This document shows, one piece after another, positions 1 through 64,000 of a stretch of DNA of 64,000 nucleotides (positions are counted from its first letter, which is position 1; every line of letters begins with the position of its first letter). Source of the DNA: a virus (taxonomy: Duplodnaviria; Heunggongvirae; Uroviricota; Caudoviricetes); the IMG/VR virus record IMGVR_UViG_3300026382_000001, one strand, 5' to 3'. The notes beneath the pieces are model-generated. The model made no database searches, had not been told where the DNA came from, and saw nothing but the letters and a program-made list of their open reading frames with translations. A program made the translations under genes and the position numbers.

Positions 1-2
1 TG

Positions 3-71
3 CCAGCTGCTCCAACTGGTGCTCCAATGGGTCAACCAGCTCCAGCAAACTATCCTGGAATCCCAGGTTAA
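3..71 (+). CDS. 3' end of an upstream gene (partial), proline-rich C-terminus ...PAAPTGAPMGQPAPANYPGIPG*
   Basis: Open frame runs from the window edge to TAA at 69-71. This stretch is GC-richer than the rest of the window. Confidence 0.3.
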   Translation, partial: PAAPTGAPMGQPAPANYPGIPG

Positions 72-104
72 TTTAATTAGGAAAGAGAAATCTTTCCTAA
101 TTTC

Positions 105-431
105 ATGTCTTTAAATAAAAGAGGAATTATGTCAGAAAAAGAAATTGAAAAAGAAATACAAGAAAAAAATTTAAACGCTCCAAGACTTACACCAGATTTA
201 ATAGATTCCGTAATTATTGATAAATATTATCATATTGTACCAGAAACTACTATGACTATTTGCGTACTTACTTTAAAAAATGGTTTTCAAGTTATTGGAC
301 ATTCAGCCGCGGCATCTAAAGAAAATTTTGATGAGGGTATTGGACGTAAATTAGCCTTTGAAAAAGCTAGAGAGCAAATTTGGCAATTAGAAGGATATCT
401 TCTAAAACAAAAATTATTTAAGGAAAAATAA
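105..431 (+). CDS. Small conserved phage protein, Gp49-like (Phage_gp49_66-type) fold is suspected. A start at 129 (MSEKE..) with RBS AGAGGA is also possible.
   Basis: The ORF ends in the motif ..KNGFQVIGHSAAASKENFDEGIGRKLAFEKAREQIWQLEGYLL, which I recall from gp49-like phage proteins. Its stop overlaps the next start (ATGA at 431). Confidence 0.35.
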   Translation: MSLNKRGIMSEKEIEKEIQEKNLNAPRLTPDLIDSVIIDKYYHIVPETTMTICVLTLKNGFQVIGHSAAASKENFDEGIGRKLAFEKAREQIWQLEGYLLKQKLFKEK

Positions 432-1033
432 TGAAATGGATTATAGATAAAAGTTTTAGCTTCTGTTATGGGCATCGTGTTCATAATCAAAGATTAGATA
501 CAAAGTTTACCGAATCGGGAGATGCTTGTTTGGCATGTAGACATTTACATGGTCATGAAGGACTAGTAAAGGTTTTTCTAGAAGAAGGTGAAAATGGTTC
601 GAATGTAGCCGATATTGGGATGGTTACTGATTTTAAACATCTTGGTTGGTTTAAGAATTTTCTTGATGATACATTAGATCATAAATTTATTATGGATATT
701 AAAGATCCTTTATTTGAAAATGAATTTGGATTTTGTATTAAAAATAAGAATCTTATTCATATTCATAAAATGAAAGAAGGTTTTTTTATACCAGATTTAA
801 CTTTTCTTAAAGAACAACTTGATATTGATGCTACTTTAACACCAGAACAAAGATCTTCGATATTTGAAAAATACGAAGGTGCTGTTTTCGTAGACTTTGT
901 TCCAACGTCGGAAAATTTAGCAGCTTGGTTATTAGAAGTTGTTCACGAAAAAATGAAAGATCTTCCAAACGTTAGAGTTAAAGCAATTGAATATTGGGAA
1001 ACTCCTAAAAGTCATTGTAGAGTCGAAGCCTAA
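431..1033 (+). CDS. queD: QueD-like 6-carboxy-5,6,7,8-tetrahydropterin synthase (PTPS family), extended 200-aa version
   Basis: The N-terminus has CYGHRVHNQ and then CRHLHGHEG, matching the Cx3HGH zinc/catalytic signature of QueD/PTPS. FolE and QueC are also present in the window. Confidence 0.6.
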   Translation: MKWIIDKSFSFCYGHRVHNQRLDTKFTESGDACLACRHLHGHEGLVKVFLEEGENGSNVADIGMVTDFKHLGWFKNFLDDTLDHKFIMDIKDPLFENEFGFCIKNKNLIHIHKMKEGFFIPDLTFLKEQLDIDATLTPEQRSSIFEKYEGAVFVDFVPTSENLAAWLLEVVHEKMKDLPNVRVKAIEYWETPKSHCRVEA

Positions 1034-1038
1034 TCATT

Positions 1039-1950
1039 ATGACCAAGACTCAATTAAAGAAACTTGAAACTCAGAAAAATAAATTAAAACGATCTCAAAA
1101 AAAGAAAGTTAATATTTATAGAGAGTTAGATGCTTATTTATATAATAATATTCCACTCTCAGATGGGGCTTTAAGTTCTAAAACGGCTTTTAGAACGGCG
1201 GTTACTTATTTATTTGAATCTTTAATGAAAATGCCTTTGATATCTATGTACTTAGATAAACATCTTAACGGGAAAGTTGAAGGATTAATGTCTCATGATC
1301 CATATCAAATACTTGAATTTTATAAAAAATTAATTCAAGAAAATGGTATTAAAGCATATCAATTATATAAATTTTTTCCTAATAGAACCTTTCAAACTTC
1401 TATAAATACTTTAATTTCTAAAAAAGGTTATACTATTAGAGAATCTAAAGAATATTATATAAATAGAAAAGTTATTAATCCTTTAGAATTAAATGCATTA
1501 TTGGAAAATAAGGCTACTAAAAAATCAGAGGATATTGAAATAATTAATAAAGTTATTTCAGAAAGATTAGTATTTGAAAAAAGAAGATCAGAAACAGTTG
1601 CTGAAATTAAACAAGAATCCAATGATATAATAGAAAATGATTTATTTATCACTCAAATGAACGGAGAAGTTATTAAACGGTTGGGTTTAACTTTATTTGA
1701 TATAGCAGTACTTAGAAAATCAAATGAATTTTTATATACTTTTATAGATTCTAAAAATAAAAAAAGATATTATAAAGAACCATTTAAAGTTGAATTTTTT
1801 ATAAATCTTAAAACTGGAGTACTTAATAATAATTATATCGAGGATATTTCCAAAAATTTTCAAAAATATATTATTACTGATATTCAAGATTTAAGTTCTT
1901 TAAAATTTTTATTAAGTAAAATATATAAACAATTTATGAAAGATATATAA
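1039..1950 (+). CDS. hypothetical protein
   Basis: 303-aa ORF in an operon-like array. No motif recognised. Confidence 0.4.
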   Translation: MTKTQLKKLETQKNKLKRSQKKKVNIYRELDAYLYNNIPLSDGALSSKTAFRTAVTYLFESLMKMPLISMYLDKHLNGKVEGLMSHDPYQILEFYKKLIQENGIKAYQLYKFFPNRTFQTSINTLISKKGYTIRESKEYYINRKVINPLELNALLENKATKKSEDIEIINKVISERLVFEKRRSETVAEIKQESNDIIENDLFITQMNGEVIKRLGLTLFDIAVLRKSNEFLYTFIDSKNKKRYYKEPFKVEFFINLKTGVLNNNYIEDISKNFQKYIITDIQDLSSLKFLLSKIYKQFMKDI

Positions 1951-1959
1951 GGTAAAAAT

Positions 1960-2448
1960 ATGGCAAATAATGAAACTTCTGAATGGATGGGTTTTGATTT
2001 AGCAAATGAAAAAAAATACGCATTATTAATTAAAAAACTTGAATTTTTAATTCGTAAAAGTATTCAATATGATATTTGGCAAAAACGTTCTAAAATTGGA
2101 ATACAAGAATGTCCAATATGTATGGAATCGTTGTATTATTTAAAACCGGAATCGCACCATTTCCCAGAAACTTTATTCGATGTAGTTGATAATATTTTAC
2201 AACATCATATCCACGAAAATGATTTAGATTCATTAAATGAATTAGATATAGTTCAAGAAGTACTATCAAAACATAATACGAATAATATAAATTATATAGT
2301 TTTATGTAAACAGTGTCATGAAAAATATCATGATGATGTTCCAGCTACAGTTAAGGAAATGCCAGAAGCGTTTGCTAAGCAGAAGAAGGACAGATATGAT
2401 TATAGACATAAAAATATAAATAAACCGGAAAAGATAAAGGATAATTAA
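1960..2448 (+). CDS. HNH-family endonuclease-like protein
   Basis: CPICxES..SHHFP..N..CKQCHEKYH, i.e. a CxxC...HH...N...CxxCH arrangement typical of the HNH beta-beta-alpha-metal fold. Confidence 0.45.
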   Translation: MANNETSEWMGFDLANEKKYALLIKKLEFLIRKSIQYDIWQKRSKIGIQECPICMESLYYLKPESHHFPETLFDVVDNILQHHIHENDLDSLNELDIVQEVLSKHNTNNINYIVLCKQCHEKYHDDVPATVKEMPEAFAKQKKDRYDYRHKNINKPEKIKDN

Positions 2449-2921
2449 TGGAAGAAAAAGTAAATAACATAGAAGAAACTGAAAAAATAAATTTGGCAGA
2501 CGAATTTATGAATTCTCCGGAATTTAAAAAATTCTTTCCAGATCAAACTATTATTTACAGATCATTTGAATTTCCAAAAGTAGTGGTTCAAACTATTTTA
2601 TCAAATGATTTAGATCATTATAATAATAATCCTCATACTACTGAAATAACAGTTATTGAATATAATGTGATTGTTAATTTTGTAAATGATCCTGATTATG
2701 TTGGACCACTTGAAGACGCCAGTTGTGTTAAAATGATTAATTCTGATGATCCATTTACATTAACTATTCGCACTGACTTAGGTGATTCAGATAAAAAATT
2801 AGATGATGAAATTGAAAAAAAATATCTTGAAAATTTTAAAGAAGTTTTTTTAAAATTAATTCAGATAATTTTAGAAAATTTGGATGAAGACGATATTAAA
2901 AAATTAAATGAGGATGATTAA
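2448..2921 (+). CDS. hypothetical acidic protein
   Basis: 157-aa ORF with an acidic C-terminus (EDDIKKLNEDD). Start overlaps the upstream stop. Confidence 0.4.
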   Translation: MEEKVNNIEETEKINLADEFMNSPEFKKFFPDQTIIYRSFEFPKVVVQTILSNDLDHYNNNPHTTEITVIEYNVIVNFVNDPDYVGPLEDASCVKMINSDDPFTLTIRTDLGDSDKKLDDEIEKKYLENFKEVFLKLIQIILENLDEDDIKKLNEDD

Positions 2922-3673
2922 TGCAAACAGAACAAGATAAAGTAAAAGAAATTTTACGTAATTTAGAACCAAACGATAAAATTATGATTAATGCAGATCT
3001 TAAGGATATTGAATCTTTTCCAGCTCATGAAAATAAAGAACTGGGTGTTCGTTATAGAGCAGTTATGACAGAACAAGTTTCTGAAAAATTAAAAGAGGCT
3101 TTTGATTTAATGAAACTTGATCATAGAAACGATCCAAATCTTAAAGATACTCCAATGAGAGTAGCCAGTATGTGGATTAATGAATTAATGGTTGGTCGAT
3201 ATCAATCTAAACCACGTATGGAAAGTTTTCCTTTACAATTTGGTGGAGATGGAGTAGCTGTAGATAACGAGGAAATTAATACTGATATGATGATATCTAA
3301 GAAAGTTGATGTCCGTTCTTTATGTTCGCATCATTTAGCTCCATTTCATGATGTATCTGGAGATTCTCAATCTTATGCTGTAATCGCATATATACCAACC
3401 AATAGATTACTTGGAATTAGTAAATTACAGAGACTTATTAATTGGTATGGTGCTAGACCACATCTTCAAGAACAATTAACTTATCAAATCTATAAAGAGA
3501 TTTGTGACACTATTGGATCTAATAATGTTTATGTAGCATTTAAAAATATCGAACATACCTGTGAAAGTCTTAGAGGTGTAAAATCAAATTCTGGTAGAAC
3601 TAGTACCACTCAATACGGTGGAGTATTTAAGAATCCGGAATTAAGAAAAGAAGCTTTATTGCAAGCACTTTAA
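2921..3673 (+). CDS. folE: GTP cyclohydrolase I (FolE)
   Basis: Active-site region ..LCSHHLAPFHD.. and ..ELMVGRYQ.. are hallmark FolE/GCH1 segments. 250 aa. Confidence 0.75.
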   Translation: MQTEQDKVKEILRNLEPNDKIMINADLKDIESFPAHENKELGVRYRAVMTEQVSEKLKEAFDLMKLDHRNDPNLKDTPMRVASMWINELMVGRYQSKPRMESFPLQFGGDGVAVDNEEINTDMMISKKVDVRSLCSHHLAPFHDVSGDSQSYAVIAYIPTNRLLGISKLQRLINWYGARPHLQEQLTYQIYKEICDTIGSNNVYVAFKNIEHTCESLRGVKSNSGRTSTTQYGGVFKNPELRKEALLQAL

Positions 3674-3699
3674 AGTTATCCGGAATTTCCGGATAACTT
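3673..3699 (+). repeat. 27-bp near-palindrome AAGTTATCCGGAATTTCCGGATAACTT right after the folE stop (AGTTATC/GATAACT family; inner TTCCGGAA)
   Basis: Read from the sequence. The arms AGTTATC...GATAACT are shared with the elements at 12779, 24201, 32467 and 45118. Confidence 0.75.
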
Positions 3700-3722
3700 A
3701 ATAAATATAAAAAGGAAATACT

Positions 3723-3896
3723 ATGACAGAGGATATTAAACAGGTCTTAGAATATATTATCGAAACTGAAGATCCGTATGGATTAAAATCAGAAACGTTA
3801 TATAATAATATAAAAAATAGTGTCGGTACTCCAGAATCTTTAGCTAAGGTTTTTGGAGTACCTGTTGATCTTGTCGTTAAAATTAAGGAAGATTAA
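3723..3896 (+). CDS. small hypothetical protein (57 aa, MTEDIKQVLEYIIETEDPYGL...)
   Basis: Not in the ORF track because it is shorter than 60 aa. RBS AAAAGGAAA lies 6 nt upstream. Its stop overlaps the next start (TAAATG at 3894-3899). Confidence 0.4.
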   Translation: MTEDIKQVLEYIIETEDPYGLKSETLYNNIKNSVGTPESLAKVFGVPVDLVVKIKED

Positions 3897-4289
3897 ATGA
3901 AAATAGGAAATGATTTTAAAACCGAAATGCACGATTTTGATATAGATAAAATAATGGACATTGGTGGTTATAAAGCTATTATTAAAAAAGATGGTGAAGT
4001 CGTAATACAAGGTATTGGATTATTTAGTGTTAATAAAGCTCGGATAGGTAATATTAGTATAATACCTTTAGATGAAGAATCCCAGTTAGAGTTACATGAT
4101 TTTCCATTTGAAATAGAAAAGCATCAATTAATATTCCAAGTAAGTTTTAATGGATTTGCTTGGTATTTTAAAAATAAAAAGGATGCTTTTATTTTAATGG
4201 ATTTAATACTCCAAGTGAAAGAAATTGCTTTACAGCAAAAGAAAAATAAAATAAAATTTGAAGAAGATAAAGAAAAGGAAGAAAAATGA
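3897..4289 (+). CDS. hypothetical protein
   Basis: 130-aa ORF with a lysine/glutamate-rich C-terminus. Confidence 0.4.
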   Translation: MKIGNDFKTEMHDFDIDKIMDIGGYKAIIKKDGEVVIQGIGLFSVNKARIGNISIIPLDEESQLELHDFPFEIEKHQLIFQVSFNGFAWYFKNKKDAFILMDLILQVKEIALQQKKNKIKFEEDKEKEEK

Positions 4290-4843
4290 TTTTCACATGT
4301 GTAAATACAAATTGTAGAGCTAAGTTTATGGAAGAAGAAGCTTATGAAAAAGATGGTGAATTATTCTGCCCGGAATGTGATACACCAGTAGCTAAAATTA
4401 AAGAAGTTGATTTGGGAGTGGAGGAACCAGGGTTAAAATCTGGTATTGATGTTCAACCAGAATATGTCGTTGGTGCAAGAAAGTTAAATGTACCAAAAGA
4501 AGATAAAAAAGATGAAAGCCTAACAATAGAAGAAACTTCTGATATTATGAAAGAATTAGAAAGTAAAGAATTAAAAGATTGTCATAAATTAGATGATGAT
4601 GAAATTAATAGAATAATTGCTGAGTACAGAGAGGAATTAATTAGTAATCTTTTAATAAGTGACGAAGCTCAATTAGAGATTATTCGAAAATTGGCGGATG
4701 AAAAAGAAGCTGATTTAAGATTTAATCTTACTAAAGCTACTAATACTATTTTACGTGGTCAACAGTGGTTATTAAATCGAGGTCATGATACAGATGGTGA
4801 AGATGAGTATAGTATACTCGGTATGTTCGACCGATTTTGTTAA
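4286..4843 (+). CDS. hypothetical protein with N-terminal zinc-ribbon (CVNTNC...CPEC)
   Basis: Two CxxC pairs in the first 35 aa. 185 aa. Confidence 0.4.
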   Translation: MIFTCVNTNCRAKFMEEEAYEKDGELFCPECDTPVAKIKEVDLGVEEPGLKSGIDVQPEYVVGARKLNVPKEDKKDESLTIEETSDIMKELESKELKDCHKLDDDEINRIIAEYREELISNLLISDEAQLEIIRKLADEKEADLRFNLTKATNTILRGQQWLLNRGHDTDGEDEYSILGMFDRFC

Positions 4844-4852
4844 GGAGGAAAT

Positions 4853-5065
4853 ATGTCATATGCTAGCACTGGTGATGGAAATTTAGCAGCTCTTCAAAAA
4901 TACGAGGAAAAAATAGAAAAAGCAGAAAGAAATTACGCAGCTTTCGAAACAGCAATTGAAGAAGCTGGTATAGAAACAGAATTAGAAGAGTTAATCTCTA
5001 AATATAATTCTATAGCTGAAGATTTTAATATTAATGAAGACTTTAACGAGTACTTCTCAAAATAG
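4853..5065 (+). CDS. small hypothetical protein
   Basis: RBS AAGGAGGAAATATG. 70 aa. Confidence 0.45.
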   Translation: MSYASTGDGNLAALQKYEEKIEKAERNYAAFETAIEEAGIETELEELISKYNSIAEDFNINEDFNEYFSK

Positions 5066-5073
5066 GAGATAAT

Positions 5074-5313
5074 ATGAATGAAGAAAATGAAGAAATAGAA
5101 AATAATTTTCCAATTACTGGAATTTATTTAAGAGTAAAACGTGGGGGAAAATATGAAAATATTCTTATAGAAGATCTTACAAAAGAAGAACTTAAAGAAT
5201 TGTTTTTTACTTTAAACGAGGATGGAAAATATTCCAAAGATAATATGGAAGAATGGATGTTTCCAGTTTTTGAATTACTTCAAAATATAAAAGCTGCTTA
5301 TTTAAATGAATAA
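5074..5313 (+). CDS. small hypothetical protein
   Basis: RBS AGGAGATAATATG. 79 aa. Confidence 0.4.
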   Translation: MNEENEEIENNFPITGIYLRVKRGGKYENILIEDLTKEELKELFFTLNEDGKYSKDNMEEWMFPVFELLQNIKAAYLNE

Positions 5314-5791
5314 AAAAATTGCTATATATCTCGATGTAGATGGAGTATTAAATCAATATGATCATCATGAGAGAATTCGAAGATATAAGATACATAAGAA
5401 AGCCAAGTTTTCTTCAAAGACTGATGTATTTAATCCTTTTCAAAAAAAAGTACTACGTTTATATAAGCTTATTAAAAAATATAATGTAGATACTTATGTT
5501 TTTAGCGCTTGGACTTTGAAAGATTTACAACTACATGTACCTTTTAAACTTTTAGGAGATACTTGTAAATGGGCTAATCAGGTTAATGAAATATCTAAAA
5601 ATTATTCTTTTAATCTTTTAATAGATGACGAAGTATCTTCTTTTATAAATAGAGAAGAAAAAGATTATGAAAAGGGTAGATATAAATTAAATAAAAATAT
5701 AATTACTTATCAACCACATTATAATTTTGGATTAGTAAAAAAAGATTTTAAAAATTTAGAAAGGATTTTAAATGAATTTAGAATTAAATGA
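5306..5791 (+). CDS. HAD-superfamily phosphatase-like (possible 5'-deoxynucleotidase)
   Basis: N-terminal IAIYLDVDGVL (DxDGV, HAD motif I) and a later LIDDE acidic motif. This is inference only. Confidence 0.3.
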   Translation: MNKKIAIYLDVDGVLNQYDHHERIRRYKIHKKAKFSSKTDVFNPFQKKVLRLYKLIKKYNVDTYVFSAWTLKDLQLHVPFKLLGDTCKWANQVNEISKNYSFNLLIDDEVSSFINREEKDYEKGRYKLNKNIITYQPHYNFGLVKKDFKNLERILNEFRIK

Positions 5792-6278
5792 ATTTGGTAG
5801 TTGTCAATACAGTAGTATTAAAGGTTATATGGAAGAATTTAAAAACAATCTACCATTATGGACAAAAACCGATTTATATAATATCAAAATTATCCATGAA
5901 AATAAAGGAAGCATTGGGAAAGATGGGAGTATTAAATTATCTTTTTCAAGCAATGTATTGAATAAAGGTATTATTGATGAGATTATAAATAATATTAAAA
6001 AAGAATTTCTTACTATGTTAGAAGATGATAAGGAATTTTATAAGTTAGAAGACTGTCTAAATAATATAAATAATATAAAATCGATAGACGATTGTTATAA
6101 TTATTGTAAATCATGTTCTTGTGATTTATGGAGCACTAATAATTTTATTATGAATCACTTTTATAAACGAGATGTTGAAGATTTTAGTAATAATGATATG
6201 ATTGCGATAAGTATTTTATGGTTGTTAGAAAATAATATTGTTACCGATATTGAGTGTTTTTATAATTTTGATACATAA
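5772..6278 (+). CDS. hypothetical Cys-rich protein
   Basis: 168 aa, with a CYNYCKSCSCDLW cluster. Confidence 0.35.
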   Translation: MNLELNEFGSCQYSSIKGYMEEFKNNLPLWTKTDLYNIKIIHENKGSIGKDGSIKLSFSSNVLNKGIIDEIINNIKKEFLTMLEDDKEFYKLEDCLNNINNIKSIDDCYNYCKSCSCDLWSTNNFIMNHFYKRDVEDFSNNDMIAISILWLLENNIVTDIECFYNFDT

Positions 6279-6286
6279 GGAAAAAT

Positions 6287-6559
6287 ATGGAATATTTTGG
6301 AAAAGACGATTTAATTAAATGTGGTATCGAGCCAAAAATATCTGAAAAACTTTTGGCTTATTGTGCTAGATCCGGATTTATAAAAAGTAAACATTTTAAG
6401 GCTGAAGATAGTTTTAGACAACTTACTAAATATCATTCAGATGATCTTAAAAAAAGTATATTATCTAAATTAGAAGAAGCTAAAACCAATAATACGCATT
6501 TAAGATATGTTGGTTTATGGAAAGAATATTTAACAATACTATCGGAACTTAAAAAGTAA
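6287..6559 (+). CDS. hypothetical protein
   Basis: 90-aa ORF. Confidence 0.35.
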   Translation: MEYFGKDDLIKCGIEPKISEKLLAYCARSGFIKSKHFKAEDSFRQLTKYHSDDLKKSILSKLEEAKTNNTHLRYVGLWKEYLTILSELKK

Positions 6560-6569
6560 AGGATTTATT

Positions 6570-6767
6570 ATGGATAAGTATCAGGAAATGTCAGTAGTTG
6601 ATATAGATAATATATTAAAAGATCTTCCTAAAGATTTAATAAGTATTGAAAATTTGGAAAGATTAATAATTGAATTAGAAAATGATATAGGAATGTCCTT
6701 AAAAAATAAACGGGACACTATATCAATTCTAAGACAATTTTTAAATATAGTAAAAGGAAAAAAATGA
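6570..6767 (+). CDS. hypothetical protein
   Basis: 65-aa ORF. Its stop overlaps the thyX start. Confidence 0.35.
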   Translation: MDKYQEMSVVDIDNILKDLPKDLISIENLERLIIELENDIGMSLKNKRDTISILRQFLNIVKGKK

Positions 6768-7663
6768 AAGAATTTGTAAATGTACTTGGTATAAATTATT
6801 CTAAACCAAAGGTAATTTTATTAAATGAGAATGGTATTGGTTCGGCTGAATTTGCTGGAAGAGTTGCTTATGATAGCTTTGAATATAGTGAGCACGAAAG
6901 TATTCGAGAATTAAATAATCTTACCAAATTAAATGAAACGGATGATATTAACATGTCATTAACAAGAGTAAAAAGAAATGTCAATGGTATTGAAAATTCT
7001 GAATTACTCGATAGTTTAGCTTGGGTATATCATCACCATAGTGTTATTGAACATTCATCACTTACATTTTTAATAACTGGAACTTCGAGAGGTTCTTTAC
7101 AAGAAATAGTTAGACATAGAATAGCTAGTTATACAGTGCGTAGTACAAGATATACAATGTCTTCTGTATTATATGCATTTCTATTGGCAGTAAAAACTCA
7201 AACACCGAGAGAAGTATTTCATGAGTTAATAACTCCATTAGATTTATTTGTAACAGATGATAATTATAATGGTATTGAAATAGATGCTATGTTTAATAAA
7301 TTATTATATCAGAGAGATTTAGATACGGATAATTTTGCTGGAATGTGTTTATCAAAAGAAGCTTTAATTTGGTATAATACAGTTGAAAACGTAGAAGAAA
7401 TTTATAAAGGAAACAGTATTCAAAAAAGTTTCGAAATACTTAGTACTTTTAAAAAGAAACGTAATGTTGGAGATTCCTTTAAACATTTAGTAACTGATAA
7501 TTGGAAAACTGATTTAGTAATGACTATTAATCTTAGAAGTCTTAAAAACTTTTTCGAACTTAGAGATTCTGGAGCAGCTTACTTTTTAATTAGAGAACTT
7601 GCTAAAGAGATGAAAGCAAAAACTCCAAAAAAATATCTCAACCTTATGGTAAAAGAACACTAA
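6764..7663 (+). CDS. thyX: flavin-dependent thymidylate synthase ThyX
   Basis: The ThyX signature RHRIASYTVRSTRY (RHR-x7-S...RY) is present. 299 aa. Confidence 0.7.
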   Translation: MKEFVNVLGINYSKPKVILLNENGIGSAEFAGRVAYDSFEYSEHESIRELNNLTKLNETDDINMSLTRVKRNVNGIENSELLDSLAWVYHHHSVIEHSSLTFLITGTSRGSLQEIVRHRIASYTVRSTRYTMSSVLYAFLLAVKTQTPREVFHELITPLDLFVTDDNYNGIEIDAMFNKLLYQRDLDTDNFAGMCLSKEALIWYNTVENVEEIYKGNSIQKSFEILSTFKKKRNVGDSFKHLVTDNWKTDLVMTINLRSLKNFFELRDSGAAYFLIRELAKEMKAKTPKKYLNLMVKEH

Positions 7664-7956
7664 ATTTCAATTTATATTTTATCGAGTTATACCCAAATTC
7701 CTAGACACGAACCATATTATTATAGAATATTCTCGTTCTATAATAATGAATAATAATAATAGTCGCAAAATAACGAAGTTAATATTAAGATAATCGAATT
7801 AATATTAAATGTTTAAAACGTTTAATATTTTTTAAATAGAATTATCAATCAGTTATTTTATATGTGAATTTCAGCCATGTATAATTCGATAACGATTCAA
7901 TGAGAAAAAAAATAGAATCGTTTTAAAATTTAAATTAAAATTAAAAAGGAGTAATA
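7664..7956 (+). promoter_or_regulatory. 293-bp AT-rich non-coding region, probably a promoter region for the downstream gene block
   Basis: It is the longest ORF-free stretch in the early block. It contains TATAAT-like hexamers and lies upstream of a gene with RBS AAAGGAG. Confidence 0.3.
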
Positions 7957-8214
7957 TTGCCATATATTAAAAAAGAAGATCGGTTTGAAGCAACAGACTT
8001 TCCAAAAAATGCAGGGGAATTAAATTACGCCATTACAATCTTAATTCAAAAATATCTTCATAAAAATGGTTTAAATTACCAACATATAAATGATATTGTT
8101 GGAGCTCTCGATGGAGCTAAATCGGAATTTCAACGACGAGTTGTTAATCCATACGAAGATAAAAAAATTAAAGAAAATGGTGATGCGTACGCTAAAATTT
8201 TTTTAGGAAAATAA
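7957..8214 (+). CDS. hypothetical protein (TTG start)
   Basis: TTG at 7957 is preceded by AAAGGAG. 85 aa. Confidence 0.35.
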   Translation: MPYIKKEDRFEATDFPKNAGELNYAITILIQKYLHKNGLNYQHINDIVGALDGAKSEFQRRVVNPYEDKKIKENGDAYAKIFLGK

Positions 8215-8215
8215 T

Positions 8216-9340
8216 ATGGAAATAGAAATTTTTAAAAAAGAATTTATATTTACCTTACGTGGAAAAGAAACTATAAATATACAAAGAGTTAATAAAAAAT
8301 TAATTTCAGAATTTCCGAATATTTATAAAAAGATTTTAGAAAGTACTAAAAATTTTAATATCCATCCGGAATTAAATAATATTGGTAATCTTTGCAAATT
8401 ATGGTTTTATGATTTACCAAATCCAGTTTGTCAAGAATGTGGAGAACCTGTTAAAAAATTAGAGAGAACCTTTTGTAGTGTTAAATGCAGAAATAAAAAT
8501 AAAAAAATGTTAGAAATATCTAAAAAAAGTTCTATTAAAAAATATGGAGTTCCCCATTATTCCAAAACGATAGAGTTTCGTAAAAAAATAAAAGAAACAA
8601 CGGTATTTAAAGATAAAAATAAAATAAAAGAAGCCATTTTTAAAAAATATGGTGTTTATAACGTTTCTCAAATTCCAGAAATTAAAGAAAAAAGTACCAA
8701 AACATTTATTAAAAATTTTAGAAAAATAAATAATATTTCTAAAGAAAAATTTTTGAAATTTAAACAGGATTCTTTTTTAGATTTGAATGGTTTGGCTAAT
8801 TATTATAATTGGAGTCACGAATCTTTATCCCAACCTAGAAAATGGGCAAAAAGATTTAATATAGATTATACTAACCGTACGAATACTTCTATAAAAGAAA
8901 AGGAAATAATATCCTTTATAAAAGATAATTATTCTGGTAAAATTATTACAAATGATAGAAAAGTTTTAAATGGTTTGGAATTAGATATTTATTTACCTGA
9001 AATAAATTTGGCATTTGAATATAATGGTTTGTATTGGCATAGTTATGGTTTAAATAATATTTCTGAAAAACAGGGCGATTTGGAATTTCAAAAAAATAGA
9101 CATTTGGATAAAATAATCAAAAGTTCTGCTTGTAATATCGAATTAATTCATATTTTCGAAAATCAAAAATACAAGGAATTAATTTTAAATAAAATTAATT
9201 CCAATAGACAATTTTTAAAATTTGAATTAAAATGTTATAAATATAAAAATAATGATATAACAGAAGCTTTTGAAATATTAATACCAAAATATTTATTAGA
9301 TGGGTATAGAATAATTTGGATACCGGAGGAAATAGTATGA
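8216..9340 (+). CDS. homing-endonuclease-like protein: N-terminal zinc finger plus C-terminal DUF559/Vsr-like PD-(D/E)xK nuclease domain
   Basis: CQECGEP..CSVKCRN zinc finger, then LDIYLPEINLAFEYNGLYWH. The C-terminal motif D-Y-P...I-EY-G..H matches those of the ORFs at 10650, 16272 and 63566. Confidence 0.5.
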   Translation: MEIEIFKKEFIFTLRGKETINIQRVNKKLISEFPNIYKKILESTKNFNIHPELNNIGNLCKLWFYDLPNPVCQECGEPVKKLERTFCSVKCRNKNKKMLEISKKSSIKKYGVPHYSKTIEFRKKIKETTVFKDKNKIKEAIFKKYGVYNVSQIPEIKEKSTKTFIKNFRKINNISKEKFLKFKQDSFLDLNGLANYYNWSHESLSQPRKWAKRFNIDYTNRTNTSIKEKEIISFIKDNYSGKIITNDRKVLNGLELDIYLPEINLAFEYNGLYWHSYGLNNISEKQGDLEFQKNRHLDKIIKSSACNIELIHIFENQKYKELILNKINSNRQFLKFELKCYKYKNNDITEAFEILIPKYLLDGYRIIWIPEEIV

Positions 9341-10650
9341 ATATAGAAATTCCAAAAAAAATATTAAAAGAAAATAGTTGGCATATTAAAGTAATGGGAG
9401 CTTATGTTCAAAACCCAGTTCCAGGTATTTATGGATTGGAAGAGGATACTTTAATTAATTCAACGGATGCGGCTGCTCTATATCCAACGAGTACAGTATA
9501 CTCTAATATTTCTCCCGAAACGATTTTTGGAAGAATATACGATTCAAGTACGATTCAAAATTTTATAGGATTGATGGACAAGATTTTTCTTATGAAAAAC
9601 AAAGGTCAAACTCCAGCTCAAATTAAAGCTTTAGTTATACCAAGTTTTAAATCGGCTATGTTACAATTACTAAAAAATTATAGTACTCAACATAATGTTA
9701 AAAATAAAAAAGAGGCTGAATTAGTAACTACCGAATATTATTGTGAATTACTAAGTAAGTTAATTAATTATAACGGAAATTTAGAGGATATTTATACACC
9801 AAAGGATGATAAAACCTATTATCTTTTGCGCAGTTGTTTCTTTCCTTTAATTGAAAGTATATCTTGGTTAAGTCCACAGAATAAAGGATTTAGCCAAATT
9901 ACAATTGATTATATTTTTTATCCAGAATTATTTGAGACTAAATACCAGACTCAAAAAAGTTATTTATTTACTGATTATAATTCTGTAAATATTAATTTTA
10001 AAGTTCTAGATAAAGAAGAATTAAAAACTCAGTATTTTCAAAATTATTTACTAAATTCATATGGTACTTTATTTTATAAACATTCTGAAAAATTAGCTTT
10101 TGAAGTTCAATTAATTATTGATGGTTTGGCAGAAAGAAGAATTGTTAAAAATAAAATGCTAGTACTAGATGCAATAATAGCTAAATTTAATTCTTGTGGT
10201 AGTATTAAAGAAGCATTTAAAAATCCAATAGAATTTTTAAATACAGAAGTCGCTGATAAAATTTTAACGGAAATCGAAGATGATCAACCACGTCAGAAAA
10301 GAATACAATCATTAATTGGAATAGATTTTGAAGGTAAATCGTTTGAAAATCCTGAAAAATTAAAAGCTTATTTAAATATAAGAAAAGATCAATTTAATAG
10401 TAATCAAAATGGTATTAAAGTAAGTCTTAATAGTGGTTATGGAATTCTTGGAATGATTTCTTATGAGTTTAGTGATCCATTATCAGCAAACAGTATTACA
10501 AATGCTGGAAAAATATTTGGTATTAAAGTTTTCCAAACAGTAAGTGCTTGGGTAATGGAATTATATGAAGAAAAATTAAAAGAATGTGATGAAAATAATA
10601 ATTGGTTGGATCCAGAATGGGTTGATTTAGATTTATTGGAAGTTACTTAA
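9337..10650 (+). CDS. family-B DNA polymerase fragment (T4 gp43-like palm/fingers, motifs A and B only)
   Basis: Motif A region GAYVQNPVPG...DAAALYPTS..NISPETI resembles T4/RB69 gp43 (DLTSLYPSIIRQVNISPETI). Motif B is KVSLNSGYG (Kx3NSxYG). The ORF stops roughly 15 aa before where motif C (DTDS) is expected. The track start at 9316 is a TTG; ATG at 9337 with RBS GGAGGA is more likely. Confidence 0.6.
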   Translation: MNIEIPKKILKENSWHIKVMGAYVQNPVPGIYGLEEDTLINSTDAAALYPTSTVYSNISPETIFGRIYDSSTIQNFIGLMDKIFLMKNKGQTPAQIKALVIPSFKSAMLQLLKNYSTQHNVKNKKEAELVTTEYYCELLSKLINYNGNLEDIYTPKDDKTYYLLRSCFFPLIESISWLSPQNKGFSQITIDYIFYPELFETKYQTQKSYLFTDYNSVNINFKVLDKEELKTQYFQNYLLNSYGTLFYKHSEKLAFEVQLIIDGLAERRIVKNKMLVLDAIIAKFNSCGSIKEAFKNPIEFLNTEVADKILTEIEDDQPRQKRIQSLIGIDFEGKSFENPEKLKAYLNIRKDQFNSNQNGIKVSLNSGYGILGMISYEFSDPLSANSITNAGKIFGIKVFQTVSAWVMELYEEKLKECDENNNWLDPEWVDLDLLEVT

Positions 10651-11540
10651 TGAGTAAATATGGTCGAAGAAAAAAAACAAAAACTGATTGGTTAGAGGAT
10701 TTTAAAAAAGTTCATAGTGATAAATACGATTATTCAAAAGTTAATTATATTGATTCCAGAACCAAAATAGAAATTATATGTCCAATACATGGTAGTTTTT
10801 GGAAAACTCCAGAATTACATTTAAATAATTATGGTTGCAATATATGTAATAAAAAAAATTATTTAAAAAGTAAAAATATAATAAAAGATTTTAAAAAAGT
10901 TCATGGGGATAAATACGACTATTCAAAAGTTAATTATATTGATTCCAGAACCAAAATAGAAATTATATGCCCAATACATGGTAGTTTTTGGAAAACTCCA
11001 GAATTACATAAACTTGGTAATTCATGTCCAAAATGTTCTTTACGAATTAAATCTTTTTCAATTCATTTAAAAGATTTTAAAAAAGTTCATAATGATAAAT
11101 ATGACTATTCAAAAGTTAATTATATTTCTTCCCATATTAAGATAAAAATAATTTGTCCAGAACATGGGAGTTTTTTTCAAACTCCAGCTAACCATAAACG
11201 TGGACATGGGTGTCCTAAATGTTCCGAATCTAAAGGTGAAAGAAAAATCAGAGAATTTCTAGAAGAGAATAATATTAATTATTCTCAAGAAATTAAACTC
11301 TTTGATAATTATAGATTTGATTTTTATTTAGAAGATTTAAATATTACCATTGAGTACGATGGTAAACAGCATTATGAACCAGTAAATTATTTTGGTGGTT
11401 TAGAAGGGTTCTTAAAAACTCAAGAACGTGATAAAATTAAAACCGAGTACTGTATTAAAAATGATATAAGAATTATTCGAATAGGATATTTCGAAGATAT
11501 TGAAGAAGTTTTAAACGCTTCTTTAGTAAAAGTTACTTAA
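10650..11540 (+). CDS. homing-endonuclease-like protein with 3 tandem zinc-ribbon repeats plus a DUF559-like nuclease domain
   Basis: Three copies of DKYDYSKVNYI..KI.IICP.HGSF..P..H..G..CPKC, followed by FDFYLEDLNITIEYDGKQHYE...RD..K..YC...IRIIRI. Confidence 0.55.
   Translation: MSKYGRRKKTKTDWLEDFKKVHSDKYDYSKVNYIDSRTKIEIICPIHGSFWKTPELHLNNYGCNICNKKNYLKSKNIIKDFKKVHGDKYDYSKVNYIDSRTKIEIICPIHGSFWKTPELHKLGNSCPKCSLRIKSFSIHLKDFKKVHNDKYDYSKVNYISSHIKIKIICPEHGSFFQTPANHKRGHGCPKCSESKGERKIREFLEENNINYSQEIKLFDNYRFDFYLEDLNITIEYDGKQHYEPVNYFGGLEGFLKTQERDKIKTEYCIKNDIRIIRIGYFEDIEEVLNASLVKVT
10698..11197 (+). repeat. intragenic tandem direct repeats (~186-189 bp x3) inside the HEG
   Basis: Copies 1 and 2 (from ~10698 and ~10887) are nearly identical at the nucleotide level. 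Copy 3 (from ~11073) is more diverged. Confidence 0.7.
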
Positions 11541-11575
11541 AAGATTGGAGAAGTTCTCCAATCTTATTTAAATAA
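11541..11575 (+). terminator. hairpin after the HEG stop (AGATTGGAGAA/TTCTCCAATCT)
   Basis: A 10-11 bp inverted repeat lies immediately 3' of the stop and is followed by an A/T-rich tract. The U-tract is weak. Confidence 0.35.
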
Positions 11576-11588
11576 AAAAAGGATCGAT

Positions 11589-11951
11589 ATGAAAGCAAAC
11601 TATATAAAATGGCTTTTGGTAATATTATTGGATATTTTTATAATTTTAACTCCATTCTATATAACTGGAGCCTATCTCAACACAATACATATTATTTTAG
11701 TAGCGTTATGGACTATATCTGCTATAACGCTAGTTTTTAATATAACAGATGCAAAAATGGCAAACTATGAAAATAAAGGTTTTAAATTATATTTTAATAT
11801 AATAGCCGATATTGGAATTATTCTATCTTGGGGCTGGTACTATGGGGATTTAGTATATGGAGCATTAATAATTTTAGTTCGTTTAGGTATTTTATATAAA
11901 GTACTTGAATATAGAGAAAGTGAGGAATATATTGAAGCAGAAAACTCTTAA
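11589..11951 (+). CDS. small integral membrane protein (about 4 TM helices)
   Basis: Strongly hydrophobic segments (LLVILLDIFIILTPFYITGAY, IILVALWTISAITLVF, IADIGIILSWGWYY, GALIILVRLGILY). Confidence 0.45.
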   Translation: MKANYIKWLLVILLDIFIILTPFYITGAYLNTIHIILVALWTISAITLVFNITDAKMANYENKGFKLYFNIIADIGIILSWGWYYGDLVYGALIILVRLGILYKVLEYRESEEYIEAENS

Positions 11952-12357
11952 ACAAAGAAAACTTGAAAAAGAATTATCTAAACCACCTTTTGAAACTAAG
12001 GGTATGGCATTTGTTGGTTATAAATTATCATTTCAAGGTTATAGTTGCGATAATGATTATGGCGTTAATTTCAATAGCGCGTATTTAGGAACATATTTTG
12101 ATATTTATAATTTAGCTTTAAAAATTGTCGAACGCGAGAAACCAGATTCAGACTTTGAAAATAATTTAATATCTTATATAGATGGATGCGACTCATTATT
12201 AGAAATAAGTGATGAATTAAGATTCGATAATTTAGGAAATCTTATTAAAACTCATAACTTAATATTAATTATGGGAATAGTTGGAGCAGGTTTAAATTGT
12301 CAGGTTGTTGGAGTTCCACAATGGACAAAATTTGAAATAAATAAAGGACATTTATGA
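11905..12357 (+). CDS. hypothetical protein
   Basis: 150-aa ORF. It overlaps the previous ORF, so the true start may be the internal Met at about 12003. Confidence 0.35.
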   Translation: MNIEKVRNILKQKTLKQRKLEKELSKPPFETKGMAFVGYKLSFQGYSCDNDYGVNFNSAYLGTYFDIYNLALKIVEREKPDSDFENNLISYIDGCDSLLEISDELRFDNLGNLIKTHNLILIMGIVGAGLNCQVVGVPQWTKFEINKGHL

Positions 12358-12785
12358 AAAAAATATGTTTAATATCATGCGTTAAAAGTAAAAATGAAGG
12401 TTCTCATAAAGCAGGAGAATTATATTGTGGTCAGTTATACACTGGTCATTTAAAATATGCAAAAAGTCTTGGTTTCGAAGAAAACGATATTTATATTTTA
12501 AGCGCTAAACATGGTTTATTATCATTCAATGATATTATAGAACCATATGAAAAAACTCTTAATAATATGAAAAAATCGGAACGAAATAAATGGGCAAAAA
12601 ATACATTAAATCAAATCAAAAGTAAATTCAATATCTTAGATACTGAATTTACAATTCTTGCTGGTAAAAATTACTATGAAAATTTAGAACCATTTTTACC
12701 AAATGTTAATTTGCCAAAAGAACTTAAAGGTTTACCTATTGGTAAACGAGTTCAAATGTTAAATAGTTTAGTAAAACTGAGATAA
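12354..12785 (+). CDS. hypothetical protein
   Basis: 143-aa ORF. Confidence 0.4.
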   Translation: MKKICLISCVKSKNEGSHKAGELYCGQLYTGHLKYAKSLGFEENDIYILSAKHGLLSFNDIIEPYEKTLNNMKKSERNKWAKNTLNQIKSKFNILDTEFTILAGKNYYENLEPFLPNVNLPKELKGLPIGKRVQMLNSLVKLR

Positions 12786-12816
12786 CTATTGATAGTTAAC
12801 TATTGATAGTTATCTC
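12779..12816 (+). repeat. 38-bp near-palindrome GAGATAACTATTGATAGTTAACTATTGATAGTTATCTC (member of the AGTTATC/GATAACT family)
   Basis: Read directly from the sequence. It overlaps the stop codon of the upstream gene and the region upstream of the next gene. Confidence 0.8.
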
Positions 12817-12832
12817 TATTGGAGATGAGTTA

Positions 12833-13177
12833 ATGGATTCAAAAAAAAAAGTTAAGTCAGTTATTCAAAAATACGTTTATAATAGGAATAGAGTTCATTA
12901 TTTAAAATGGAAATTGGATAACGCCAATGATTGGAGCGTAAGATTATTTTTTGTATATGATTCAAGACCACAATATATTAAACAATGGGTTTTAAAATCA
13001 CATAAAGAAAAACATTATATAATTTTAACTAAATTGGAAGCACTCGAATACATTCAAAAATTTGCTAAACGATTACAACCAGAAGAAATATTTTCGGTTA
13101 ATGAATTTGGATGTGGGTATCGAAAATTAAACATTCATCCAAAAGGTACTAGCACGTACTTAGATAAGTTGATATAG
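12833..13177 (+). CDS. hypothetical protein
   Basis: The track start at 12803 is a TTG inside the palindrome. ATG at 12833 with GGAG 8 nt upstream is more likely. Confidence 0.4.
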   Translation: MDSKKKVKSVIQKYVYNRNRVHYLKWKLDNANDWSVRLFFVYDSRPQYIKQWVLKSHKEKHYIILTKLEALEYIQKFAKRLQPEEIFSVNEFGCGYRKLNIHPKGTSTYLDKLI

Positions 13178-13213
13178 ATATTACCTATATTAATTAAATA
13201 ATAAGGAAAAAAA

Positions 13214-13444
13214 ATGGAAATCAATATAGATCAAGAATTACAGAAATATAAAACGGAGGTTCAACAATTAGAGGCTAAAAAAGCCGAAATTGAAAAACAG
13301 ATTATTATACAGGATGAAAGAATTCGTTCTTTAAAAGAACAACTTTTGTCTGAGTATGGTACCGACGATGAGGCAAAACTTTTAAAAATAAAAGAAAATC
13401 TCGAAAATGAAATCCAAGAACTTAAGAAAAAAATCAGTGTATAA
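13214..13444 (+). CDS. small coiled-coil protein
   Basis: 76 aa with heptad-like E/K/L/Q composition. Confidence 0.35.
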   Translation: MEINIDQELQKYKTEVQQLEAKKAEIEKQIIIQDERIRSLKEQLLSEYGTDDEAKLLKIKENLENEIQELKKKISV

Positions 13445-13515
13445 AATAATTAGAAAAAACTTCTCAAATCTTGGCAAAATTTTAAATGGCAATTTAAACA
13501 CGTAAAGGAATTTTA

Positions 13516-15492
13516 ATGAAAAAAAATAGAGTAAAAATACTTTCCGAAAAAACACATGCTTTGAAAAGAGCCGGTCGGTATTTAGGTCAAATTACACCTG
13601 CTGAAATTAATAGATATAATATTTTCAATATTGATTCTACCGATTATATTTGGTATGATAAAGTACGTTATGTCCCAGCAGTTCTTAAAATTTTTAGAGA
13701 ATTTTTAGATAATAGTATTGATGAAGCCATCCGTACTAACTATAAATTTGCTAATAAGATTGAGGTACAAGTACATGTGGACCATTTAAGTATTAAAGAT
13801 AACGGTAGAGGCATTCCTATTGTTCCCGCAGTAGATGAACATGGATCCGAAATAGAAATTATGATGCCGGAGGCTGCTTGGGTAAATTTGAGAGCTGGTT
13901 CAAATTTTGATGATGAATCGGACAATACTAGTATTGGTCAAAACGGAGAAGGTGCTTCTCTTGGAGTTTTCTTTGCTAAAAAATTTATTGGTGAAACTAG
14001 AGACGGTGAAAATATTTTTACAATTATTACTGAAAATAATGTCGAGACCAAAGAAATCGTAATAAAAAAGAAAAAATTGGCTGATTCTAAACGAGGTACC
14101 GATATAAAATTTTACCCAGATAAGGAAAAATTAAATTTGGGATTAGATGCTAATTTAAATGATGAATATTCCTCTTTAATTAAATATGAACTATTATTTT
14201 TAAGTATGACTTATCCAAAAATTACTTTTAAAATAAATGGGGAAACTTTAAAAATTAAATCTTTTAAAGATATTAAACCTTATTTAAATTATCCACCTGA
14301 ATTACTTAAAGATGGACAATTTGATTTTCAATATTTTGAAACGGAAAATTTAGTTATTGGTATTGGTAATTCATTAAATAATGGATATACAAACATTCAT
14401 TTTGTAAATGGTATTAATGTTTATAACGGTGGGGATGTTTTAGAATGGGCTGAAAAAAGAGTTATTTTACCTTTAGTTGAAAAGATTCAAAAGAAGTACA
14501 AGAATATAAAAGCGGCAGATATTAAAAATCATTTAACCTTTATGGTACTCGTTAAAAATATTCCTAATCCTAGATTTGGAGATCAGATTAAATCAGTGTG
14601 TATTAATACGGCTTCTCAATTTCCAGAAATAGCTAAGGAACTTTTAGATAAAGCAATGATTGATAAATTCATAAATAAACTTTATAAAAATAAAGTTATT
14701 ATGGAACCGATTATTGATATTTATAGAGCTACTCAAATTATGCTTGAAAATAAAAAAGCTAAAACTGCTCAAAAATCTAAAAAAACTCCAGCAAAGTATT
14801 GGCCAGCTACAAAAAGAAAGAAACGATTATTTTTATCAGAAGGGGATTCTGCAATTAATCCTCTTATTTCTGAACTTGGTAGAGAGGAAAATGGTTTCTT
14901 TCCACTCAAGGGTAAAATGATAAATTGTATGAAAAAAAGTTTAGCTCTTGTTGTAAAAAATGACGAAGTACTTGAACTTGCTGATATCCTTGGAATTGAT
15001 CTTACTAAAGATAATAATGGTGATGAAACACATCCATTAAATTATGAAGAGATTATTATTGGATCGGACGCCGACGTCGATGGTTCACATATTGCTCTTT
15101 TAGTACTAGCATTCTTTGCTAAGTTTGCTCCAGCGTATTTGGAAAAATTAAAGATTTATAGATTTTTAACTCCTGTTCTAATCGCTCTTAAAAATGAAAA
15201 ACCTGTAAAAATGTTTTTTAAATTTGAGGATTATTTAGAATACGATTCTAATAAACCATCTGGTGTATCATACTTCTATGCTAAAGGTCTTGGTTCGTTA
15301 TCTGAAGCTCATTGGGAAGAATTGTTTAAAAAACATACTCTCGAAGAGTTATGCCAACCATTAACTTTCGAGAATTCTAGTAACGCCTCACTAGAAAAAT
15401 CTGAATTTGATCAATGGTTAGGAGACGATACTGATTTTCGTAAAACGAAAGTACTCGAACTTTTATCAGAATTTGATTTAGATAAAGCTTAG
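13516..15492 (+). CDS. DNA topoisomerase II large subunit (T4 gp39+gp60-like, GyrB-type ATPase + Toprim)
   Basis: FLDNSIDEA and KDNGRGIP (GHKL ATPase). LSEGDSA and IIGSDADVDGSHIA (Toprim). Confidence 0.75.
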   Translation: MKKNRVKILSEKTHALKRAGRYLGQITPAEINRYNIFNIDSTDYIWYDKVRYVPAVLKIFREFLDNSIDEAIRTNYKFANKIEVQVHVDHLSIKDNGRGIPIVPAVDEHGSEIEIMMPEAAWVNLRAGSNFDDESDNTSIGQNGEGASLGVFFAKKFIGETRDGENIFTIITENNVETKEIVIKKKKLADSKRGTDIKFYPDKEKLNLGLDANLNDEYSSLIKYELLFLSMTYPKITFKINGETLKIKSFKDIKPYLNYPPELLKDGQFDFQYFETENLVIGIGNSLNNGYTNIHFVNGINVYNGGDVLEWAEKRVILPLVEKIQKKYKNIKAADIKNHLTFMVLVKNIPNPRFGDQIKSVCINTASQFPEIAKELLDKAMIDKFINKLYKNKVIMEPIIDIYRATQIMLENKKAKTAQKSKKTPAKYWPATKRKKRLFLSEGDSAINPLISELGREENGFFPLKGKMINCMKKSLALVVKNDEVLELADILGIDLTKDNNGDETHPLNYEEIIIGSDADVDGSHIALLVLAFFAKFAPAYLEKLKIYRFLTPVLIALKNEKPVKMFFKFEDYLEYDSNKPSGVSYFYAKGLGSLSEAHWEELFKKHTLEELCQPLTFENSSNASLEKSEFDQWLGDDTDFRKTKVLELLSEFDLDKA

Positions 15493-15500
15493 GAAAAATT

Positions 15501-15908
15501 ATGATAAGTAATTCTCCTAAGCAAAAAAAAATAAAAATTCCTATCAAAGTAGATCCAAAAAAAGAATATACACTTTTACATATTTTAAATAGTGGTCAAT
15601 TTCCAATGTATTTTGAATTAGATATAGAATACTTGAATTTATTATACAATCAAACTAAAGATCCACACATGGAATCTCTTTTAAGTTGGGCAGAGGAACA
15701 TAAATATTTTAAAATAAAATCCCAAGCTGTTTTACATGTAGCTTCTAATATAAAAGAAGTTAATTACAGTGGGGATTTTTTCGAAATATATCATGATAAT
15801 TATTATTGGAATTTATTTAGTATTAAAAATATAATTCCTGGTGATGATAAAAAAGCTATTCATAAATTACTTGGAGTTGAAGAATTAAGAATTAAATTTG
15901 AGGAATAA
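15501..15908 (+). CDS. hypothetical protein
   Basis: 135-aa ORF between the two topoisomerase subunit genes. Confidence 0.35.
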   Translation: MISNSPKQKKIKIPIKVDPKKEYTLLHILNSGQFPMYFELDIEYLNLLYNQTKDPHMESLLSWAEEHKYFKIKSQAVLHVASNIKEVNYSGDFFEIYHDNYYWNLFSIKNIIPGDDKKAIHKLLGVEELRIKFEE

Positions 15909-15917
15909 AGGATTATT

Positions 15918-16262
15918 ATGACCAATGCAAAAATTAATCGCATGTTAACGACTAAAGAAAATTTTCCAGTAAGAATTATTTTTGATTTTCAATATATTGC
16001 TAATATTGCCTATCAAGGTGATCAAGAATATCATTATCTTTTAGAAAATTTACCAAGTATTGTAAAATTAGAGTCATATGATGATTTTTCATTAAATAAT
16101 AATTATATTAGATTTGAAATTAATGACCAATTTTTAAAGGATTGTGTTAATGAAGATTTATTTAATACTTCAAAATATTTATCCTTTTCATATGATATAA
16201 TTAAAGATATTATGCTTGAACGACCAAAAATAAAACAACCCGTAAAAATTAACTTCGAATAA
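15918..16262 (+). CDS. hypothetical protein
   Basis: 114-aa ORF between the two topoisomerase subunit genes. Confidence 0.35.
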   Translation: MTNAKINRMLTTKENFPVRIIFDFQYIANIAYQGDQEYHYLLENLPSIVKLESYDDFSLNNNYIRFEINDQFLKDCVNEDLFNTSKYLSFSYDIIKDIMLERPKIKQPVKINFE

Positions 16263-16271
16263 AGGAGAAGT

Positions 16272-17177
16272 ATGTATTCATATGAAAATATTATATCAAA
16301 ATTTATCGATAAACATGGAAATAAATACGATTATTCTTATGTAGATTATAATAATATGAAGACAAAAATAAAAATTATTTGTCCAATACATGGTGAATTT
16401 TTACAAACCCCAACCGAACATATTAAAGGTGGTTGTAAAAGATGTCATTCGACAAGATTAACAACCTCGGAAGTTAAGGCAAGATTTATTTCTAAACATG
16501 GTGATAAATATAATTATTCTCATGTTATTTATATTAAAAATGATAAAGCTGTAAAAATTTTTTGTAATACGTGTAATCAATTTTTTTTTCAAAAACCAAT
16601 TATCCATTGGTCTGGTGGTGGTTGCACTAAATGTTCTTATAAAAAAAAGAGAATTTCTTGGAAAAAAGATATTAAATTTTTTCAAAAAAAATTTAATAAT
16701 AAATACTGTTATAAATATAATCCCGAAATTGATAAAAAAATATATATTTTTTGTCCGTCTCATGGTTGGTTTACAAGTTTAATAGGTAATCATCGTAAAG
16801 GTATTGGATGCCCTAAATGCTCCAATACAAGAACTCTTAGTAAAGGAGCCACTAAAATAAAAAAATTTTTAGAATCTAATCAAATAAGTTTTGAATTAGA
16901 AAAAAGATTTCCAGATTGCCAAAATGATAAAACATCATATTCTTTACCATTCGATTTTTATTTATCTGATAAAAATATTTTAATAGAATTTGATGGAGAA
17001 TTACATTATAAAAATATATCCTTTTTTGGAGGAAAAGAAGAGTTAAAAAAAATCCAAGATCGTGATAAAATAAAAACGGATTATTGCAAAATAAACCATA
17101 TTAAACTTATTCGAATTCCTTATTGGAATTTTGATAAAATAGAAAAAATATTAAAAGGAGAAATATGTCAAATTTAA
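16272..17177 (+). CDS. homing-endonuclease-like protein (3 zinc-ribbon repeats plus DUF559-like nuclease)
   Basis: KYDYSYVDY...KIICPIHGEF..GGCKRCHS repeats and a C-terminal FDFYLSDKNILIEFDGELHYK..RD.IK..YC..N.I.LIRI. It is a paralog of the ORF at 10650. Confidence 0.55.
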   Translation: MYSYENIISKFIDKHGNKYDYSYVDYNNMKTKIKIICPIHGEFLQTPTEHIKGGCKRCHSTRLTTSEVKARFISKHGDKYNYSHVIYIKNDKAVKIFCNTCNQFFFQKPIIHWSGGGCTKCSYKKKRISWKKDIKFFQKKFNNKYCYKYNPEIDKKIYIFCPSHGWFTSLIGNHRKGIGCPKCSNTRTLSKGATKIKKFLESNQISFELEKRFPDCQNDKTSYSLPFDFYLSDKNILIEFDGELHYKNISFFGGKEELKKIQDRDKIKTDYCKINHIKLIRIPYWNFDKIEKILKGEICQI

Positions 17178-18562
17178 AAATGAAAGTATTTTTAGATGAG
17201 GCTGTAGCAACGTATGCAGTGTATAAGGTAGTCCAACAGATTCCAGGATTTATAGATACTTTATCTCAAACACAAAGAAAAATATTGTATGTTATGAGTG
17301 AGGTCCCAAGTAAAAAAGTAAAAACGGCAGAAACCTTTACTATGATTTACAATAAGACTAAATACCGACATGGTGATGTTTCCGTATACACTACTGCCGA
17401 AAATTTAGCAGCTGATTATAATAATGGAATTTCCTTATTAAAACCAGAAGGTACTTTTGGTTCACGAACTGTTAAGAAAGCTTCCAGTCCAAGATATACC
17501 AGTGTTGTTTTTGGACAAAGTTCTCAAAGTATCTTTAATAAAAGAGATTATCCATTAATGGAAAAACAATATACCGAAGGTAAGCGAATTGAACCATATA
17601 ATATGTTACCTATTGTACCACTTGGTTTAATTAATGGTGCTGATGGTATTGGTCTTGGTTTTAGCTGTAAAATATTCCAACGTAATCCAAATCAAATTAT
17701 CGATATCATTATTGATATTTTATCTGGTAAACGTAAAAATATTCCAGCTAGTATAAAACCAGATTTTCCATTTTTTAATGGAAGTATTGAAAAGGGAGAA
17801 GGTAATTCCCAATTTGTAATGACAGGAGTTTTTAAAAAACTTCCAAGAAATACAATTGAAATTACAGAATTACCTATTTCTATGGATAGAGAGAAATATA
17901 TAAAATTTCTTGATACTTTACGGGACGCGAAAAAGATTAAATCTTTTACAGATGAATGTAAAAAGAATACTTTTTACTTTAAAGTAAAAGTAGATCCAGA
18001 AATTTATAATTTAAACGATTCTAAATTAATAGATTTATTTAAATTAAAAGAAACGATATCTGATTCAATTACTTTATTACATAGAGAAGATTCTAGATAT
18101 AATATTCTTACTTTTAATTCAGTATCTGAATTTCTAAAAGCTTGGATTATTGAAAGATTTAAATACTATAATCTTAGAAAAGAGCATGAGTTAAGACATG
18201 CTGAAAATAGATTATTATTAGCTAATGAAAAGATTAGATTTATCTATTGTATTTTAGATGGAAAAATTATTGTAAATAGAAGATCTAAAGCTGATATAGA
18301 AAAGCAGATTATAGATAATGGTTTTAAACCTATGTCCAATGATTCACAAAGTTCAGAAGAAGATAAAAGTTTCAAATACTTATTAAATATGCCTATTTAT
18401 AACTTAAGTCTAGAACAGATAGAAATTCTTAAAAAACAGAAAGATGATATTGAAAAAGAGATTAGTGAATTTAGTTCTTTATCTCCAGCCAATATTTGGA
18501 TAGATGAATTAAAGGCTCTTAAAAAAATTATTTCTAAAGAGCAGCGTTCAAAAGAACTTTAA
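17165..18562 (+). CDS. DNA topoisomerase II medium subunit (T4 gp52-like, GyrA-type cleavage-religation core)
   Basis: N-terminal YAVYKVVQQIPGFIDTLSQTQRKILYVM (winged-helix/CAP region) and SSPRYTSV (candidate active-site Tyr). It lies downstream of the gp39-like gene. Confidence 0.6.
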   Translation: MSNLKMKVFLDEAVATYAVYKVVQQIPGFIDTLSQTQRKILYVMSEVPSKKVKTAETFTMIYNKTKYRHGDVSVYTTAENLAADYNNGISLLKPEGTFGSRTVKKASSPRYTSVVFGQSSQSIFNKRDYPLMEKQYTEGKRIEPYNMLPIVPLGLINGADGIGLGFSCKIFQRNPNQIIDIIIDILSGKRKNIPASIKPDFPFFNGSIEKGEGNSQFVMTGVFKKLPRNTIEITELPISMDREKYIKFLDTLRDAKKIKSFTDECKKNTFYFKVKVDPEIYNLNDSKLIDLFKLKETISDSITLLHREDSRYNILTFNSVSEFLKAWIIERFKYYNLRKEHELRHAENRLLLANEKIRFIYCILDGKIIVNRRSKADIEKQIIDNGFKPMSNDSQSSEEDKSFKYLLNMPIYNLSLEQIEILKKQKDDIEKEISEFSSLSPANIWIDELKALKKIISKEQRSKEL

Positions 18563-18609
18563 AATAAGATAAATATACTATAGATATCTTATAATCGAGA
18601 AGTAATATT

Positions 18610-18646
18610 AAACATCGTTAGATGTTTTAATATTGCTTTTTTTTTA
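18610..18646 (+). terminator. rho-independent terminator (AAACATC GTTA GATGTTT hairpin plus T9 run)
   Basis: A hairpin is followed by TTTTTTTTT about 10 nt downstream, after the gp52-like gene. Confidence 0.5.
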
Positions 18647-18670
18647 TTTAAATAAAAAAAGGAGTTGTCG

Positions 18671-19060
18671 ATGCAACAGGAGTCCCCAAAAGTTGAGCCA
18701 AAAACTCAAAAAGAAATTTCTCAAATTTTATCAAATTTGAGAAAAAAAGCCATAAAAATGGTGATTACAGAATTAGAGTATCAACAGAGAAGAAAGGATA
18801 ATAAAAAAGGAGAATTTTTTTATTGTCGAAAAGTTACTTCTTCTCCTTTTGGAAAAGGAGCCTTAAAGGATGAAATTGATCCTAAAAGAGAAATGGTTTA
18901 CGTATTTGCCAAACAATACGCATTTTACTTATCTAAAGAACATGGCTTGGTAAAAATTTTAAACTTTAAAAATCAATTGCAATATGGTTTTAAGGTTTAT
19001 CATAAAAATAGTAAAAAAATAAACTTTGATGAGACTAATTTAGTTCTCATTAAAAATTAA
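18671..19060 (+). CDS. hypothetical protein
   Basis: The track start at 18665 is a TTG. ATG at 18671 with RBS AAAAGGAG is more likely. Confidence 0.4.
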   Translation: MQQESPKVEPKTQKEISQILSNLRKKAIKMVITELEYQQRRKDNKKGEFFYCRKVTSSPFGKGALKDEIDPKREMVYVFAKQYAFYLSKEHGLVKILNFKNQLQYGFKVYHKNSKKINFDETNLVLIKN

Positions 19061-19075
19061 ATAAAAAGGTTAATT

Positions 19076-19279
19076 ATGGATGATATGAAAGTAGATGAAG
19101 TAAGAAAATGCTTCGATACCTTAATTTGGTCAGGTGGTTCTGAAGCTTCTCCGGAAGTTATTTGGGCAGCGAATGATTTCATGAAAATGTTTCTTAATAA
19201 AGAAGATATCTTATTGTTAGAAGAGGATAGCTCGAATTGGGAAGATTTTATTGAACAATTAAATTTATTAAGAGGTTAA
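19076..19279 (+). CDS. small hypothetical protein
   Basis: 67-aa ORF. Confidence 0.35.
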   Translation: MDDMKVDEVRKCFDTLIWSGGSEASPEVIWAANDFMKMFLNKEDILLLEEDSSNWEDFIEQLNLLRG

Positions 19280-19281
19280 TT

Positions 19282-21393
19282 ATGAGTAGACGAGGAAGAC
19301 GTAATAGAGCTCGTAATAAAAATAAAGAGCAGAAAACTGTAACTGGTGAAGAGTTGGGATTTCAAGGTGGTCCTAAAGAGAAGCTTACGAAAGCTCAAAA
19401 AAAAGCATTAAAAAAACAACGCAAAAAGGAAGAAAAAATGATAAAAAAAATTGGATTTAATACACAAAATAAAAGTTGGTTTGGTGGTGGTAAATATGCA
19501 GCAGGTGGATATAAAGCAATTACAAAACCATCGGATGGAACAGATGATAAAACACTCAATATAGTTTTATTCAAACAATCATTTTTAAATGATTTAGCTA
19601 ATCAATGTGTTCCTGTCGCTGGTGGAGCGGAATTCCAAGTACATTACAGAGCATTACAAATTGTAATAGCTAAGGAAGGTATCGGAAGAATTGTATATAC
19701 TATACCAACAGTATTTTTTAATTTTAATCAAACCGTAACTTCTGGATCAGTTGATTACGATTTAGTCGAAGTAGATAAAATTTCTAAAGAGTTGCAACCA
19801 GAATCAATGGAGGTTGCTAATCAAATTGCTGCTTTATTTCCAAAAGCCTTTTTCGAAGGTAATGGTTTTAATGTAAGTTTTAAAGAAGATGAAGTTGGAA
19901 GTATTCATAGACATCCAGGGGATTTTTCGTTTAGTTCGATTGATTTGGATAACAATCCAAAACATCCTGGTGTTATTTATAGACGTGGTAATGCTGTGGA
20001 TTTAGTTCAAACCGATTCGGTAATGTATATTACTGGAACCGCTGGTGCGCAACATGTTAAATTGGTTACTACTCAAACACGTGTTGTAAATGTAAGTTTA
20101 TTAAATAATGGGGAAGATGGTATTGAAGGTTCTTATGATAGAGCGAAAACGGTTGCTCTTATTCTTAAAGATACCGATACAGCTGAAACTATTCAGCAGA
20201 AAATCAGTATTAACTTTAATGCTTTCTTTACTGAAGATGAAGTTAAAGAAATCGAAACACCAGGAATTGATGCAGTTAAGGAAGATTTTCTCCCAAGATA
20301 TGACAAAATTAAGGAAGATGAAATTCAAGAAGTTCTTGAAAATACTGCAAAAATTTTTAAACTATTTGCTGTAAAAGTTCCTGCTCCAATTACAAAAGTG
20401 GATGAAAAACTTATCAAAGCGAGAGGGTATGGTAACTATGTTGGGAGTGGATACGGATATCAAGGATATGGAAATACTCGCACTGTTGGTACTGGCCGCC
20501 ATTATGATCATGTCACTTGTACTTGGGTAAATGATGAAGAGGAAGAAGAAAAATATCCAAAGAAATTCAAAGTAACCGAGTTTTTAAAATATAAAGGGTT
20601 AACTGATAAAGATACTAAAGTAACCGATATTTTAGATGATGCTGTTATTAAAGAAATGTTTTGGATGTGTGCTGGGGAAGATGAAAAAGTTACTTTTAAA
20701 TTAAACGATAAATTAGTAGTTATTGAACCAGTATCTAAAGCTTCCCAACTTCTTAAAGTTGTATATTCTGGTACAACGTCATATAAAGCTAAAAGCATTT
20801 TTGAAAATAATGATATCTCGGATGAACTTAAAGCGGCTGGTTATATAGATGAGGAAGAAGATGATACTATAGAAGATGATCTTATAGATATGAGTCTTTT
20901 GGATTATGCTGGGTTAGACGATGATTTTGATCCGACTGGAGATTTGGCAACCGAACAACCAGATAATAATCCAAAAGAGGAAGCCGCTGTAAATGGTGGT
21001 GTAAATTCCGGCCATAGTGATGTAAAAGAATTAGAAAATTCGCAAGAACTTTTAAAAATTTCTAGATTATTTGAAAATCATTCTTTACAAATTCCAGATC
21101 GTCTTTTAAAAGATATTGGTAAAGATACTCATTGTGAGCAGATTTTTAAGAAAGCTTACCCAGGTTTTCTATACGATAACAATGGTCTTCTTAAAGTTTA
21201 TGGTGGGGACGGATTTAGTGAGATATTAATGATGTTACCAACGGATACCGGTATTCTGTTTTATCCAAAAACCGACACGGATTCATTTGTATACATTGCT
21301 CCAATAGATGAAAGTGATACTCATGGTTTAGTTAATTTCTGTAACAATGCTGTACAATTTTCTAAACAGGTTCCATTATATCAAAAGGATTAA
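19282..21393 (+). CDS. large hypothetical protein with a highly basic N-terminus (possibly virion-associated or DNA-binding)
   Basis: 703 aa. The first 60 aa are rich in R/K (RRGRRNRARNKNK...KKQRKKEEK). Confidence 0.45.
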   Translation: MSRRGRRNRARNKNKEQKTVTGEELGFQGGPKEKLTKAQKKALKKQRKKEEKMIKKIGFNTQNKSWFGGGKYAAGGYKAITKPSDGTDDKTLNIVLFKQSFLNDLANQCVPVAGGAEFQVHYRALQIVIAKEGIGRIVYTIPTVFFNFNQTVTSGSVDYDLVEVDKISKELQPESMEVANQIAALFPKAFFEGNGFNVSFKEDEVGSIHRHPGDFSFSSIDLDNNPKHPGVIYRRGNAVDLVQTDSVMYITGTAGAQHVKLVTTQTRVVNVSLLNNGEDGIEGSYDRAKTVALILKDTDTAETIQQKISINFNAFFTEDEVKEIETPGIDAVKEDFLPRYDKIKEDEIQEVLENTAKIFKLFAVKVPAPITKVDEKLIKARGYGNYVGSGYGYQGYGNTRTVGTGRHYDHVTCTWVNDEEEEEKYPKKFKVTEFLKYKGLTDKDTKVTDILDDAVIKEMFWMCAGEDEKVTFKLNDKLVVIEPVSKASQLLKVVYSGTTSYKAKSIFENNDISDELKAAGYIDEEEDDTIEDDLIDMSLLDYAGLDDDFDPTGDLATEQPDNNPKEEAAVNGGVNSGHSDVKELENSQELLKISRLFENHSLQIPDRLLKDIGKDTHCEQIFKKAYPGFLYDNNGLLKVYGGDGFSEILMMLPTDTGILFYPKTDTDSFVYIAPIDESDTHGLVNFCNNAVQFSKQVPLYQKD

Positions 21394-21399
21394 AAAAAA

Positions 21400-22437
21400 A
21401 TGAATAAAATAGCTTTCATTAAAGATCCACATCTTATGTTTGGGTTTTCTAATAATATTAGAAAACCTTTATCAGGTGGTTCTGGAAATAGTTGGGAAAG
21501 AAGTATCCGATATAAATTAGAATTTATAGCCAAAACAATGAAAGATAATGGTATAAATATTTTAATTATATCCGGAGACGTTTTTGATCGGGCAAAGCGA
21601 AGTGATTGGTCATTTAATAAATGGTTAAAACATAAAAATATATTATTGGATATTTTTGTACACGAAGGAATTGAAATTTATTCAGTACAAGGTAATCATG
21701 ATATGTTTGATGGTAAAGCAGAATTAGACGGAACTGTTTTTGGAGAAATGGTCGAAGAAGATATTATTAAACATTTGACTACATATCCATTAGAATTTCA
21801 AACAATAGTTGGTATTATTAAAATTCATGGAATGGATTATTCATTCACTAAAGATGAACAAAAAAGAAAATTTCACTCCATGAATGAGGATTCAAAAGAT
21901 TATATTAGCATATGCGTTTCGCATACTAACATTAGTCCAAATGATGAACATTTAGTCGATTTTACCTATCAAGAATTAACCGAACAATTTCCAAATATTG
22001 ATGTTCATTTATGTGGACACTATCATTTAGGTTATGAAAGTACCCAATTAAATGAAGTTACTTTTATTAATCCTTGGAATATGACTCGGGTATCCCGAGA
22101 GTATCAAGTTCGTATGGATAACCATACCCCAGAAGTTGTATTGATAGATCTGGATAGATATAGTTCAAATAATATTGATTGGATTGAACACGTGGAACTT
22201 CCACATTTGCCATTCCATAACGCATTTAACGAGGAGGTTATATCGGTACTAAAGGAAAATCAAAAGTTTAAATTTTTTGAGGATTCTTCTGGGGAAGTTA
22301 TTAGTCTGGATGGACTTATCGATGAGGATTTAGATGATAATCAATTACTTAGTGTAATTATTAATTCAGTTCTCGGAGATAAAGATCCTAAAGAAAAACA
22401 AGCTTTATTAAATAAAGCTTTAGAATATTTAATTTAA
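21400..22437 (+). CDS. Mre11/SbcD-like recombination nuclease (T4 gp47-like)
   Basis: The phosphoesterase motifs DPHL, ISGDVFDR, QGNHD, SHTN and GHYH appear in the canonical order. 345 aa. Confidence 0.65.
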   Translation: MNKIAFIKDPHLMFGFSNNIRKPLSGGSGNSWERSIRYKLEFIAKTMKDNGINILIISGDVFDRAKRSDWSFNKWLKHKNILLDIFVHEGIEIYSVQGNHDMFDGKAELDGTVFGEMVEEDIIKHLTTYPLEFQTIVGIIKIHGMDYSFTKDEQKRKFHSMNEDSKDYISICVSHTNISPNDEHLVDFTYQELTEQFPNIDVHLCGHYHLGYESTQLNEVTFINPWNMTRVSREYQVRMDNHTPEVVLIDLDRYSSNNIDWIEHVELPHLPFHNAFNEEVISVLKENQKFKFFEDSSGEVISLDGLIDEDLDDNQLLSVIINSVLGDKDPKEKQALLNKALEYLI

Positions 22438-22448
22438 GGAAAAAAATT

Positions 22449-23420
22449 ATGGAAAAAATTAAAAAAATTATGGAATTATTAGAAAACGATTATGGTACTG
22501 AAGATAATGAAAAACAAGTCATTGCAAAAAAAGAAATTATTGAGAAGTTATTTCTCACTGTTAAAATGGACCCATTTAATAATATGGACGATGCAAAAAA
22601 AGTTCTTAAAGTAATTAAGCAGTGCCAAAAAATCGCTAAAAAAAATGATTTAATGGATCAACTTGGAGATGTTTTAAAGTTTATGGAAACGATCGTTATT
22701 GAAAAATTAGAAATTAATTTAAAGGAAAATCCAGAACCAGTATTAGATAAAGAAGAAGCTTTAGAAATCAATAATCTTCTTGATGATGTAACCAATTTGG
22801 TAAACAATTTAATGAAAGAAGTATCAAAAGATAGAGATACTGAAGAAGATAAAGACTATGAATGTGATTTAGCCGAATTACCATCTAATGGTAAAACCGA
22901 TAAACCAAGTGGAGTACGTTTATCAAAATTTATGGAAATTGCTTTTATAAAAAATGATAATGAAACTGTATCATTAACTGCTACAAATTTACCAAGCGAA
23001 ATTTCTAAAAAAGAGTTTAAAAAACTTATCAAATATAATGGACTTTGGTTAGATAAAAAAACAGTTCTTAAAGAGGGTAATCATTATATGGGTATAAGAT
23101 TATTGTATTCTAAGTTTCATACCACTATGCTTTTAGCTGATAAAAATGTAAAAGTAAAAACTGATACAGGGGTAATTAATCAAAAATTTGTGCTGGTGCA
23201 GAAAGAAACAGTTAATGGAAAAAGTAAACTTAAAATTGCTAACTTCCTTAATTATGCTGGTATGAAAGTAAAAGACGTTGTAAAAAGTAAAGATATGCGA
23301 AAATTTTTAAAAGAAGTTACTTTTGAGAATGATGTAAATTTAGTACAAGACCAATACTGTATCGATGATCAAAATAACTTTTACCGTATTTGTATCCCAT
23401 TTCAAAGAGAATCTAAATAA
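22449..23420 (+). CDS. hypothetical protein
   Basis: 323-aa ORF. Confidence 0.4.
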   Translation: MEKIKKIMELLENDYGTEDNEKQVIAKKEIIEKLFLTVKMDPFNNMDDAKKVLKVIKQCQKIAKKNDLMDQLGDVLKFMETIVIEKLEINLKENPEPVLDKEEALEINNLLDDVTNLVNNLMKEVSKDRDTEEDKDYECDLAELPSNGKTDKPSGVRLSKFMEIAFIKNDNETVSLTATNLPSEISKKEFKKLIKYNGLWLDKKTVLKEGNHYMGIRLLYSKFHTTMLLADKNVKVKTDTGVINQKFVLVQKETVNGKSKLKIANFLNYAGMKVKDVVKSKDMRKFLKEVTFENDVNLVQDQYCIDDQNNFYRICIPFQRESK

Positions 23421-24163
23421 TGAAAAGTATTGCTATTATTTCTAGTAGTGGTGGTTTAGATTCAAGTACCTTAATTTATAAGGTACTGAATGAAACTAAT
23501 TGGGACGTTGTTCTAGTTAGTTTTAATTATGGTCAGGTTAATAAAGTGGAGCTTATGGCCCAAGAAAAGTTATATAGTATTTTAAAAGAAAGTAAATTTT
23601 CAAATAGAATACTTATGCGAGCGAAATTAAGTATTCCACTTTTTGATGATATTGGGTTAGTAAATATGCAAGGTATTGATGATGCAGATCATGAGTACTA
23701 TACTCCAAGCAGAAATTTATTATTTGGTACTACGGTAGCTAGTTTTGGTGAAGCTATTGCTACTAAGTACGGTTATGATAATGTATTTCTTGGTATGGGT
23801 TTACATAAACATACCGAAGAAGCTTATGGTGGGAAAGGTGAAGGAGAAGTTTCTCAGTATTGGGATATTACTCCAGAATTTGCCAAACGACTTCAAAAAG
23901 TTTTTGATCTTAATGATCAAAAACATATCGAAATTTATGCACCTTATATAAATTCTTATAAAAAGAATATTATTGAGGATGTTGTAAAATACAAGGTACC
24001 GTATAAAAATACTTGGACTTGTTATGAGCCACAAAAGGTATTGGATAATGGAAGAGATATCTATACACCATGTCTAAATTGTGAAGCTTGTATGGAGCGG
24101 GAAATCAATGCAAAAGGAATTATTGAAGATATTAATGATTATAAAATAATTTTAGAATCGTAA
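23420..24163 (+). CDS. queC: 7-cyano-7-deazaguanine synthase QueC
   Basis: PP-loop IAIISSSGGLDSS and a C-terminal Zn-binding CYEP...CLNCEAC cluster. 247 aa. Confidence 0.7.
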   Translation: MKSIAIISSSGGLDSSTLIYKVLNETNWDVVLVSFNYGQVNKVELMAQEKLYSILKESKFSNRILMRAKLSIPLFDDIGLVNMQGIDDADHEYYTPSRNLLFGTTVASFGEAIATKYGYDNVFLGMGLHKHTEEAYGGKGEGEVSQYWDITPEFAKRLQKVFDLNDQKHIEIYAPYINSYKKNIIEDVVKYKVPYKNTWTCYEPQKVLDNGRDIYTPCLNCEACMEREINAKGIIEDINDYKIILES

Positions 24164-24269
24164 ATAACTATCAATAGTTTAAGAACTGGTGGTGGTAGTT
24201 TAGTTATCTATATAGATAACTATTGTACTATTAATACACTCAACTATCAATAGTTAACTATTGATAGTT
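24164..24269 (+). repeat. compound palindromic element (AACTATCAATAGTT; TAGTTATCTATATAGATAACTA; perfect 28-bp AACTATCAATAGTTAACTATTGATAGTT)
   Basis: Read directly from the sequence. It sits between queC and the clpB-like gene. Confidence 0.8.
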
Positions 24270-24345
24270 GTTATTAAAATATGATGTGGAGGATGAAAAC
24301 CTCCTAAAAAAATCAATATTAAATAAAAAAAAGAAGGAATCGAAA

Positions 24346-26922
24346 ATGATTTACAAAAACTTAACGACAGAAGTATTAGAATTAGTAACTGAGAGTATAA
24401 CAGAAGCAAAAGCGAATGGTATTATTGATAACCATCCGGGTATTTTATTAAAAGTTATCTTATCGAAAGATACTATTCTTAGGAATATTCTTGAGGATTT
24501 AGAGATTGATATTAACGGTATTTTTAATACTATTGAAGATCAAATTAAAAATGATCCTATTAAATACGGTGAAGATGCAGATACTTCATTTGGTTCATTC
24601 ACTCCGGAATATCTTAAATTATTCGAGGTCGCTCATGATTTAGCTTTACGAAATCAAGATAAATATTTAGCACTAGATATTTTAATTATTGCTGGAATTA
24701 GTTCTGGTAATTCATTTTTCACTTATCTTGATCAATTTTTAGATCTAGAACTTTTAGAGATGTATCTTAAATCGCTAAGAGGAGATAGAAAAATTAACGA
24801 AAAAAGTTTTAAAGAGCAAAGTTTCTTAACAACTTTTTGTATCAATTTAAATGAAAAATATTTGGCCGGTGAATGCGATTTGGTTCATGGTCGAGTAGAT
24901 GAAATTGATAGAGTGGCGAATATTCTTAGTAAACGTACTAAGAATAATCCTATTTTAGTTGGTGAACCGGGTGTTGGTAAAACGGCTATTGCTGAAGGAA
25001 TGGCAGGTAAAATCGTTAACCATGAAATTGAAAATCTTACCGACGTTATCATCTGGAACCTTGATCTAACAGCTCTTATGAGTAATGCTGGTAAAGATGA
25101 AGTAGCTGGTCGCATGAATGGATTAATTAAAGAGATTCAAAGAAAAAATAAATTTGAAGATTCTAAAATCGTTCTATTCATTGATGAAATTCATTTAATT
25201 GTTGATAATGCTGGTGGAATGGATTTAGCAAATATTCTTAAACCTGCTTTAGCTCGTGGAGAACTTAAAACAATTGGTGCAACTACTACTAAAGAGTATA
25301 ATAAATACTTTGAAAAAGATGCTGCTATTCAACGTCGTTTCCAATTAGTAAAAATTGATGAACCAGATGAAGAACAATCGTTAGTTATTTTAAGAGGACT
25401 TAGAGAAAAAATCGAAGAGTTTCATAAAATCGAAGTAACCGACGAAGCCTTAGTATCAGCGGTAAAATTATCTAAAAGATATATTACTGATAGATTTTTA
25501 CCAGATAAAGCTATAGATCTTTTAGATGAAGCAGCATCTGTTGTAAGTAATTCGCGATTTATTGAAAGTACCGAAATCAAAAACTTAAGATTAAAAATTC
25601 AAGAAATTGAATTTAAAATTAAGGGTATTGAAAAAAGTATAGAAGCTTCCGATAAAAAAAGTTTTATATCTAAACAACAAACTTATTTAGAGGAGCTTAA
25701 TCAACAGTTAGTTACAACCAAAGAAGAACTTGATAAAATGGTTTCTGAATTTCAATTAGCTAAAGAAAATCGTCAATCAATTATGGTACTAAAAAATGAA
25801 ATTAAAAAAGCTGAACAAGAAGCTTTTGAAGCAAAAGCCGAATTAGATTTAGTTAAAGTAATTGAATTGGAAAAAAATATTATTCCAAAATTACTAAAGG
25901 AAATTAAAGAAATTGAATCGGGTATAGTTTCAATTAGTGTTCAAAAAGGAGATATTTCTTCGGTTGTTGAAAATTGGACAGGTATTCCAATGGAAAAAAT
26001 CAAAGAGGAAGATTCGAATGAGAATATTAAAAATATTCTTAACCTTATGAAAGAACGTGTTAAAGGCCAAGATGAAACTCTAGAAGAGATTTCAAAAGCT
26101 ATCCGTAGAAATAGTGCTGGTCTTTCTAAAGAGGGTAAACCAGTTGGTAGTTTTATGTTACTTGGACCAACAGGTACTGGTAAAACAGAAACTGCTAAAA
26201 GTATTGCTGAAATAGTTTTTGGGGATGCTAAAAATATGGTTAGATTCGATATGTCTGAGTTCATGGAACCACACACGGTATCCAAATTTATTGGTAGTCC
26301 TGCTGGTTATGTTGGACATGATGATGGTGGCCAACTTACGAATGCTATTAAACGCAATCCATATTCTTTAATTTTATTCGACGAAATTGAAAAAGCTCAT
26401 CCAAAAATCTTTGATGTACTTTTACAAGTACTTGATGATGGTAGATTAAGAGATGGTAAAGGTCAAGTGGTAGACTTTAGCAATACAATTATTGTATTTA
26501 CTAGTAATATTGGTGGAAGTGATTTAGCTAATATTCCAAATAAAGTCGTACGTGATAAAGAGAAAATGCGTTTACTTCAAGAAACATATAGACCGGAATT
26601 CTTAAATAGATTGGATTGTATTTCAGTTTTTAATAAACTAGATATGGTTAATCTTATTGAAATTCTAAATCGTAATTTAGATACTCTTGCAGAAAAACTT
26701 TGGAAAGATCGTTATATCAATATTATGGTATCGGATGAGTTTAAAGCTCATCTTATCTCAAGTATTGATATAGAAGCGTTTGGTGCAAGACCTCTTAATA
26801 GATTAATTTCATCTGAAATCGAAGATAAAGTAACCGATTTAATTCTCGATGGAATGTTAGAAATTGGTTCTGAAATTATTTTCGAAATGGCGGATGATAA
26901 AATTATAGTCGAAGTAGTATAA
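24346..26922 (+). CDS. clpB: ClpB/Hsp104-type AAA+ disaggregase (two NBDs plus coiled-coil M-domain)
   Basis: NBD1 has GEPGVGKTAIAEGMA, FIDEIH and GATT..EY.KYFEKDAAIQRRFQ. NBD2 has LLGPTGTGKTE, RFDMSEFME, IGSPAGYVGHDDGGQLT and DEIEKAHPKIFDVLLQVLDDGRLRDGKG. No ClpP-docking IGF-type loop is seen. ATG at 24346 with RBS AAGGA is preferred over 24268. Confidence 0.75.
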   Translation: MIYKNLTTEVLELVTESITEAKANGIIDNHPGILLKVILSKDTILRNILEDLEIDINGIFNTIEDQIKNDPIKYGEDADTSFGSFTPEYLKLFEVAHDLALRNQDKYLALDILIIAGISSGNSFFTYLDQFLDLELLEMYLKSLRGDRKINEKSFKEQSFLTTFCINLNEKYLAGECDLVHGRVDEIDRVANILSKRTKNNPILVGEPGVGKTAIAEGMAGKIVNHEIENLTDVIIWNLDLTALMSNAGKDEVAGRMNGLIKEIQRKNKFEDSKIVLFIDEIHLIVDNAGGMDLANILKPALARGELKTIGATTTKEYNKYFEKDAAIQRRFQLVKIDEPDEEQSLVILRGLREKIEEFHKIEVTDEALVSAVKLSKRYITDRFLPDKAIDLLDEAASVVSNSRFIESTEIKNLRLKIQEIEFKIKGIEKSIEASDKKSFISKQQTYLEELNQQLVTTKEELDKMVSEFQLAKENRQSIMVLKNEIKKAEQEAFEAKAELDLVKVIELEKNIIPKLLKEIKEIESGIVSISVQKGDISSVVENWTGIPMEKIKEEDSNENIKNILNLMKERVKGQDETLEEISKAIRRNSAGLSKEGKPVGSFMLLGPTGTGKTETAKSIAEIVFGDAKNMVRFDMSEFMEPHTVSKFIGSPAGYVGHDDGGQLTNAIKRNPYSLILFDEIEKAHPKIFDVLLQVLDDGRLRDGKGQVVDFSNTIIVFTSNIGGSDLANIPNKVVRDKEKMRLLQETYRPEFLNRLDCISVFNKLDMVNLIEILNRNLDTLAEKLWKDRYINIMVSDEFKAHLISSIDIEAFGARPLNRLISSEIEDKVTDLILDGMLEIGSEIIFEMADDKIIVEVV

Positions 26923-26946
26923 AATAATATAATTAAAGGGTTATTT

Positions 26947-27183
26947 ATGGTAAGTTTTAAAAAATTTAAACGACTTGGTTTCAGTGAAATGAGACCAGTT
27001 GTTAAAGATGAAATTAAAGCTGGAACAGAAGCTTTACGTAACCGTAGTATTATGGTTAGTAAAGTTGACGAAAAAGAAGGTTCTCCTAAAGAGGGGGATA
27101 TGATAGCTAGAAATCCAGAAGATCATCTCGATCAGTGGTTAGTAGCTAAAAAATATTTCGAAGAAAATTTTGAGGAGCTTTAA
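26947..27183 (+). CDS. small hypothetical protein
   Basis: 78-aa ORF. Confidence 0.35.
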   Translation: MVSFKKFKRLGFSEMRPVVKDEIKAGTEALRNRSIMVSKVDEKEGSPKEGDMIARNPEDHLDQWLVAKKYFEENFEEL

Positions 27184-27411
27184 ATGGAGTATATAAAACC
27201 TTTACCAGAAGATCAATTAAAACGTTACTTTTGTTCCGGTCTTAGTTTGACTGGAATAAGATAAAAAGATGGTTCTATAAAATGCCCGACCGATTTAAAT
27301 TATTTTTTAAATGATTGGCCAGACGAAATAAATTGTGGTCCAAATACTTATACTTTGGAGAATATACATAAATTCAATAATGGCTTAGAACAAGCTAATT
27401 ATTGCTAAATT
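27184..27411 (+). pseudogene. small ORF interrupted by an in-frame TAA (26 codons, TAA, 49 codons, same frame)
   Basis: MEYIKPLPEDQLKRYFCSGLSLTGIR-TAA-KDGSIKCPTDLNYFLNDWPDEINCGPNTYTLENIHKFNNGLEQANYC* reads in one frame. Confidence 0.25.
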
Positions 27412-27424
27412 AAAAAAAGGAAAT

Positions 27425-28243
27425 ATGATGAGAGAAGTTATCAAACATAGAGGCGCTAAAGTAAAGTTAAGTACATCTGATATAGATGAAATAGTAGAAT
27501 TTCTTACGATTGGTGATGTGACATTTAAAGAATTGGCTAGTACTTATCAAGTACAGATACAATACATTAAAAATATCTTTAATGGTAAAGGTCGTTTTAG
27601 ATATCTTTTAGGAACAGAAAAATATTTTAAAATGCATGAGGCACAACGTAAAATAAAGGAAGAAAAATTGAAAAGAGCTCAACAAATGAATTATTCCAGT
27701 AGTAATCCTACGTCAAATAAAAACGGGAAAAAAACTTTACTTAGTATGTCTCAAGAAGAATTAGATATTCTTTATACAAGATTACATAACGAAAGAGCAA
27801 TTGATTTAATAACTGAATATGGTATTGGTCAATCTCAGTTAAGTAAATTTAAACACGATAAATTTAAATCTATTAAGGGTAATCTTTTAGTTGATGGTAT
27901 TGATGGTATTGATGGTATTGATAAAGAAGTTTCGGTAATGGAAATTACGGAAACTAATGAAGTTAAAGAGGAACTTCTAGATTTAGCTAGAAAAACAACA
28001 GCTGCTAAAAAAATTAGTATTCTTGAAGTACTTCGCAATCATTTGGATTGTGTTGGTAAATCAAGATTACATGATTTATTAATAAGCGAAGAGTATATTA
28101 AACATGCGGTACATAATCCATTTGTAAATAATATGCAAACTGGTTTATTAATTTATGAAGTACTTCATTTAATTACTAGTTATAGTACTTTTGAAATTGG
28201 TATGTTTCTCGAAGAGATTAAAGAGGCTAATTATGAAAGTTAA
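27425..28243 (+). CDS. hypothetical protein with an internal DGIDGIDGID repeat
   Basis: 272 aa. Contains (GATGGTATT)x3 at 27893-27919. Confidence 0.4.
   Translation: MMREVIKHRGAKVKLSTSDIDEIVEFLTIGDVTFKELASTYQVQIQYIKNIFNGKGRFRYLLGTEKYFKMHEAQRKIKEEKLKRAQQMNYSSSNPTSNKNGKKTLLSMSQEELDILYTRLHNERAIDLITEYGIGQSQLSKFKHDKFKSIKGNLLVDGIDGIDGIDKEVSVMEITETNEVKEELLDLARKTTAAKKISILEVLRNHLDCVGKSRLHDLLISEEYIKHAVHNPFVNNMQTGLLIYEVLHLITSYSTFEIGMFLEEIKEANYES
27893..27919 (+). repeat. (GATGGTATT)x3 microsatellite-like tandem repeat inside the CDS (encodes DGIDGIDGI)
   Basis: Read from the sequence. Confidence 0.8.
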
Positions 28244-29042
28244 TATTAATTATATATCTGATCTAAATTTAGATCAGATATCGTTTGATGGTAATATGGA
28301 GGAATATATTGAAAGTATTCTTCCAAATATCAAAGGAGATATTTTAATTATCGCTGGTAATCTAGGTTCGGATTTAAACAAAAATCTTTTATTTTTAAAA
28401 AAAATAAGTCCGTATTATCATAAAATATTTTATGTAACTGGACCAAAAGAAATGTATTTGAATGACGAACATTATTCATTTAATTCAAATTCCTTTGAAA
28501 AATTAAATACTTTAAAACGTATATTAAATAATTTTCCGGAATTTGAAAATATTGTGCTTTTAGATGGTTTTGATAAACAGCGAATAGTTTTAGAAGAATA
28601 TGATAATCTTAGTATTTCTGGACTAAGTATGTTTTGGGATTATTCTGGATTACCTTTAAATTTAACCCACCGGGAAATAAACGATCTTTATAAAGCTACC
28701 GTTAAAGATTATAAATTTATTAATTTTGGTACTGATCATCGTACTGAGAAATTAAATAAATTAAATCCATCTAAATTATTTAAAAATAATTTTAAAAGAC
28801 TTGATAAATTAGAACCGGTCGATATAATGGTTACATATTACTGTCCTCTTAATACGGAAGAATCTTTTCAATGTTTTGATGGAGAATACCATATAAAACG
28901 TTTACAGCCAAAAACGTGGATTTTTGGTGGAATAATGAAGTTTGAGGATACTTTTTATAATAATACCTTATTGACAAATGCTTTTAATCTTAAAAATAAA
29001 ATTAAAACTTTAACAATAAAAACCTCATCAAAGGATATTTAA
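28233..29042 (+). CDS. degenerate paralog of the calcineurin-like phosphoesterase at 32528 (catalytic motifs lost)
   Basis: Same N-terminal I.YISDL.LD architecture as the 32528 ORF, but GD has become GN (IIAGNLGSD) and GNHD has become GPKE. ATG at 28233 with RBS GAGG is preferred over 28191. Confidence 0.45.
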   Translation: MKVNINYISDLNLDQISFDGNMEEYIESILPNIKGDILIIAGNLGSDLNKNLLFLKKISPYYHKIFYVTGPKEMYLNDEHYSFNSNSFEKLNTLKRILNNFPEFENIVLLDGFDKQRIVLEEYDNLSISGLSMFWDYSGLPLNLTHREINDLYKATVKDYKFINFGTDHRTEKLNKLNPSKLFKNNFKRLDKLEPVDIMVTYYCPLNTEESFQCFDGEYHIKRLQPKTWIFGGIMKFEDTFYNNTLLTNAFNLKNKIKTLTIKTSSKDI

Positions 29043-29326
29043 TGAAATTGTTAACAAACCGAGGTGAATGGTTGATAGCGGTGATTATGAGTTTAATCAT
29101 AGTAGTCGCCTTTCAGAGTATTCAATTACAATATTTAAAAAAGTCGTATTTGAAAAATATCCAAATTTTGGCAGATAATCAAAAAACAATTATTAAAAAA
29201 GAAACCAAAATATTCGAATTGATTTCTAAAATTTTAACTTATCAAACCAAAATTATTTTAAAACATGAAAAAATTTTAGATTCGAAAGATAAAATAAAAA
29301 AGAAAAGGAGTAAGAATGAAAGATAA
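29042..29326 (+). CDS. N-terminally membrane-anchored small coiled-coil protein
   Basis: One TM segment (WLIAVIMSLIIVVAF) followed by a K/E-rich helix. Confidence 0.4.
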   Translation: MKLLTNRGEWLIAVIMSLIIVVAFQSIQLQYLKKSYLKNIQILADNQKTIIKKETKIFELISKILTYQTKIILKHEKILDSKDKIKKKRSKNER

Positions 29327-29984
29327 TTTAAATTCTTCTGGAGAATCACGTATGGAAATATTACGATTAAAGGAAGATATATTAAAATTAAAGAAAAAAA
29401 TTAATTTTTACAAATATGATCAATTAACTGGATTAAAAACTAGAAATGATTTTGTTTGGGATTTTAATGATTTGATTTTAAAAGATAAACCATTTATGGT
29501 ACATCTATGCGATATTAATAATTTAAAATCTATTAATACCAAATATGGATATGTTAATGGTGGGGATACTTTAATAAAAAAAATGGCCAAAAAATTAAAA
29601 ACGATTTTTGATCATAGTTTTATTTATCGTATTGGTGGTGATGAATTTGTGGTATTTGATTTTAATTTAAATGAATATAATGATGATAATAATGAATTAT
29701 CCGTTGTATCTAAAGTAATTGAACCGATTTCACACATGGATATTGGGACAGAATCCGAAATAGATATTAATAATATTCTTATGGAAATGGATAAAGATAT
29801 GTTAAAATTAAAAATTAATTTGGATCGCCGTGGAACCAGACAAATTATAAAAGTGCATCATGGTTTAGATATGTGTTTAAATATTGATGGGTATATTGAT
29901 GTAAACTTAAAATATAAAGCTGGTAAACTTAAATTAGAACATAATGGTGATGAATCAGTTATTTATTTAAAAGAAAAGGATTAG
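29316..29984 (+). CDS. GGDEF-domain protein (putative diguanylate/nucleotidyl cyclase) with an N-terminal coiled-coil
   Basis: ..LCDINNLKSINTKYGYVNGGD.. and an intact ..YRIGGDEFVVF.. signature. Confidence 0.55.
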   Translation: MKDNLNSSGESRMEILRLKEDILKLKKKINFYKYDQLTGLKTRNDFVWDFNDLILKDKPFMVHLCDINNLKSINTKYGYVNGGDTLIKKMAKKLKTIFDHSFIYRIGGDEFVVFDFNLNEYNDDNNELSVVSKVIEPISHMDIGTESEIDINNILMEMDKDMLKLKINLDRRGTRQIIKVHHGLDMCLNIDGYIDVNLKYKAGKLKLEHNGDESVIYLKEKD

Positions 29985-29986
29985 AA

Positions 29987-30274
29987 ATGACGTTTGGTAA
30001 AGTAGTAGAGTTAATGAAAATGGATAGTAGTATTAAAGTACAACGTAGTGGTTGGAATGGAAAAGGAATGTATCTTTTTTACGTTCGCCCTGAAACCATT
30101 ATAGTTACTCAAGGTCATCCTTTTAATCGAGTATTTATCGAAGGTACTGAAATTCAAATACAATCATATATTGCTATGAAAACTGCTCAGGATACTATTG
30201 TTCCTTGGTTAGCTTCGCAAACGGATATGTTAGCAGATGATTGGGAATTATTTGGAGGAGCGAAAAGTGAGTAA
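29987..30274 (+). CDS. DUF2829-like small protein (the family that contains the anti-Thoeris sponge Tad2)
   Basis: 95 aa with MTFGKVVELMK....RSGWNGKGMYLF........LADDWELF. The GWNGKG and C-terminal DWE pattern matches what I recall of DUF2829. Confidence 0.45.
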   Translation: MTFGKVVELMKMDSSIKVQRSGWNGKGMYLFYVRPETIIVTQGHPFNRVFIEGTEIQIQSYIAMKTAQDTIVPWLASQTDMLADDWELFGGAKSE

Positions 30275-30686
30275 TTTAAAATATCCGATTCTTAGAGAAC
30301 GTTGGATTAAACTTAGAAAAAATAAAGATAAATCCTCGGAAGATATTATTTTACAAAAGCTTCTTGGATTAATTATCGATAAAACTGCCAAGTTGGCTAA
30401 AGAAGATAAATCAGAGAATTTAACAAAGTATGTTGATAAAGCTATTAAAAGCGAATACAAACAACAGTTAGACTCGTTAAGTAAAGGGGTTAAATGTGAA
30501 ACGGAAATTAAACTTTTAGAAGATATGTTACCAAAAACATTATCCGAAGAAGAAACGGTTAATATTATTTTAGATATTTTAGCTAGAAATAATAAACCAA
30601 ATATGGGATTAGTGATGAAGGAATTAAGAACGATTCCAAATTTAGATATGAAACTAACGTCTAACTTAGTTAAAAAATTATTATAA
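30267..30686 (+). CDS. YqeY/GatB-C-terminal-domain-like protein
   Basis: ..MLPKTLSEEETVNIILDIL.....NMGLVMKEL......KLTSNLVKKLL resembles the YqeY consensus (YLPKQLSEEE..., ...LVKELL). A GTG start at 30267 with RBS GGAGGAG is proposed. Confidence 0.45.
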   Translation: MSNLKYPILRERWIKLRKNKDKSSEDIILQKLLGLIIDKTAKLAKEDKSENLTKYVDKAIKSEYKQQLDSLSKGVKCETEIKLLEDMLPKTLSEEETVNIILDILARNNKPNMGLVMKELRTIPNLDMKLTSNLVKKLL

Positions 30687-30696
30687 GGAAAGAATT

Positions 30697-31008
30697 ATGA
30701 AAAAAGTTATAAAGATATTTACAGGATTATTAATAATAGGTGCAAGTTTATTTGCGGATAGTTCGTCTGGTAAAAATAAATGGAATAATGGTTCAATAGA
30801 TATTGAAACAAGTTTAAATAATGTTTACATTTACGATAAAAAAAATTATTTATTAAAAAACCAAAACCAGTACGAAATGGAAGCAGGTTTACGAGATAGT
30901 ATATATAAAAAACCAAATTTATGTAAATTGGTTAATACTAAACCAGCTATTTTTGTATATATTTATTCAGATGGTGCATTAACAATTACAATAGATGGAT
31001 GTAAATAA
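30697..31008 (+). CDS. small secreted protein (signal peptide)
   Basis: MKKVIKIFTGLLIIGASLFADSS N-terminus. Confidence 0.4.
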   Translation: MKKVIKIFTGLLIIGASLFADSSSGKNKWNNGSIDIETSLNNVYIYDKKNYLLKNQNQYEMEAGLRDSIYKKPNLCKLVNTKPAIFVYIYSDGALTITIDGCK

Positions 31009-31322
31009 TGGAAATTACGATACAATGGTTTTGGTTAATTGGAGTGGTCGTTATGACAATCGAAGCTTTTTTAGCTTGGAAGTGGTTCAATACTGGCTTT
31101 TCAAAAAAATGGGGATATACTTTACTAGTAACTATTATACTAGTAATTATAACTGGAAGAATGGTTAAAATTGAGCAAATTACTAAACGTGATTTTAATA
31201 TTTTACAAACTCAAAATATAGAATCTCATAAAAAGTTACCACCTAAAGTAACGGACGATTCTTTTATCGAGAATGATAAAAATACCAAAAGTATTGATAT
31301 CAATTTTGTTAATGCTCATTAG
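31008..31322 (+). CDS. small membrane protein (2 TM)
   Basis: Two hydrophobic segments: WFWLIGVVVMTIEAFLAW and LLVTIILVIITG. Confidence 0.4.
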   Translation: MEITIQWFWLIGVVVMTIEAFLAWKWFNTGFSKKWGYTLLVTIILVIITGRMVKIEQITKRDFNILQTQNIESHKKLPPKVTDDSFIENDKNTKSIDINFVNAH

Positions 31323-31331
31323 GGATATTTA

Positions 31332-31559
31332 ATGAAGTATCTATACAAAACTTTTATAATTGGATTAATATTTATTGGATATGTATTTAACATATATTTT
31401 CTAACAGTTGATCCAAAAATAAGAGATTACCAATGGGTTAATAAAGTTGGGATAGTGATTATTCCACTTGGATCAGTTATGGGTTTAGTTTATGCACTTG
31501 ATAATATCAAATGTGTTTCATATTGTAAGAGTAAAAATATAAAAACAGAGGAAAAATAA
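31332..31559 (+). CDS. small membrane protein (2 TM)
   Basis: Two hydrophobic segments: FIIGLIFIGYVFNIYFL and IVIIPLGSVMGLVYAL. Confidence 0.4.
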   Translation: MKYLYKTFIIGLIFIGYVFNIYFLTVDPKIRDYQWVNKVGIVIIPLGSVMGLVYALDNIKCVSYCKSKNIKTEEK

Positions 31560-32444
31560 ATGAGAAAAGTTTTAAAAAAATTAATGTTCGTAGTGAGTTT
31601 AGGTTTAGCTATGATAGTAATGACTGGTTGTAATGAACAAGTACCAGCTGGTTATGGTGGAAAGATTCTAGGTAAAAATGGGTGGCAACCAGAGATTTAC
31701 CCACCTTCTAAAGTTTGGGTAGATACTACTTTTACTTTTACTCCAGAAAAATTATTTCTTTATCAAACAACTACACAAAAATTTGTACAACCAATCAAAA
31801 TTCTTTTAAAAGATAAGTTGACACTTAATGCCGAAATAGTATTCCGTGGTAGAATAACTACAAATAAAAAAATCATCAATGGTTTATTTAATGATATGCC
31901 AATGAATGACAATATCGTTCAAACCTCAGAAGTATATAATACTTATGGTAAAATGATTGTACTTAATACGGCTCGAGAAGTAATTTCTAAATATAATGTC
32001 GACGAAGTTAATAAAAATTATGCTCGTATTACTATTGAATTATATGAAGCTATTAAGCCCAAGTTAGAAGGTTTACCTATTCAAATTTCAGATGTGACAT
32101 TGGGAAATATTCAATATCCTAAAATAGTAACGGAAGCTATTGAAAAAGCTAAACAACGTAGAATGGCTATCGAACAGGAAAAAGCTCAAGTACAAATCGA
32201 ATTGGAAAAAGCTAAAGGTAGAGAACAGGTTGCTAAAGCGGAATATCGTATTAAAATGTTAGAAGCAAAACGAATACGCGATTATAATAAAATGATTGAG
32301 CAAGGGGTTACACCAAATCTTCTTAAACTTCGTAAGTTAGAAGTACAAGAAAAAATGGTGGAAGCTATTAAAGAAAATAAAAACGTGGTTTATATGCCTA
32401 TGGATATGATGAATGGTAGCACAAACATGAGAATTATTAAATAG
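31560..32444 (+). CDS. SPFH/band-7 (prohibitin/HflK-like) lipoprotein
   Basis: Lipobox MIVMTGC after the signal peptide. The C-terminal helical region (AIEKAKQRRMAIEQEKAQVQIELEKAKGREQVAKAEYRI) is typical of SPFH proteins. Confidence 0.5.
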   Translation: MRKVLKKLMFVVSLGLAMIVMTGCNEQVPAGYGGKILGKNGWQPEIYPPSKVWVDTTFTFTPEKLFLYQTTTQKFVQPIKILLKDKLTLNAEIVFRGRITTNKKIINGLFNDMPMNDNIVQTSEVYNTYGKMIVLNTAREVISKYNVDEVNKNYARITIELYEAIKPKLEGLPIQISDVTLGNIQYPKIVTEAIEKAKQRRMAIEQEKAQVQIELEKAKGREQVAKAEYRIKMLEAKRIRDYNKMIEQGVTPNLLKLRKLEVQEKMVEAIKENKNVVYMPMDMMNGSTNMRIIK

Positions 32445-32466
32445 CTGGTTGTCGTGAACTAGTTTA

Positions 32467-32500
32467 GAGATAACTATTAATAGTTATCTCTTTTTTATTT
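32467..32500 (+). terminator. perfect 24-bp palindrome GAGATAACTATTAATAGTTATCTC followed by TTTTTTATTT (AGTTATC/GATAACT family member acting as a terminator-like element)
   Basis: A hairpin plus U-tract lies 22 nt after the SPFH gene stop. Confidence 0.5.
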
Positions 32501-32527
32501 ATATATTAAATATAAAAAAGGATAAAT

Positions 32528-33406
32528 ATGAAAGAATTAAGAATAGATTATATAAGTGATTTGCATTTAGATTTTTGGATGAAAGAAGTTAATCCTCAAT
32601 CACCAAAGTTTCAAAAACAATTACAAGAATTTATAAATATGATTCAACCAAAACCAGGTAAAGTTTTAATTCTTGCTGGAGACCAAGGGCATTATTTCTC
32701 TCAGGATTCAGCATTACTTCTGGAACTTAAGAAATACTATGAAAATATTTTAATAGTTCCAGGTAATCATGATATGTATTTAATTAGTAACAAACAGGAA
32801 AAAAAATATAACTGGAATTCTAAAAATAGACTTTTAGAAATGAAAAGATTTTGTAATGAACATGATGGTTTATATTTTATGGATGGTGATGTAATATCTA
32901 TAGATGGTTTTAAAATTGGTGGTATTGGTATGTGGCATGATTGGTCTTATGGAAAAGAACTTGGTTATTCGGATACCGAAATGGAAGAGATTTGGAAACG
33001 GGTTATGAATGATGCTAATTTAATATTTCAAGATTCGAAAAAGAATTATAATATTTCTTTCGGTTATGGGGGAAAAGAAAAAATAGTTCATTTCAAACCT
33101 ATGGAATTATATAAAGAGTACCGAGAAAAATTAGATAAGATGGAACCATGCCATTTAATGTTTAGTCATTATGGACCAATTATTCCAGATAATATTGAGG
33201 AAGATTATAAAGAAGATGAAGTAACTTCATTTTATTATTTTGATGGAGCTTCGGATATTTTTAGATTAAAACCACAGTACTGGATACATGGTCATACACA
33301 TTCAGTATATGAAAGTAACCGTTCTGGTACTAAAGTTATTACCAACCCACTTGGATATCCAAGTGAAAATAGTTATGTAACTATTAAAAGTATTTATTTA
33401 AAATAA
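32528..33406 (+). CDS. calcineurin-like metallophosphoesterase
   Basis: DLHLD, LAGDQGH, PGNHDMY and HGHTH motifs. 292 aa. Confidence 0.6.
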   Translation: MKELRIDYISDLHLDFWMKEVNPQSPKFQKQLQEFINMIQPKPGKVLILAGDQGHYFSQDSALLLELKKYYENILIVPGNHDMYLISNKQEKKYNWNSKNRLLEMKRFCNEHDGLYFMDGDVISIDGFKIGGIGMWHDWSYGKELGYSDTEMEEIWKRVMNDANLIFQDSKKNYNISFGYGGKEKIVHFKPMELYKEYREKLDKMEPCHLMFSHYGPIIPDNIEEDYKEDEVTSFYYFDGASDIFRLKPQYWIHGHTHSVYESNRSGTKVITNPLGYPSENSYVTIKSIYLK

Positions 33407-33416
33407 AGGATTAAAA

Positions 33417-33614
33417 TTGAAAAAAGAATATTTTTATTTTTACTGCGTAGCAATATTTGAAGATGAAAAACAATTAATACTGGATGGTACGATTACCACC
33501 AATAGTCCTATAAAATCATCAGAAGATTTTAAAGAGTTATCTATCCGATTAAAAAATAATTATAAAACCAAAAATTTAGTAATTATGAATTTAAATTTAT
33601 TATTTGAGGATTAA
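33417..33614 (+). CDS. small hypothetical protein (TTG start)
   Basis: 65-aa ORF. Confidence 0.3.
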   Translation: MKKEYFYFYCVAIFEDEKQLILDGTITTNSPIKSSEDFKELSIRLKNNYKTKNLVIMNLNLLFED

Positions 33615-33618
33615 AAAA

Positions 33619-34167
33619 ATGAAGAATAAAATAAGAGAAGTTATTTACGAAGAGATAATTAAAGGACAACATCACGTTTTAACAAAATTGATTTTAAATA
33701 ATAAATTATCCCATTATGAATATTATGTGGGTATTCCTAAAGAACATCCATATTATAGAAAGAGTGATAATATGAAATCTAGATGGTTTAAAGAACCGGA
33801 TAAAAGTCAAGAATATTTATACAAAATAAGTAAATCAATCTCTTTTAATAATACACAAAATCTTAGAAAAGTAGTTAGGAGCTTGAAGGAACCTTTTAGA
33901 ATTAAAAATATAAATGATTTTAATTTTGATAGTGTTGTTGCTTTGGAACATGCTTGGTTATCTTTTAGTGGAAACTTCTACGAGTTTCTAAAAGAGGATT
34001 ATTGTTATTATGGTGGTGGCATGTATGTACCAAGTTTTGGAGATGATTCTTGTAAAAAATCTTCAGAAATAGCTTTAAAATTACTTGGGAATCATTTTTT
34101 AAAGGTACATGATATTAGCCCGAAATATTCCGATTTTAAAATAAACTTTGAAGGAAGGGAAGGATAG
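33619..34167 (+). CDS. hypothetical protein
   Basis: ATG at 33619 with RBS GAGGA. The track start at 33604 is also possible. Confidence 0.4.
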   Translation: MKNKIREVIYEEIIKGQHHVLTKLILNNKLSHYEYYVGIPKEHPYYRKSDNMKSRWFKEPDKSQEYLYKISKSISFNNTQNLRKVVRSLKEPFRIKNINDFNFDSVVALEHAWLSFSGNFYEFLKEDYCYYGGGMYVPSFGDDSCKKSSEIALKLLGNHFLKVHDISPKYSDFKINFEGREG

Positions 34168-34170
34168 TAA

Positions 34171-34578
34171 TTGAAATTATACGAATTAAAAATACATAAA
34201 CGTGATGATTATTTTTATAACCATGATACATTTAGTGTTAAACTTATTAACGTTATTGAAACTATTAAATGTGAATACACTTATAAAGAAAATAAAAAAA
34301 TAATTAGAAATAATACTTTTTTAAAATATAAAATAAAAAATGGTAACGATATAGAAACTATTGATGTTACGGATGGAACTTATTTTAAAACGTTAGACGA
34401 ACTTCTAGAATATTTTAAAAAAAAATATTTTAAAGTTCATTCGGATAAATATTATGATTATTATATGAATATTGATAATAAAGATTCTATCACGTGTGTA
34501 TCAAATTTATCGGCTAAGGGATTAGGATTAACCGAAGGTTATATAGATTTACAAAAAAAATTAAAGGAGAATAAATGA
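34171..34578 (+). CDS. hypothetical protein (TTG start)
   Basis: 135-aa ORF. Confidence 0.35.
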   Translation: MKLYELKIHKRDDYFYNHDTFSVKLINVIETIKCEYTYKENKKIIRNNTFLKYKIKNGNDIETIDVTDGTYFKTLDELLEYFKKKYFKVHSDKYYDYYMNIDNKDSITCVSNLSAKGLGLTEGYIDLQKKLKENK

Positions 34579-35543
34579 AAAAAGTAAAAAGTTTAAATGA
34601 ACTTATAAATGGAGAATATTATTGGATGCATAGTAAAATGATTTTTGATAATGGTTTTAGAAGTTCACAAATGTTAATACACCGTTATCGAAATCTTGAA
34701 GATAGTAGAGCTTATTTTGGGGACCGTATTTGGGCATTTGATGGTAATAACCAAGCTATGGAAAAATATGATATTTATGGACCAGTTCCAAAACCATTTA
34801 GAGGTGATTTAAGCAATCCAAATAATTCACAATCTTCGGAATTTGAAAAAGTATTTGGAAATAATGAAGAATTGGATTTAATGATTGCTCAAATTAGAGA
34901 TAGTTTTACAGAAGAAATTACAAAATATATTCCGGAGAGTAGCGCTTATAGTTCACCTGAATGTGTTTTATTTGCTCTTTATAAAAGTATTGAAGATAAG
35001 TTATCAACTTCAAAAGAGATAACTAAAGGTACTGATAGTTTACTATCAATAGTTGACGTCTCAAAAGAAAATAAATTTGAATTTTTTTGGGGAGGAATAT
35101 TTTCACAATGGGCTAAATATAATTTTACCGATGAATATGGAGTAATCTATAATTGTGCTGAACAGTACATGATGGCTCAAAAAGCAAAAGTTTTTCAAGA
35201 TAAGGAAACGTATGATAAAATTATGGCTAGTACTAATCCAAAAGAACAGAAAGCTCTTGGTAGAAAAATAAAAAATTTTAATGATGAAACTTGGGATAAA
35301 TATAAAATAGATGTTGTTCGAACTGGAACGTATTTAAAATTTTTGCAACATCCAGAATTAAAAGAATATCTTTTAAGTACTGGTAATAAGGTAATAGTAG
35401 AAGCTTCTCCGTATGATAAAGTTTGGGGAATTGGTCTCAGTGAAACAGATCCATTAAGATTAGATCCAAAAAATTGGAAAGGGCAAAATCTGCTTGGTTT
35501 TATTATAATGCAGGTAAGGGAACAATTAAAGGAGATTAAATGA
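34575..35543 (+). CDS. NADAR (YbiA/DUF1768)-domain protein with an N-terminal extension of about 150 aa
   Basis: The C-terminal half has FWGG.FSQW....F......YNCAEQYMMAQKA..F.D......IM.S..P.EQK.LGR.I.NF....W.........G....F.QHPEL...LL.TG...IVEASP.D..WGIGL. Confidence 0.55.
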   Translation: MKKVKSLNELINGEYYWMHSKMIFDNGFRSSQMLIHRYRNLEDSRAYFGDRIWAFDGNNQAMEKYDIYGPVPKPFRGDLSNPNNSQSSEFEKVFGNNEELDLMIAQIRDSFTEEITKYIPESSAYSSPECVLFALYKSIEDKLSTSKEITKGTDSLLSIVDVSKENKFEFFWGGIFSQWAKYNFTDEYGVIYNCAEQYMMAQKAKVFQDKETYDKIMASTNPKEQKALGRKIKNFNDETWDKYKIDVVRTGTYLKFLQHPELKEYLLSTGNKVIVEASPYDKVWGIGLSETDPLRLDPKNWKGQNLLGFIIMQVREQLKEIK

Positions 35544-36316
35544 GATTTATGCAATTAGGAAACGGTGGTGGATTAGATCCAACAGCTACGAATAGTAGTT
35601 TTTTAGTCCAGGTAAAAGATAATGAATATCTATTGTTTGATTGTGGTTTTAATATTATGCAAAGACTTATAGAAATTGAAAATAATCCTTCAAATGAATT
35701 TAATATTGGAATGATTAAATATGTATATGTTTCACATATACATGATGACCATGTCGGGAATTTAGAAACATTAATGTTTTGGAATTATTTTAAAAATAAT
35801 TCCAGTATTACTTTTCTTTATGCAAATGATGAAACGGAAGAATACTTTAAAAATAAATTATTTCCAAAATTATACAATGGTGGTAAAATTGATACAAATT
35901 CTGTTATTAACTCAACAATGATAAAATTATATCATGGTTCTACACAAGGTTATAATATAAAAAAAGATATCAAACATATACAAAGTACTAATGTTTCTAT
36001 ATTGGCATTATATAAAACATTTCATGGTGATTGTCAATCAAATGGTTTGGTTATTATTAATAATATAACTAATACTGCTTTGGTTATAAGTGGAGATACA
36101 AAGGCATCACTGCACTTAGAAGAAGAGATATTATATAAATTAAAAGATTGTAAATCTTCTATAATTTATCATGATTATAGCGATTGGGATTGTCCTAGTA
36201 AAAATGTTCATGCTTGCAAAACAGATTTTGAATGTGAGTATTCTGAAGATTTCCAAAATCAAATTATAAAATATCATGATAATGGCGATTTTATAACCGA
36301 TTGGCAAAATTGGTAA
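35540..36316 (+). CDS. metallo-beta-lactamase-fold hydrolase
   Basis: HxHxDH motif (VSHIHDDHVGN), plus a downstream HGD and a C-terminal H. Confidence 0.5.
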   Translation: MRFMQLGNGGGLDPTATNSSFLVQVKDNEYLLFDCGFNIMQRLIEIENNPSNEFNIGMIKYVYVSHIHDDHVGNLETLMFWNYFKNNSSITFLYANDETEEYFKNKLFPKLYNGGKIDTNSVINSTMIKLYHGSTQGYNIKKDIKHIQSTNVSILALYKTFHGDCQSNGLVIINNITNTALVISGDTKASLHLEEEILYKLKDCKSSIIYHDYSDWDCPSKNVHACKTDFECEYSEDFQNQIIKYHDNGDFITDWQNW

Positions 36317-36341
36317 AAGGATCTTCGGATCCTTTTTTTTA
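36317..36341 (+). terminator. rho-independent terminator AAAGGATC-TTCG-GATCCTTT plus T-run (C(UUCG)G tetraloop)
   Basis: A perfect 8-bp stem, UUCG loop and U9 tract lie immediately after the stop at 36316. Confidence 0.75.
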
Positions 36342-36367
36342 TAATTAAAAATAAATAAAGGAAATTT

Positions 36368-38425
36368 ATGTCAGAAATATTACCAAAATTAGATAATATA
36401 CCAGATTTTGAAAATAAATTAATTCAATTAAATAATCAATTTCATATCAGTTCAAAGATTAAAGAAAATTTAGAAAATGAAACTGGAACATTTTTAGAAA
36501 AAAATACTCTTATTGAAGATGAATTAAAATTATTAAATGATACTAAAATGCTTTTAGAGACTTTAAAAATTCATAAACTTAAAGAGAAAAAAGATTTTAT
36601 TCTTAATATAGTAAATACTGCTTTAGTGGATATCTTCCAAGATAATATTAAAATAGCGATCGAACCTCAAGAAGGTAAAGGTAAAGTTAATACAAGTGGA
36701 ACTCAAAAATTTGATATAATTTTTTATCAAAATGATATTGAATTAGCTAGAAATGAAGAATTGCTTATTTCTAATGGTGGTGGTATAATGCAAGTTGTAT
36801 CGATGCTTTTTAAATTATTAATAGGTTTTATTTATTCTAAAAATACTTTTTATATGTTTGATGAAAGTTTTAGTCAGTTAAGTGCAGATAACAGAATTCG
36901 TCTTAGTAAATTTTTACAAATGTTTTGTGAACAATATAACTTTACTATAGTTGTTGTTTCTCAAGTTCTTGATTTAGATGAGTACGCTGATATCATTTAT
37001 AGCGTGAATGCTAAATATAATAGTAATGGGGTTCGAGAATTAGTACTAGAGGATACTACTGTTAAAGAAGGTATTCTTGAAAGAAATATTGGTGAAGGAC
37101 AAGAAGGATTATGGGGATTAAAAATAAAAAATTTCCAAAGTATTAAAGAAATTGATTTAATTTTTAAAGGTTATACAATTATACGTGGTCCAAATAATTC
37201 TGGTAAAAGTGCTATACTTAGAGCAGTTTCATCTATTTTGTATAATTCATTTAATGTAAAAAAATATCCTCGTAAAGCTGGTGGTTTAGATACTAAAGGT
37301 AATCCAAGTAAGAAAGTTTTAAATACTGAAATAATTTTAGAAAAAACTTATTTTAAAGATCCAACAATAGAAGATGAAAAAAATGAAATAATTCAAAAAC
37401 GAGTAGGATTGCGTTATAAAAGTTCTAAAGTATCCTTTGTTATAGAAGGAGAAGAATATTACGGAAAGAATTTAGCCGCTGAAAAACTTATGGAAAAAAT
37501 TGAAGAACTTGGATTCAAGTACATTAATTTAAAAGAATTTTATAAGAACTTTAAAGGTAATTTAAAAGATCAAACAGAAAGAATTGCTAGTACTACTCAG
37601 TACGACGGATTATTTTTAGTAGGTTCAAAAGGTAATGAAACAGAAAAAATTTTTAACTTTTTATTCAATACTGAAAATATTACTAAAGCTATTTTAAAAG
37701 TAAAAGAAGATATGATGCTTTTATCAAAGAATCATGAAACTAATCAAGAACGTATTCTTGAAAATACTTCTAAAATAGAAGAAGTCAATAATGAAATTAG
37801 ATATTATTTAAAATTATATTATTTAACAATTATTGAAAATTTATCTTTATTCGATACAAAAGAATTAAAAAATTATATAACCAATCTTGATTTTGAAATC
37901 AATACTAGAAATCAGATTATAAATTTAATTTCTAAAAATCTTAATTTATTTAATGATTCTTTTTTACAAGTTAAGCAAACGGTTCAATATACAAATAATT
38001 TAAAAGATAATTTTAATGAATTAAGTACTAGAACGGATTACTTAAATAAGCAAATTTTGAAATTAGAAGAATTAAAGATATTAATAGATGAAACTTCTGG
38101 AAAATTAGAAATGGTTAATCAAGGACTTCTTTTAAAGAAAAATATAGAAACCTTAAAATTCAATTCAAATATGAAAGTAAGCGAGATCGAAGTAATTGAT
38201 TTTAGTTTACGAATTAGATATCAAATTGTAGAACGATTGGAAAAGATTTTTAAATTAAATAATTATCTTGATCAATATTCAAAGGATTATTCTAAAAAGA
38301 ATAATCTTGACTTATATTTGGAACCAGTGATTAATCAATTACAAGTTCTAAAATTAAAACACCAATCTTTATTTACGGAATGTAATAAATGTTCAGGTAA
38401 AGGTTTTATATTAAAAGGAAAATAA
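36368..38425 (+). CDS. Rad50/SbcC-like SMC-family ATPase with domain order apparently permuted (T4 gp46 analog)
   Basis: Residues ~130-200 carry a signature-like LISNGGG, a Walker B/D-loop FYMFDESFSQLSADN and IVVVSQ. A canonical Rad50 N-terminus (LKIKNFQSIKEIDLIF..GYTIIRGPNNSGKSAILRAV, Walker A) starts at about residue 250. The rest is coiled-coil. Confidence 0.45.
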   Translation: MSEILPKLDNIPDFENKLIQLNNQFHISSKIKENLENETGTFLEKNTLIEDELKLLNDTKMLLETLKIHKLKEKKDFILNIVNTALVDIFQDNIKIAIEPQEGKGKVNTSGTQKFDIIFYQNDIELARNEELLISNGGGIMQVVSMLFKLLIGFIYSKNTFYMFDESFSQLSADNRIRLSKFLQMFCEQYNFTIVVVSQVLDLDEYADIIYSVNAKYNSNGVRELVLEDTTVKEGILERNIGEGQEGLWGLKIKNFQSIKEIDLIFKGYTIIRGPNNSGKSAILRAVSSILYNSFNVKKYPRKAGGLDTKGNPSKKVLNTEIILEKTYFKDPTIEDEKNEIIQKRVGLRYKSSKVSFVIEGEEYYGKNLAAEKLMEKIEELGFKYINLKEFYKNFKGNLKDQTERIASTTQYDGLFLVGSKGNETEKIFNFLFNTENITKAILKVKEDMMLLSKNHETNQERILENTSKIEEVNNEIRYYLKLYYLTIIENLSLFDTKELKNYITNLDFEINTRNQIINLISKNLNLFNDSFLQVKQTVQYTNNLKDNFNELSTRTDYLNKQILKLEELKILIDETSGKLEMVNQGLLLKKNIETLKFNSNMKVSEIEVIDFSLRIRYQIVERLEKIFKLNNYLDQYSKDYSKKNNLDLYLEPVINQLQVLKLKHQSLFTECNKCSGKGFILKGK

Positions 38426-39178
38426 ATGGATTATTTAAATTATTTAAAAACTACTCCAATAGATAATCAACAAGTTATATCCAGTACACGTGGATTACCA
38501 AAATCAGTTTCTAAACAACCAGAAAATAAAATACCGAATCAAACACATTCCAAAGATTCTATAAATCAAATTAATAAAAGTATTTCTAGTATAGGTAATA
38601 ATATTATGGGTGTTCAATTGCCTAGTGATTTAGGGGGAGATATTTTAAAAAATTCCACCCTTAATGATATATTGGATTATTCTGATTATCAAGAATTACT
38701 AATGGATATAAAAAAATTTATTACTAAACAATATGGTGATATTTGGTATGCTAAAGAATTAGAGTCTTTAAATTTATATAGTTATTTATTAAGTGAAGTA
38801 ACTGGTATCATAAATAACATATTTCCTAGTAATAAAACTTTTGACATTTCTAACTACAGAGAGGATATTATTTTTGAAAAATTGGCTAATTTATATTTTG
38901 GAATATTTCTTATCTTTTTACATGAAAGTGATGAGATGAGTATTTACAGTCTTTTAAATAGTTATATTAAACTTAGCGAAGATCCAAATTTTCAAAGAGA
39001 TAAAGGTATTATTTTTAATAATGCTTGGGATACATTGGTTCTTCCAATTAGCATTAAACAACATCATTTAGTACTTATAAAATTACTTGACTTTTGGTTT
39101 GGGATAGGCGGGACATGGGAAATTCTTAAAAAAAGAATTAAAATTAAGTTGTTAAAGGAAAGTGAAACTTTAAAATAA
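38426..39178 (+). CDS. hypothetical protein
   Basis: 250-aa ORF. Confidence 0.4.
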   Translation: MDYLNYLKTTPIDNQQVISSTRGLPKSVSKQPENKIPNQTHSKDSINQINKSISSIGNNIMGVQLPSDLGGDILKNSTLNDILDYSDYQELLMDIKKFITKQYGDIWYAKELESLNLYSYLLSEVTGIINNIFPSNKTFDISNYREDIIFEKLANLYFGIFLIFLHESDEMSIYSLLNSYIKLSEDPNFQRDKGIIFNNAWDTLVLPISIKQHHLVLIKLLDFWFGIGGTWEILKKRIKIKLLKESETLK

Positions 39179-39260
39179 CTTTAATAACTTAACAACGAAA
39201 TATAGATATCATTTATAATAAAAAATTAAATTAAAATAAAATAAACATTAAGGAATTAAT

Positions 39261-39761
39261 ATGGTAAAAGAATTAATAAAAGAAAATCAAAAAGAATTAG
39301 TATCGTTAGAAATTTTAACTTTCAGTGAGGATGTAACTGGATATTCAGAAAAACAATTAAAAGAAAAATATCATAGTTTTAAAGAAACTTTTACTTTAAT
39401 AGATGATCTTTCTCAACCTTATGTTATTAGAACGGTCGTTGGAGAACATAAAGACATTAGATCATTAGAACCAGAAATGATTCCAGAATGTGATAGATTC
39501 GAAGTATCGGAAAGTGTTCAAAGTATTTTAAAAGATAATGAACTTCCAGTATATAAAAGTGATTTTGACCAAAATAATATCGCTAATATTGCTAATCTTA
39601 AAGAACAACAGCTAAATGCAGCTATTAAACAAGAAATGTTTAATGGTCTTAAGGCTATGGAAGATGGAAAAATTAATCCGGATATAATTAAAGAAGCTAA
39701 AGGATTATCTGATAAAGTTATTATCGATGTTCAACCTGAAGACGAGAAAACGGAAAAATAA
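39261..39761 (+). CDS. hypothetical acidic protein
   Basis: 166-aa ORF. Confidence 0.4.
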   Translation: MVKELIKENQKELVSLEILTFSEDVTGYSEKQLKEKYHSFKETFTLIDDLSQPYVIRTVVGEHKDIRSLEPEMIPECDRFEVSESVQSILKDNELPVYKSDFDQNNIANIANLKEQQLNAAIKQEMFNGLKAMEDGKINPDIIKEAKGLSDKVIIDVQPEDEKTEK

Positions 39762-39769
39762 GGATTCTC

Positions 39770-41293
39770 ATGAAAATGGTTAGAAGTAAGCTCGATGATA
39801 AACGAGAAAAAAAGATAAAAATTGATTATAATGTAGTCGAGCAAAAAATAGAAGAATTTTTAATTAAATATAATATTGATGGGGAAATGGAAATATTTAT
39901 CCAAAATAAAATCAATAATGAATTAAATATTGATAAAGCTTATTTAAATATTATTAATAAAAAGGGTACTAGTCAACCACAAGTACAAGTAGAATTTTTT
40001 ACAGATATAAAACGATACTTGACTAGCCTTATTAATGAAAAAATTCTTTTAGAAATCGAATATGTTAAAGCTAATGAGTCCGAAGAAATGGCAGATCAAA
40101 TAAAAGAAATATTAAATAATACATTAGAGGAAATTCCTTTAACTATGTTTGATAAAGGAATTAGTAGACCTACTTTAACAGCGTATCATTATTTTTTAAA
40201 AGTACTTCATAAAAATACAGAAGCTTATATGGAAAAGAATGGTATTAAAAAAATTCGTAATGTTAAAAATCCAAATGAAATATTCTCAAATGAAATTTAT
40301 AATATAGTTGGTAAAGATAATGAGTTAATGAGATTTACCTTAACTCTTAAAAACCTTATTGAGAACTGGTTAATTAAGTACAGTACTAAATCTCAAATTG
40401 GAGAATTTTATTATAATATTTTAATGATTACTCCAGAAACTATTATAGAAAAAATTTTAAAATATTTGGTAATGGTTGCAATTCGTAATAAGAATCCTAT
40501 GACTCTTAGAGCCATTTTTAGCTCGTATATAACACTTATACATAAGAACCTATTCTCTTATTACAGTACGAATCTTAGTAACGTTAAGGTTGGTTATTTT
40601 AAACAACTTGAAGAATTATTTACGGAAAACTTTGATTTAATTTTCGATGATAATGAAAAAAGAGATTCTAAAAAAACTATAACTGATATTATGGTTAAAA
40701 CATATCTTATGAAAAATAAAAGATATTTAAAAGATGATTTTGAATTCTTAAATAATGAGTACTTTCAAAGTTTCTTTGAAACCAACTACTACGATGCTAT
40801 TACCTCATATAATTATAAAACCGAATTCTCATTGTTGGATCACATGTATTTTTATGAAACTGCTTATAAATATACTAAGAACTTTGGAGATGATGGTAAT
40901 GCTTTTGGTATTAATGAAAATAAACTTCCAGTGAGTTTAGAAAATACATCTGTGATTAATAGTTCATTTTTAAAGAAAAATACAAAAAAGAAAAATATTT
41001 TGTATATTAAAGAAAAACTAACTAAAAAATTATTTAGATATTTCTATAATATATTTGGGGATAAAGAATCAGTTTTAGAAATTCTTACCAAAATGGCGGA
41101 GGATATATTAACCAAGTTAAATTTTAATCTTTATTTAGATGAAAATTTAAATAAGTTGGATTTAACCTTTAATGAGTACTTAGATAATATTGATTTCTTT
41201 ATTGATAAAATAGAAAAAATTATACTAAGTGATGGTATAGAATCTCCAAATTCCGAAACCATATCCGATTTAATACCACAAAAGGTTATATAA
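39770..41293 (+). CDS. hypothetical protein
   Basis: 507-aa ORF. Confidence 0.4.
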   Translation: MKMVRSKLDDKREKKIKIDYNVVEQKIEEFLIKYNIDGEMEIFIQNKINNELNIDKAYLNIINKKGTSQPQVQVEFFTDIKRYLTSLINEKILLEIEYVKANESEEMADQIKEILNNTLEEIPLTMFDKGISRPTLTAYHYFLKVLHKNTEAYMEKNGIKKIRNVKNPNEIFSNEIYNIVGKDNELMRFTLTLKNLIENWLIKYSTKSQIGEFYYNILMITPETIIEKILKYLVMVAIRNKNPMTLRAIFSSYITLIHKNLFSYYSTNLSNVKVGYFKQLEELFTENFDLIFDDNEKRDSKKTITDIMVKTYLMKNKRYLKDDFEFLNNEYFQSFFETNYYDAITSYNYKTEFSLLDHMYFYETAYKYTKNFGDDGNAFGINENKLPVSLENTSVINSSFLKKNTKKKNILYIKEKLTKKLFRYFYNIFGDKESVLEILTKMAEDILTKLNFNLYLDENLNKLDLTFNEYLDNIDFFIDKIEKIILSDGIESPNSETISDLIPQKVI

Positions 41294-41302
41294 AGGAAAA
41301 AT

Positions 41303-41857
41303 ATGAAACCAGAAACAAAACAAAAATTCTTAAATGAAAAAATAGGTTATGTTGATGTGTTATTCGATTCAGAGTCTAATAGATTAATGAATCAAATAAT
41401 TAAAGATCTTGGATTAAAGAAAGATTTTAATGATGATTTTCATTGTACTATTTCATATTCTAAAAAAGATTTTAATTTTATATTACCTGGTGAAAAGTTA
41501 GATAATATAAAAATTAAAGATAATAAAGTACATGTTGATATAAACGAAAATTGTACTATTAAAGGTTTTGGTAATTTTAAAACAAATGAAGGTTTAAATT
41601 TACATATTGAATTAGATTGTCCTTTTTGTAAATCTGAATTTAAAAGATGTGTTAAAGCCGGAGCAGTATATGATTATCCAGAATATATACCACATATTAC
41701 TCTAATGTATAATTGTTCTTTACCAGGAGAAGACAAAGGTATACCGAAAGAGTATTTTAAAAATACTCTTAATAAGTACATTGGGAAAAAAATAAAGATA
41801 ATTAAAGAACGTAAACAAAAACTTAATAAAAATTGGGTTAAAGAATCCAAAAAATAA
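41303..41857 (+). CDS. 2H-phosphoesterase superfamily protein (LigT/cyclic phosphodiesterase-like)
   Basis: Two H-x-T/S-x motifs about 85 aa apart: FHCTISY and PHITLMY. Confidence 0.45.
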   Translation: MKPETKQKFLNEKIGYVDVLFDSESNRLMNQIIKDLGLKKDFNDDFHCTISYSKKDFNFILPGEKLDNIKIKDNKVHVDINENCTIKGFGNFKTNEGLNLHIELDCPFCKSEFKRCVKAGAVYDYPEYIPHITLMYNCSLPGEDKGIPKEYFKNTLNKYIGKKIKIIKERKQKLNKNWVKESKK

Positions 41858-41866
41858 GGAATTGTT

Positions 41867-42127
41867 ATGACGTTAAAAATTAATAAAAAAGCTATTTTAG
41901 AGGAATTTGAATTAAATCCTTTTAAAGCTTATGCGAAATATAAAATTAAGAAAGAAATGGGCGATATGGATAATGGTACATATAAACCAGAAACTCTTCT
42001 AAAAGATACACGTGAACTTGCTCAGGATGATACCAGTGATATCACTGGTACTTGGGGAAATACTATAAATAATATACATAAACATAACGCTGCTTTGGAT
42101 GACGCTATGAAAATGTTAGATCATTAA
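41867..42127 (+). CDS. small hypothetical protein
   Basis: 86-aa ORF. Confidence 0.35.
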   Translation: MTLKINKKAILEEFELNPFKAYAKYKIKKEMGDMDNGTYKPETLLKDTRELAQDDTSDITGTWGNTINNIHKHNAALDDAMKMLDH

Positions 42128-42135
42128 GGAAAAAT

Positions 42136-42498
42136 ATGTTTTTAAAATTTCAAAATACTATTATTAATATTAATAATATTGGTTTTATAAAAAAGAAAGA
42201 TGATAAATACTTTTGTCAATATCGAAAAAAAGCTAGTATAAAAGAGATACAAATACATATGGCATTTGGCGATTTAAACGATAGTCAGTATTTTATGAAA
42301 CATGATTTTTATAAATTAGATAATTATTTCATTAATCCTAATGCTATTAATTTTGTAAATGCAGAACCAGTAAAAGATTCAAAAGATGTAAATGTTCATT
42401 TTTCTTTTATGAACGGTTTAGAATTAGAATTTAAAATCGATCAGGGGCGATTTAATGTATGGGTTGATAATAGACTCAGAAATTCACGAAGTAGATAA
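42136..42498 (+). CDS. hypothetical protein
   Basis: 120-aa ORF. Confidence 0.4.
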   Translation: MFLKFQNTIININNIGFIKKKDDKYFCQYRKKASIKEIQIHMAFGDLNDSQYFMKHDFYKLDNYFINPNAINFVNAEPVKDSKDVNVHFSFMNGLELEFKIDQGRFNVWVDNRLRNSRSR

Positions 42499-42500
42499 AT

Positions 42501-42522
42501 GATAGTATCTTCGGATACTATC
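42501..42522 (+). terminator. stable hairpin GATAGTATC-TTCG-GATACTATC (C(UUCG)G tetraloop) immediately 3' of the stop. It lacks a U-tract, so it may be an RNA processing or stability element rather than a terminator.
   Basis: Perfect 9-bp inverted repeat with a UUCG loop. Confidence 0.4.
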
Positions 42523-42545
42523 ACTTCCTGTCGTTAAATTTTGGA

Positions 42546-42553
42546 TATAAATA
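42546..42553 (+). promoter_or_regulatory. TATAAATA motif (T4 late-promoter-like) in a 260-bp non-coding region
   Basis: Exact TATAAATA about 200 nt upstream of the next gene block. Identifying it with a gp55-type late promoter is inference. Confidence 0.25.
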
Positions 42554-42758
42554 CTTTAAAATAACGTATTCTAAGTATAGATATCTTATAAACAGAGAGA
42601 TATAATTAACATGCAATTGTTAAATATCTTTTATTAAATTTATAGTTTTCTATGGATTTGGTAAGGGATATCTATATTATTTCTAAGGTGCTCTTCGGAG
42701 TATTTATATGGCCTCAAAGGCAAAGGTTTTCATAGCCTAAATTCGAGAAGGAGAAATT

Positions 42759-42977
42759 ATGGAAGAGTTAAATAAATTTGAGAAAGCTTTAATAATGTTT
42801 TCAATATTTGAATTGTATACTATGTTAACATTAGATATGAGCATAACTGAGTTAAATATATTAACCATTGTTACAATATTGCCTATACTAGGCCTATTAA
42901 TATATAATATAATTGATTATATTATATTTGAGTATAATATTTATACTAAAAAAAGAGGAGCGCGTTATGGTATATAA
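42759..42977 (+). CDS. small membrane protein
   Basis: RBS GAAGGAG. Hydrophobic segments ALIMFSIFELYTMLTL and ILTIVTILPILGLLIYNII. Confidence 0.4.
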   Translation: MEELNKFEKALIMFSIFELYTMLTLDMSITELNILTIVTILPILGLLIYNIIDYIIFEYNIYTKKRGARYGI

Positions 42978-43125
42978 TACAAATACAAGAAGACTTTTCG
43001 AAATCTTCTTAAAGTTAAATCCGCGTGGATCGGTAAGTGAGTTTGCTCGTTGTCGAGCAGCTTTACAAGCAGAGTTAGATTTCCAGATCACTTCTGGAAA
43101 TCAACAATCATTGAATGCTCTTTAA
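42966..43125 (+). CDS. small hypothetical protein (52 aa, MVYNTNTRRLFEIFLKLNPRGSVSEFARCRAALQAELDF...) in a locally GC-rich patch
   Basis: RBS GAGGAG 7 nt upstream of the ATG. A terminator hairpin overlaps its stop. Confidence 0.3.
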
Positions 43126-43140
43126 GAGCATCTTTATTTT
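43113..43140 (+). terminator. hairpin ATGCTCTT/AAGAGCAT plus T-rich tract
   Basis: A 7-8 bp stem spans the stop codon and is followed by CTTTATTTT. Confidence 0.4.
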
Positions 43141-43165
43141 GTAATTAAATTTAAAAAGGATATAT

Positions 43166-43588
43166 ATGTTAGAGAGACAAATTCTAATGGGAATAATATT
43201 ATATAGTTTTCTATATACTATTCCCAAACAATTTCCTATTGGTAAAATGGGAAGAAAAAACATTATGAAAGCTTTAAAAAAGCAACTTAAGATTTACGAT
43301 GTAAAGAAAGGTCATGATAAATATCTAAAGCTTATTAAACAGGCTGAGATAGTTATGAATAATACGAAAGTTGTTTTTTCTGGGGAAGAATTGGAAATGC
43401 TCAATCCGGGAGCGTTATTTGCAATTCTTGAAAAGAATTATCCTGAGTACTTAGAATTCTTTGATTTTAATCAATCTTGGATTGATAATATAAAAGGGAA
43501 CTATTTGAGTACTGGTAATAATACGTTTGTAAGTATTAAGTACACTAATAAATTAGTCCAGGAGATAGAAGATGCTAATCTCTTATAG
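43166..43588 (+). CDS. hypothetical protein
   Basis: 140-aa ORF. Confidence 0.4.
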   Translation: MLERQILMGIILYSFLYTIPKQFPIGKMGRKNIMKALKKQLKIYDVKKGHDKYLKLIKQAEIVMNNTKVVFSGEELEMLNPGALFAILEKNYPEYLEFFDFNQSWIDNIKGNYLSTGNNTFVSIKYTNKLVQEIEDANLL

Positions 43589-43787
43589 AAAAAACCCAGA
43601 ATGGAATACATGCAATTTAATTCTTTCTGGAGATGAAAAACAGAATATAAAATATCATATATATAAGAAATTGGAAATCTTATATATTAATTATGATATT
43701 GATATAATAGATGTTTCTATTAATGGTATTGTAGGTGGAGATGTAGAACTAACTATATTCTTTCAATTAATAGCTCAAAGCAATTAA
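43572..43787 (+). CDS. small hypothetical protein
   Basis: 71-aa ORF. It overlaps the previous ORF. Confidence 0.3.
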   Translation: MLISYRKNPEWNTCNLILSGDEKQNIKYHIYKKLEILYINYDIDIIDVSINGIVGGDVELTIFFQLIAQSN

Positions 43788-43810
43788 ATAAATTAGCCAA
43801 AGGAGAAATT

Positions 43811-44224
43811 ATGGCAACGTTAGATAAAGAGAAACTAGAGTTTCTTAAATTAGCAAAAGGTTATAAAGCTGGAGAACCAGCGTTAGTGTCCTTTGATACA
43901 TTAGTAGGGTTGATTGAAACTAAGGATAATGCCTTAGATAAGATTCAAGAACTAGAAGAAGAAAATCGTTTATTAAAAGTACGGTTAAAAGAAGCGCATG
44001 CCTCTAAATTAGCAGAACGAAAAGCTAATGCAGATAAAAAAGAAGATTATTTAAAAGAGCTAAAAAAATTGGAAAATCAAGTTGATAAAGCGAACCTAAG
44101 AGCGAGTACTTTTTTAGTTGCGGATGCTCACCGCAAAATAAAAGCTAAAAAAGAAAGAGAAAAACTAGAGAAAAGAAAAATCTTTTCAAAAACGGATCTT
44201 ATGTTAGGAGCATATTATGAGTAA
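43811..44224 (+). CDS. coiled-coil protein
   Basis: 137 aa with a K/E/L-rich heptad composition. Confidence 0.4.
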   Translation: MATLDKEKLEFLKLAKGYKAGEPALVSFDTLVGLIETKDNALDKIQELEEENRLLKVRLKEAHASKLAERKANADKKEDYLKELKKLENQVDKANLRASTFLVADAHRKIKAKKEREKLEKRKIFSKTDLMLGAYYE

Positions 44225-44609
44225 AATTGAAAGAACATTAAAAGAAAAATCAGATAAGAGTGTTGTAATTGTTTGGCCTGCGTTAATTCTTCAAGAAGAA
44301 GAAATTCCAAAAGCCTTAAAATTGCTTCAAGAAATTGGAGCTAAAAAAATTAATTATTTGGGTATGGTAATTACTAACCCAGATATTGATGATGATGGTA
44401 ACGATATCCCAGAAACTGGAGGACGAACTGATCATTTTTTTGAAGTTCTAGACGCCGAAAGTGGATTTTGGGTCAATCGTTTAAGACTAGGCCTTAGATT
44501 GTTATCCGATGTTTTATGGTCGGTTAATGATTATGATAAAAATCCAATCTATCCTAATTGGATTAAGGAATACGTCCCAGATGAAGATAATTGGGATATA
44601 CAAAAATAA
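44217..44609 (+). CDS. hypothetical protein
   Basis: 130-aa ORF. Confidence 0.4.
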   Translation: MSKIERTLKEKSDKSVVIVWPALILQEEEIPKALKLLQEIGAKKINYLGMVITNPDIDDDGNDIPETGGRTDHFFEVLDAESGFWVNRLRLGLRLLSDVLWSVNDYDKNPIYPNWIKEYVPDEDNWDIQK

Positions 44610-44636
44610 AAATAAAAATAAAAAAAAGGATTCGTA

Positions 44637-45041
44637 ATGAATTTAGTTAAAAAAATATTAATGGCTTTAATTTTAGTAGTTGGTTTAAATTCCGTATTAT
44701 CCGCTAGACAAGAACTTGGTTTAAGATGTGAAGGAATTAATAATCCAAATGTAAAATATTATACTATTTTACTTGGGTGGATTGGGGATAATTCTATAAT
44801 TATTTCGGAAATTACTAGAGGGAATCATAGACATAACATATATTCCGATGATAATTATTTTCCACCATTATCAATTACAGCGATAGATGTTGCAGCCGAT
44901 ATTGGTTATATTTTTCAAATTATGAATAATAATATAATCTTATATACAGTTTCTTCTTCGCCGGAAGATATCCAACGATACGAATGTAATACTGTTCCTT
45001 TGATGACAATATCCAACGAATTAAATACAGACTTTAAATGA
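44637..45041 (+). CDS. secreted protein (signal peptide)
   Basis: MNLVKKILMALILVVGLNSVLSA N-terminus. Confidence 0.4.
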   Translation: MNLVKKILMALILVVGLNSVLSARQELGLRCEGINNPNVKYYTILLGWIGDNSIIISEITRGNHRHNIYSDDNYFPPLSITAIDVAADIGYIFQIMNNNIILYTVSSSPEDIQRYECNTVPLMTISNELNTDFK

Positions 45042-45050
45042 CAAAAAAAT

Positions 45051-45110
45051 GAAATAATAGTATAGATAATACTATTATTTCTTCCGCAAAATTTTTTTTA
45101 TTTTTTATTT
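45051..45110 (+). terminator. terminator: 13-bp stem GAAATAATAGTAT-AGATA-ATACTATTATTTC followed by a long T-rich run
   Basis: A perfect inverted repeat lies 10 nt after the stop, then AATTTTTTTTATTTTTTATTT. Confidence 0.55.
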
Positions 45111-45117
45111 AAAACAG

Positions 45118-45176
45118 GATAACTATTGATAGTTAACTATTGATACCACGTGGTATCAATAGTAAGTATAGTTATC
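45118..45176. repeat. 59-bp near-palindrome GATAACTATTGATAGTTAACTATTGATACCACGTGGTATCAATAGTAAGTATAGTTATC (centre CCACGTGG)
   Basis: Read from the sequence. It lies in the convergent intergenic region between the + and - gene blocks. Confidence 0.8.
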
Positions 45177-45195
45177 TATATACGTTTGTCTCTTT

Positions 45196-45217
45196 AGTTA
45201 ACTATTAATAGTTAACT
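45196..45217. repeat. perfect 22-bp palindrome AGTTAACTATTAATAGTTAACT
   Basis: Read from the sequence. Confidence 0.8.
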
Positions 45218-45263
45218 AAGTGTCGTATGTTAGTTATTTATAATTATTTTAACGACAGGAGAA

Positions 45264-45285
45264 GAATTCCGGAATTCCGGAATTC
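45264..45285. repeat. perfect 22-bp palindrome GAATTCCGGAATTCCGGAATTC (three overlapping GAATTCC units) just 3' of the minus-strand gene end
   Basis: Read from the sequence. Confidence 0.8.
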
Positions 45286-45295
45286 TAAAAATTAT

Positions 45296-45808
45296 TTAAT
45301 TTTCAATTTTATTAACTAATGGGCCCTTTCTACGGTACTTTGTTCCTATGGATTGGATAAGACCAACCTCATAATCTAAAAGTTCTTTAGCGTCATTAAA
45401 GACCTGATGGATAACGATCCAGTTCAATTGATATTCTTTCCAATCATGTGGAACTCCTATATCATTGTTCTTTTTCGCTCTTTCCATATTTTTTTCTATT
45501 TCTTTAAATTTTTCAACTTTTAAAACATTATGTTCTTTATTTTTTAAGTAAGATTGTATATGTTGATTATGTCTATAACCAGCACCTCTAGAGGCTTTAC
45601 CAACGTAAATAGGTTCATATGCACTACAATATGGTTTACCATCTGGAGCCTTAATATCAAAAGCTTTATTCAATTTTTTAAAAGGATCTAAATAAATATA
45701 AATATAAAATTGATATCTGTTATAATTGAAATTATCTATTTTTGGATAAATTTTATAAAGTTTTAATAAGTTCATATTATTACAAGTGCTTTTGATATTT
45801 TGGTTCAT
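45296..45808 (-). CDS. hypothetical protein (possible small nuclease-like, low confidence)
   Basis: 170 aa. ..EPIYVGKASRGAGYRHNQH.. is weakly reminiscent of a GIY-YIG/HNH-like core. Confidence 0.3.
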   Translation of the reverse strand: MNQNIKSTCNNMNLLKLYKIYPKIDNFNYNRYQFYIYIYLDPFKKLNKAFDIKAPDGKPYCSAYEPIYVGKASRGAGYRHNQHIQSYLKNKEHNVLKVEKFKEIEKNMERAKKNNDIGVPHDWKEYQLNWIVIHQVFNDAKELLDYEVGLIQSIGTKYRRKGPLVNKIEN

Positions 45809-45809
45809 C

Positions 45810-46178
45810 CTATACTCCTAATTTTTCAATTGTTTTTTCAGCTACAGTATCTATAAAAGAAATATCTTGAATTAAAGAATTTTGAATTTCTTTTTCAATT
45901 ATTTTTTTATCTTCTGTCAATGAAGTTTTTAAAAGTTCTAATTCTAATTTTAATTTGCTATTTTCTTTATTTAAATTATCTATCAGTTCTTTTTCGTCTT
46001 TTATAAATTTTTTTAAATTATCTATTTCGTTTTGAATTTTTTTATCCAAAGTTTTTTGAAAATAATCAGAACTTTTTTCGTAGCTTTCAAAACGAGTATT
46101 TAATTCCTTTTTAAATGTTTTTATATTATTAGAAAAATAATTTTTTAATTCTTTAAATACTTCGCTATAATTTTCCAT
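45810..46178 (-). CDS. small coiled-coil protein
   Basis: 122 aa. K/E/L-rich. Confidence 0.35.
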   Translation of the reverse strand: MENYSEVFKELKNYFSNNIKTFKKELNTRFESYEKSSDYFQKTLDKKIQNEIDNLKKFIKDEKELIDNLNKENSKLKLELELLKTSLTEDKKIIEKEIQNSLIQDISFIDTVAEKTIEKLGV

Positions 46179-46188
46179 ATTTAAATCC

Positions 46189-46383
46189 TTACTCAGTTTT
46201 AGAAGCTTCTTGCTCCATCAATAATCTTAATTCTTCTTTAGTTTTTAGAAATTCTTTTTCAAGATCTATTCCACCAAAATCAATTACTTTGCCATCCGCT
46301 TCTACTACTTTAGTATCTGTATCGTACTTGATTACTTCCGCTTCCGGAAGTAATCTTTTAAATGTGTGCATTTTTATTCTCAT
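46189..46383 (-). CDS. small hypothetical protein
   Basis: 64-aa ORF. Confidence 0.3.
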   Translation of the reverse strand: MRIKMHTFKRLLPEAEVIKYDTDTKVVEADGKVIDFGGIDLEKEFLKTKEELRLLMEQEASKTE

Positions 46384-46392
46384 AATATACCC

Positions 46393-49300
46393 TTATTTTA
46401 ATTTATAAAGTTGAGTTTTAATTAAGAATGTTATTTTATCTCGGATCAAACTTCTTAACATAATCCTAACTTCTTGTCTTTCTTTTAGAACTATTTGCCC
46501 AGATGTATTATTATAATCATCTTGAGTACAATCCATAAGATTAAACATATTTGTATCTTTTGATTTATAAATCTCATCATTATAAGTACTTTTGGTTAAA
46601 CTACCATAAGAATCAAAATCCCCTTGTGGAAGTACAAGTGCTTGACCAATGAATTCATCGACATCCGTATAATCAGTTCTCCAATTATTAACATAATTTT
46701 CAGTACTAATATTAAAATTATATACACCTGCATCTAAAACAATACTTCTCATATTTTGCCAATCAGTATTCTTAACAGTAATGTACTGAGAACTTCTTAA
46801 TGTATTCTTTTCCGTTCTTAATTCTGGTAAATTTGTACTAGAATTACTAGAAGTTTCCTGAATTGGTAATTCTACAGTTTCTATAAAACCATTGCTATTA
46901 GTAAGACTTAATATATTACCGGAAATATCTAAAGCTTTACCATCTTCAGCTAATCCAACATAATCAGTTTTAAGAACTAAATCTGTAATTGGTTTACCAT
47001 TTAAAGTACTTGCGTTGGAAGCTTTTGAAACTATTTTTCTACCAGTTAATATATCGTTAAAATTATTTTCTAATTCTAATTCTTTATCAGTACTTCTTTT
47101 AATCTCGTCTTCTATTTTATTATCTAGTATTTTTTCAGCCGCTATAGCACGTTTTTCTTCTTTTTCTATTTTTTCTTTAATATCTGAATCATCGTATTCA
47201 ACAACATTTCCAGAAATTCCAGAATTAATTAAATTAGATAATTTAACATCTAATTCATTTAAATCAGAAGTTAATGTAACTATATTGTCAGTAAGAACAT
47301 CAGTTCTTGAAATACTGTCTATTTTTAAAGCCGATGTACTAGCAGCATTTTCAGCAATTGCTTGTTCTAAATTAATATTTTTAGATTGAACATCTTCTAA
47401 AGTATCTTTAATAGTATTTAAATCGGAAAGTACTTGTGTTAAAGCTTCCGTTTTAGTTTCTAATGAACTTAAACGTTCTCTATTAGCAGTAATTAAATCA
47501 CTAATATCTTTATTCTCGATATCTATAGAATTAATATAATCAATTACTTCGGCAAATGAATTAAGATCCATTGTACTACCATCAATAATACTAGTTATCT
47601 GATCTTTTACTTTTATAACTTCTTCTTCTAATTCTAATTCTTTAGTAATAGCTCTTTCTTCTTCTTTAGTAATTAAAGAACGAACTTCTGAATCATTATA
47701 AGCTTCGGGAATTTCTAAATTAGATAATTGAGCAATTTGGGCACTTAAAGAATCTAATGAATTGTTTATAGCTTCAATATCTTCTACAACTTGTTTTAAT
47801 TTTTCTTTATTATTATTAGATAAAGTATTAATTACCGCAATTTCTTCATTATTATTTGTAGTTTCTTCAATGGTATCTGTTTTTAACCAGTTATCGAAAT
47901 ATTTTACTCTTCTATGAACATATGTAAAATCATTATTTAAATTATTTAAATAATCTTTTAATCCTTTTATTGAATCAGTTTTCTTAACTTTTTCGTCAAT
48001 ATCTATATTTTCTAATTCAAATATTTTTTCATTAAGGCCTGTTATTTTTTCTTCAGCTTCTTTTAATTTTAGTAATACTGATTCAGTATTTGTATCTAGA
48101 ATTGTTTCAGTCGTACTTAACTTAGTTTCCGTTTGATTTAAACGTTCTTCTAAGGTTAAATGTTTTTTACCAAAATCATCAAATTTGAAATCATAATCTG
48201 CTTTTAGTTTCGCTTCAATTTCATTAATATTTTTAGTTTTTTCATTTAATAAATTGCTAAATTTAACATCCTTTAAATCCAAGGCACTTTTTAATTCTTC
48301 AATATTTTCAATAGTTTCACTATCCAATGATTTGTATTTTCTTTCAAATTTAACATCTAAGTCTTTAATATCATTTTTAGTTTTTTCTAATTTAACTCCA
48401 TGATCAGTTAAAAGGTTTTCGAGTATTTGCTCAACGTTTTTTGATCTAGTAGTTTCATTTTCAACTTTAGTATCAATTCCAGAAATACTTTCAATAATTT
48501 CTAAAATCTTTTCTATTAATTCTGCTTTAATTGATCCTTCTTCTCGAGAAGCTCTTGCAATTTCTAGAATTACTTTATTATCAACATCTTTAATAATAGC
48601 TTTTATTTCAGAAATAAGTGCTGGTAAGTGAGTATCTGAATCTAAGTTAATACTATTTACAAAATTTACTATTTCTGTAAAAGTTGTTTTATCTGCGGTA
48701 CTTGCAGTAAGTATTGAATCGATACGTGATTTTTCAATTGTTAAATCAGTATTAATTTTATCAGTTTCTAAAATACATAATCTATGTTTTTCATTGATTT
48801 CTGTTTGAAGGCGTTGTTCCTCTAAAATAGCTCTAGTTGTTTCAGTTTCAATTTTTTTATTTAATTGAATTTCTTCTTCTTTCGCTCTTTTATTTTCATT
48901 GATAATATCTTCTCTAAGAGAATTTTCATTAGTTCTTGAAGTTAATAATTCTTGATCTAATTTAACACTTAGTATATCATTTTTAGTGATACAATCTTCT
49001 TCTAAAACATCTATTTGATCCTGAAGATCATTTTCCACACCTTTAGCTCTAGAAATTTCTTGATCTACTCTAGAATTAATATAATTTTCTTCTTTTGTAG
49101 CTCTAATATTTTCTTGTGAAATTAAACTTCCAAGATATTCTTCTTTTACTTTTGCTCTATCGATTTCATTATCTAAATTATCCGAAATTTTATTTTCTTC
49201 CGTCTTAGCTCTTTGAATTTCATTTTCTAAATCAATAGTAATTTCTTTTTCTCTTTTAGAAGCTCTAGCCGTTTCAATATTTACAGAATTTTGAATAGTA

Positions 49301-50679
49301 CTTTCAGAATCAGTAGCTCTAATTATTTCGTTTTCGATTCTATCATCTAATTTTAAATAATTTGCTTTATGTTTTGAATTACAATCATCAATCTGTTCCT
49401 GGAGATATCTTTCTTCTTCTACCGCTCTATCATTTTCATCAGAAATTTTAGTATCTAAAACTTTTTCAGAATCGCTAGCTCGAACTATTTCATCTTCTAA
49501 TTCTAGCGCAATTTCTTTTTCTCTTTTAGAAGCTCTAGCCGTTTCAATATTAAGTTGATTTTGGATAACATCTTCCGAAGTCTTAGCCCTAATAATTTCC
49601 GATTCTAATCTATCATCTAAATCCTGAACAGCTTTATTATTACTAACTACATAACCAGCAAATGCAGTATCATTTTCTAAATCAACCGCCTCGATAAAAT
49701 CAACAATCTCTTTAAAAGAATCTTTATCAGTTGTACTTAAAGCCAACATACTATCAATTCTTTCAGTTTGTGTACTTAATTCATTTTTTAAAGCAATATC
49801 GGAAGCGATTCTAGATTGTTCTTCTTGGGATAGATTAAAAGTTAAAGTATTATTATTTTCAGTAATCTGATCCTGTAAATCTGCCTCGACCGCTTTTGCT
49901 CTAGAAATTTCATCATTCAAATCGGTGTGAATTTTAGTATCGTTTTCATCTATTTGATCTTGGAGATCTTGTTCCTTTGCTTTCGCTCTAGAAATTTCCG
50001 AATTAAGATTATTTGTAATATTTAATTCTGCGTCTGTAGCTCTAATAATTTCGTTTTTAATACTTGTATTTAAAATACTTTCTTGATTTTTCGCTCTAGA
50101 AATTTCAGTATTTAAATTATCTGTTATTTCTTCTTCGCTTTCTGTAGCACGATTAACTTCTCTAGAAATTAAATCCTTAATATTAGCTAATTCTGCCTGA
50201 ACTGTATCTTTATCAGCTTTAGTAAGTTTTAAATTATCAATTTGATCTTGTAAAGAAATTCTTAAAGTGTTGATAGTATCTGTTAAAGCGGCATTTAAAT
50301 CATCAATGAGTTTTTGAGCTAAAATTTTATCAATTTTTCTATCATCTAATTCATCTGTAATATTAATAAGTTCATGACGAACTTTTTCTAAGTTTTCTGC
50401 TGATTCAATTTTATCAATTTTCTTTTCATCCAATGTTTCATAATTAGAATCAATCTTGTCGTTAAGATCCGCTAAATCTTTTGCATACTCTGATTGAGTA
50501 ACGAAATCTTTAACAGCCTTTTCAAATTTTTCATCAACATACTCTAAAGTTTCCGTTTGAGTATCAGCAATTTTTTGCTCGAGATCCTGAACTTCTTTTT
50601 CAATAGTTACAAGAACATCTTGTATTTTACCATTTACATATATTGAGTTCTCGACTGCTAATTCTTGTAATAATGACAT
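46393..50679 (-). CDS. giant (1428 aa) coiled-coil tail-fibre-like protein with a C-terminal putative receptor-binding domain
   Basis: Long arrays of EISRAK/EIIRATDSE/IETARASKREKEI repeats. The last ~300 aa are non-repetitive and rich in G/N/T/Y (..TLNGKPITDL..YNFNISTENYVNNW..). Confidence 0.5.
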   Translation of the reverse strand: MSLLQELAVENSIYVNGKIQDVLVTIEKEVQDLEQKIADTQTETLEYVDEKFEKAVKDFVTQSEYAKDLADLNDKIDSNYETLDEKKIDKIESAENLEKVRHELINITDELDDRKIDKILAQKLIDDLNAALTDTINTLRISLQDQIDNLKLTKADKDTVQAELANIKDLISREVNRATESEEEITDNLNTEISRAKNQESILNTSIKNEIIRATDAELNITNNLNSEISRAKAKEQDLQDQIDENDTKIHTDLNDEISRAKAVEADLQDQITENNNTLTFNLSQEEQSRIASDIALKNELSTQTERIDSMLALSTTDKDSFKEIVDFIEAVDLENDTAFAGYVVSNNKAVQDLDDRLESEIIRAKTSEDVIQNQLNIETARASKREKEIALELEDEIVRASDSEKVLDTKISDENDRAVEEERYLQEQIDDCNSKHKANYLKLDDRIENEIIRATDSESTIQNSVNIETARASKREKEITIDLENEIQRAKTEENKISDNLDNEIDRAKVKEEYLGSLISQENIRATKEENYINSRVDQEISRAKGVENDLQDQIDVLEEDCITKNDILSVKLDQELLTSRTNENSLREDIINENKRAKEEEIQLNKKIETETTRAILEEQRLQTEINEKHRLCILETDKINTDLTIEKSRIDSILTASTADKTTFTEIVNFVNSINLDSDTHLPALISEIKAIIKDVDNKVILEIARASREEGSIKAELIEKILEIIESISGIDTKVENETTRSKNVEQILENLLTDHGVKLEKTKNDIKDLDVKFERKYKSLDSETIENIEELKSALDLKDVKFSNLLNEKTKNINEIEAKLKADYDFKFDDFGKKHLTLEERLNQTETKLSTTETILDTNTESVLLKLKEAEEKITGLNEKIFELENIDIDEKVKKTDSIKGLKDYLNNLNNDFTYVHRRVKYFDNWLKTDTIEETTNNNEEIAVINTLSNNNKEKLKQVVEDIEAINNSLDSLSAQIAQLSNLEIPEAYNDSEVRSLITKEEERAITKELELEEEVIKVKDQITSIIDGSTMDLNSFAEVIDYINSIDIENKDISDLITANRERLSSLETKTEALTQVLSDLNTIKDTLEDVQSKNINLEQAIAENAASTSALKIDSISRTDVLTDNIVTLTSDLNELDVKLSNLINSGISGNVVEYDDSDIKEKIEKEEKRAIAAEKILDNKIEDEIKRSTDKELELENNFNDILTGRKIVSKASNASTLNGKPITDLVLKTDYVGLAEDGKALDISGNILSLTNSNGFIETVELPIQETSSNSSTNLPELRTEKNTLRSSQYITVKNTDWQNMRSIVLDAGVYNFNISTENYVNNWRTDYTDVDEFIGQALVLPQGDFDSYGSLTKSTYNDEIYKSKDTNMFNLMDCTQDDYNNTSGQIVLKERQEVRIMLRSLIRDKITFLIKTQLYKLK

Positions 50680-50689
50680 ATATTTTCCT

Positions 50690-51058
50690 TTATTTTAAAT
50701 TATTTTTAAAATCTTCTATAGTACCAATATAATTTTTAAAATTGGTAATATCAGCCTTTATATTTAGTTTATCTAAATCATTAGCGTCTTTATATTCTGT
50801 ATCTCGAACTAAAAAATTTTGAAAATCGACATGAAAGCTATAAACATCCATTTTGATAATATTTAATTTCATCATTAAGTCTTTATATACTTTTCCAACT
50901 TTTGAACCTATAAAAGGTAATAATTTATCTTTAGGTACATCATCTGTATATAAAACATCCTCCTCAGAAGTATTAGTAATAATACTTCTGAGTACATTTT
51001 CGTCTTCTTTTACCATTAAATCAATTTGATCTACTGGATCATTAACTGTATCTGCCAT
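50690..51058 (-). CDS. small protein between the two fibre genes (possible fibre assembly/chaperone or adaptor)
   Basis: 122 aa. The proposed function is from position only. Confidence 0.3.
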   Translation of the reverse strand: MADTVNDPVDQIDLMVKEDENVLRSIITNTSEEDVLYTDDVPKDKLLPFIGSKVGKVYKDLMMKLNIIKMDVYSFHVDFQNFLVRDTEYKDANDLDKLNIKADITNFKNYIGTIEDFKNNLK

Positions 51059-51070
51059 AATTTATTATCC

Positions 51071-54000
51071 TTATAAGTTTTGTAAGATGAATGCGTCATC
51101 AAATTCGTCAGCACTTCCAAATTTTGGATGAGTCGCTTTATATAAAGTTTCATTAATCGCTTGAACTAAATCATCTTTGTTTTCTGTATCAAGATCATCC
51201 AAATCTCCAATCTGAGTTTGTAAATCTCTAGTGTTATCTGATAAAGTAGTGTCTAAAGTAATAAGACTATTTTTAACAGACATATTATCAATATAATTAC
51301 TTCCTGTAATAATTAAGTCATTATTATCCTCAAGTCCAATACTAACCCGCATTTGGTTATCATTAAGAATTCTGTCTTGAATTTCATCATTAACAACTTC
51401 TGTTAAATCTTTAATATCTTTAGTATTTGTATCTATATCTGATCTATTTTGACTAATTTGATCTTGAAGTAATTTTTGAACCGTATCTATTTTAAGATTT
51501 AATGCTTTAACATCATCAATTCTTTTTTGAATTTCGATATTTAAATCATTAGTTAATTTTTCAATATCTCTTATACGATCCTCGTTATTTGCATATACAA
51601 CTTCATCTAATCTATCTAAACAGCTATAAACTGTATTATTAGTACTTAGATAATGAGCGTTTAACATAGTTACGAATTCACCAAGATTATTTAATCCTGT
51701 TCCAGCAATAATATTATTTTGAATTTTTAATAAATCACTGTCTGCTTGATTAATATAAGCTACAACTTCTTCAACTGAATTTAAATCAACTGAGCTATCT
51801 TTTAGAATATCTTCTACTATTAATCTTAAATCTTGAACTTGAGTTTGAAGATTCTCTTCATCATTATTAAGAGATAATAACATATTTTGAAAATCTTGAA
51901 CTTTAGTATCTATAATTACAGATTTGTCAGTTAAGTCTTGGCTCAAATTAGCAAATTCTTGTTCTAAGGTACTTGTTTTATCATTAACTATTTCCGTAGT
52001 ACTTGCTAAAATATCAGCAGTTTGATTATTACTAGTAATAATTAATTCATTTAATTTAGAAGTAGTATTGTCAATATCATTTGCATTCATTGTTACACTA
52101 GATTCAAGTTTAGCAAATTCTACTGTACGTACTTCAACTTCTTTAGATAATTGATAATTAGTATCTTTTAATTTAAGATCCAATGTATCTACTATATTTT
52201 TGAAGTCTCCTATTTTAGTATTAACCATATCGATAATATCATTGGTAATATCTTTTACTAATTTAGTATTTTCTTCTAATCCCAAATCATTATCAGAACG
52301 CAATTGAATAATTTTAGCTTCTAAATCAAGTTCTTTAGTTTGAGCTCTATTAGATTCCTGAAGTACCACAGTACTAATTCTTGAATCAATAGTATTTAAT
52401 AAACTTTGAGTATCGAATGCATCAAGATTTATTCCATTTCCATCTGTAGAACCATTATAGGAAATTCCAGTAATGTTGCCATTTTCAATATCATTTTTAA
52501 TTTCATTATAAACATCTTGTTGGATATCTAATAATCTATTTAATGATGCTTGGACTGCAGCACTTAAATTATCATAATCTGTTACACCATCCCCTAGAAT
52601 TTCTTGAAATGTGGTCACACGATTATTAATATTTTTAGTAAATGTGTTAATTTCATCGGTATTTGTATTAATAAATGTATTAATAGTATTTAACATTGAA
52701 TCAGTTACAAATGTTCTATTAGTAATTTCTTTATTTAAAGCATTGTTTAAAGTAAGTAATTTATCTAATACCACACTGGCATTTAAATCAATATTATTTT
52801 GAAGTTCTTTTCTTAAATCAAGAATATCATTTTGACGAGCTTCAGTTTCTCTAATTAATTTAAGATTTAAATTATTATCTTCCGTAACTCTAAATGTTTT
52901 CTCACTTTGCAATGAAGAATCTATATAATTTTTAATACTGTCATAAAAACCTTGTCTAGCAGTTAATTCATTCTCTAACTTAGAAGTTAAAGTATCTATT
53001 TCTAAATTCGTATTAAATTCGGAATTTTGAATACTTGCTAATAAAGTATTTTTAAGATCATTAAATTTATTAGTATAATCTTCGGTCATTGAAGTAATTA
53101 AACCAAGGGCTTCTTGTTTAATATTTAAAATTTCTTCTTCTATATAATCTTTATTAAGATCCATATCGGCATTAACTTGAGATATTTTAAAATTAATATC
53201 ATCTTTAATATTTCTAATAATATCTGTATTTGGATCAATACTATTTAGAACATCTACGATTTTTTGGAATTCTTCTGTATCTACTAATGAACCATCTAAA
53301 ATACTTTCAACTCTAGAATTTAAATTATCTATTCTAGTGTTTGTAGCATCATCGTTATTATCAACTTTAGTTTCTAATAAATTTATTTCATTTTGAAGAT
53401 TTTCATCTTGAACTTGTCTATCTATAACTTCTTGATTAATTAGACCTTTTACTTCATTAATATTATTATTAATTTTTGTACTAGTATCATTAATTTTTAA
53501 ATTAATCGTATCTATTTTAGCATTTTGATCTACAATTGCATCTTGGATAATTACTTCAGAATCATTATTCATATTTTCTATTTTATAAACGGCTTCTTGA
53601 ATATTTTTATTACAAATTGCATATTTTTCTTCAACTGAAACCATAATAGCATCAAAATCAGTTCTAAGGTTATTAATATAATATTTTCTATCTTTTACTT
53701 CTGTAAGTAAATCAGTATTAACTGCTTCTATTAAAGTTCTAATATTGGCAAAGTCGTCATTAAGTGATTTAATAATTAAACCAGTTTGGGTATTATTATC
53801 ATTAATTGTATCAATAACTACTTCTTTAAAATTAGAATTTTCTTGAGCAACTTGAACTTTATTAGTTTCAAAATCTTGTACTAACCCTTTAAAGTCTGCT
53901 ATTCTTTCACGAATTTCATTATTTAATTGGATGCGAATAAGATTATCTTCACCAGCTCTTGCATTCATTTCATTACTAATTAAAGTATGTAATTCATCAA

Positions 54001-57000
54001 TATTATCATATACGGTTTTACTAAAATTAAGTAAATTTGTATCATTGCTAAAATCTGTACTATTAATTAAATCAACTATTTCTCTAAAAGAATTTAAATC
54101 GTCAGTGCTACCATCAAAAATAGTATTAACTGTTTGAGTTAAAGAATCTACTTGTACTTGAAGTTTAGCGTCTTCTGACGTTCTTTCGGTTCTTTCAGTA
54201 TCCAAATTTTTAGTAAAGTTTACAGTCATATTATAATTAGTAGTAATTCTTTCGCTTAAATCGCTATCTGCTTGTAGTCTTTCGTTAGTTTCTAAATTTA
54301 ATGCATTTCTTAAATCTTGGTCAGCTGTTGCTCTAGTACTTGTTTCTTGGCTTAATGCTGTTCTTACCTCTTTAATATCATTAATACGAGTTTGAATTTC
54401 AGTATTAATAGTATTTGTAGTATTAGTATTCCAAGTATTTTGCTTAATTTCATTATCCGAAACTACTTTAGATAAATCATTTACCGAATTTGTACGATCT
54501 TGAATTTCTTGATTAAGAATAATTTTAATACCATCAGTATCTTCAATTCTATCCGAGATTTCTTTATCAATTCTTGCATTTATATTAGCATCCGATTCTT
54601 TAAAAGTTGCTTCAACTGTATTAATTCTATTAGTAAATTTAGCATCTGTTTGAATCATTGCATCACGGACTTCTTTAAATGAATCTAAACTTGCATCCGA
54701 ATCCGCCATAATTTTAGAAATATCGTTAGCATTTTTATTAGCAAGTGCTTCTAATTCGATATCCTTAGTAACTGATCTATTAATTTCATCATTAATAATA
54801 GTTTCTAAAATACTATCTTGAGCTTTTCTATCTGTAGTTTCATTAGTAATAAGAGTTAAATTACTTCTGTATTCATCTTCTTGTTTTGTACTAAGATCTG
54901 AAATCGTTTTGGTAAATTTTTCTTTTTGTAATTCTGTACTAGCTTCTAAATCATTTAATTCATTTTGTAGATTATTAACTTGAGTAGTTCTCGTATTAAT
55001 TTCATTACTTAATTTATTATTTAAAAGAGCATCACCATTTTCTCTATCAACTATTTCTGAATCAATTCTAGCATTTACATCGGAATCTAATTGTTGGATA
55101 GTATTAACATTTTCTACGATTTTACCATCAAGTATTTTATCTTGAGAAATTCTATTTTGAACTTCAGTTTCTAAATTACTAACATCATTTGCTATTCTTT
55201 GACTTAATTCATCGGTAGTTACTTTAATAGCGCTTGCTAATGTATTATTATCATTTTCGGCTTTAATAATACTATCTGTAATTTTTTGACTTAATTCATT
55301 GTCACCATCTTGAATTTTAGAATAAATAACATCTAAAGTATTACTATCTTTTGGATAGTTACCAAAGAATTGATCTATAATATTATTGATACTAGAAATA
55401 TCCTGAATCATAGAATCGTGTTCCGAAGCATTTGTAGCTTCAAAAGCTTTTACATAATCCATAGTGTTATCAATATTAATTTGAAGTTCCGCTTTAGATT
55501 CGGCAATAAGATTTAACAACTCTGTTACTTTATTATCAATTTTTAAATTAGTATTATCAATTAATTCGATTACTGTATCAAGGTTTGTCTGAACAGTTTC
55601 AGTTAATGTTTCTAATCTATTTTCTTGAATTTTTAAAAGATCGTTAAAAATAATCTTTTGGTTTTCAATATTTGTATTAATTTCTTGAATAGCATTTAAT
55701 CTATCTTTAACTTCTTGTGTAATTAAGGCCGTTACCTTTTCGATGCTTTCAATGCGTAATTGAGCTTCTGTTTGAATACTTTCGGTAAGGATATCGTCGG
55801 CTTCTAATCTAAATTCGGATTCTTTATTAACTGCATCTAAAATAGTTATTTTAAAATCTTTAATATCTTGGATAAGATCAGTAAACATATTTTCTTTTTC
55901 ACCAGAAAGTTGGTTCACATAATCAAGTATTTCTTTAAGAGAATCGAATGCTTCTGTACTTCCATCAAGAACTGCTGAAAGTTTATCAGCTTGAATAGTT
56001 ATTTGATTTTGAAGATCTTTGGCTTGAGCAATTCTAGTATCAATTTCCTGAACTAGTTTATCATCTAAATTTTTAATAGCTAATGAACGAGCCTGAACTT
56101 CTTCATTAATATTAGCATTTAATTCAGTTTGAACAGAATCAAAAGTATCTTTAATAGTATTAATTAAAGCAGTATTAGCATTAATATCTTGAGTAAGGGT
56201 ATTAGTGGCAGTTTCTAAATTAATTTGTAATTCGTTATCTTTATTTCTTAATTCTTCGGTCAGAACTTTTAATTCAGTACTAGCTTTAAGAGCGTTATCA
56301 ATAATTAAACCATAATTGGTATCTACTTTATTTTCAATAAGATTTATTTTAGATGTTTTAATTTCATCCATTTCTAAGAAATCTTTATTAAGGTTATTAA
56401 TAAGAGTTCTTAAATTAGTATCATTTAATGAAATAGTATTTTTAACTTCTGTTAAACCACCTTCCAAAAGGGTTACTCTAAGATCCAAAGCGTTACATCC
56501 AATTTTTAACTGAGTATCTAGATCAGTTAGACCAGAATTTAAAGAATTAAAATTATTAGTAATAATAGTATTAAGATTTTCTAAATTAGTAACTTCAGTA
56601 TTGGCACCAGCAGTAATTGCTAAAATTTCATTTTCTAATCGTTGAACATAAGATTCTAAATTAGAAATATTAATTTGGCTAAGATTTAAAGCACTTTCAG
56701 CCGTAGTTACAGCATCTTGTACTTGATTTGAAATTACTAAATTTTTATCATTGATATCTTTAAGAATATTAGCCTTAGTATCCAACATTAAAGAATTTAA
56801 AGTATTAATAGTATTTATATTATTAGTAATTGATGTTTGTAAAACTGTTATTTGATCTTGAATACTTTCCGATGTAATCGTAGTACTATCTGTTTCAGTA
56901 CTAGCTTCAAGATTAATAATTCTAGTTTCTATTTGGGATATCGATTTATTAATTCCGAATAATTTTTTATTCATGTCTCCAGTTCTTTCGTCAAAACTTT

Positions 57001-58372
57001 GAACAAGATTTTCATAATTACTAGTATTTGCATCTACTGCCGTATCAATTCTAGAAAGTAAATCATTTTTAAGCGAATCCATTTTAGAAGAATTAGTATT
57101 AATTTGTCCATAAATATCAACAAATTTATTAACATTTTCTAAATTCTTAGTTTCCATTTCTAGAATAGCATCTTCTATTCTTGTATCAAGAGCTTCAAAA
57201 TTACTAGAGTAATCAATAGCTTCCAAATCCTTAGTAAATTGATTAACAAAATTATTAATTTTAATTTCTAATACATTATTACTATCAACTCTATTTTTAG
57301 ATTCAATTTCAACCATATTAAAAGTTTTAATATAATTATCATTTACTAATTTAATTACATCCGCGAATTTACTTTTAATTTCCTGCTCTTTAATATTAAA
57401 GATACTAATAAAATCATCTAAGTCTGTTCTAAGACCTTGAAGAGTTTCAGAAACCCGAAATTCAATTTTAGAAAGATCATTATTAAGATTTTTAACATCT
57501 AACTTACGTTCAGTTAATTCATCAATAATTTTTTCTTCATTTGCTTTAATTAATGCTTGGATAGCTTCCAATTGAATATCAATATTTATATTTAATTTAG
57601 CAAAGTAATTACTAAGAGTAGTTACACTATCAGCAGTTTTCTTATTTTCAATACTTAAAGAATTGATAATATTTAAATTTTCATCCGTTCCAAGATTAGT
57701 AATTTCAGATATAATATTTAATTTAGTATCCAGTTCGGCTCTATTAAGTACCAAATAAGATAATTTAGTTTCTTGTAATAAAAGATCTGATTTAATATCA
57801 GTAATAATATTAAGCAATTGTGTAAAAGTGCTATTAATTTTAATTTCGGAAGCAGTTTTTAAATTACTAATATTAGTCTCTACTGCACTAGTACTTGCTT
57901 TAGTATTTACTCGAGTTTGTAAATCAGAATTTACATTTTCTATTTTGGAATCGAGTAATTGGATATTACTATCAGCTAACTTTCTATCATTTTCAATAGT
58001 TACTCTAAGATCGTTTTGATCATTTTCAATAAGAGCTTTATTAATTATATTAATACTATTTTGAATATTTGCTAAAGTAGTGTCAAATTTTGTACTAGTT
58101 TCCTGTAAAAGAAAACTTTGATTTTGAGTTTCATTTTCTAAAAACGAAATTTTAGTTTGAGCATTATTTACAGAAGTAATACAATCGTCACCGCATGGGT
58201 TACACTCATGGGTATTTTTTATTTGATATTCCTCTCGTTCTGGTACCCATTCTGGTACCCATTCTGGTACCCGTTCTGGTGCTCGTTCTACGGTTTGAAC
58301 TCCAGATTTACCAAAAGTTTGAATATTACTTGTTTTATATGTTTTTATTTCCGACATAGCAAAATTATGCAT
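51071..58372 (-). CDS. giant (2433 aa) coiled-coil fibre/structural protein
   Basis: An uninterrupted 7.3-kb ORF with N/I/L/D/T/E-rich heptad-like composition. It has an N-terminal PERVPEWVPEWVPER repeat and CNPCGDDC, plus periodic DGS..D..SF.EIVD.IN motifs shared with the 1428-aa protein. Confidence 0.5.
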   Translation of the reverse strand: MHNFAMSEIKTYKTSNIQTFGKSGVQTVERAPERVPEWVPEWVPEREEYQIKNTHECNPCGDDCITSVNNAQTKISFLENETQNQSFLLQETSTKFDTTLANIQNSINIINKALIENDQNDLRVTIENDRKLADSNIQLLDSKIENVNSDLQTRVNTKASTSAVETNISNLKTASEIKINSTFTQLLNIITDIKSDLLLQETKLSYLVLNRAELDTKLNIISEITNLGTDENLNIINSLSIENKKTADSVTTLSNYFAKLNINIDIQLEAIQALIKANEEKIIDELTERKLDVKNLNNDLSKIEFRVSETLQGLRTDLDDFISIFNIKEQEIKSKFADVIKLVNDNYIKTFNMVEIESKNRVDSNNVLEIKINNFVNQFTKDLEAIDYSSNFEALDTRIEDAILEMETKNLENVNKFVDIYGQINTNSSKMDSLKNDLLSRIDTAVDANTSNYENLVQSFDERTGDMNKKLFGINKSISQIETRIINLEASTETDSTTITSESIQDQITVLQTSITNNINTINTLNSLMLDTKANILKDINDKNLVISNQVQDAVTTAESALNLSQINISNLESYVQRLENEILAITAGANTEVTNLENLNTIITNNFNSLNSGLTDLDTQLKIGCNALDLRVTLLEGGLTEVKNTISLNDTNLRTLINNLNKDFLEMDEIKTSKINLIENKVDTNYGLIIDNALKASTELKVLTEELRNKDNELQINLETATNTLTQDINANTALINTIKDTFDSVQTELNANINEEVQARSLAIKNLDDKLVQEIDTRIAQAKDLQNQITIQADKLSAVLDGSTEAFDSLKEILDYVNQLSGEKENMFTDLIQDIKDFKITILDAVNKESEFRLEADDILTESIQTEAQLRIESIEKVTALITQEVKDRLNAIQEINTNIENQKIIFNDLLKIQENRLETLTETVQTNLDTVIELIDNTNLKIDNKVTELLNLIAESKAELQINIDNTMDYVKAFEATNASEHDSMIQDISSINNIIDQFFGNYPKDSNTLDVIYSKIQDGDNELSQKITDSIIKAENDNNTLASAIKVTTDELSQRIANDVSNLETEVQNRISQDKILDGKIVENVNTIQQLDSDVNARIDSEIVDRENGDALLNNKLSNEINTRTTQVNNLQNELNDLEASTELQKEKFTKTISDLSTKQEDEYRSNLTLITNETTDRKAQDSILETIINDEINRSVTKDIELEALANKNANDISKIMADSDASLDSFKEVRDAMIQTDAKFTNRINTVEATFKESDANINARIDKEISDRIEDTDGIKIILNQEIQDRTNSVNDLSKVVSDNEIKQNTWNTNTTNTINTEIQTRINDIKEVRTALSQETSTRATADQDLRNALNLETNERLQADSDLSERITTNYNMTVNFTKNLDTERTERTSEDAKLQVQVDSLTQTVNTIFDGSTDDLNSFREIVDLINSTDFSNDTNLLNFSKTVYDNIDELHTLISNEMNARAGEDNLIRIQLNNEIRERIADFKGLVQDFETNKVQVAQENSNFKEVVIDTINDNNTQTGLIIKSLNDDFANIRTLIEAVNTDLLTEVKDRKYYINNLRTDFDAIMVSVEEKYAICNKNIQEAVYKIENMNNDSEVIIQDAIVDQNAKIDTINLKINDTSTKINNNINEVKGLINQEVIDRQVQDENLQNEINLLETKVDNNDDATNTRIDNLNSRVESILDGSLVDTEEFQKIVDVLNSIDPNTDIIRNIKDDINFKISQVNADMDLNKDYIEEEILNIKQEALGLITSMTEDYTNKFNDLKNTLLASIQNSEFNTNLEIDTLTSKLENELTARQGFYDSIKNYIDSSLQSEKTFRVTEDNNLNLKLIRETEARQNDILDLRKELQNNIDLNASVVLDKLLTLNNALNKEITNRTFVTDSMLNTINTFINTNTDEINTFTKNINNRVTTFQEILGDGVTDYDNLSAAVQASLNRLLDIQQDVYNEIKNDIENGNITGISYNGSTDGNGINLDAFDTQSLLNTIDSRISTVVLQESNRAQTKELDLEAKIIQLRSDNDLGLEENTKLVKDITNDIIDMVNTKIGDFKNIVDTLDLKLKDTNYQLSKEVEVRTVEFAKLESSVTMNANDIDNTTSKLNELIITSNNQTADILASTTEIVNDKTSTLEQEFANLSQDLTDKSVIIDTKVQDFQNMLLSLNNDEENLQTQVQDLRLIVEDILKDSSVDLNSVEEVVAYINQADSDLLKIQNNIIAGTGLNNLGEFVTMLNAHYLSTNNTVYSCLDRLDEVVYANNEDRIRDIEKLTNDLNIEIQKRIDDVKALNLKIDTVQKLLQDQISQNRSDIDTNTKDIKDLTEVVNDEIQDRILNDNQMRVSIGLEDNNDLIITGSNYIDNMSVKNSLITLDTTLSDNTRDLQTQIGDLDDLDTENKDDLVQAINETLYKATHPKFGSADEFDDAFILQNL
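58236..58290 (-). repeat. tandem 12-nt repeats (TTCTGGTACCCA-like x4) encoding a (P)EWVPE peptide repeat at the N-terminus of the giant protein
   Basis: Read from the sequence: ttctggtacccattctggtacccattctggtacccgttctggtgctcgttc. Confidence 0.7.
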
Positions 58373-58412
58373 ATTAGGTCCTTATTTTTAATTATTTATT
58401 TGTTGAATCATT

Positions 58413-60872
58413 TTAAAACGTTAGATTAATGTTTATATTCTCTAGGTCAAATTGAAAGAAAGGTGGACAAAAATCCAATAAATCCTCAAAAGTCATCTGT
58501 TCCTTAATATTGTAGTATATAGTATCAGAATCATTTATAATAAATACAGATGGTTCAAGTACTTCAACATTTTTAATATAAGCATAATCGGAATCTAAAT
58601 TATATTTAGAATATATGATATTCTCTAATTCCGATTCAAAGTATCTCATTTGAAATCCTCTTTTTTCTTTAAAGAAATTAATAATATCTATTTCAAGACT
58701 TAGATTTAATTCCGATAAAGTTTTAAAAGTAGTACTTATATCGAAATAGTTTTTATCTACATAAATATTTAAAGTAATTTTTTTATTAAGACTTAAGTCA
58801 ATATTATTATTCTTTTTATATACTGGAATATTATATTTTGGATCCAAAAATAATGTATTATAAAAACATTGAAAAATTCTAGTATTAAAATTTACCAAAT
58901 CTTTTGTATCCTGTACTTTAAAGAAATCGTTTAAAATATTATATTGTGTTTGAAATTCTAAATCATTAAACGCAGTTTCTATAAATGGAAGTTTTAATAA
59001 GATACTTGTTTCTTCATTTGAATATGGGTGTAATATTTCATTTGCTTTTACTAATATATTTCTTAATTCATTATCTAAATAACCTAAAGAAATATCGGAT
59101 AAATCTACAATTTCTGGAATATAATTTTCCGAATTATGTTGATAATATTTAAAAGCAATTTGTTTAGAAATTAATTGATAAACTTCTTCTGTACAATAAA
59201 ATTTATCAAGTACGGTATTATTACTATCCTGTACTTCTAATTTTATTTCTTGAATAGGTTCTTTAATAATACAAAAATCATCCGTAAAAAGAGTATTAAC
59301 TTCCCAAGTAAAATTATTAGCATAATCCAAAGTAAATGTAAAATTATCTGTTTGGAAATGATAACTTTTATCACTTACAGCACCTTGATCCAAAATAAAA
59401 TAACTTTTATTTGTATTAAAATCGTAATTTAATGAAAACACAATTTCGCTATTAATAGTATTAGCTAAATCTGGAACTAAGTTAATATATATTTTAGGAT
59501 TAACTATATACATTTCCGTTTCGTTCGAACTTAGGTACTTATAATAAAATGGACTAATCATCTCTTTACCATTTATATTTATACGGGGATAAAATGGATT
59601 TGTACTGATTATACTTTCTTCGATATTTTGAGAATAGGTATCTAGTACTACACTATTATTTTGTATTTTAGTTTCTAAAGTATTATAAATATATACAAAG
59701 TTCTGACCATTTAAAAATTTATTATCTATAAATGGACGTATACCATTCTCTTTAAAAAATATTTCAAAATCGTTCACAGAAGTTAAACTTTTTCTATATG
59801 ATATTTTATTAAATATATCTTGTTTGATTTCATCTATATTTTGAATATTTTTTCCATCTGATCCACCATCGATACTAACACCATTTAAAGAATATTTTGT
59901 TAATTCGAATAACCCATTCTTATTTTCTATTTTAGTCTCAACATCTGTTAAAATAAAAGAAAGATTATTAAAATTTCCTTCAATTCCTAAGGTTTCATCT
60001 ATACATAAAATTATTTCATCATTTGTATTTAAATATTTACCTACTCTACCATCCCCGGTTTCAAAGGAAACACTATTTTCAAATATAGTTAGAAATAAAT
60101 CTAAACTTAATCTATTACTTTTAAATTTAAAAAATTTATTTGTGAATTCGTCTATTCCGAAAGCCGTAGATACCTCATTAGGTTCATATTTTTCTAATAA
60201 ATCCATTGGAATTTTTTCTTTGGTTGCATGATTATACCAAGAACGTATTTCTTTAATATTTTTGTAATTATCTACATTCATATTGAATTTAAAAGTTTCA
60301 CCGATGTTATAACTTGGAACGATTATTTTTTTATATGTTCTTTTCATTTGTAATACATTATCATAATGTATTAAGTAAATATTTTTTCCTGGTTTAGTAG
60401 GATCTGGCGCTAATGTAACTAACAATTGAATTTTAGAAGTATCTGTATATTTAAAAGCGGTTACTTGATTAGTACTTTGTATAATTTCTATTTTATCCAT
60501 AATCATAAAATTTATATTATTTTCATCTACAAATTCAAAATTCTTTGGAATATTATATATCATATTTTTAACGTTTGTTATAACTATTTCTGGAACAATA
60601 ATACTTATATTAAATTTTGCTGGTTTGGCAAAATTTAATTGAGTATCGTATATACTACTGTGAAATAGCATACTATTAAAATCTCTAGCTAAACTAGGAT
60701 TCATTTCTCTAAATAAAGTACTATAATAATTAGCCATATCGTATTTAATATTTGCTAAATAATTTGTAATTACTCCAAGTACTCCCGATTTTAATAAAAC
60801 TGGATTAGTAATATTTAATTCATCTTGAACCATATTGCGGAATTCAGTCTGTGTAATCTCTATTGATTGCAT
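58413..60872 (-). CDS. large structural protein (819 aa), possibly a baseplate or fibre-attachment component
   Basis: Its position is upstream (in the direction of transcription) of the fibre genes. No motif was recognised. Confidence 0.35.
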   Translation of the reverse strand: MQSIEITQTEFRNMVQDELNITNPVLLKSGVLGVITNYLANIKYDMANYYSTLFREMNPSLARDFNSMLFHSSIYDTQLNFAKPAKFNISIIVPEIVITNVKNMIYNIPKNFEFVDENNINFMIMDKIEIIQSTNQVTAFKYTDTSKIQLLVTLAPDPTKPGKNIYLIHYDNVLQMKRTYKKIIVPSYNIGETFKFNMNVDNYKNIKEIRSWYNHATKEKIPMDLLEKYEPNEVSTAFGIDEFTNKFFKFKSNRLSLDLFLTIFENSVSFETGDGRVGKYLNTNDEIILCIDETLGIEGNFNNLSFILTDVETKIENKNGLFELTKYSLNGVSIDGGSDGKNIQNIDEIKQDIFNKISYRKSLTSVNDFEIFFKENGIRPFIDNKFLNGQNFVYIYNTLETKIQNNSVVLDTYSQNIEESIISTNPFYPRININGKEMISPFYYKYLSSNETEMYIVNPKIYINLVPDLANTINSEIVFSLNYDFNTNKSYFILDQGAVSDKSYHFQTDNFTFTLDYANNFTWEVNTLFTDDFCIIKEPIQEIKLEVQDSNNTVLDKFYCTEEVYQLISKQIAFKYYQHNSENYIPEIVDLSDISLGYLDNELRNILVKANEILHPYSNEETSILLKLPFIETAFNDLEFQTQYNILNDFFKVQDTKDLVNFNTRIFQCFYNTLFLDPKYNIPVYKKNNNIDLSLNKKITLNIYVDKNYFDISTTFKTLSELNLSLEIDIINFFKEKRGFQMRYFESELENIIYSKYNLDSDYAYIKNVEVLEPSVFIINDSDTIYYNIKEQMTFEDLLDFCPPFFQFDLENININLTF

Positions 60873-60885
60873 TTATATCCTTTAA

Positions 60886-61854
60886 TTATATTTTGTGAAT
60901 GTTTTTATTTTCTGCTCCAGAATAAGATAAAAAATTAAAGAATTTTTTACTTAATGTTGTATTTGTATCTTTATCATCAGTATTATTCTTTTGTAATTTA
61001 TCCCAACCATCTATAAACGTATATTGCATATCCATAAATTTAAAATTTAAATTATATGTTACTGCTTTTGGGGAACCTCTATCGCCAATAAGATTTTTAA
61101 ATGGCATATTCATTGGCATTACTCCAAACAGTGCTATAATCCCTCTAAGATCAACTCCTTTAGAATCCAATAATGCTATCCAAATAGTATTATTATATAA
61201 ATTATCTATTAAATAATCTTCGGTTTCTAATTTTCCTAAAAATTTTTGTACCGTTGAGGAAGAACTATCTAAAAATAACCCTTCTCTTATTAAATCTATA
61301 CTTTTATTCCAGGCTTCCATATATTTAAAAACCCCTAGTTCCTTATTATCTATAAAAGACATACTAAAATCAGAACCAACATAATCTCGTGTATTTACAA
61401 ATGAATTTTTTTGTCTTGTACTAATTGCCATATATTCTTTATTTGGTTCTGGTAATTGTATATCCGTAATAGTTTGGCTAAATTTTAAAAAGTTCTGAAA
61501 TTTAGTTCCATACATATCATAATTTTTTAAATTTATATCGGATTTATTATTATTCATTATACTAATATAATCTTTTATCGTTTTTAGAGCGCTTGCTTCT
61601 GTATCAGATATGTTATCAATTTTACTCATATAATCTTTTAATATTTGCCACCAAGTCCCATGCTGTATAAATACTGCGTAATTTCCATTGATGAATGGAC
61701 TAAATTCTGAATAGTCTAAACCAAATGTTTTAGTAAGATTAGTTAAAAATGTTATAAGTTCTTCATCTTGTAATCCATAGCCACCGATATCTTTATCCGC
61801 TCGTAATTGACTTTCTACGTGTTGTTCCATAATATTTTTAAATGAAAAAGCCAT
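60886..61854 (-). CDS. hypothetical protein (322 aa), probably structural
   Basis: Assigned by position within the late module. Confidence 0.3.
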   Translation of the reverse strand: MAFSFKNIMEQHVESQLRADKDIGGYGLQDEELITFLTNLTKTFGLDYSEFSPFINGNYAVFIQHGTWWQILKDYMSKIDNISDTEASALKTIKDYISIMNNNKSDINLKNYDMYGTKFQNFLKFSQTITDIQLPEPNKEYMAISTRQKNSFVNTRDYVGSDFSMSFIDNKELGVFKYMEAWNKSIDLIREGLFLDSSSSTVQKFLGKLETEDYLIDNLYNNTIWIALLDSKGVDLRGIIALFGVMPMNMPFKNLIGDRGSPKAVTYNLNFKFMDMQYTFIDGWDKLQKNNTDDKDTNTTLSKKFFNFLSYSGAENKNIHKI

Positions 61855-61939
61855 ATTATTTCCTTATTGATCTTACAGACCTTTTTAATTTGTATATTAT
61901 CTTTGTTAATTCATTTTTATTAGTCCTTATTTTTAAAGA

Positions 61940-61975
61940 CAGGAAAACGAAGAGGTTAAACCCTCTTCGTTTTAT
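61940..61975 (-). terminator. bidirectional terminator hairpin CGAAGAGG-TTAAAC-CCTCTTCG flanked by A/T runs, overlapping the stop of the 61956-62948 gene
   Basis: 8-bp GC-containing stem with T-runs on both sides (TTTTATT on the plus strand, TTTTCCTGTCTTT on the minus strand). Confidence 0.55.
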
Positions 61976-62948
61976 TATAACTAGATATATTTTCTAAATG
62001 ATTTAAAGAATTTAAATCATTATTTTTTGGTAAATATTTTTTACCTTTTAAATTATATTGGGCTTGAATAAAATTATCCAAATCTTTTGGAAGACACTCT
62101 CCACCTACCCCAAGTTTTCCATCTTGAGCTATACTAAAAGTATTAAAACTATAAGCATGTTTTTTCTGATATTGATCAAATCTTCTAATATCTGTTTCAA
62201 ATAAATCCGGAATAGTATTTAAAAATAAAAAGTGATTCATAAGTAACATGTTTCTAAAATATTTATATTCCATAACTTCGGTAAAAGTACCAGTACTGTA
62301 ATATTGAATATCATATTTTAAAAATTTATTTAATACTTGGACAACTTTTTCAATGATAATTGGATCTCCACCAAATAATGGAATCTCAGTACTAAAATCT
62401 TTTTCTGCGGTTCTAGCGTTTAAAAATTCAGGCCAAAAGATTAGATTAAAATTCTCTAATTTTAGTCCATATTTTTTAAGAAGTCTTTTTTCTAAAAGTT
62501 TTGGAAGTACCGTACTTTTAATTACTAGTATTCCTTTATAATTAAAATCATGATAAGCTTTAAGTAATTCGACCAAACCTTTTAAAGATTTCTTACTTCC
62601 GAATTTTTTAAAATTATTTTCTTTAGTTACTATATTTTCTTTATCTAATTTATCTGGAAAATAATCAGTGTTAATAGTAATGATATTTAAATCCGTTTCT
62701 AATGTTTCCAAAAAATTATTAAGGTATTGCTTTTCCAATGAATAAATTTTTACATAATCTTTTAAAGTATTTTTTACATTTTTATAAATAGCTTGATTAA
62801 CTATTCCAAAACCAACTAAACCAATTTTGGTTAATTTTGGATTTGATAAGTTTTCTGTTTCTTCAATAACTTTTACTAATTTATCCAAAGGTAATTCCAT
62901 TTCGTAATCTAAATTATTAATTTCTTCTTCCATTTTTTGATAACTCAT
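61956..62948 (-). CDS. nucleotide-sugar (UDP-glucose/GDP-mannose) dehydrogenase-like protein, short form
   Basis: The C-terminus GKLGVGGECLPKDLDNF resembles the catalytic-Cys motif GGxCxxKD of UDP-glucose 6-dehydrogenases. The N-terminus KIGLVGFGIV is Rossmann-like. At 330 aa it is shorter than canonical enzymes. Confidence 0.35.
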   Translation of the reverse strand: MSYQKMEEEINNLDYEMELPLDKLVKVIEETENLSNPKLTKIGLVGFGIVNQAIYKNVKNTLKDYVKIYSLEKQYLNNFLETLETDLNIITINTDYFPDKLDKENIVTKENNFKKFGSKKSLKGLVELLKAYHDFNYKGILVIKSTVLPKLLEKRLLKKYGLKLENFNLIFWPEFLNARTAEKDFSTEIPLFGGDPIIIEKVVQVLNKFLKYDIQYYSTGTFTEVMEYKYFRNMLLMNHFLFLNTIPDLFETDIRRFDQYQKKHAYSFNTFSIAQDGKLGVGGECLPKDLDNFIQAQYNLKGKKYLPKNNDLNSLNHLENISSYNKTKRV

Positions 62949-62957
62949 TTTGGTACC

Positions 62958-63572
62958 TTACAAAATAATATTTACATAATTCATAATTAAATTATGAATT
63001 TCATTTATTTCTAACGTAGCGTCGATTACTAGAATATTGTGTCCGGATTCTTTTAGTTTTTCTATTTCTTGTAAATACTTTTCTCGAACTTCAGTTAACT
63101 TTTCTAAATTTTCATATCTTTCTATATTTGTAAGATCATTTTTATTACGTTTATGAATTCTTTTTAAACTATGAATAGGTCCCATATCTAAAAAAATAGT
63201 AAGATTTGGTTTTATTAATTCCTCGGTATTCATCTGTTTAGAATTATAAACTTTGGAACTTAAAGAATATCTAACACTTATATAATGTTTTTTATCTTCA
63301 TTAATAATTTTATAAATACCATTGGTATTATTCCAAGTTTGATAGATTCTATCAGTATGCATTAAATATGATAAAAATAATTCTTCATTTTGTTGATACA
63401 TACTTGGATTAATTAATTCTTCTCTAATTACTTCTTGTAACTTACCTTTTCTTGTTGGTGCATAACCAAGATAAGAATTTGGTAAAGCTGCTTGTAAAAG
63501 CGCGGCTTGCGTATCTTTCCCACTCGCATCCAGGCCTTCCAGTACTATAAATTTTCCATTTTTTTCTAACAT
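62958..63572 (-). CDS. tmk: thymidylate kinase (dTMP kinase)
   Basis: The N-terminal P-loop FIVLEGLDASGKDTQ matches the Tmk consensus (F.EG.DG.GK.TQ). 204 aa. Confidence 0.6.
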   Translation of the reverse strand: MLEKNGKFIVLEGLDASGKDTQAALLQAALPNSYLGYAPTRKGKLQEVIREELINPSMYQQNEELFLSYLMHTDRIYQTWNNTNGIYKIINEDKKHYISVRYSLSSKVYNSKQMNTEELIKPNLTIFLDMGPIHSLKRIHKRNKNDLTNIERYENLEKLTEVREKYLQEIEKLKESGHNILVIDATLEINEIHNLIMNYVNIIL

Positions 63573-64000
63573 AATTTTTCCTTTAAAATTGTTTTAATAT
63601 TATTTATTTCTTTATATGAAAGTCGAATAAGATTTATATTATTATTTTCGCAGTACTTATTTTTTATAAAATCTCTTTTCTTAGTTTTTTCAAAGGCCTC
63701 TTTACCACCAAAATAACGATAAGCTTTAAAATGTTGTTCTCCGTCATATTCAATGATAGTATTTAAATCTGGTAAATAAAAATCAAAGGGTAATGGTAAA
63801 ATATTTTTACAATCATTAAATTTATATTCTTGTGTAAAATTAATATTATTTTCTTCTAAAAATTTTCTAATAGCTTTTTCACCTTTTGAACTTTTACATA
63901 TTGGACAACCAATACCAGACCAATGTGAACTAGATACCTGCCAAAAACTACCATGCTTTGGGCAAATAATTTCTACTTTTTTATCTTTTCCAAAATATTT
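63566..64000 (-). CDS. homing-endonuclease-like protein (partial; 5' end beyond the window), paralog of the 10650 and 16272 ORFs
   Basis: Reverse-strand translation gives ..KVEIICPKHGSFWQ..HWSGIGCPICKSSKGEKAIRKFLEENNINF..FDFYLPDLNTIIEYDGEQHF..RD.IKNKYC..NNINLIRL..*. Its stop overlaps the tmk start. Confidence 0.55.
   Translation of the reverse strand, partial: KYFGKDKKVEIICPKHGSFWQVSSSHWSGIGCPICKSSKGEKAIRKFLEENNINFTQEYKFNDCKNILPLPFDFYLPDLNTIIEYDGEQHFKAYRYFGGKEAFEKTKKRDFIKNKYCENNNINLIRLSYKEINNIKTILKEKLC

Follow-up and report, generated by a model that had tools for sequence, protein, structure and literature searches.

Palindromic loci and terminator hairpins of the window

The window, by which we mean the whole stretch of 64,000 nucleotides that was analysed, carries inverted repeats at five loci (A to E), and all five were present where the initial annotation had placed them. 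Locus E is an array that lies between two convergent terminators, which bound it on the left (45051-45105) and on the right (45248-45286). It is also the only locus at a gene-block boundary, a position that had been proposed for the elements in general; the other loci are situated inside a co-directional gene array. The individual features are as follows.

3673-3699, plus strand: locus A, hairpin AAGTTATCCGGAATTTCCGGATAACTT past the gene for GTP cyclohydrolase I (−16.9 kcal/mol)
12779-12816, no strand: locus B, GAGAT, two abutting 14-mers (12784-12797 and 12798-12811, centres TG and TG) and ATCTC
24166-24179, no strand: locus C1, a lone 14-mer, AACTATCAATAGTT, 2 nt past the QueC stop codon
24201-24222, no strand: locus C2, 22-bp palindrome TAGTTATCTATATAGATAACTA
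24241-24270, no strand: locus C3, perfect 30-bp palindrome made of the abutting 14-mers 24242-24255 (centre CA) and 24256-24269 (centre TG)
32449-32527, plus strand: locus D cassette, consisting of GTTGTCGTGAACTAGTTT, then the perfect 26-bp palindrome AGAGATAACTATTAATAGTTATCTCT, T6, a run rich in A and T, and the next gene's RBS
45051-45105, plus strand: terminator of the plus block, 13-bp hairpin and CTTCCGCAAAATTTTTTTT (−12.6 kcal/mol, z = −5.75)
45118-45134, no strand: locus E part 1, GAT and the 14-mer AACTATTGATAGTT (45121-45134)
45135-45163, no strand: locus E part 2, 29-bp double unit AACTATTGATACCACGTGGTATCAATAGT, two 14-mer-like boxes, each with a variant half-site on its inner side
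45165-45192, minus strand: promoter-like block of locus E, GAGACA-16 nt-TATACT, including TATAGATAA (45172-45180)
45195-45220, no strand: locus E part 3, 26-bp perfect palindrome TTAGTTAACTATTAATAGTTAACTAA with the 14-mer 45200-45213
45214-45235, no strand: variant half-sites AACTAA-GTGTCGTATG-TTAGTT, the halves being 10 bp apart
45248-45286, minus strand: terminator of the minus block, hairpin AGAATTCCGGAATTCCGGAATTCT, TCT and the conserved tail CCTGTCGTTAAA

The left flank of locus B contains the stop codon of a DUF6884 gene (12783-12785), with the next gene's RBS and ATG lying 5 and 17 nt past the palindrome; locus C3 sits 76 nt upstream of the ATG of a ClpB-like gene. The C2 palindrome holds the promoter-like sequence TATAGATAA on both strands (24211-24219 on the plus strand, 24204-24212 on the minus strand). 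At locus D, where the palindrome spans 32466-32491 and the 14-mer 32472-32485, the stem is followed by UUUUUU, and the earlier description of one terminator-like element with a U-tract indeed applies here (32466-32497). The perfect palindromes that had been quoted were correct as far as they went, but some are longer than described, reaching 26 bp at 32466-32491, 30 bp at 24241-24270 and 26 bp at 45195-45220. A further perfect palindrome, of 28 bp and centred on CACGTG, was found within part 2 of locus E (45136-45163). The block at 45165-45192 has a 14-mer upstream and an array downstream, with no ORF downstream before the putative bidirectional terminator; its composition suggests a promoter, and the block is kept in the copies found in the relatives L032, L035 and L036. 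The variant half-sites at 45214-45235 are part of a conserved block of 33-40 bp that was found again in L005 (three times) and L006.

The repeat GAATTCCGG at 45263-45286 and locus A are ordinary terminator hairpins of another class. The former had been reported as the palindrome (GAATTCC)3, but it is the 8-bp-period palindrome AGAATTCCGGAATTCCGGAATTCT, the hairpin of the minus-block terminator, with CCTGTCGTTAAA after it on the minus strand. The hairpin at 45051-45105 is followed on the minus strand by CATTTTTTTG, on which basis it may terminate transcription in both directions. Neither of these two terminators belongs to the 14-mer family. Locus A has no 14-mer core and resembles the family only in its outer arms; a compensatory A-T to G-C change was found at the base of its stem in L100, and the clade tail CCTGTCGTTAAA follows the hairpin in L099. 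The proposed family of five loci is thus real, but it comprises four, the element at 3673-3699 being a sequence-variable terminator hairpin. The clade's terminators share one conserved tail but differ in their hairpins, of which 26 distinct sequences were counted, 24 of them pointing the same way as the gene upstream. In L026, the clade terminator tail CCTGTCGTTAA comes after a double unit that is a perfect palindrome. As a class, the palindromes do not fit intrinsic terminators, for which a hairpin containing G+C, directly followed by a U-tract and oriented with the gene upstream, would be expected: only locus D has a U-tract, and the arrays are orientation-independent, unlike the hairpin-plus-tail terminators of the clade.

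The 14-bp unit, its enrichment and its turnover

The repeat unit is the 14-bp palindrome AACTAT-YR-ATAGTT. The unit given in the initial annotation, with AGTTATC and GATAACT as its arms, was mis-defined: the true arms are AACTAT and ATAGTT, GAT/ATC is merely a common flank of the 14-mer, and AGTTATC by itself is barely enriched in the window (19 copies compared to 12.7 expected). The motif scan that had been recommended was nevertheless positive, with six AGTTATC/GATAACT inverted pairs at most 60 bp apart compared to 0.075 expected (maximum of 1 in 200 first-order Markov runs). The exact 14-mer (AACTAT-NN-ATAGTT) occurs eight times at four loci, starting at 12784, 12798, 24166, 24242, 24256, 32472, 45121 and 45200, while 0.035 copies are expected (200 first-order Markov simulations); when one mismatch is allowed, 10 copies are found compared to 1.0 expected. 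All eight exact copies are intergenic, in a window that is 95% coding and 5% non-coding. When the window is taken together with 47 related loci, where more than 90% of the DNA is coding, the same holds for 90 of 94 exact copies. This agrees with the earlier remark that the elements almost never lie in genes. The sixth inverted pair (34999-35054) is located within a gene, carries a one-mismatch 14-mer and is not kept in the closest relative; it looks like a chance occurrence, and the in-gene near-matches of the 14-mer showed no conservation in the comparison with this relative.

The two central positions of the unit are restricted as well. Among 85 unique sites the centre is TA in 50, TG or CA in 31 and CG in one, AT, AA and TT being nearly missing; a YR centre is thus present in 82 of 85 sites (96%, compared to a background of 22%), although this figure, like the association statistics given below, is inflated because the motif copies share descent and the loci were gathered via the motif. 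Copies of the half-site AACTAT recur in arrays with a period of about 14-15 bp, in which units often stand back-to-back. In the double units (29-30 bp) the outer half-sites and the length are fixed, which results in regular arrays of 14, 29-30 and 14 bp. Their inner half-sites have the sequence ACACTAT, and only 48% of the inner positions are self-complementary, this being 2 of 8 in the commonest variant (11 copies).

A tandem 20-mer was found at 46 loci on about 20 IMG/VR contigs, all from one uncultured large-phage clade, whose flanks otherwise either cannot be aligned or reach no more than about 75% identity. One contig of 167 kb has at least 12 tandem loci, and the 64-kb window has four. 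With at least 12 loci per genome, a replication origin or packaging site was set aside, and the packaging-related function among the original candidates is unlikely. A search of 596 Gb of bacterial genomes gave 25 single matches to the tandem motif in unrelated taxa, where roughly 17 are expected by chance (18 specified bases); at this chance level it provides no host clue and indicates no bacterial regulon. Among cultured phages, neither a near-identity DNA search with 43000-47500 nor a tblastn search with a virion-like protein returned a match, and the best match was to T4-like topoisomerases at 33% protein identity. The relatives encode an RNAP beta-like subunit.

From one close relative to another, cassettes appear, disappear, change place and grow or shrink by entire 14-bp units. 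The comparison of positions with related genomes, as had been suggested, showed that the motif is clade-wide while the presence and position of cassettes vary. Locus C is about 97% identical to its ortholog compared to about 83% for the flanks. C1 is kept in L047, with a change of the centre from CA to TA as the sole difference; in C2 of the same relative a C-to-T change degrades the minus-strand copy of TATAGATAA and leaves the plus-strand copy intact; and C3 is identical in L047 and L038, amid flanking DNA of about 83% identity. The ortholog of locus B has exactly one 14-mer in L097 (a 14-bp indel) and is a rearranged cluster in L096. In L047, a close relative, cassette D lies behind the ClpB-like gene (12580-12655), the site orthologous to that of the window being without it, and the window does not have it behind its own ClpB-like gene; locus D of the window coincides with the right edge of a 2.4-kb window-specific segment. 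Part 2 of locus E is 85-94% identical in L032, L035, L036, L012 and L033, where the flanks are unrelated, and an E-like module lies between a homing endonuclease gene (HEG) and the thymidylate kinase (TMK) gene in L033 and L012 but is missing at 63573-63592 of the window. A MITE-like element was considered and rejected: a filled/empty comparison at three sites showed that the whole intergenic region had been replaced, with no duplication and no sharp ends.

Gene context and the promoter-like box

Arrays were found in co-directional, divergent (about 10) and convergent gaps, and modules of the E type were seen both with and against the direction of transcription. The genes downstream of arrays encode homing endonucleases, dUTPase, ribonucleotide reductase (RNR), thymidylate kinase, a helicase and a ClpB-like protein, and a dNK-like gene was also found in this position. 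Many of these upstream regions contain the box TATAGATAT, which was present no more than 70 nt from the ATG in 22 of 43 array-bearing upstream regions and in 13 of 155 array-less ones (odds ratio 11.4, p = 3e-9, inflated by shared descent and motif-based collection as noted above). In 14 cases the spacing from array to box is 15-19 bp, the array being upstream in relatives. Of 104 copies of TATAGATAT, 59 are intergenic, and 50 of these 59 point to the next gene, mostly from 19-57 nt before its ATG. By this pattern the box behaves as a promoter core would. Beside arrays it has the form TATAGATAT(N0-5)TATAAT-like, without a consistent −35 element.

In the window, none of the four loci is found at the canonical 15-19-bp spacing from a plus-strand TATAGATAT, loci B and D have no promoter box, and the clear TATAGATAT promoters predicted at 18579, 39201 and 42576 are without a 14-mer. 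A scan of 44000-46500 with sigma-70 promoter and terminator consensus sequences gave no excess over shuffled sequences and no terminator at locus E. Scans of the window for tRNAs and Rfam families yielded nothing at gathering thresholds; under permissive settings the palindromes matched plant-miRNA hairpins, and these sub-threshold matches are meaningless.

Candidate operator arrays and other explanations

We give about an even chance to the reading that the arrays of the 14-bp dyad box are double-stranded DNA sites of a dimeric or oligomerising, clade-specific phage regulator. A protein recognition site, which had already been suggested for the elements without a U-tract, is favoured by the invariant half-sites, the YR centre, the context independence, the double units and the spacing to the promoter box. 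The combination of invariant half-sites and YR centre argues for recognition by a dimeric protein rather than for RNA hairpins; the same is indicated by the arrays being present in all types and orientations of gaps, by the lack of a sense-strand folding bias and by the non-palindromic double units, as well as by the fixed position of arrays 15-19 bp upstream of TATAGATAT in relatives. From these sequence features we infer binding, the kind of protein and the regulatory outcome. The boxes are part of composite intergenic cassettes, and the typical cassette runs from a gene stop through a terminator hairpin with its CCTGTCGTTAAA tail to the box array, and from there over 15-19 bp to TATAGATAT and the RBS. 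A protein bound in intergenic DNA, or next to the promoter core on one side or both, could then switch the promoter or block read-through, and the target genes would be of the early, nucleotide-metabolism and replication class. Loci C and E display the pattern of a box, promoter-like TATAGATAA and a tandem array, whereas the arrays of B and D, being without a promoter box, might be roadblocks or a terminator, D having a U-tract too. The cassettes behave like modules subject to shuffling.

The search for a binding protein, which yielded no candidate, speaks against the operator reading, and so do the lack of the canonical spacing to TATAGATAT at the four loci of the window, the three clear TATAGATAT promoters of the window that have no 14-mer, and the resemblance of some members to RNA terminators (locus D with its U6, the L026 double unit with its tail). 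Neither an HTH nor an RHH domain was detected in 30 small ORFs of the window, and Pfam scans of the genes flanking the loci were also negative. An HU-like gene lies beside one array locus in relatives and is missing from the window. Lysogeny genes were not seen in the window.

An explanation at the RNA level, in which the palindromes act as stem-loops (terminators or attenuators, RNase III-type processing sites or 3' stabilisers) and owe their likeness to cassette copying, seems rather unlikely to us, even though loci B, C3, D and E form stable hairpins (−20.4, −15.8, −12.4 and −19 kcal/mol; z from −4 to −7.5), U6 follows the hairpin of D, B and C1 begin at or beside a stop codon, and the family palindrome in L026 precedes a terminator tail. 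The TG/TG centres at locus B moreover allow G-U pairs on the sense strand only, which is reflected in the folding energies (−20.4 kcal/mol for sense compared to −16.5 kcal/mol for antisense). However, arrays also occur in the promoter regions of divergent genes and behind bona fide terminators, a 14-mer on its own gives no stable fold (C1 alone: −1.0 kcal/mol, z = −0.24), and the commonest double units are not self-complementary. Over 28 clusters a sense-strand bias is absent (the sense strand being the more stable in 11 and the antisense strand in 15; Wilcoxon p = 0.68), while the directly abutting tandem pairs, with only 11 unique cases, were uninformative on an asymmetry between G-U and A-C. 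Finally, the half-site is invariant, whereas the true terminator hairpins of the clade are free in sequence; with the 14-mer constant across diverged contigs, it is the sequence rather than the structure that appears to be under conservation.

The turnover described above could also mean that the elements are mainly recombination modules or selfish cassettes like those of T4-type phages, with a 14-mer that has no dedicated binding protein. That cassette D is located differently in the window and in the relative of 83% identity, neither genome having it at the other's site, that the E-like module is present in L033 and L012 and not at the corresponding place in the window, that the copy number of the 14-bp unit differs at locus B, that the E module is about 90% identical amid unrelated flanks, and that arrays are coupled to a terminator and a promoter-like box would all fit this explanation. 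Yet target-site duplications and clean indel junctions were not seen at the cassettes, and copying alone leaves the YR-only centre, the invariant half-sites and the regular 14/15-bp geometry unexplained. We regard it as quite unlikely in this exclusive form, and mobility as such is compatible with protein binding rather than an alternative to it. Very unlikely, in our view, is that the arrays are recognition or cleavage sites, or autoregulatory operators, of the clade's homing endonucleases (phrog_559, treble-clef zinc-finger family). These enzymes do bear repeated zinc-finger DNA-binding modules, and in relatives a phrog_559-family HEG directly follows arrays more often than any other gene does (8 unique cases), but dUTPase, RNR, TMK, helicase and ClpB-like genes have arrays upstream too, and the HEG at 16272-17177 is missing from L047, where the empty site has no array. 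Contrary to the HEG or nicking-enzyme targets proposed at the outset, none of the four HEGs of the window (8216, 10650, 16272 and 63592) adjoins an array and none of the four array loci adjoins a HEG. Hardly any probability remains for variant NrdR boxes, recognised by a host or phage NrdR repressor of RNR and nucleotide-metabolism genes. The NrdR box, a 16-bp palindrome of nrd promoters that reportedly reads acaCwAtATaTwGtgt (Rodionov & Gelfand 2005), shares the core CTAT-NN-ATAG with the 14-mer, the inner half-sites ACACTAT of the double units recall it, and arrays are found upstream of RNR, dUTPase, TMK and the dNK-like gene. Against this, the centre is YR (TA, TG, CA) and never AT, the boxes are spaced at 14, 29 or 43 bp instead of the 31-32 bp (centre to centre) of NrdR sites, and most arrays lie away from nrd genes, at HEGs, ClpB-like and helicase genes and in convergent gaps as well. 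An ATP-cone/NrdR protein was not seen in the window, and bacterial genomes contain the tandem motif at about the frequency that chance predicts.

Returning to operators, a more specific proposal can be made only tentatively and is, we think, possible but less than probable: the regulator might be an unrecognised protein, possibly HU/TF1-like or an ORFan, that gates early promoters with TATAGATAT and marks the boundaries of transcription units, so that promoter core, operator array and terminator tail would constitute a self-contained phage transcription code. The phages in question are large and uncultured, and they have a multisubunit RNA polymerase of their own, 7-deazaguanine genes and a terminator signal that is non-canonical. 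If the arrays are operators, the TATAGATAT promoter core, the AACTAT-YR-ATAGTT operator array and the hairpin with the CCTGTCGTTAAA terminator signal would together provide a sequence-level map of transcription units for a phage lineage without a cultured relative. Such a map could be used to predict early and late regulons, to supply DNA bait for the regulator and to mark fragments of the clade in metagenomes.

Repeated regulatory palindromes between phage genes are of a familiar kind, and what is new here is the lineage. T4-type phages have comparable composite cassettes of promoter and terminator, the promoter-early stem-loops (PeSLs; Arbiol et al. 2010, PMC2839356; Comeau et al. 2014, PMC4122927). 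Like these, the present elements are short repeated intergenic units in which a palindrome or stem-loop is joined to a promoter and which extend to the RBS of the next gene, occur in many copies per genome with presence and position varying between close relatives, and are tied to plastic loci (HEGs, split DNA polymerase, nucleotide-metabolism genes). In PeSLs, however, the sigma-70 promoter is conserved and the stem-loop is variable and often G/C-rich, whereas here the palindrome is one invariant AT-rich sequence in regular 14-bp arrays, the promoter-like core TATAGATAT has no −35/−10 pair of the sigma-70-like early type, and a separate terminator with a conserved tail is usually found ahead of the array. 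The cassette turnover provides a second example, beyond T4-type phages, of regulatory cassettes in modular genome change. In the stoperators of Cluster A mycobacteriophages, which are bound by repressor gp71 of L5 and its relatives (PMC9283540, PMC6550527), one short motif likewise occurs at tens of short intergenic sites near gene ends and is taken as a site at which a protein regulates transcription across arrays of genes. Stoperators, though, are asymmetric 13-bp sites of a monomeric repressor, oriented with transcription in temperate phages, while the present boxes are dyad-symmetric, tandem and orientation-independent, in a window without lysogeny genes. The met-boxes of MetJ and the heptads of the omega repressor are tandem palindromic operator arrays of cooperative repressors. 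The present arrays resemble them in that short repeats abut without a spacer, vary in number and present a half-site roughly every 7 bp, with the orientation alternating, a geometry as expected for several dimers binding cooperatively; the resemblance concerns only how the arrays would work, since the sequence differs, the period is 14 bp instead of 8 or 7 bp, and an RHH protein was not found. Rho-independent terminators are approached by locus D with its 26-bp palindrome and U6, and several arrays fold stably as RNA, but most members have no U-tract, have A/U-only stems, lie in promoter regions and conserve sequence rather than pairing. As for the neighbouring box, jumbo phages that encode multisubunit RNAP have AT-rich early-promoter motifs of about 10 nt centred near −10 (PMC7598289). 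TATAGATAT, as a putative promoter core, is similarly AT-rich, 9-10 nt long, gene-oriented and located about 20-55 nt before start codons, a likeness that concerns this box and not the 14-mer.

The 14-bp box and its arrays

Inverted AGTTATC/GATAACT pairs within 60 bp are enriched in the window (6 observed versus 0.075 expected), and the five loci that the initial annotation had grouped into one family on these arms all exist. AGTTATC itself is not the defining word: on its own the heptamer shows hardly any enrichment (19 versus 12.7 expected), and loci set side by side share another word, the 14-bp dyad AACTAT-NN-ATAGTT (the box or 14-mer, with half-site AACTAT), of which GAT and ATC are just frequent flanks. 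Eight exact 14-mers are present where 0.035 copies are expected (about 1 with one mismatch allowed), and all eight lie in the non-coding 5% of this AT-rich DNA (G+C 24-31%), which bears out the proposed confinement to intergenic regions. Family membership held for the 14-mer loci, whereas the hairpin at 3673-3699 and the 'GAATTCC' repeat belong to another class. The hairpin has the core CCGGAATTTCCGG and a pairing-type conservation (an A-T to G-C double change keeps the pairing in relatives), and in one relative the clade terminator tail stands after its counterpart; the repeat (45263-45286), previously counted among the palindromes of locus E, actually forms the hairpin part of the terminator of the minus block. 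One gene (34999-35054) contains a sixth AGTTATC/GATAACT pair, whose box has one mismatch and which the closest relative does not conserve.

Palindromic loci of the window, with starts of exact 14-mers
3673-3699, locus A: hairpin of the other class
12779-12816, locus B: two boxes (12784, 12798), with a stop codon on one side and the RBS of the next gene on the other
24164-24270, locus C: single 14-mer (24166), 22-bp palindrome 24201-24222, 30-bp palindrome 24241-24270 (24242, 24256)
32449-32527, locus D: one box (32472) inside a 26-bp palindrome, then a U-tract
45118-45235, locus E: 14-mers at 45121 and 45200, double unit at 45135-45163

An exact IMG/VR scan found the tandem word AACTATNNATAGTTAACTAT at 46 loci on about 20 contigs (related loci carry L handles); a single contig of 167 kb holds at least 12 of them, and another of 130 kb holds 7. 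Against 596 Gb of genomes from bacteria and archaea, the word gave 25 isolated matches in unrelated taxa, about 17 being the chance level by our own estimate. Outside the motif blocks most related loci do not align to the window; a syntenic relative is contig 3300028534_000028 (L047, L033, L038, L097, L100), at about 83% DNA identity. Across the window and L001-L047, 90 of 94 exact 14-mers are intergenic, while more than 90% of that DNA codes. The boxes are a real, highly non-random and clade-specific family of intergenic palindromes.

Neighbouring boxes follow one another with no spacer, so that the period is 14 bp, and the symmetrised flank consensus reads ATAGWT followed by AACTAT. Of 85 non-redundant sites, 50 have TA as the central dinucleotide, 31 have TG/CA and 4 have another (one CG); the centre is pyrimidine-purine (YR) in 96% of these sites versus 22% in the background, and AA/TT and AT, the commonest dinucleotides of this genome, are essentially absent from it. 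A second unit type, the double unit (29-30 bp, AACTAT-N17/18-ATAGTT, 27 unique versions), splits into two boxes resembling the 14-mer, each with a variant half-site (RTRSW) on its inner side, and the recurrent array layout of 14, 29-30 and 14 bp places four dyads 14-15 bp apart within 57-58 bp. Because only 48% of the inner positions of double units are self-complementary, with pairing at 2 of 8 positions in the commonest version (11 copies), hairpin potential is not the conserved property of these units. The window's own double unit happens to form a perfect palindrome around CACGTG.

Terminators and a promoter-like core next to the arrays

Arrays are found in co-directional gaps, divergent promoter regions (about 10 cases) and convergent gaps, usually 30-70 bp downstream of the clade terminator, a freely variable hairpin followed by the tail (T)TTCCTGTC(G/T)TTAAA. 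This terminator type occurs in the window and in L001-L047; all 26 unique cases are intergenic, 24 of them directly behind a co-directional gene. A conserved tail instead of a plain U-tract is unusual for a terminator. Since relatives encode an RNA polymerase beta-like subunit, the tail may serve a phage polymerase as its signal to terminate: in L017 (632-3745; also L015 and L029) a protein of 1037 aa contains the RNA polymerase Rpb2 domains 3 and 6, from which we infer that a multisubunit RNA polymerase is encoded by the clade itself. An Rpb2-type gene was looked for in the 64-kb window and not found. Plus-strand genes fill the window as far as 45041 and minus-strand genes take over at 45296, and the arrays of locus E sit between two convergent terminators, 45051-45105 (+) and 45286-45248 (-). 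The E-type module (110-150 bp) is 85-94% identical in six other loci despite unrelated flanks, and is oriented either way relative to neighbouring genes.

Clade terminators and TATAGATAT copies in the window
42501-42538, plus: clade terminator
45286-45248, minus: clade terminator, ends the minus block and bounds locus E
61960-61932, minus: clade terminator
13173, plus: TATAGATAT
18579, plus: TATAGATAT
39201, plus: TATAGATAT
42576, plus: TATAGATAT
42668, minus: TATAGATAT

A conserved block 3' of the arrays in relatives consists of AGTTATCTTGTAATATT, then TATAGATAT and, 0-5 nt on, a TATAAT-like hexamer, roughly 25-35 nt before the start codon. TATAGATAT is intergenic in 59 of 104 unique copies, 50 of the 59 being aimed at the next gene and most standing 19-57 nt before ATG, and it is present in 22 of 43 upstream regions with an array versus 13 of 155 without (odds ratio 11.4, p = 3e-9), counts whose independence is overstated since the loci were sampled via the motif and include related copies. 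The spacing from array to TATAGATAT is 15-19 bp in 14 cases. Judged by these sequence patterns, TATAGATAT with its TATAAT-like hexamer behaves like the clade's promoter core, and TATAGATAT matches the description of early promoters of jumbo phages that encode RNA polymerases, which are AT-rich, about 10 nt long and centred near -10 (reviewed in PMC7598289). The window copies have an upstream CTTTAAAATAA in common; the three clearest of these promoters are without a box, which argues that the boxes are accessory to the promoter and not part of it. Genes directly downstream of arrays encode homing endonucleases (8), dUTPase (5) and ribonucleotide reductase (3), and others thus served encode thymidylate kinase, a helicase, a ClpB-like protein, an RNA polymerase subunit and a dNK-like ATPase.

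Two further non-coding elements were observed. In relatives, divergent promoter regions hold a conserved core of about 170 bp (CTAGCTAACAGATTTTAAAATAAACTTAAAAT...) that is flanked by two arrays and recurs in several copies per genome (L014 2880-3040, L016 5445-5600, L005 7495-7650, L006 11275-11400, L007 6080-6215), and the window holds only its end (AAATAACTAACATACGACACTTAGTT, 45214-45241). The 141 bp at 42552-42692 are 100% identical to L007 4464-4604, reversed, the 167-kb source contig being otherwise at most about 75% identical to the window. RNA of the plus strand has a fold of -43.8 kcal/mol (z = -4.35) that includes many G-U pairs, the L031 ortholog has a 6-nt insertion precisely in the hairpin loop, and Rfam gave no match; the element, which stands upstream of gene 42759, is probably a small RNA or a structured leader.

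Proposed operators, hairpins and cassette turnover

The invariant half-sites, the YR centre and the non-palindromic double units, together with the arrays in divergent promoter regions and downstream of real terminators, point to recognition of the boxes in duplex form by a symmetric protein that probably oligomerises. The best reading, which we regard as an even call, is that they are operator arrays, which would be built into terminator/operator/promoter cassettes that shuffle between sites. The first of two main rivals, that they are instead RNA-hairpin terminators, is unlikely. Loci B, D and E and the 30-bp palindrome of C fold well as RNA (-12 to -20 kcal/mol), and two cases fit poorly with DNA recognition, the U6 tract behind the box of locus D and a perfectly palindromic double unit followed by a terminator tail in L026, so that certain copies probably also serve as terminator hairpins. 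However, a single box has no fold (-1.0 kcal/mol, z = -0.24), 28 co-directional clusters show no sense-strand stability bias (11 versus 15, p = 0.68), and the commonest double units are hardly self-complementary.

Under the operator reading, loci C and E have a common layout of single box, 19-31 bp, TATAGATAA box, 8-22 bp and tandem array. At C the TATAGATAA box points to the ClpB-like gene, and the sole change in the 22-bp palindrome of the relative leaves it intact on the plus strand. At E it is on the minus strand (45180-45172), in the place of the gap's only sigma-70-like match (GAGACA-16 nt-TATACT), and faces just about 110 nt of palindromes and a bidirectional terminator. At locus B, the right flank ATCTC can instead pair with GAGAT of the next gene's SD region (12812-12826, ATCTC-TATTG-GAGAT), an arrangement kept in L097 that could couple hairpin state to translation.

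Locus C is kept in the orthologous position, where 104 bp are about 97% identical and one box centre has changed. Locus B is conserved too, but the window has two boxes and the closest relative a single one, so that the lengths differ by exactly 14 bp. Cassette D follows the SPFH gene in the window, whereas in the relative it comes after the gene for the ClpB-like protein, and each of the two sites is empty in the other genome. An E-like module stands between a homing-endonuclease gene and thymidylate kinase in two relatives, a place where the window has none. The compared cassettes showed neither target-site duplications nor sharp ends. The other main rival, that the cassettes are purely recombinational, is distinctly improbable and is compatible with operators. 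The same turnover between relatives has been described for the promoter-early stem-loop (PeSL) cassettes of T4-type phages (PMC2839356, PMC4122927); unlike PeSLs, the cassettes of this clade conserve the palindrome, and their promoter is not sigma-70-like. Among phages, features of this kind are already known. Four other readings of the arrays proved weak on examination: homing-endonuclease sites, NrdR boxes, MITEs, and an origin or packaging site.

Gene content and the search for a regulator

Pfam gave no DNA-binding domain in the locus-flanking genes or in 30 small window ORFs, and no regulator was found. In six related loci (L013 2896-3156, L004, L024, L026, L037, L045) an 86-aa HU-family (Bac_DNA_binding) gene, followed by a homing-endonuclease gene, lies 67 bp upstream of an array; it is reminiscent of the HU-like protein TF1 of phage SPO1. 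The gene was not found in the 64-kb window, and no tie to the motif was found.

The cultured-phage collection held no close relative: the near-identity DNA search with 43000-47500 was without a match, as was a virion-like protein, and the topoisomerase reaches no more than 33% identity with its T4-like counterparts, the best such comparison. The first ORFs of the minus block are very large (1428 and 2433 aa) and resemble no known family. Plus-block products include both subunits of a T4-type topoisomerase II, a split family-B DNA polymerase, a ClpB-like ATPase, an SPFH protein, a metallophosphoesterase, a Tad2-like protein, GTP cyclohydrolase I, QueC, a DUF6884 protein and several homing endonucleases. 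Four free-standing homing-endonuclease genes (8216-9340, 10650-11540, 16272-17177 and 63592-64000 (-)) belong to phrog_3339 and phrog_559, of treble-clef zinc-finger type; one splits the polymerase region and another, missing from the close relative L047, lies between the topoisomerase subunit genes. The Tad2-like (Thoeris anti-defence 2) gene (29987-30274, E = 1.7e-23) is at the edge of a 2.4-kb stretch (30087-32509) without alignment to L047. The genes for GTP cyclohydrolase I (2921-3673), QueC (23420-24163) and the DUF6884 protein (12354-12785) suggest synthesis of a 7-deazaguanine DNA modification.

Follow-up and report, generated by a model that had tools for sequence, protein, structure and literature searches.

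Within a 64,000-nucleotide stretch of phage DNA (the window), two giant open reading frames (ORFs) on the minus strand raise a double question: what kind of proteins do they encode, and what does the motif that recurs along both of them do? We refer to the larger product as protein A and to the smaller as protein B. A preliminary description of the locus had reported ORFs of 2433 aa and 1428 aa and quoted several motif strings from them; both ORFs are present exactly as reported, and every quoted string is found in them. The two ORFs and the small ones that accompany them are as follows.

51071..58372, minus strand: fibre-type protein A, 2433 aa, nearly all helical, with five motif copies
50690..51058, minus strand: 122-aa ORF between A and B, a connector or assembly-factor candidate that occupies the same place in a 204-kb relative
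46393..50679, minus strand: fibre-type protein B, 1428 aa, with a helical shaft, three motif copies, 18-aa repeats, and a C-terminal beta-rich domain
46189..46383, minus strand: 64-aa ORF starting 9 nt after B

The contig to which the window belongs is at least 281 kb long and encodes a topoisomerase II that is 33% identical to those of T4-like phages; its source is an uncultured jumbo phage distantly related to T4. A is co-transcribed with B, and gene order around the pair is conserved in the 204-kb relative, where identity is 69% for the 122-aa ORF, 62% for A, and 41% for B. The 64-aa ORF resembles by eye a 68-aa ORF that the relative has in the same place, a likeness for which BLASTP at an E value of 0.01 returned no match. 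Searches of Pfam, PHROGs, and NCBIfam with A, B, the 122-aa ORF, and an 819-aa neighbour yielded nothing except a match of B to phrog_13589. PDB sequence searches with A, B, and the 819-aa neighbour gave nothing meaningful, and a nucleotide search of GenBank phages with the 12-kb region found no match.

The composition of both proteins is that of long helical rods. Protein A carries a net charge of -205, has only two prolines between residues 60 and 2415, and lacks hydrophobic or membrane-like segments (maximum Kyte-Doolittle mean over 19 residues, 0.91). Hydrophobic residues recur with a periodicity that peaks at 3.6 residues (range, 3.5 to 3.7), with an observed-to-shuffled power of 4.7 for A and 2.8 for B; this periodicity is real, but its peak lies at 3.6 rather than 3.5 residues. 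Heptad windows are enriched 3- to 4-fold over shuffles, Ile is frequent at both a and d positions, and the heptad or hendecad periodicity of a coiled coil extends over long stretches. These observations support the identification of A and B as giant helical fibre-type proteins. Within A, only one internal 25-aa window holds four or more Gly or Pro residues, and it lies outside all motif copies.

52394..52513, minus strand: Gly-rich segment of A, residues 1954-1993 (...ENGNITGISYNGSTDGNGINLDAF...), a candidate helix break or hinge

Protein B carries, in addition to the motif, a region of short repeats and a distinct C terminus.

48826..50160, minus strand: E..RA...E..L 18-aa (54-nt) repeat region of B, with more than 20 copies and a match to phrog_13589
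46396..47046, minus strand: C-terminal non-helical, beta-rich domain of B, residues ~1212-1428, a candidate receptor-binding tip

The pattern E..RA...E occurs 20 times in B against 0.0 expected, and DNA repeat families in the gene are spaced at multiples of 54 nt; protein A has almost no 18-aa repeats of the E..RA...E..L type. These repeats account for the matches of B to phrog_13589 and to Vibrio phage tail fibres. By tblastn, B matched only Vibrio phage proteins, some of them annotated as "tail fiber protein" (E values of 1e-10 to 2e-11), solely through the 18-aa repeats, and one of the matching genes adjoins a "long tail fiber protein distal subunit" gene. The likeness of B to the phage tail repeat family (Pfam PTR, PF12789) and phrog_13589 likewise consists of its more than 20 E..RA..AE..L-type units, and a distant homolog of B gives a sub-threshold match to PTR. 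Repeats of this kind act as filler between the motif modules in B and are distinct from the 45-residue motif itself. The strict Kammerer trimerization pattern, R-h-x-x-h-E, is found 11 times in B against 0.9 expected and 5 times in A against 1.0, an enrichment that we read as a hint of trimerization only; most B repeat units are R-A-x-x-x-E.

B had been described as ending in a non-repetitive domain of ~300 aa resembling a receptor-binding tip. The domain is non-helical and is kept as a conserved block in five orthologs, but it spans only ~215 aa. In an AlphaFold2 model of this region, strands follow the end of the helix, with a pLDDT of only 57, and Foldseek searches with this poor model gave TM scores of at most 0.34 and mixed fibres, fibritin, C1q-like proteins, and capsid jelly rolls. 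No Pfam or PHROG domains were found in the tip. A receptor-binding role of the tip is plausible, and this beta-rich part would probably bind the host.

We searched the whole 64-kb window in six frames with a motif profile, which identified exactly eight sites at 47 to 67 bits, the next best scoring 5.6 bits. We also built an independent HMM from 269 motif instances, with every ortholog and paralog of A or B excluded as a source; it recovered all eight at 11.7 to 71.9 bits, compared with a best score of 6.6 bits in 400 shuffled copies. The earlier count of at least five copies in A and at least three in B therefore becomes exactly five and three. Each of the copies below was detected by both profiles and is kept in orthologs.

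55865..56008, minus strand: motif copy A1, residues 789-836 of A
54605..54748, minus strand: motif copy A2, residues 1209-1256 of A, the most divergent (11.7 bits with the independent profile)
54014..54157, minus strand: motif copy A3, residues 1406-1453 of A
53195..53338, minus strand: motif copy A4, residues 1679-1726 of A
51701..51844, minus strand: motif copy A5, residues 2177-2224 of A
49642..49785, minus strand: motif copy B1, residues 299-346 of B, canonical type I (...RIDSMLALSTTDKDSFKEIVDFIEAVDLENDTAFAGYVVS), 71.9 bits with the independent profile and modelled as helical
48607..48750, minus strand: motif copy B2, residues 644-691 of B
47482..47625, minus strand: motif copy B3, residues 1019-1066 of B

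Along the shaft of A, the copies would lie roughly 62, 29, 40, and 74 nm apart. Conservation in orthologs, which the preliminary description had named as one test of the motif, holds throughout: none of the orthologs, even at ~30% identity, has lost or shifted any of the eight sites. Identity within the motif windows of A is 0.59 compared with 0.43 for the rest of the protein, a value reached by none of 5000 random sets, and the corresponding figures for B are 0.70 and 0.47 (P = 0.004). The motif sites are the most conserved parts of the shafts, and the motif is well supported as a real, selected feature.

Nor is the motif peculiar to these two proteins, as first supposed; it is a widespread module. 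A profile search recovered 763 protein clusters at E values of 1e-3 or below, 330 of them at 1e-10 or below, with 1 to 11 copies per protein and carriers in at least 120 viral contigs. The carriers belong to very different phages, on contigs of 5 to 200 kb, and also include proteins of Pseudoalteromonas genomes. In two of these genomes, the C termini of the motif proteins match the PHROG "long tail fiber protein distal subunit" (E value of 1e-37), which makes these carriers recognizable as tail fibres; the Pseudoalteromonas proteins are probably prophage encoded. On a T4-like contig of 165 kb, one carrier is found among genes for gp23, gp13, and terminase, some carriers contain the Pfam trimeric adhesin stalk YadA_stalk, and a third motif-bearing paralog on the same contig as A and B follows a collagen-like tail-fibre gene. 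Among the 150 best-scoring proteins, a biased sample, copy number grows with protein length (Spearman 0.48, P = 2e-9), a correlation that module duplication would equally produce. Long carriers have about one copy per 450 to 480 aa; the figure is 487 aa per copy in A and 476 aa in B.

The module has no counterpart in the resources that we searched. Neither in A, B, and the paralog nor in another six to nine carriers is it covered by any family of Pfam-A, NCBIfam, or PHROGs, and the motif profile matched nothing among PDB sequences below an E value of 0.78. By tblastn against 50,697 GenBank phage records, neither one canonical motif copy nor the full-length carrier P0091 found a match. Literature searches on this motif and on similar motifs of coiled-coil fibres turned up no description of the module.

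Similarity to tail fibres is found for B and for the motif module, and protein A has no direct match in PHROGs, its tblastn search of GenBank phages finding nothing at all. The more distant matches of B include one named "pyocin knob domain-containing protein" and one in which Pfam Phage_tail_C is present; P0022, a distant match of B that lacks the motif, carries a YadA_stalk segment. Around A and B, genes are unrecognized or metabolic, with no recognizable baseplate or tail genes beside the pair and no family matches for the flanking ORFs. A and B are very likely fibres of the virion, and their attachment to the tail, rather than to the head or neck, is probable.

The module comprises six heptads, or about 45 residues. 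In 381 unique copies, hydrophobic residues occupy positions 3, 10, 13/14, 24, 27/28, 31, 34, 42, and 45, and the polar residues Ser17 (75%), Asp20 (81%), and Asn38 (85%) occupy core positions around a hydrophobic block (F24, I27, V28, L30, I31, and V34), with S17 and D20 on one side and N38 on the other. Core positions 3, 10, 17, 24, 31, 38, and 45 lie at exact multiples of 7. Acidic residues at the surface are conserved as well (D11, D22, E26, D35, and D39), and N32 is also exposed and conserved. An EF-hand-like reading of D18-x-D20-x-D22 was dropped because loop positions 6 and 12 lack the conservation that such a reading demands.

The motif had been thought to interrupt the coiled coil. Instead, the heptad phase continues through it, and an AlphaFold2 monomer model of motif B1 and its flanks, built from a 59-sequence alignment, is a single helix with a mean pLDDT of 91, which DSSP reads as unbroken from residue 2 to residue 124. 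Confidence dips over the motif, with block means of 70 to 85 compared with 96 to 98 in the flanks. Because the modelled helix is a monomer and its confidence falls exactly over the motif, the motif may be locally non-helical or folded back on itself once the fibre is assembled.

Among known systems, the closest motif in appearance is "GAPAALDTLNELAAALGNDPNFATT" (also LDTLNELAAALG), found in P2 gpH-like tail fibres, actinophage minor tail proteins, and the mycobacteriophage Bxb1 "tail collar fibers gp4" (PDB 9D93). Like the module studied here, this classical motif is a short helical segment, with the pattern h-x-x-h-h, small, x-x-x-L-D-[ST]-[LF]-x-E-[IL]-[AV]-x-x-[IL]-x-x-D-x-N-F, and it recurs, sometimes twice, in the fibre shafts of many unrelated phages. 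It is, however, shorter and lies between Gly/Pro-rich or beta segments, not inside a long coiled coil. An intermediate variant, ILSNxDPAALDSLxEVVxAFQxAD, occurs in the same proteins as the studied motif and aligns with it by hhalign at a probability of 93% (E value of 2.5e-7). Against the classical motif, the hhalign probabilities are 5% for the studied motif and 18% for the intermediate variant, neither of them significant, and the HMM scores 7 bits on a P2 H-like protein. Judged by these alignments, the module would stand outside the classical P2 gpH/actinophage motif, its only significant link being to the intermediate variant.

T4 fibritin (gp wac) and other segmented trimeric phage fibres share with the predicted form of A and B a parallel helical fibre made of coiled-coil segments, with special elements spaced along it and a separate domain at the C terminus. 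The motif carrier of the T4-like contig lies in its head/neck gene region, and the weak fold matches obtained for the B tip include a fibritin. Sequence searches found no similarity of A or B to fibritin or any PDB chain. At 486 residues, fibritin is also 3 to 5 times shorter than A and B, and its segments are separated by loops, whereas the module stays in heptad phase. The T4 long tail fibre set, gp34-gp35-gp36-gp37-gp38, offers a similar gene arrangement, running from a large proximal gene through one or several small genes to a large distal gene that encodes a tip, with further small genes after it. T4 fibres are mainly beta-structured, whereas A and B are helical and share no sequence similarity with them; a joint between A and B is an analogy only. 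The stalks of trimeric autotransporter adhesins (Pfam YadA_stalk) resemble the predicted form of A and B as long trimeric coiled coils of mixed periodicity, with conserved polar core motifs that coordinate ions or water, as described in PMC13580157. Unlike these adhesins, A and B have no Pfam match, membrane anchor, or head domains, and the studied motif is not among the adhesin connector motifs named in Pfam.

We propose that A and B are most likely subunits of very long, parallel, homotrimeric alpha-helical fibres. Their arrangement as a parallel trimeric coiled coil is likely, judging from sequence; indirect hints of three chains are the Ile residues at both a and d positions, the R-A-x-x-x-E units, and the YadA_stalk segments of relatives. 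Fully extended, the shafts would reach roughly 340 nm for A and 180 nm for B, and by analogy with T4 gp34-37, A, the 122-aa protein, and B might form one jointed fibre. In trimeric coiled coils, polar core residues face inward and coordinate water or ions, according to PMC13580157. In the module, the predicted buried polar layers, possibly with water or ions, would tolerate only in-register parallel pairing, and the modules would therefore pin the three long, repetitive chains in correct alignment about once per 250 to 480 residues. This function as registry nodes is a tentative assignment. For the explanation as a whole, that of trimeric coiled-coil tail fibres with periodic registry or trimerization nodes, we see an even prospect of being right. 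A still more specific version, in which the 45-residue module is an undescribed and widely used "registry lock" whose buried layers of Ser/Asp and Asn coordinate ions or water and whose acidic surface might recruit a partner, is speculative and somewhat unlikely.

The conserved acidic residues at the surface are not explained by a pure core-registry role and would suit a binding site. The modules might instead be docking sites for a side fibre, a decoration or adhesin subunit, a chaperone, or the adjacent small proteins, which would give branched or decorated fibres. Conservation at many exposed acidic and polar positions, not just in the core, speaks for docking, and the module is far better conserved than its flanks across very distant proteins, as for a common partner. 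Small, well-conserved ORFs accompany the fibre genes, and there is a precedent in T5-like phages, whose lateral fibres are branched, with one fibre protein docking on another, as described in PMC4728585. Against it, the module spans very different phages and Pseudoalteromonas genomes with no identified common partner gene, and up to 11 copies per protein would require many bound partners. We consider docking unlikely.

Hinges or other structural discontinuities (knots, beta-layers, or flexible joints) that segment the rod, an option raised by the preliminary description, fare worse. They would fit the lower AlphaFold2 confidence over the motif, the presence of Gly at position 16 in 31% of copies, and the resemblance of S-x-x-D to a helix N-cap. 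Beta-layers and loops occur between the coiled-coil segments of trimeric phage fibres according to PMC4786415, which also gives 2- or 6-residue insertions in the heptad pattern as what a beta-layer needs. The module contains no such insertion, with its core positions at exact multiples of 7. The helix assigned by DSSP is unbroken, the motif core contains no prolines, and the one clearly Gly-rich segment of A (residues 1954-1993) falls outside the motifs. With the heptad phase unbroken and the modelled helix continuous, apart from a dip in confidence, we hold a hinge to be quite improbable and retain in-register trimeric fibres as the preferred reading.

A different proposal concerns only protein A, which could be a tape-measure protein or internal ruler that sets a tail dimension, sharing its module with fibres through mosaicism. 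Orthologs of A are 2336 to 2565 aa long, a length tightly kept down to ~30% identity that is also expected of a ruler protein, and A is almost entirely helical, with no recognizable receptor-binding domain. The marks of a tape measure are nevertheless missing: A has no hydrophobic segment and is strongly acidic, neither protein has a match among the tape-measure families of PHROGs and Pfam, and tail-tube, chaperone, and hub genes were not recognized nearby. In addition, the five modules of A otherwise occur in proteins with tail-fibre C termini or trimeric adhesin stalks, and A shares its transcript and conserved gene order with B. A ruler function is very unlikely on these grounds.

In the distal fibre genes of T-even phages, conserved boxes allow module swapping. 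That the motif is conserved mainly as such a recombination landmark is barely credible, even though it separates variable segments, recurs in mosaic proteins with differing C termini, and varies in copy number from 1 to 11: the eight copies share only 39 to 62% nucleotide identity and agree at the third positions of identical codons in only 12 to 78% of cases, which leaves no substrate for homologous recombination, and hot spots of recombination were rejected on the nucleotide identity; no long DNA repeat connects the copies, and conservation is at the protein level, in specific core and surface residues.

Helical trimeric fibres are already a known route by which phages reach their hosts. What keeps coiled coils of such length and low complexity from mis-registration is a problem for which the module provides a concrete, testable element. 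It is conserved and countable, and although at least 763 protein clusters and no fewer than 120 viral contigs contain it, it is missing from Pfam, NCBIfam, named PHROGs, and the PDB; tail-fibre annotation in uncultured phages, marine ones included, would improve at once if it were defined as a family. For crystallography and biophysics, a short peptide with the module in it would be an easy target. If extended, A and B would rank with the longest phage fibres deduced from sequence, a point relevant to host finding by jumbo phages in dilute surroundings. Were the registry lock to prove true, three chains of more than 2000 residues could assemble in register into fibres several hundred nanometres long, and this jumbo phage could then capture hosts over a radius several times larger than T4 can.

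The N terminus of A contains a further repeat, of a different kind.

58236..58289, minus strand: 12-nt tandem repeat encoding PE(R/W)VPE near the A N terminus, strain specific

Tandem Repeats Finder reports a 12-nt unit in 4.5 copies with 90% matches, in agreement with the PEWVPE repeat noted earlier as a DNA feature. It is missing from all five close orthologs, in which the first 20 to 60 residues are unrelated, and it is a strain-specific insertion rather than a feature of the family.

Both long ORFs named in the preliminary description are present, with two small ORFs packed tightly against them:

51071-58372, minus strand: fibre protein A, 2433 aa
50690-51058, minus strand: 122-aa ORF between A and B
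46393-50679, minus strand: fibre protein B, 1428 aa
46189-46383, minus strand: 64-aa ORF after B

The window has a G+C content of ~26% and a strand switch near 45 kb that is visible in the GC skew. It encodes T4-type topoisomerase II subunits elsewhere, as well as a thymidylate kinase. Identical A and B proteins are present on a 281-kb metagenomic contig, and the topoisomerase is only ~33% identical to its T4-like phage counterparts, indicating that the source is an uncultured jumbo phage distantly related to T4. No nucleotide-level likeness to the fibre region was found among GenBank phages.

N, D, E, I, L, and T are abundant in both proteins, whereas Pro and Gly contents are 0.3% and 1.8% in A and 0.4% and 1.7% in B. 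Their giant sequences are indeed heptad-like, as first described: the hydrophobic-residue spectrum has a single clear peak at 3.5 to 3.7 residues (maximum 3.6 in both), 4.7-fold over shuffles in A and 2.8-fold in B, and windows with hydrophobics at five of six a/d positions are 3 to 4 times commoner than in shuffles. The heptads shift register every ~25 to 28 residues. Ile is frequent at a as well as d positions, a pattern consistent with a trimer, not proof of one. An 18-residue unit, E..RA...E..L, occurs in more than 20 copies in B, where its DNA trace is a set of repeats with a 54-nt period, and in very few copies in A. A carries a net charge of -205 and has no hydrophobic segment. Judged from sequence, A and B are probably parallel trimeric coiled coils, that is, trimeric helical phage fibres of a known kind with conserved shaft elements. 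At the coiled-coil rise of 0.148 nm per residue, their helical parts would extend at most ~340 nm (A) and ~180 nm (B); both are exceptionally long predicted fibres. One segment of A may be a genuine hinge or knot:

52394-52513, minus strand: sole internal Gly-rich stretch of A, residues 1954-1993, ENGNITGISYNGSTDGNGINLDAF

A degenerate motif-like sequence, EILGDGVTDYDNLSAAVQASLNRLL, precedes this stretch and is unscored by the motif profile.

Every quoted string of the recurring motif is present in A or B. A six-frame scan of the window with a 48-column profile found exactly eight sites, five in A and three in B (47 to 67 bits; next best score in the window, 5.6 bits), in line with the at least five and at least three copies first noted. 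Because this profile contains the eight scored sites, an independent second profile was built from 269 motif instances, all from unrelated proteins; it recovered 8/8 sites at 11.7 to 71.9 bits, the best of 400 shuffled versions reaching 6.6 bits. The motif was correctly observed and is plainly no chance pattern.

Five close orthologs of A (45 to 83% identity) and five distant ones (2336 to 2565 aa) all carry five motif copies, in corresponding places. For B there are four orthologs, at 40 to 66% identity, and a paralogous family of ~1040 to 1100 aa with three motif copies each, one member of which sits elsewhere on the same 281-kb contig:

L001 (281-kb contig family) 10001-13126, outside the window: P0007, third motif-bearing fibre protein of the same phage, 1041 aa, three motif copies

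Motif windows are better conserved than the remainder in both A (0.586 versus 0.433; 0/5000 random window sets as high) and B (0.698 versus 0.474, P = 0.004), and the motif sites take the top ranks among the best-conserved windows of A. The preliminary description had made its reading depend on conservation in orthologs, and the result argues for a functional, selected element.

The motif had been treated as peculiar to A and B; it proved instead to be a widespread, unannotated fibre module. A profile search of 1.84 billion representative proteins retrieved 763 at E 1e-3, 330 at 1e-10, and 34 at 1e-30, with up to 11 copies per carrier. Many carriers have an ordinary amino-acid composition, so the module is not an AT-rich artefact. 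The consensus of 381 distinct copies is LQSNIDTEKGRIDAILSASDADKDSFAEIVDLINSVDTENDNAFAGYVLSNN, with I13, L14, F24, E26, V28, and D35 at 92 to 95% conservation. A DNA scan using a degenerate pattern for DKDSFAEIV found at least 120 IMG/VR viral contigs (5 to 200 kb) and 17 bacterial loci (genomes and MAGs), against an estimated chance expectation of ~1.6; sources of these loci include two Pseudoalteromonas species, Marinomonas, Alteromonadaceae, and Oceanospirillales. Two Pseudoalteromonas carriers (678 and 574 aa) have C-terminal regions that hit PHROG "long tail fiber protein distal subunit" (E ~1e-37), another carrier, on a 165-kb T4-like contig, has gp23, gp13, prohead protease, and terminase genes around it, and YadA_stalk segments are present in some carriers. 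Further, the P0007 gene directly follows that of a 360-aa collagen-like protein, which matches many PHROG tail-fibre families, and precedes a ribonucleotide reductase gene. Together, the tail-fibre C termini, T4-like context, YadA_stalk segments, and collagen-like neighbour best support identification as a shaft module of fibres that is employed in tail fibres, in keeping with the fibre reading of the preliminary description. Pfam, NCBIfam, PHROGs, and PDB sequences hold no description of the module, and searches of 50,697 GenBank phage records with a single canonical copy and a single full-length carrier gave no match; it is a definable new family. On the 165-kb marine contig, a ribosomal protein S21 gene, a feature reported for pelagimyophages, adjoins the prohead protease gene (L006 5991-6185).

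For comparison, the classical tail-fibre motif GAPAALDTLNELAAALGNDPNFATT is present in 773 GenBank phage records, in features labelled tail fibre, tail protein, or minor tail protein. A P2 H-like fibre has two copies, and the motif also occurs in PDB 9D93 chain La, "Tail collar fibers, gp4." A third variant, LQxQIxNILSNxDPAALDSLxEVVxAFQxADxxLNxAI, co-occurs with the module in the same proteins (P0061, P0086, P0058, and others from the protein search). This variant, in short ILSNxDPAALDSLxEVVxAFQxAD, looks intermediate between the module and the classical P2 gpH/actinophage LDTLNELAAALG motif. The module matches this variant (hhalign probability 93%, E 2.5e-7), but hhalign to the classical motif was not significant for either the variant (18%) or the module (5%). 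The module is thus plausibly a long-coiled-coil relative of the known tail-fibre motif; membership is not demonstrated.

Within the 381 copies, the strongly hydrophobic columns are 3, 10, 13/14, 24, 27/28, 30/31, 34, 42, and 45/46. If position 3 is assigned to a, then 3, 10, 17, 24, 31, 38, and 45 are a positions and 13, 20, 27, 34, and 41 are d positions, a regular spacing that leaves the heptad phase unbroken through six heptads. An AlphaFold2 monomer model of B residues 264 to 388 (59-row family alignment) is a single helix from residue 2 to 124, with a mean pLDDT of 91 and 70 to 85 over the motif. The motif, first described as interrupting the coiled coil, therefore belongs to the rod, with no gap; given the lower pLDDT there and the single chain in the model, the assembled fibre may still have some local irregularity at this point. 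Polar residues are conserved at three core positions, Ser17 (75%), Asp20 (81%), and Asn38 (85%), and Ser17/Asp20 and Asn38 bracket a hydrophobic block, F24-I27-V28-L30-I31-V34. Beta-layers, which are described as requiring a 2- or 6-residue insertion (PMC4786415), were rejected, as the heptad pattern contains neither.

Three chains of 1400 to 2400 residues, built of near-repetitive heptads and 18-mers, would have many possible out-of-register pairings. In model coiled coils, polar core layers cost stability and impose partner and register specificity. A unique module that carries a cost when mismatched, recurring every ~250 to 480 residues, would fix the register and might also nucleate trimerisation. 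In trimeric coiled coils, core polar residues are described as cut off from solvent, pointing inward, and coordinating water or ions (PMC13580157). We tentatively suggest that the modules may serve as registry or trimerisation nodes of A and B, a testable idea on registry control in extreme coiled coils. Module copy number rises with protein length (Spearman 0.48, P = 2e-9, in the 150 best-scoring proteins, a sample biased towards multi-copy ones), and A and B, with one module per 487 and 476 aa, lie at the average seen among long members of the family; module duplication would yield the same trend. The registry model gives no account of the many conserved acidic surface residues, which keeps alive the rather unlikely alternative that the modules are docking sites. 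The conserved length of A is all that suggests a tape-measure protein, a very improbable role given that A carries a module common to fibres, shares an operon with B, lacks hydrophobic segments, and has no recognised tail-core neighbours. Least likely of all are recombination sites, since the window copies share just 39 to 62% nucleotide identity.

The non-repetitive C-terminal domain noted for B is borne out as a conserved non-repetitive block, residues ~1212 to 1428, modelled mostly as beta strands past the helix end (pLDDT 57). Foldseek of this pLDDT 57 model against viral models gave TM-scores of at most 0.34, the matches mixing tail fibres, a fibritin, a C1q-like protein, and capsid jelly rolls. 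A segment of B, ...NASTLNGKPITDLVLKTDY..., may resemble a sequence pattern often found ahead of tail-fibre tips. The N-terminal PEWVPE repeat of A corresponds to a real 12-nt tandem repeat (58236-58289, 4.5 copies), but the peptide is absent from all A orthologs, whose N-terminal 20 to 60 residues are unrelated; the repeat is a strain-specific expansion.

The gene order A, small ORF, B is retained in a related 204-kb phage contig, where identity to the window is higher for the 122-aa ORF (69%) than for A (62%) and B (41%). This ORF and the 64-aa ORF had no family match and are possible chaperones or connectors; by eye, the 64-aa ORF looks similar to one of 68 aa at the matching position in the 204-kb relative, a pair for which BLASTP gave no match. 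Past B, the 64-aa ORF is followed by a 122-aa coiled-coil ORF and then a 170-aa ORF. Other genes of the window are as follows:

58413-60872, minus strand: 819-aa ORF immediately upstream of A
45296-45808, minus strand: 170-aa ORF downstream of A and B, with a GIY-YIG-like pattern, YIYIYLDPF ... YVGKASRGAGYRHNQH
41303-41857, plus strand: 184-aa ORF, Acb1 (anti-CBASS) homolog, Pfam Acb1 E 1.6e-20
24268-26922 and 36368-38425, plus strand: Lon-like ATP-dependent protease and Rad50/SMC-like ATPase

For the 819-aa ORF, searches of Pfam, PHROGs, NCBIfam, and PDB sequences returned nothing. In the 204-kb relative an 819-aa gene likewise lies upstream of the A ortholog, with ~8 kb of inserted genes between them, including a glycosyltransferase-like gene. 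The 170-aa ORF, without a match in Pfam or PHROG, is 87% identical in that relative, unusually high conservation for its position next to fibre proteins at just 41 to 62%. An Acb1-annotated gene is also found near the fibre locus there (L004 26841-27227). Three small ORFs lie between the genes for the large topoisomerase II subunit (13516-15492) and the second one (17165-18562), and the Lon-like protease matches phrog_4871 (E 1e-199).
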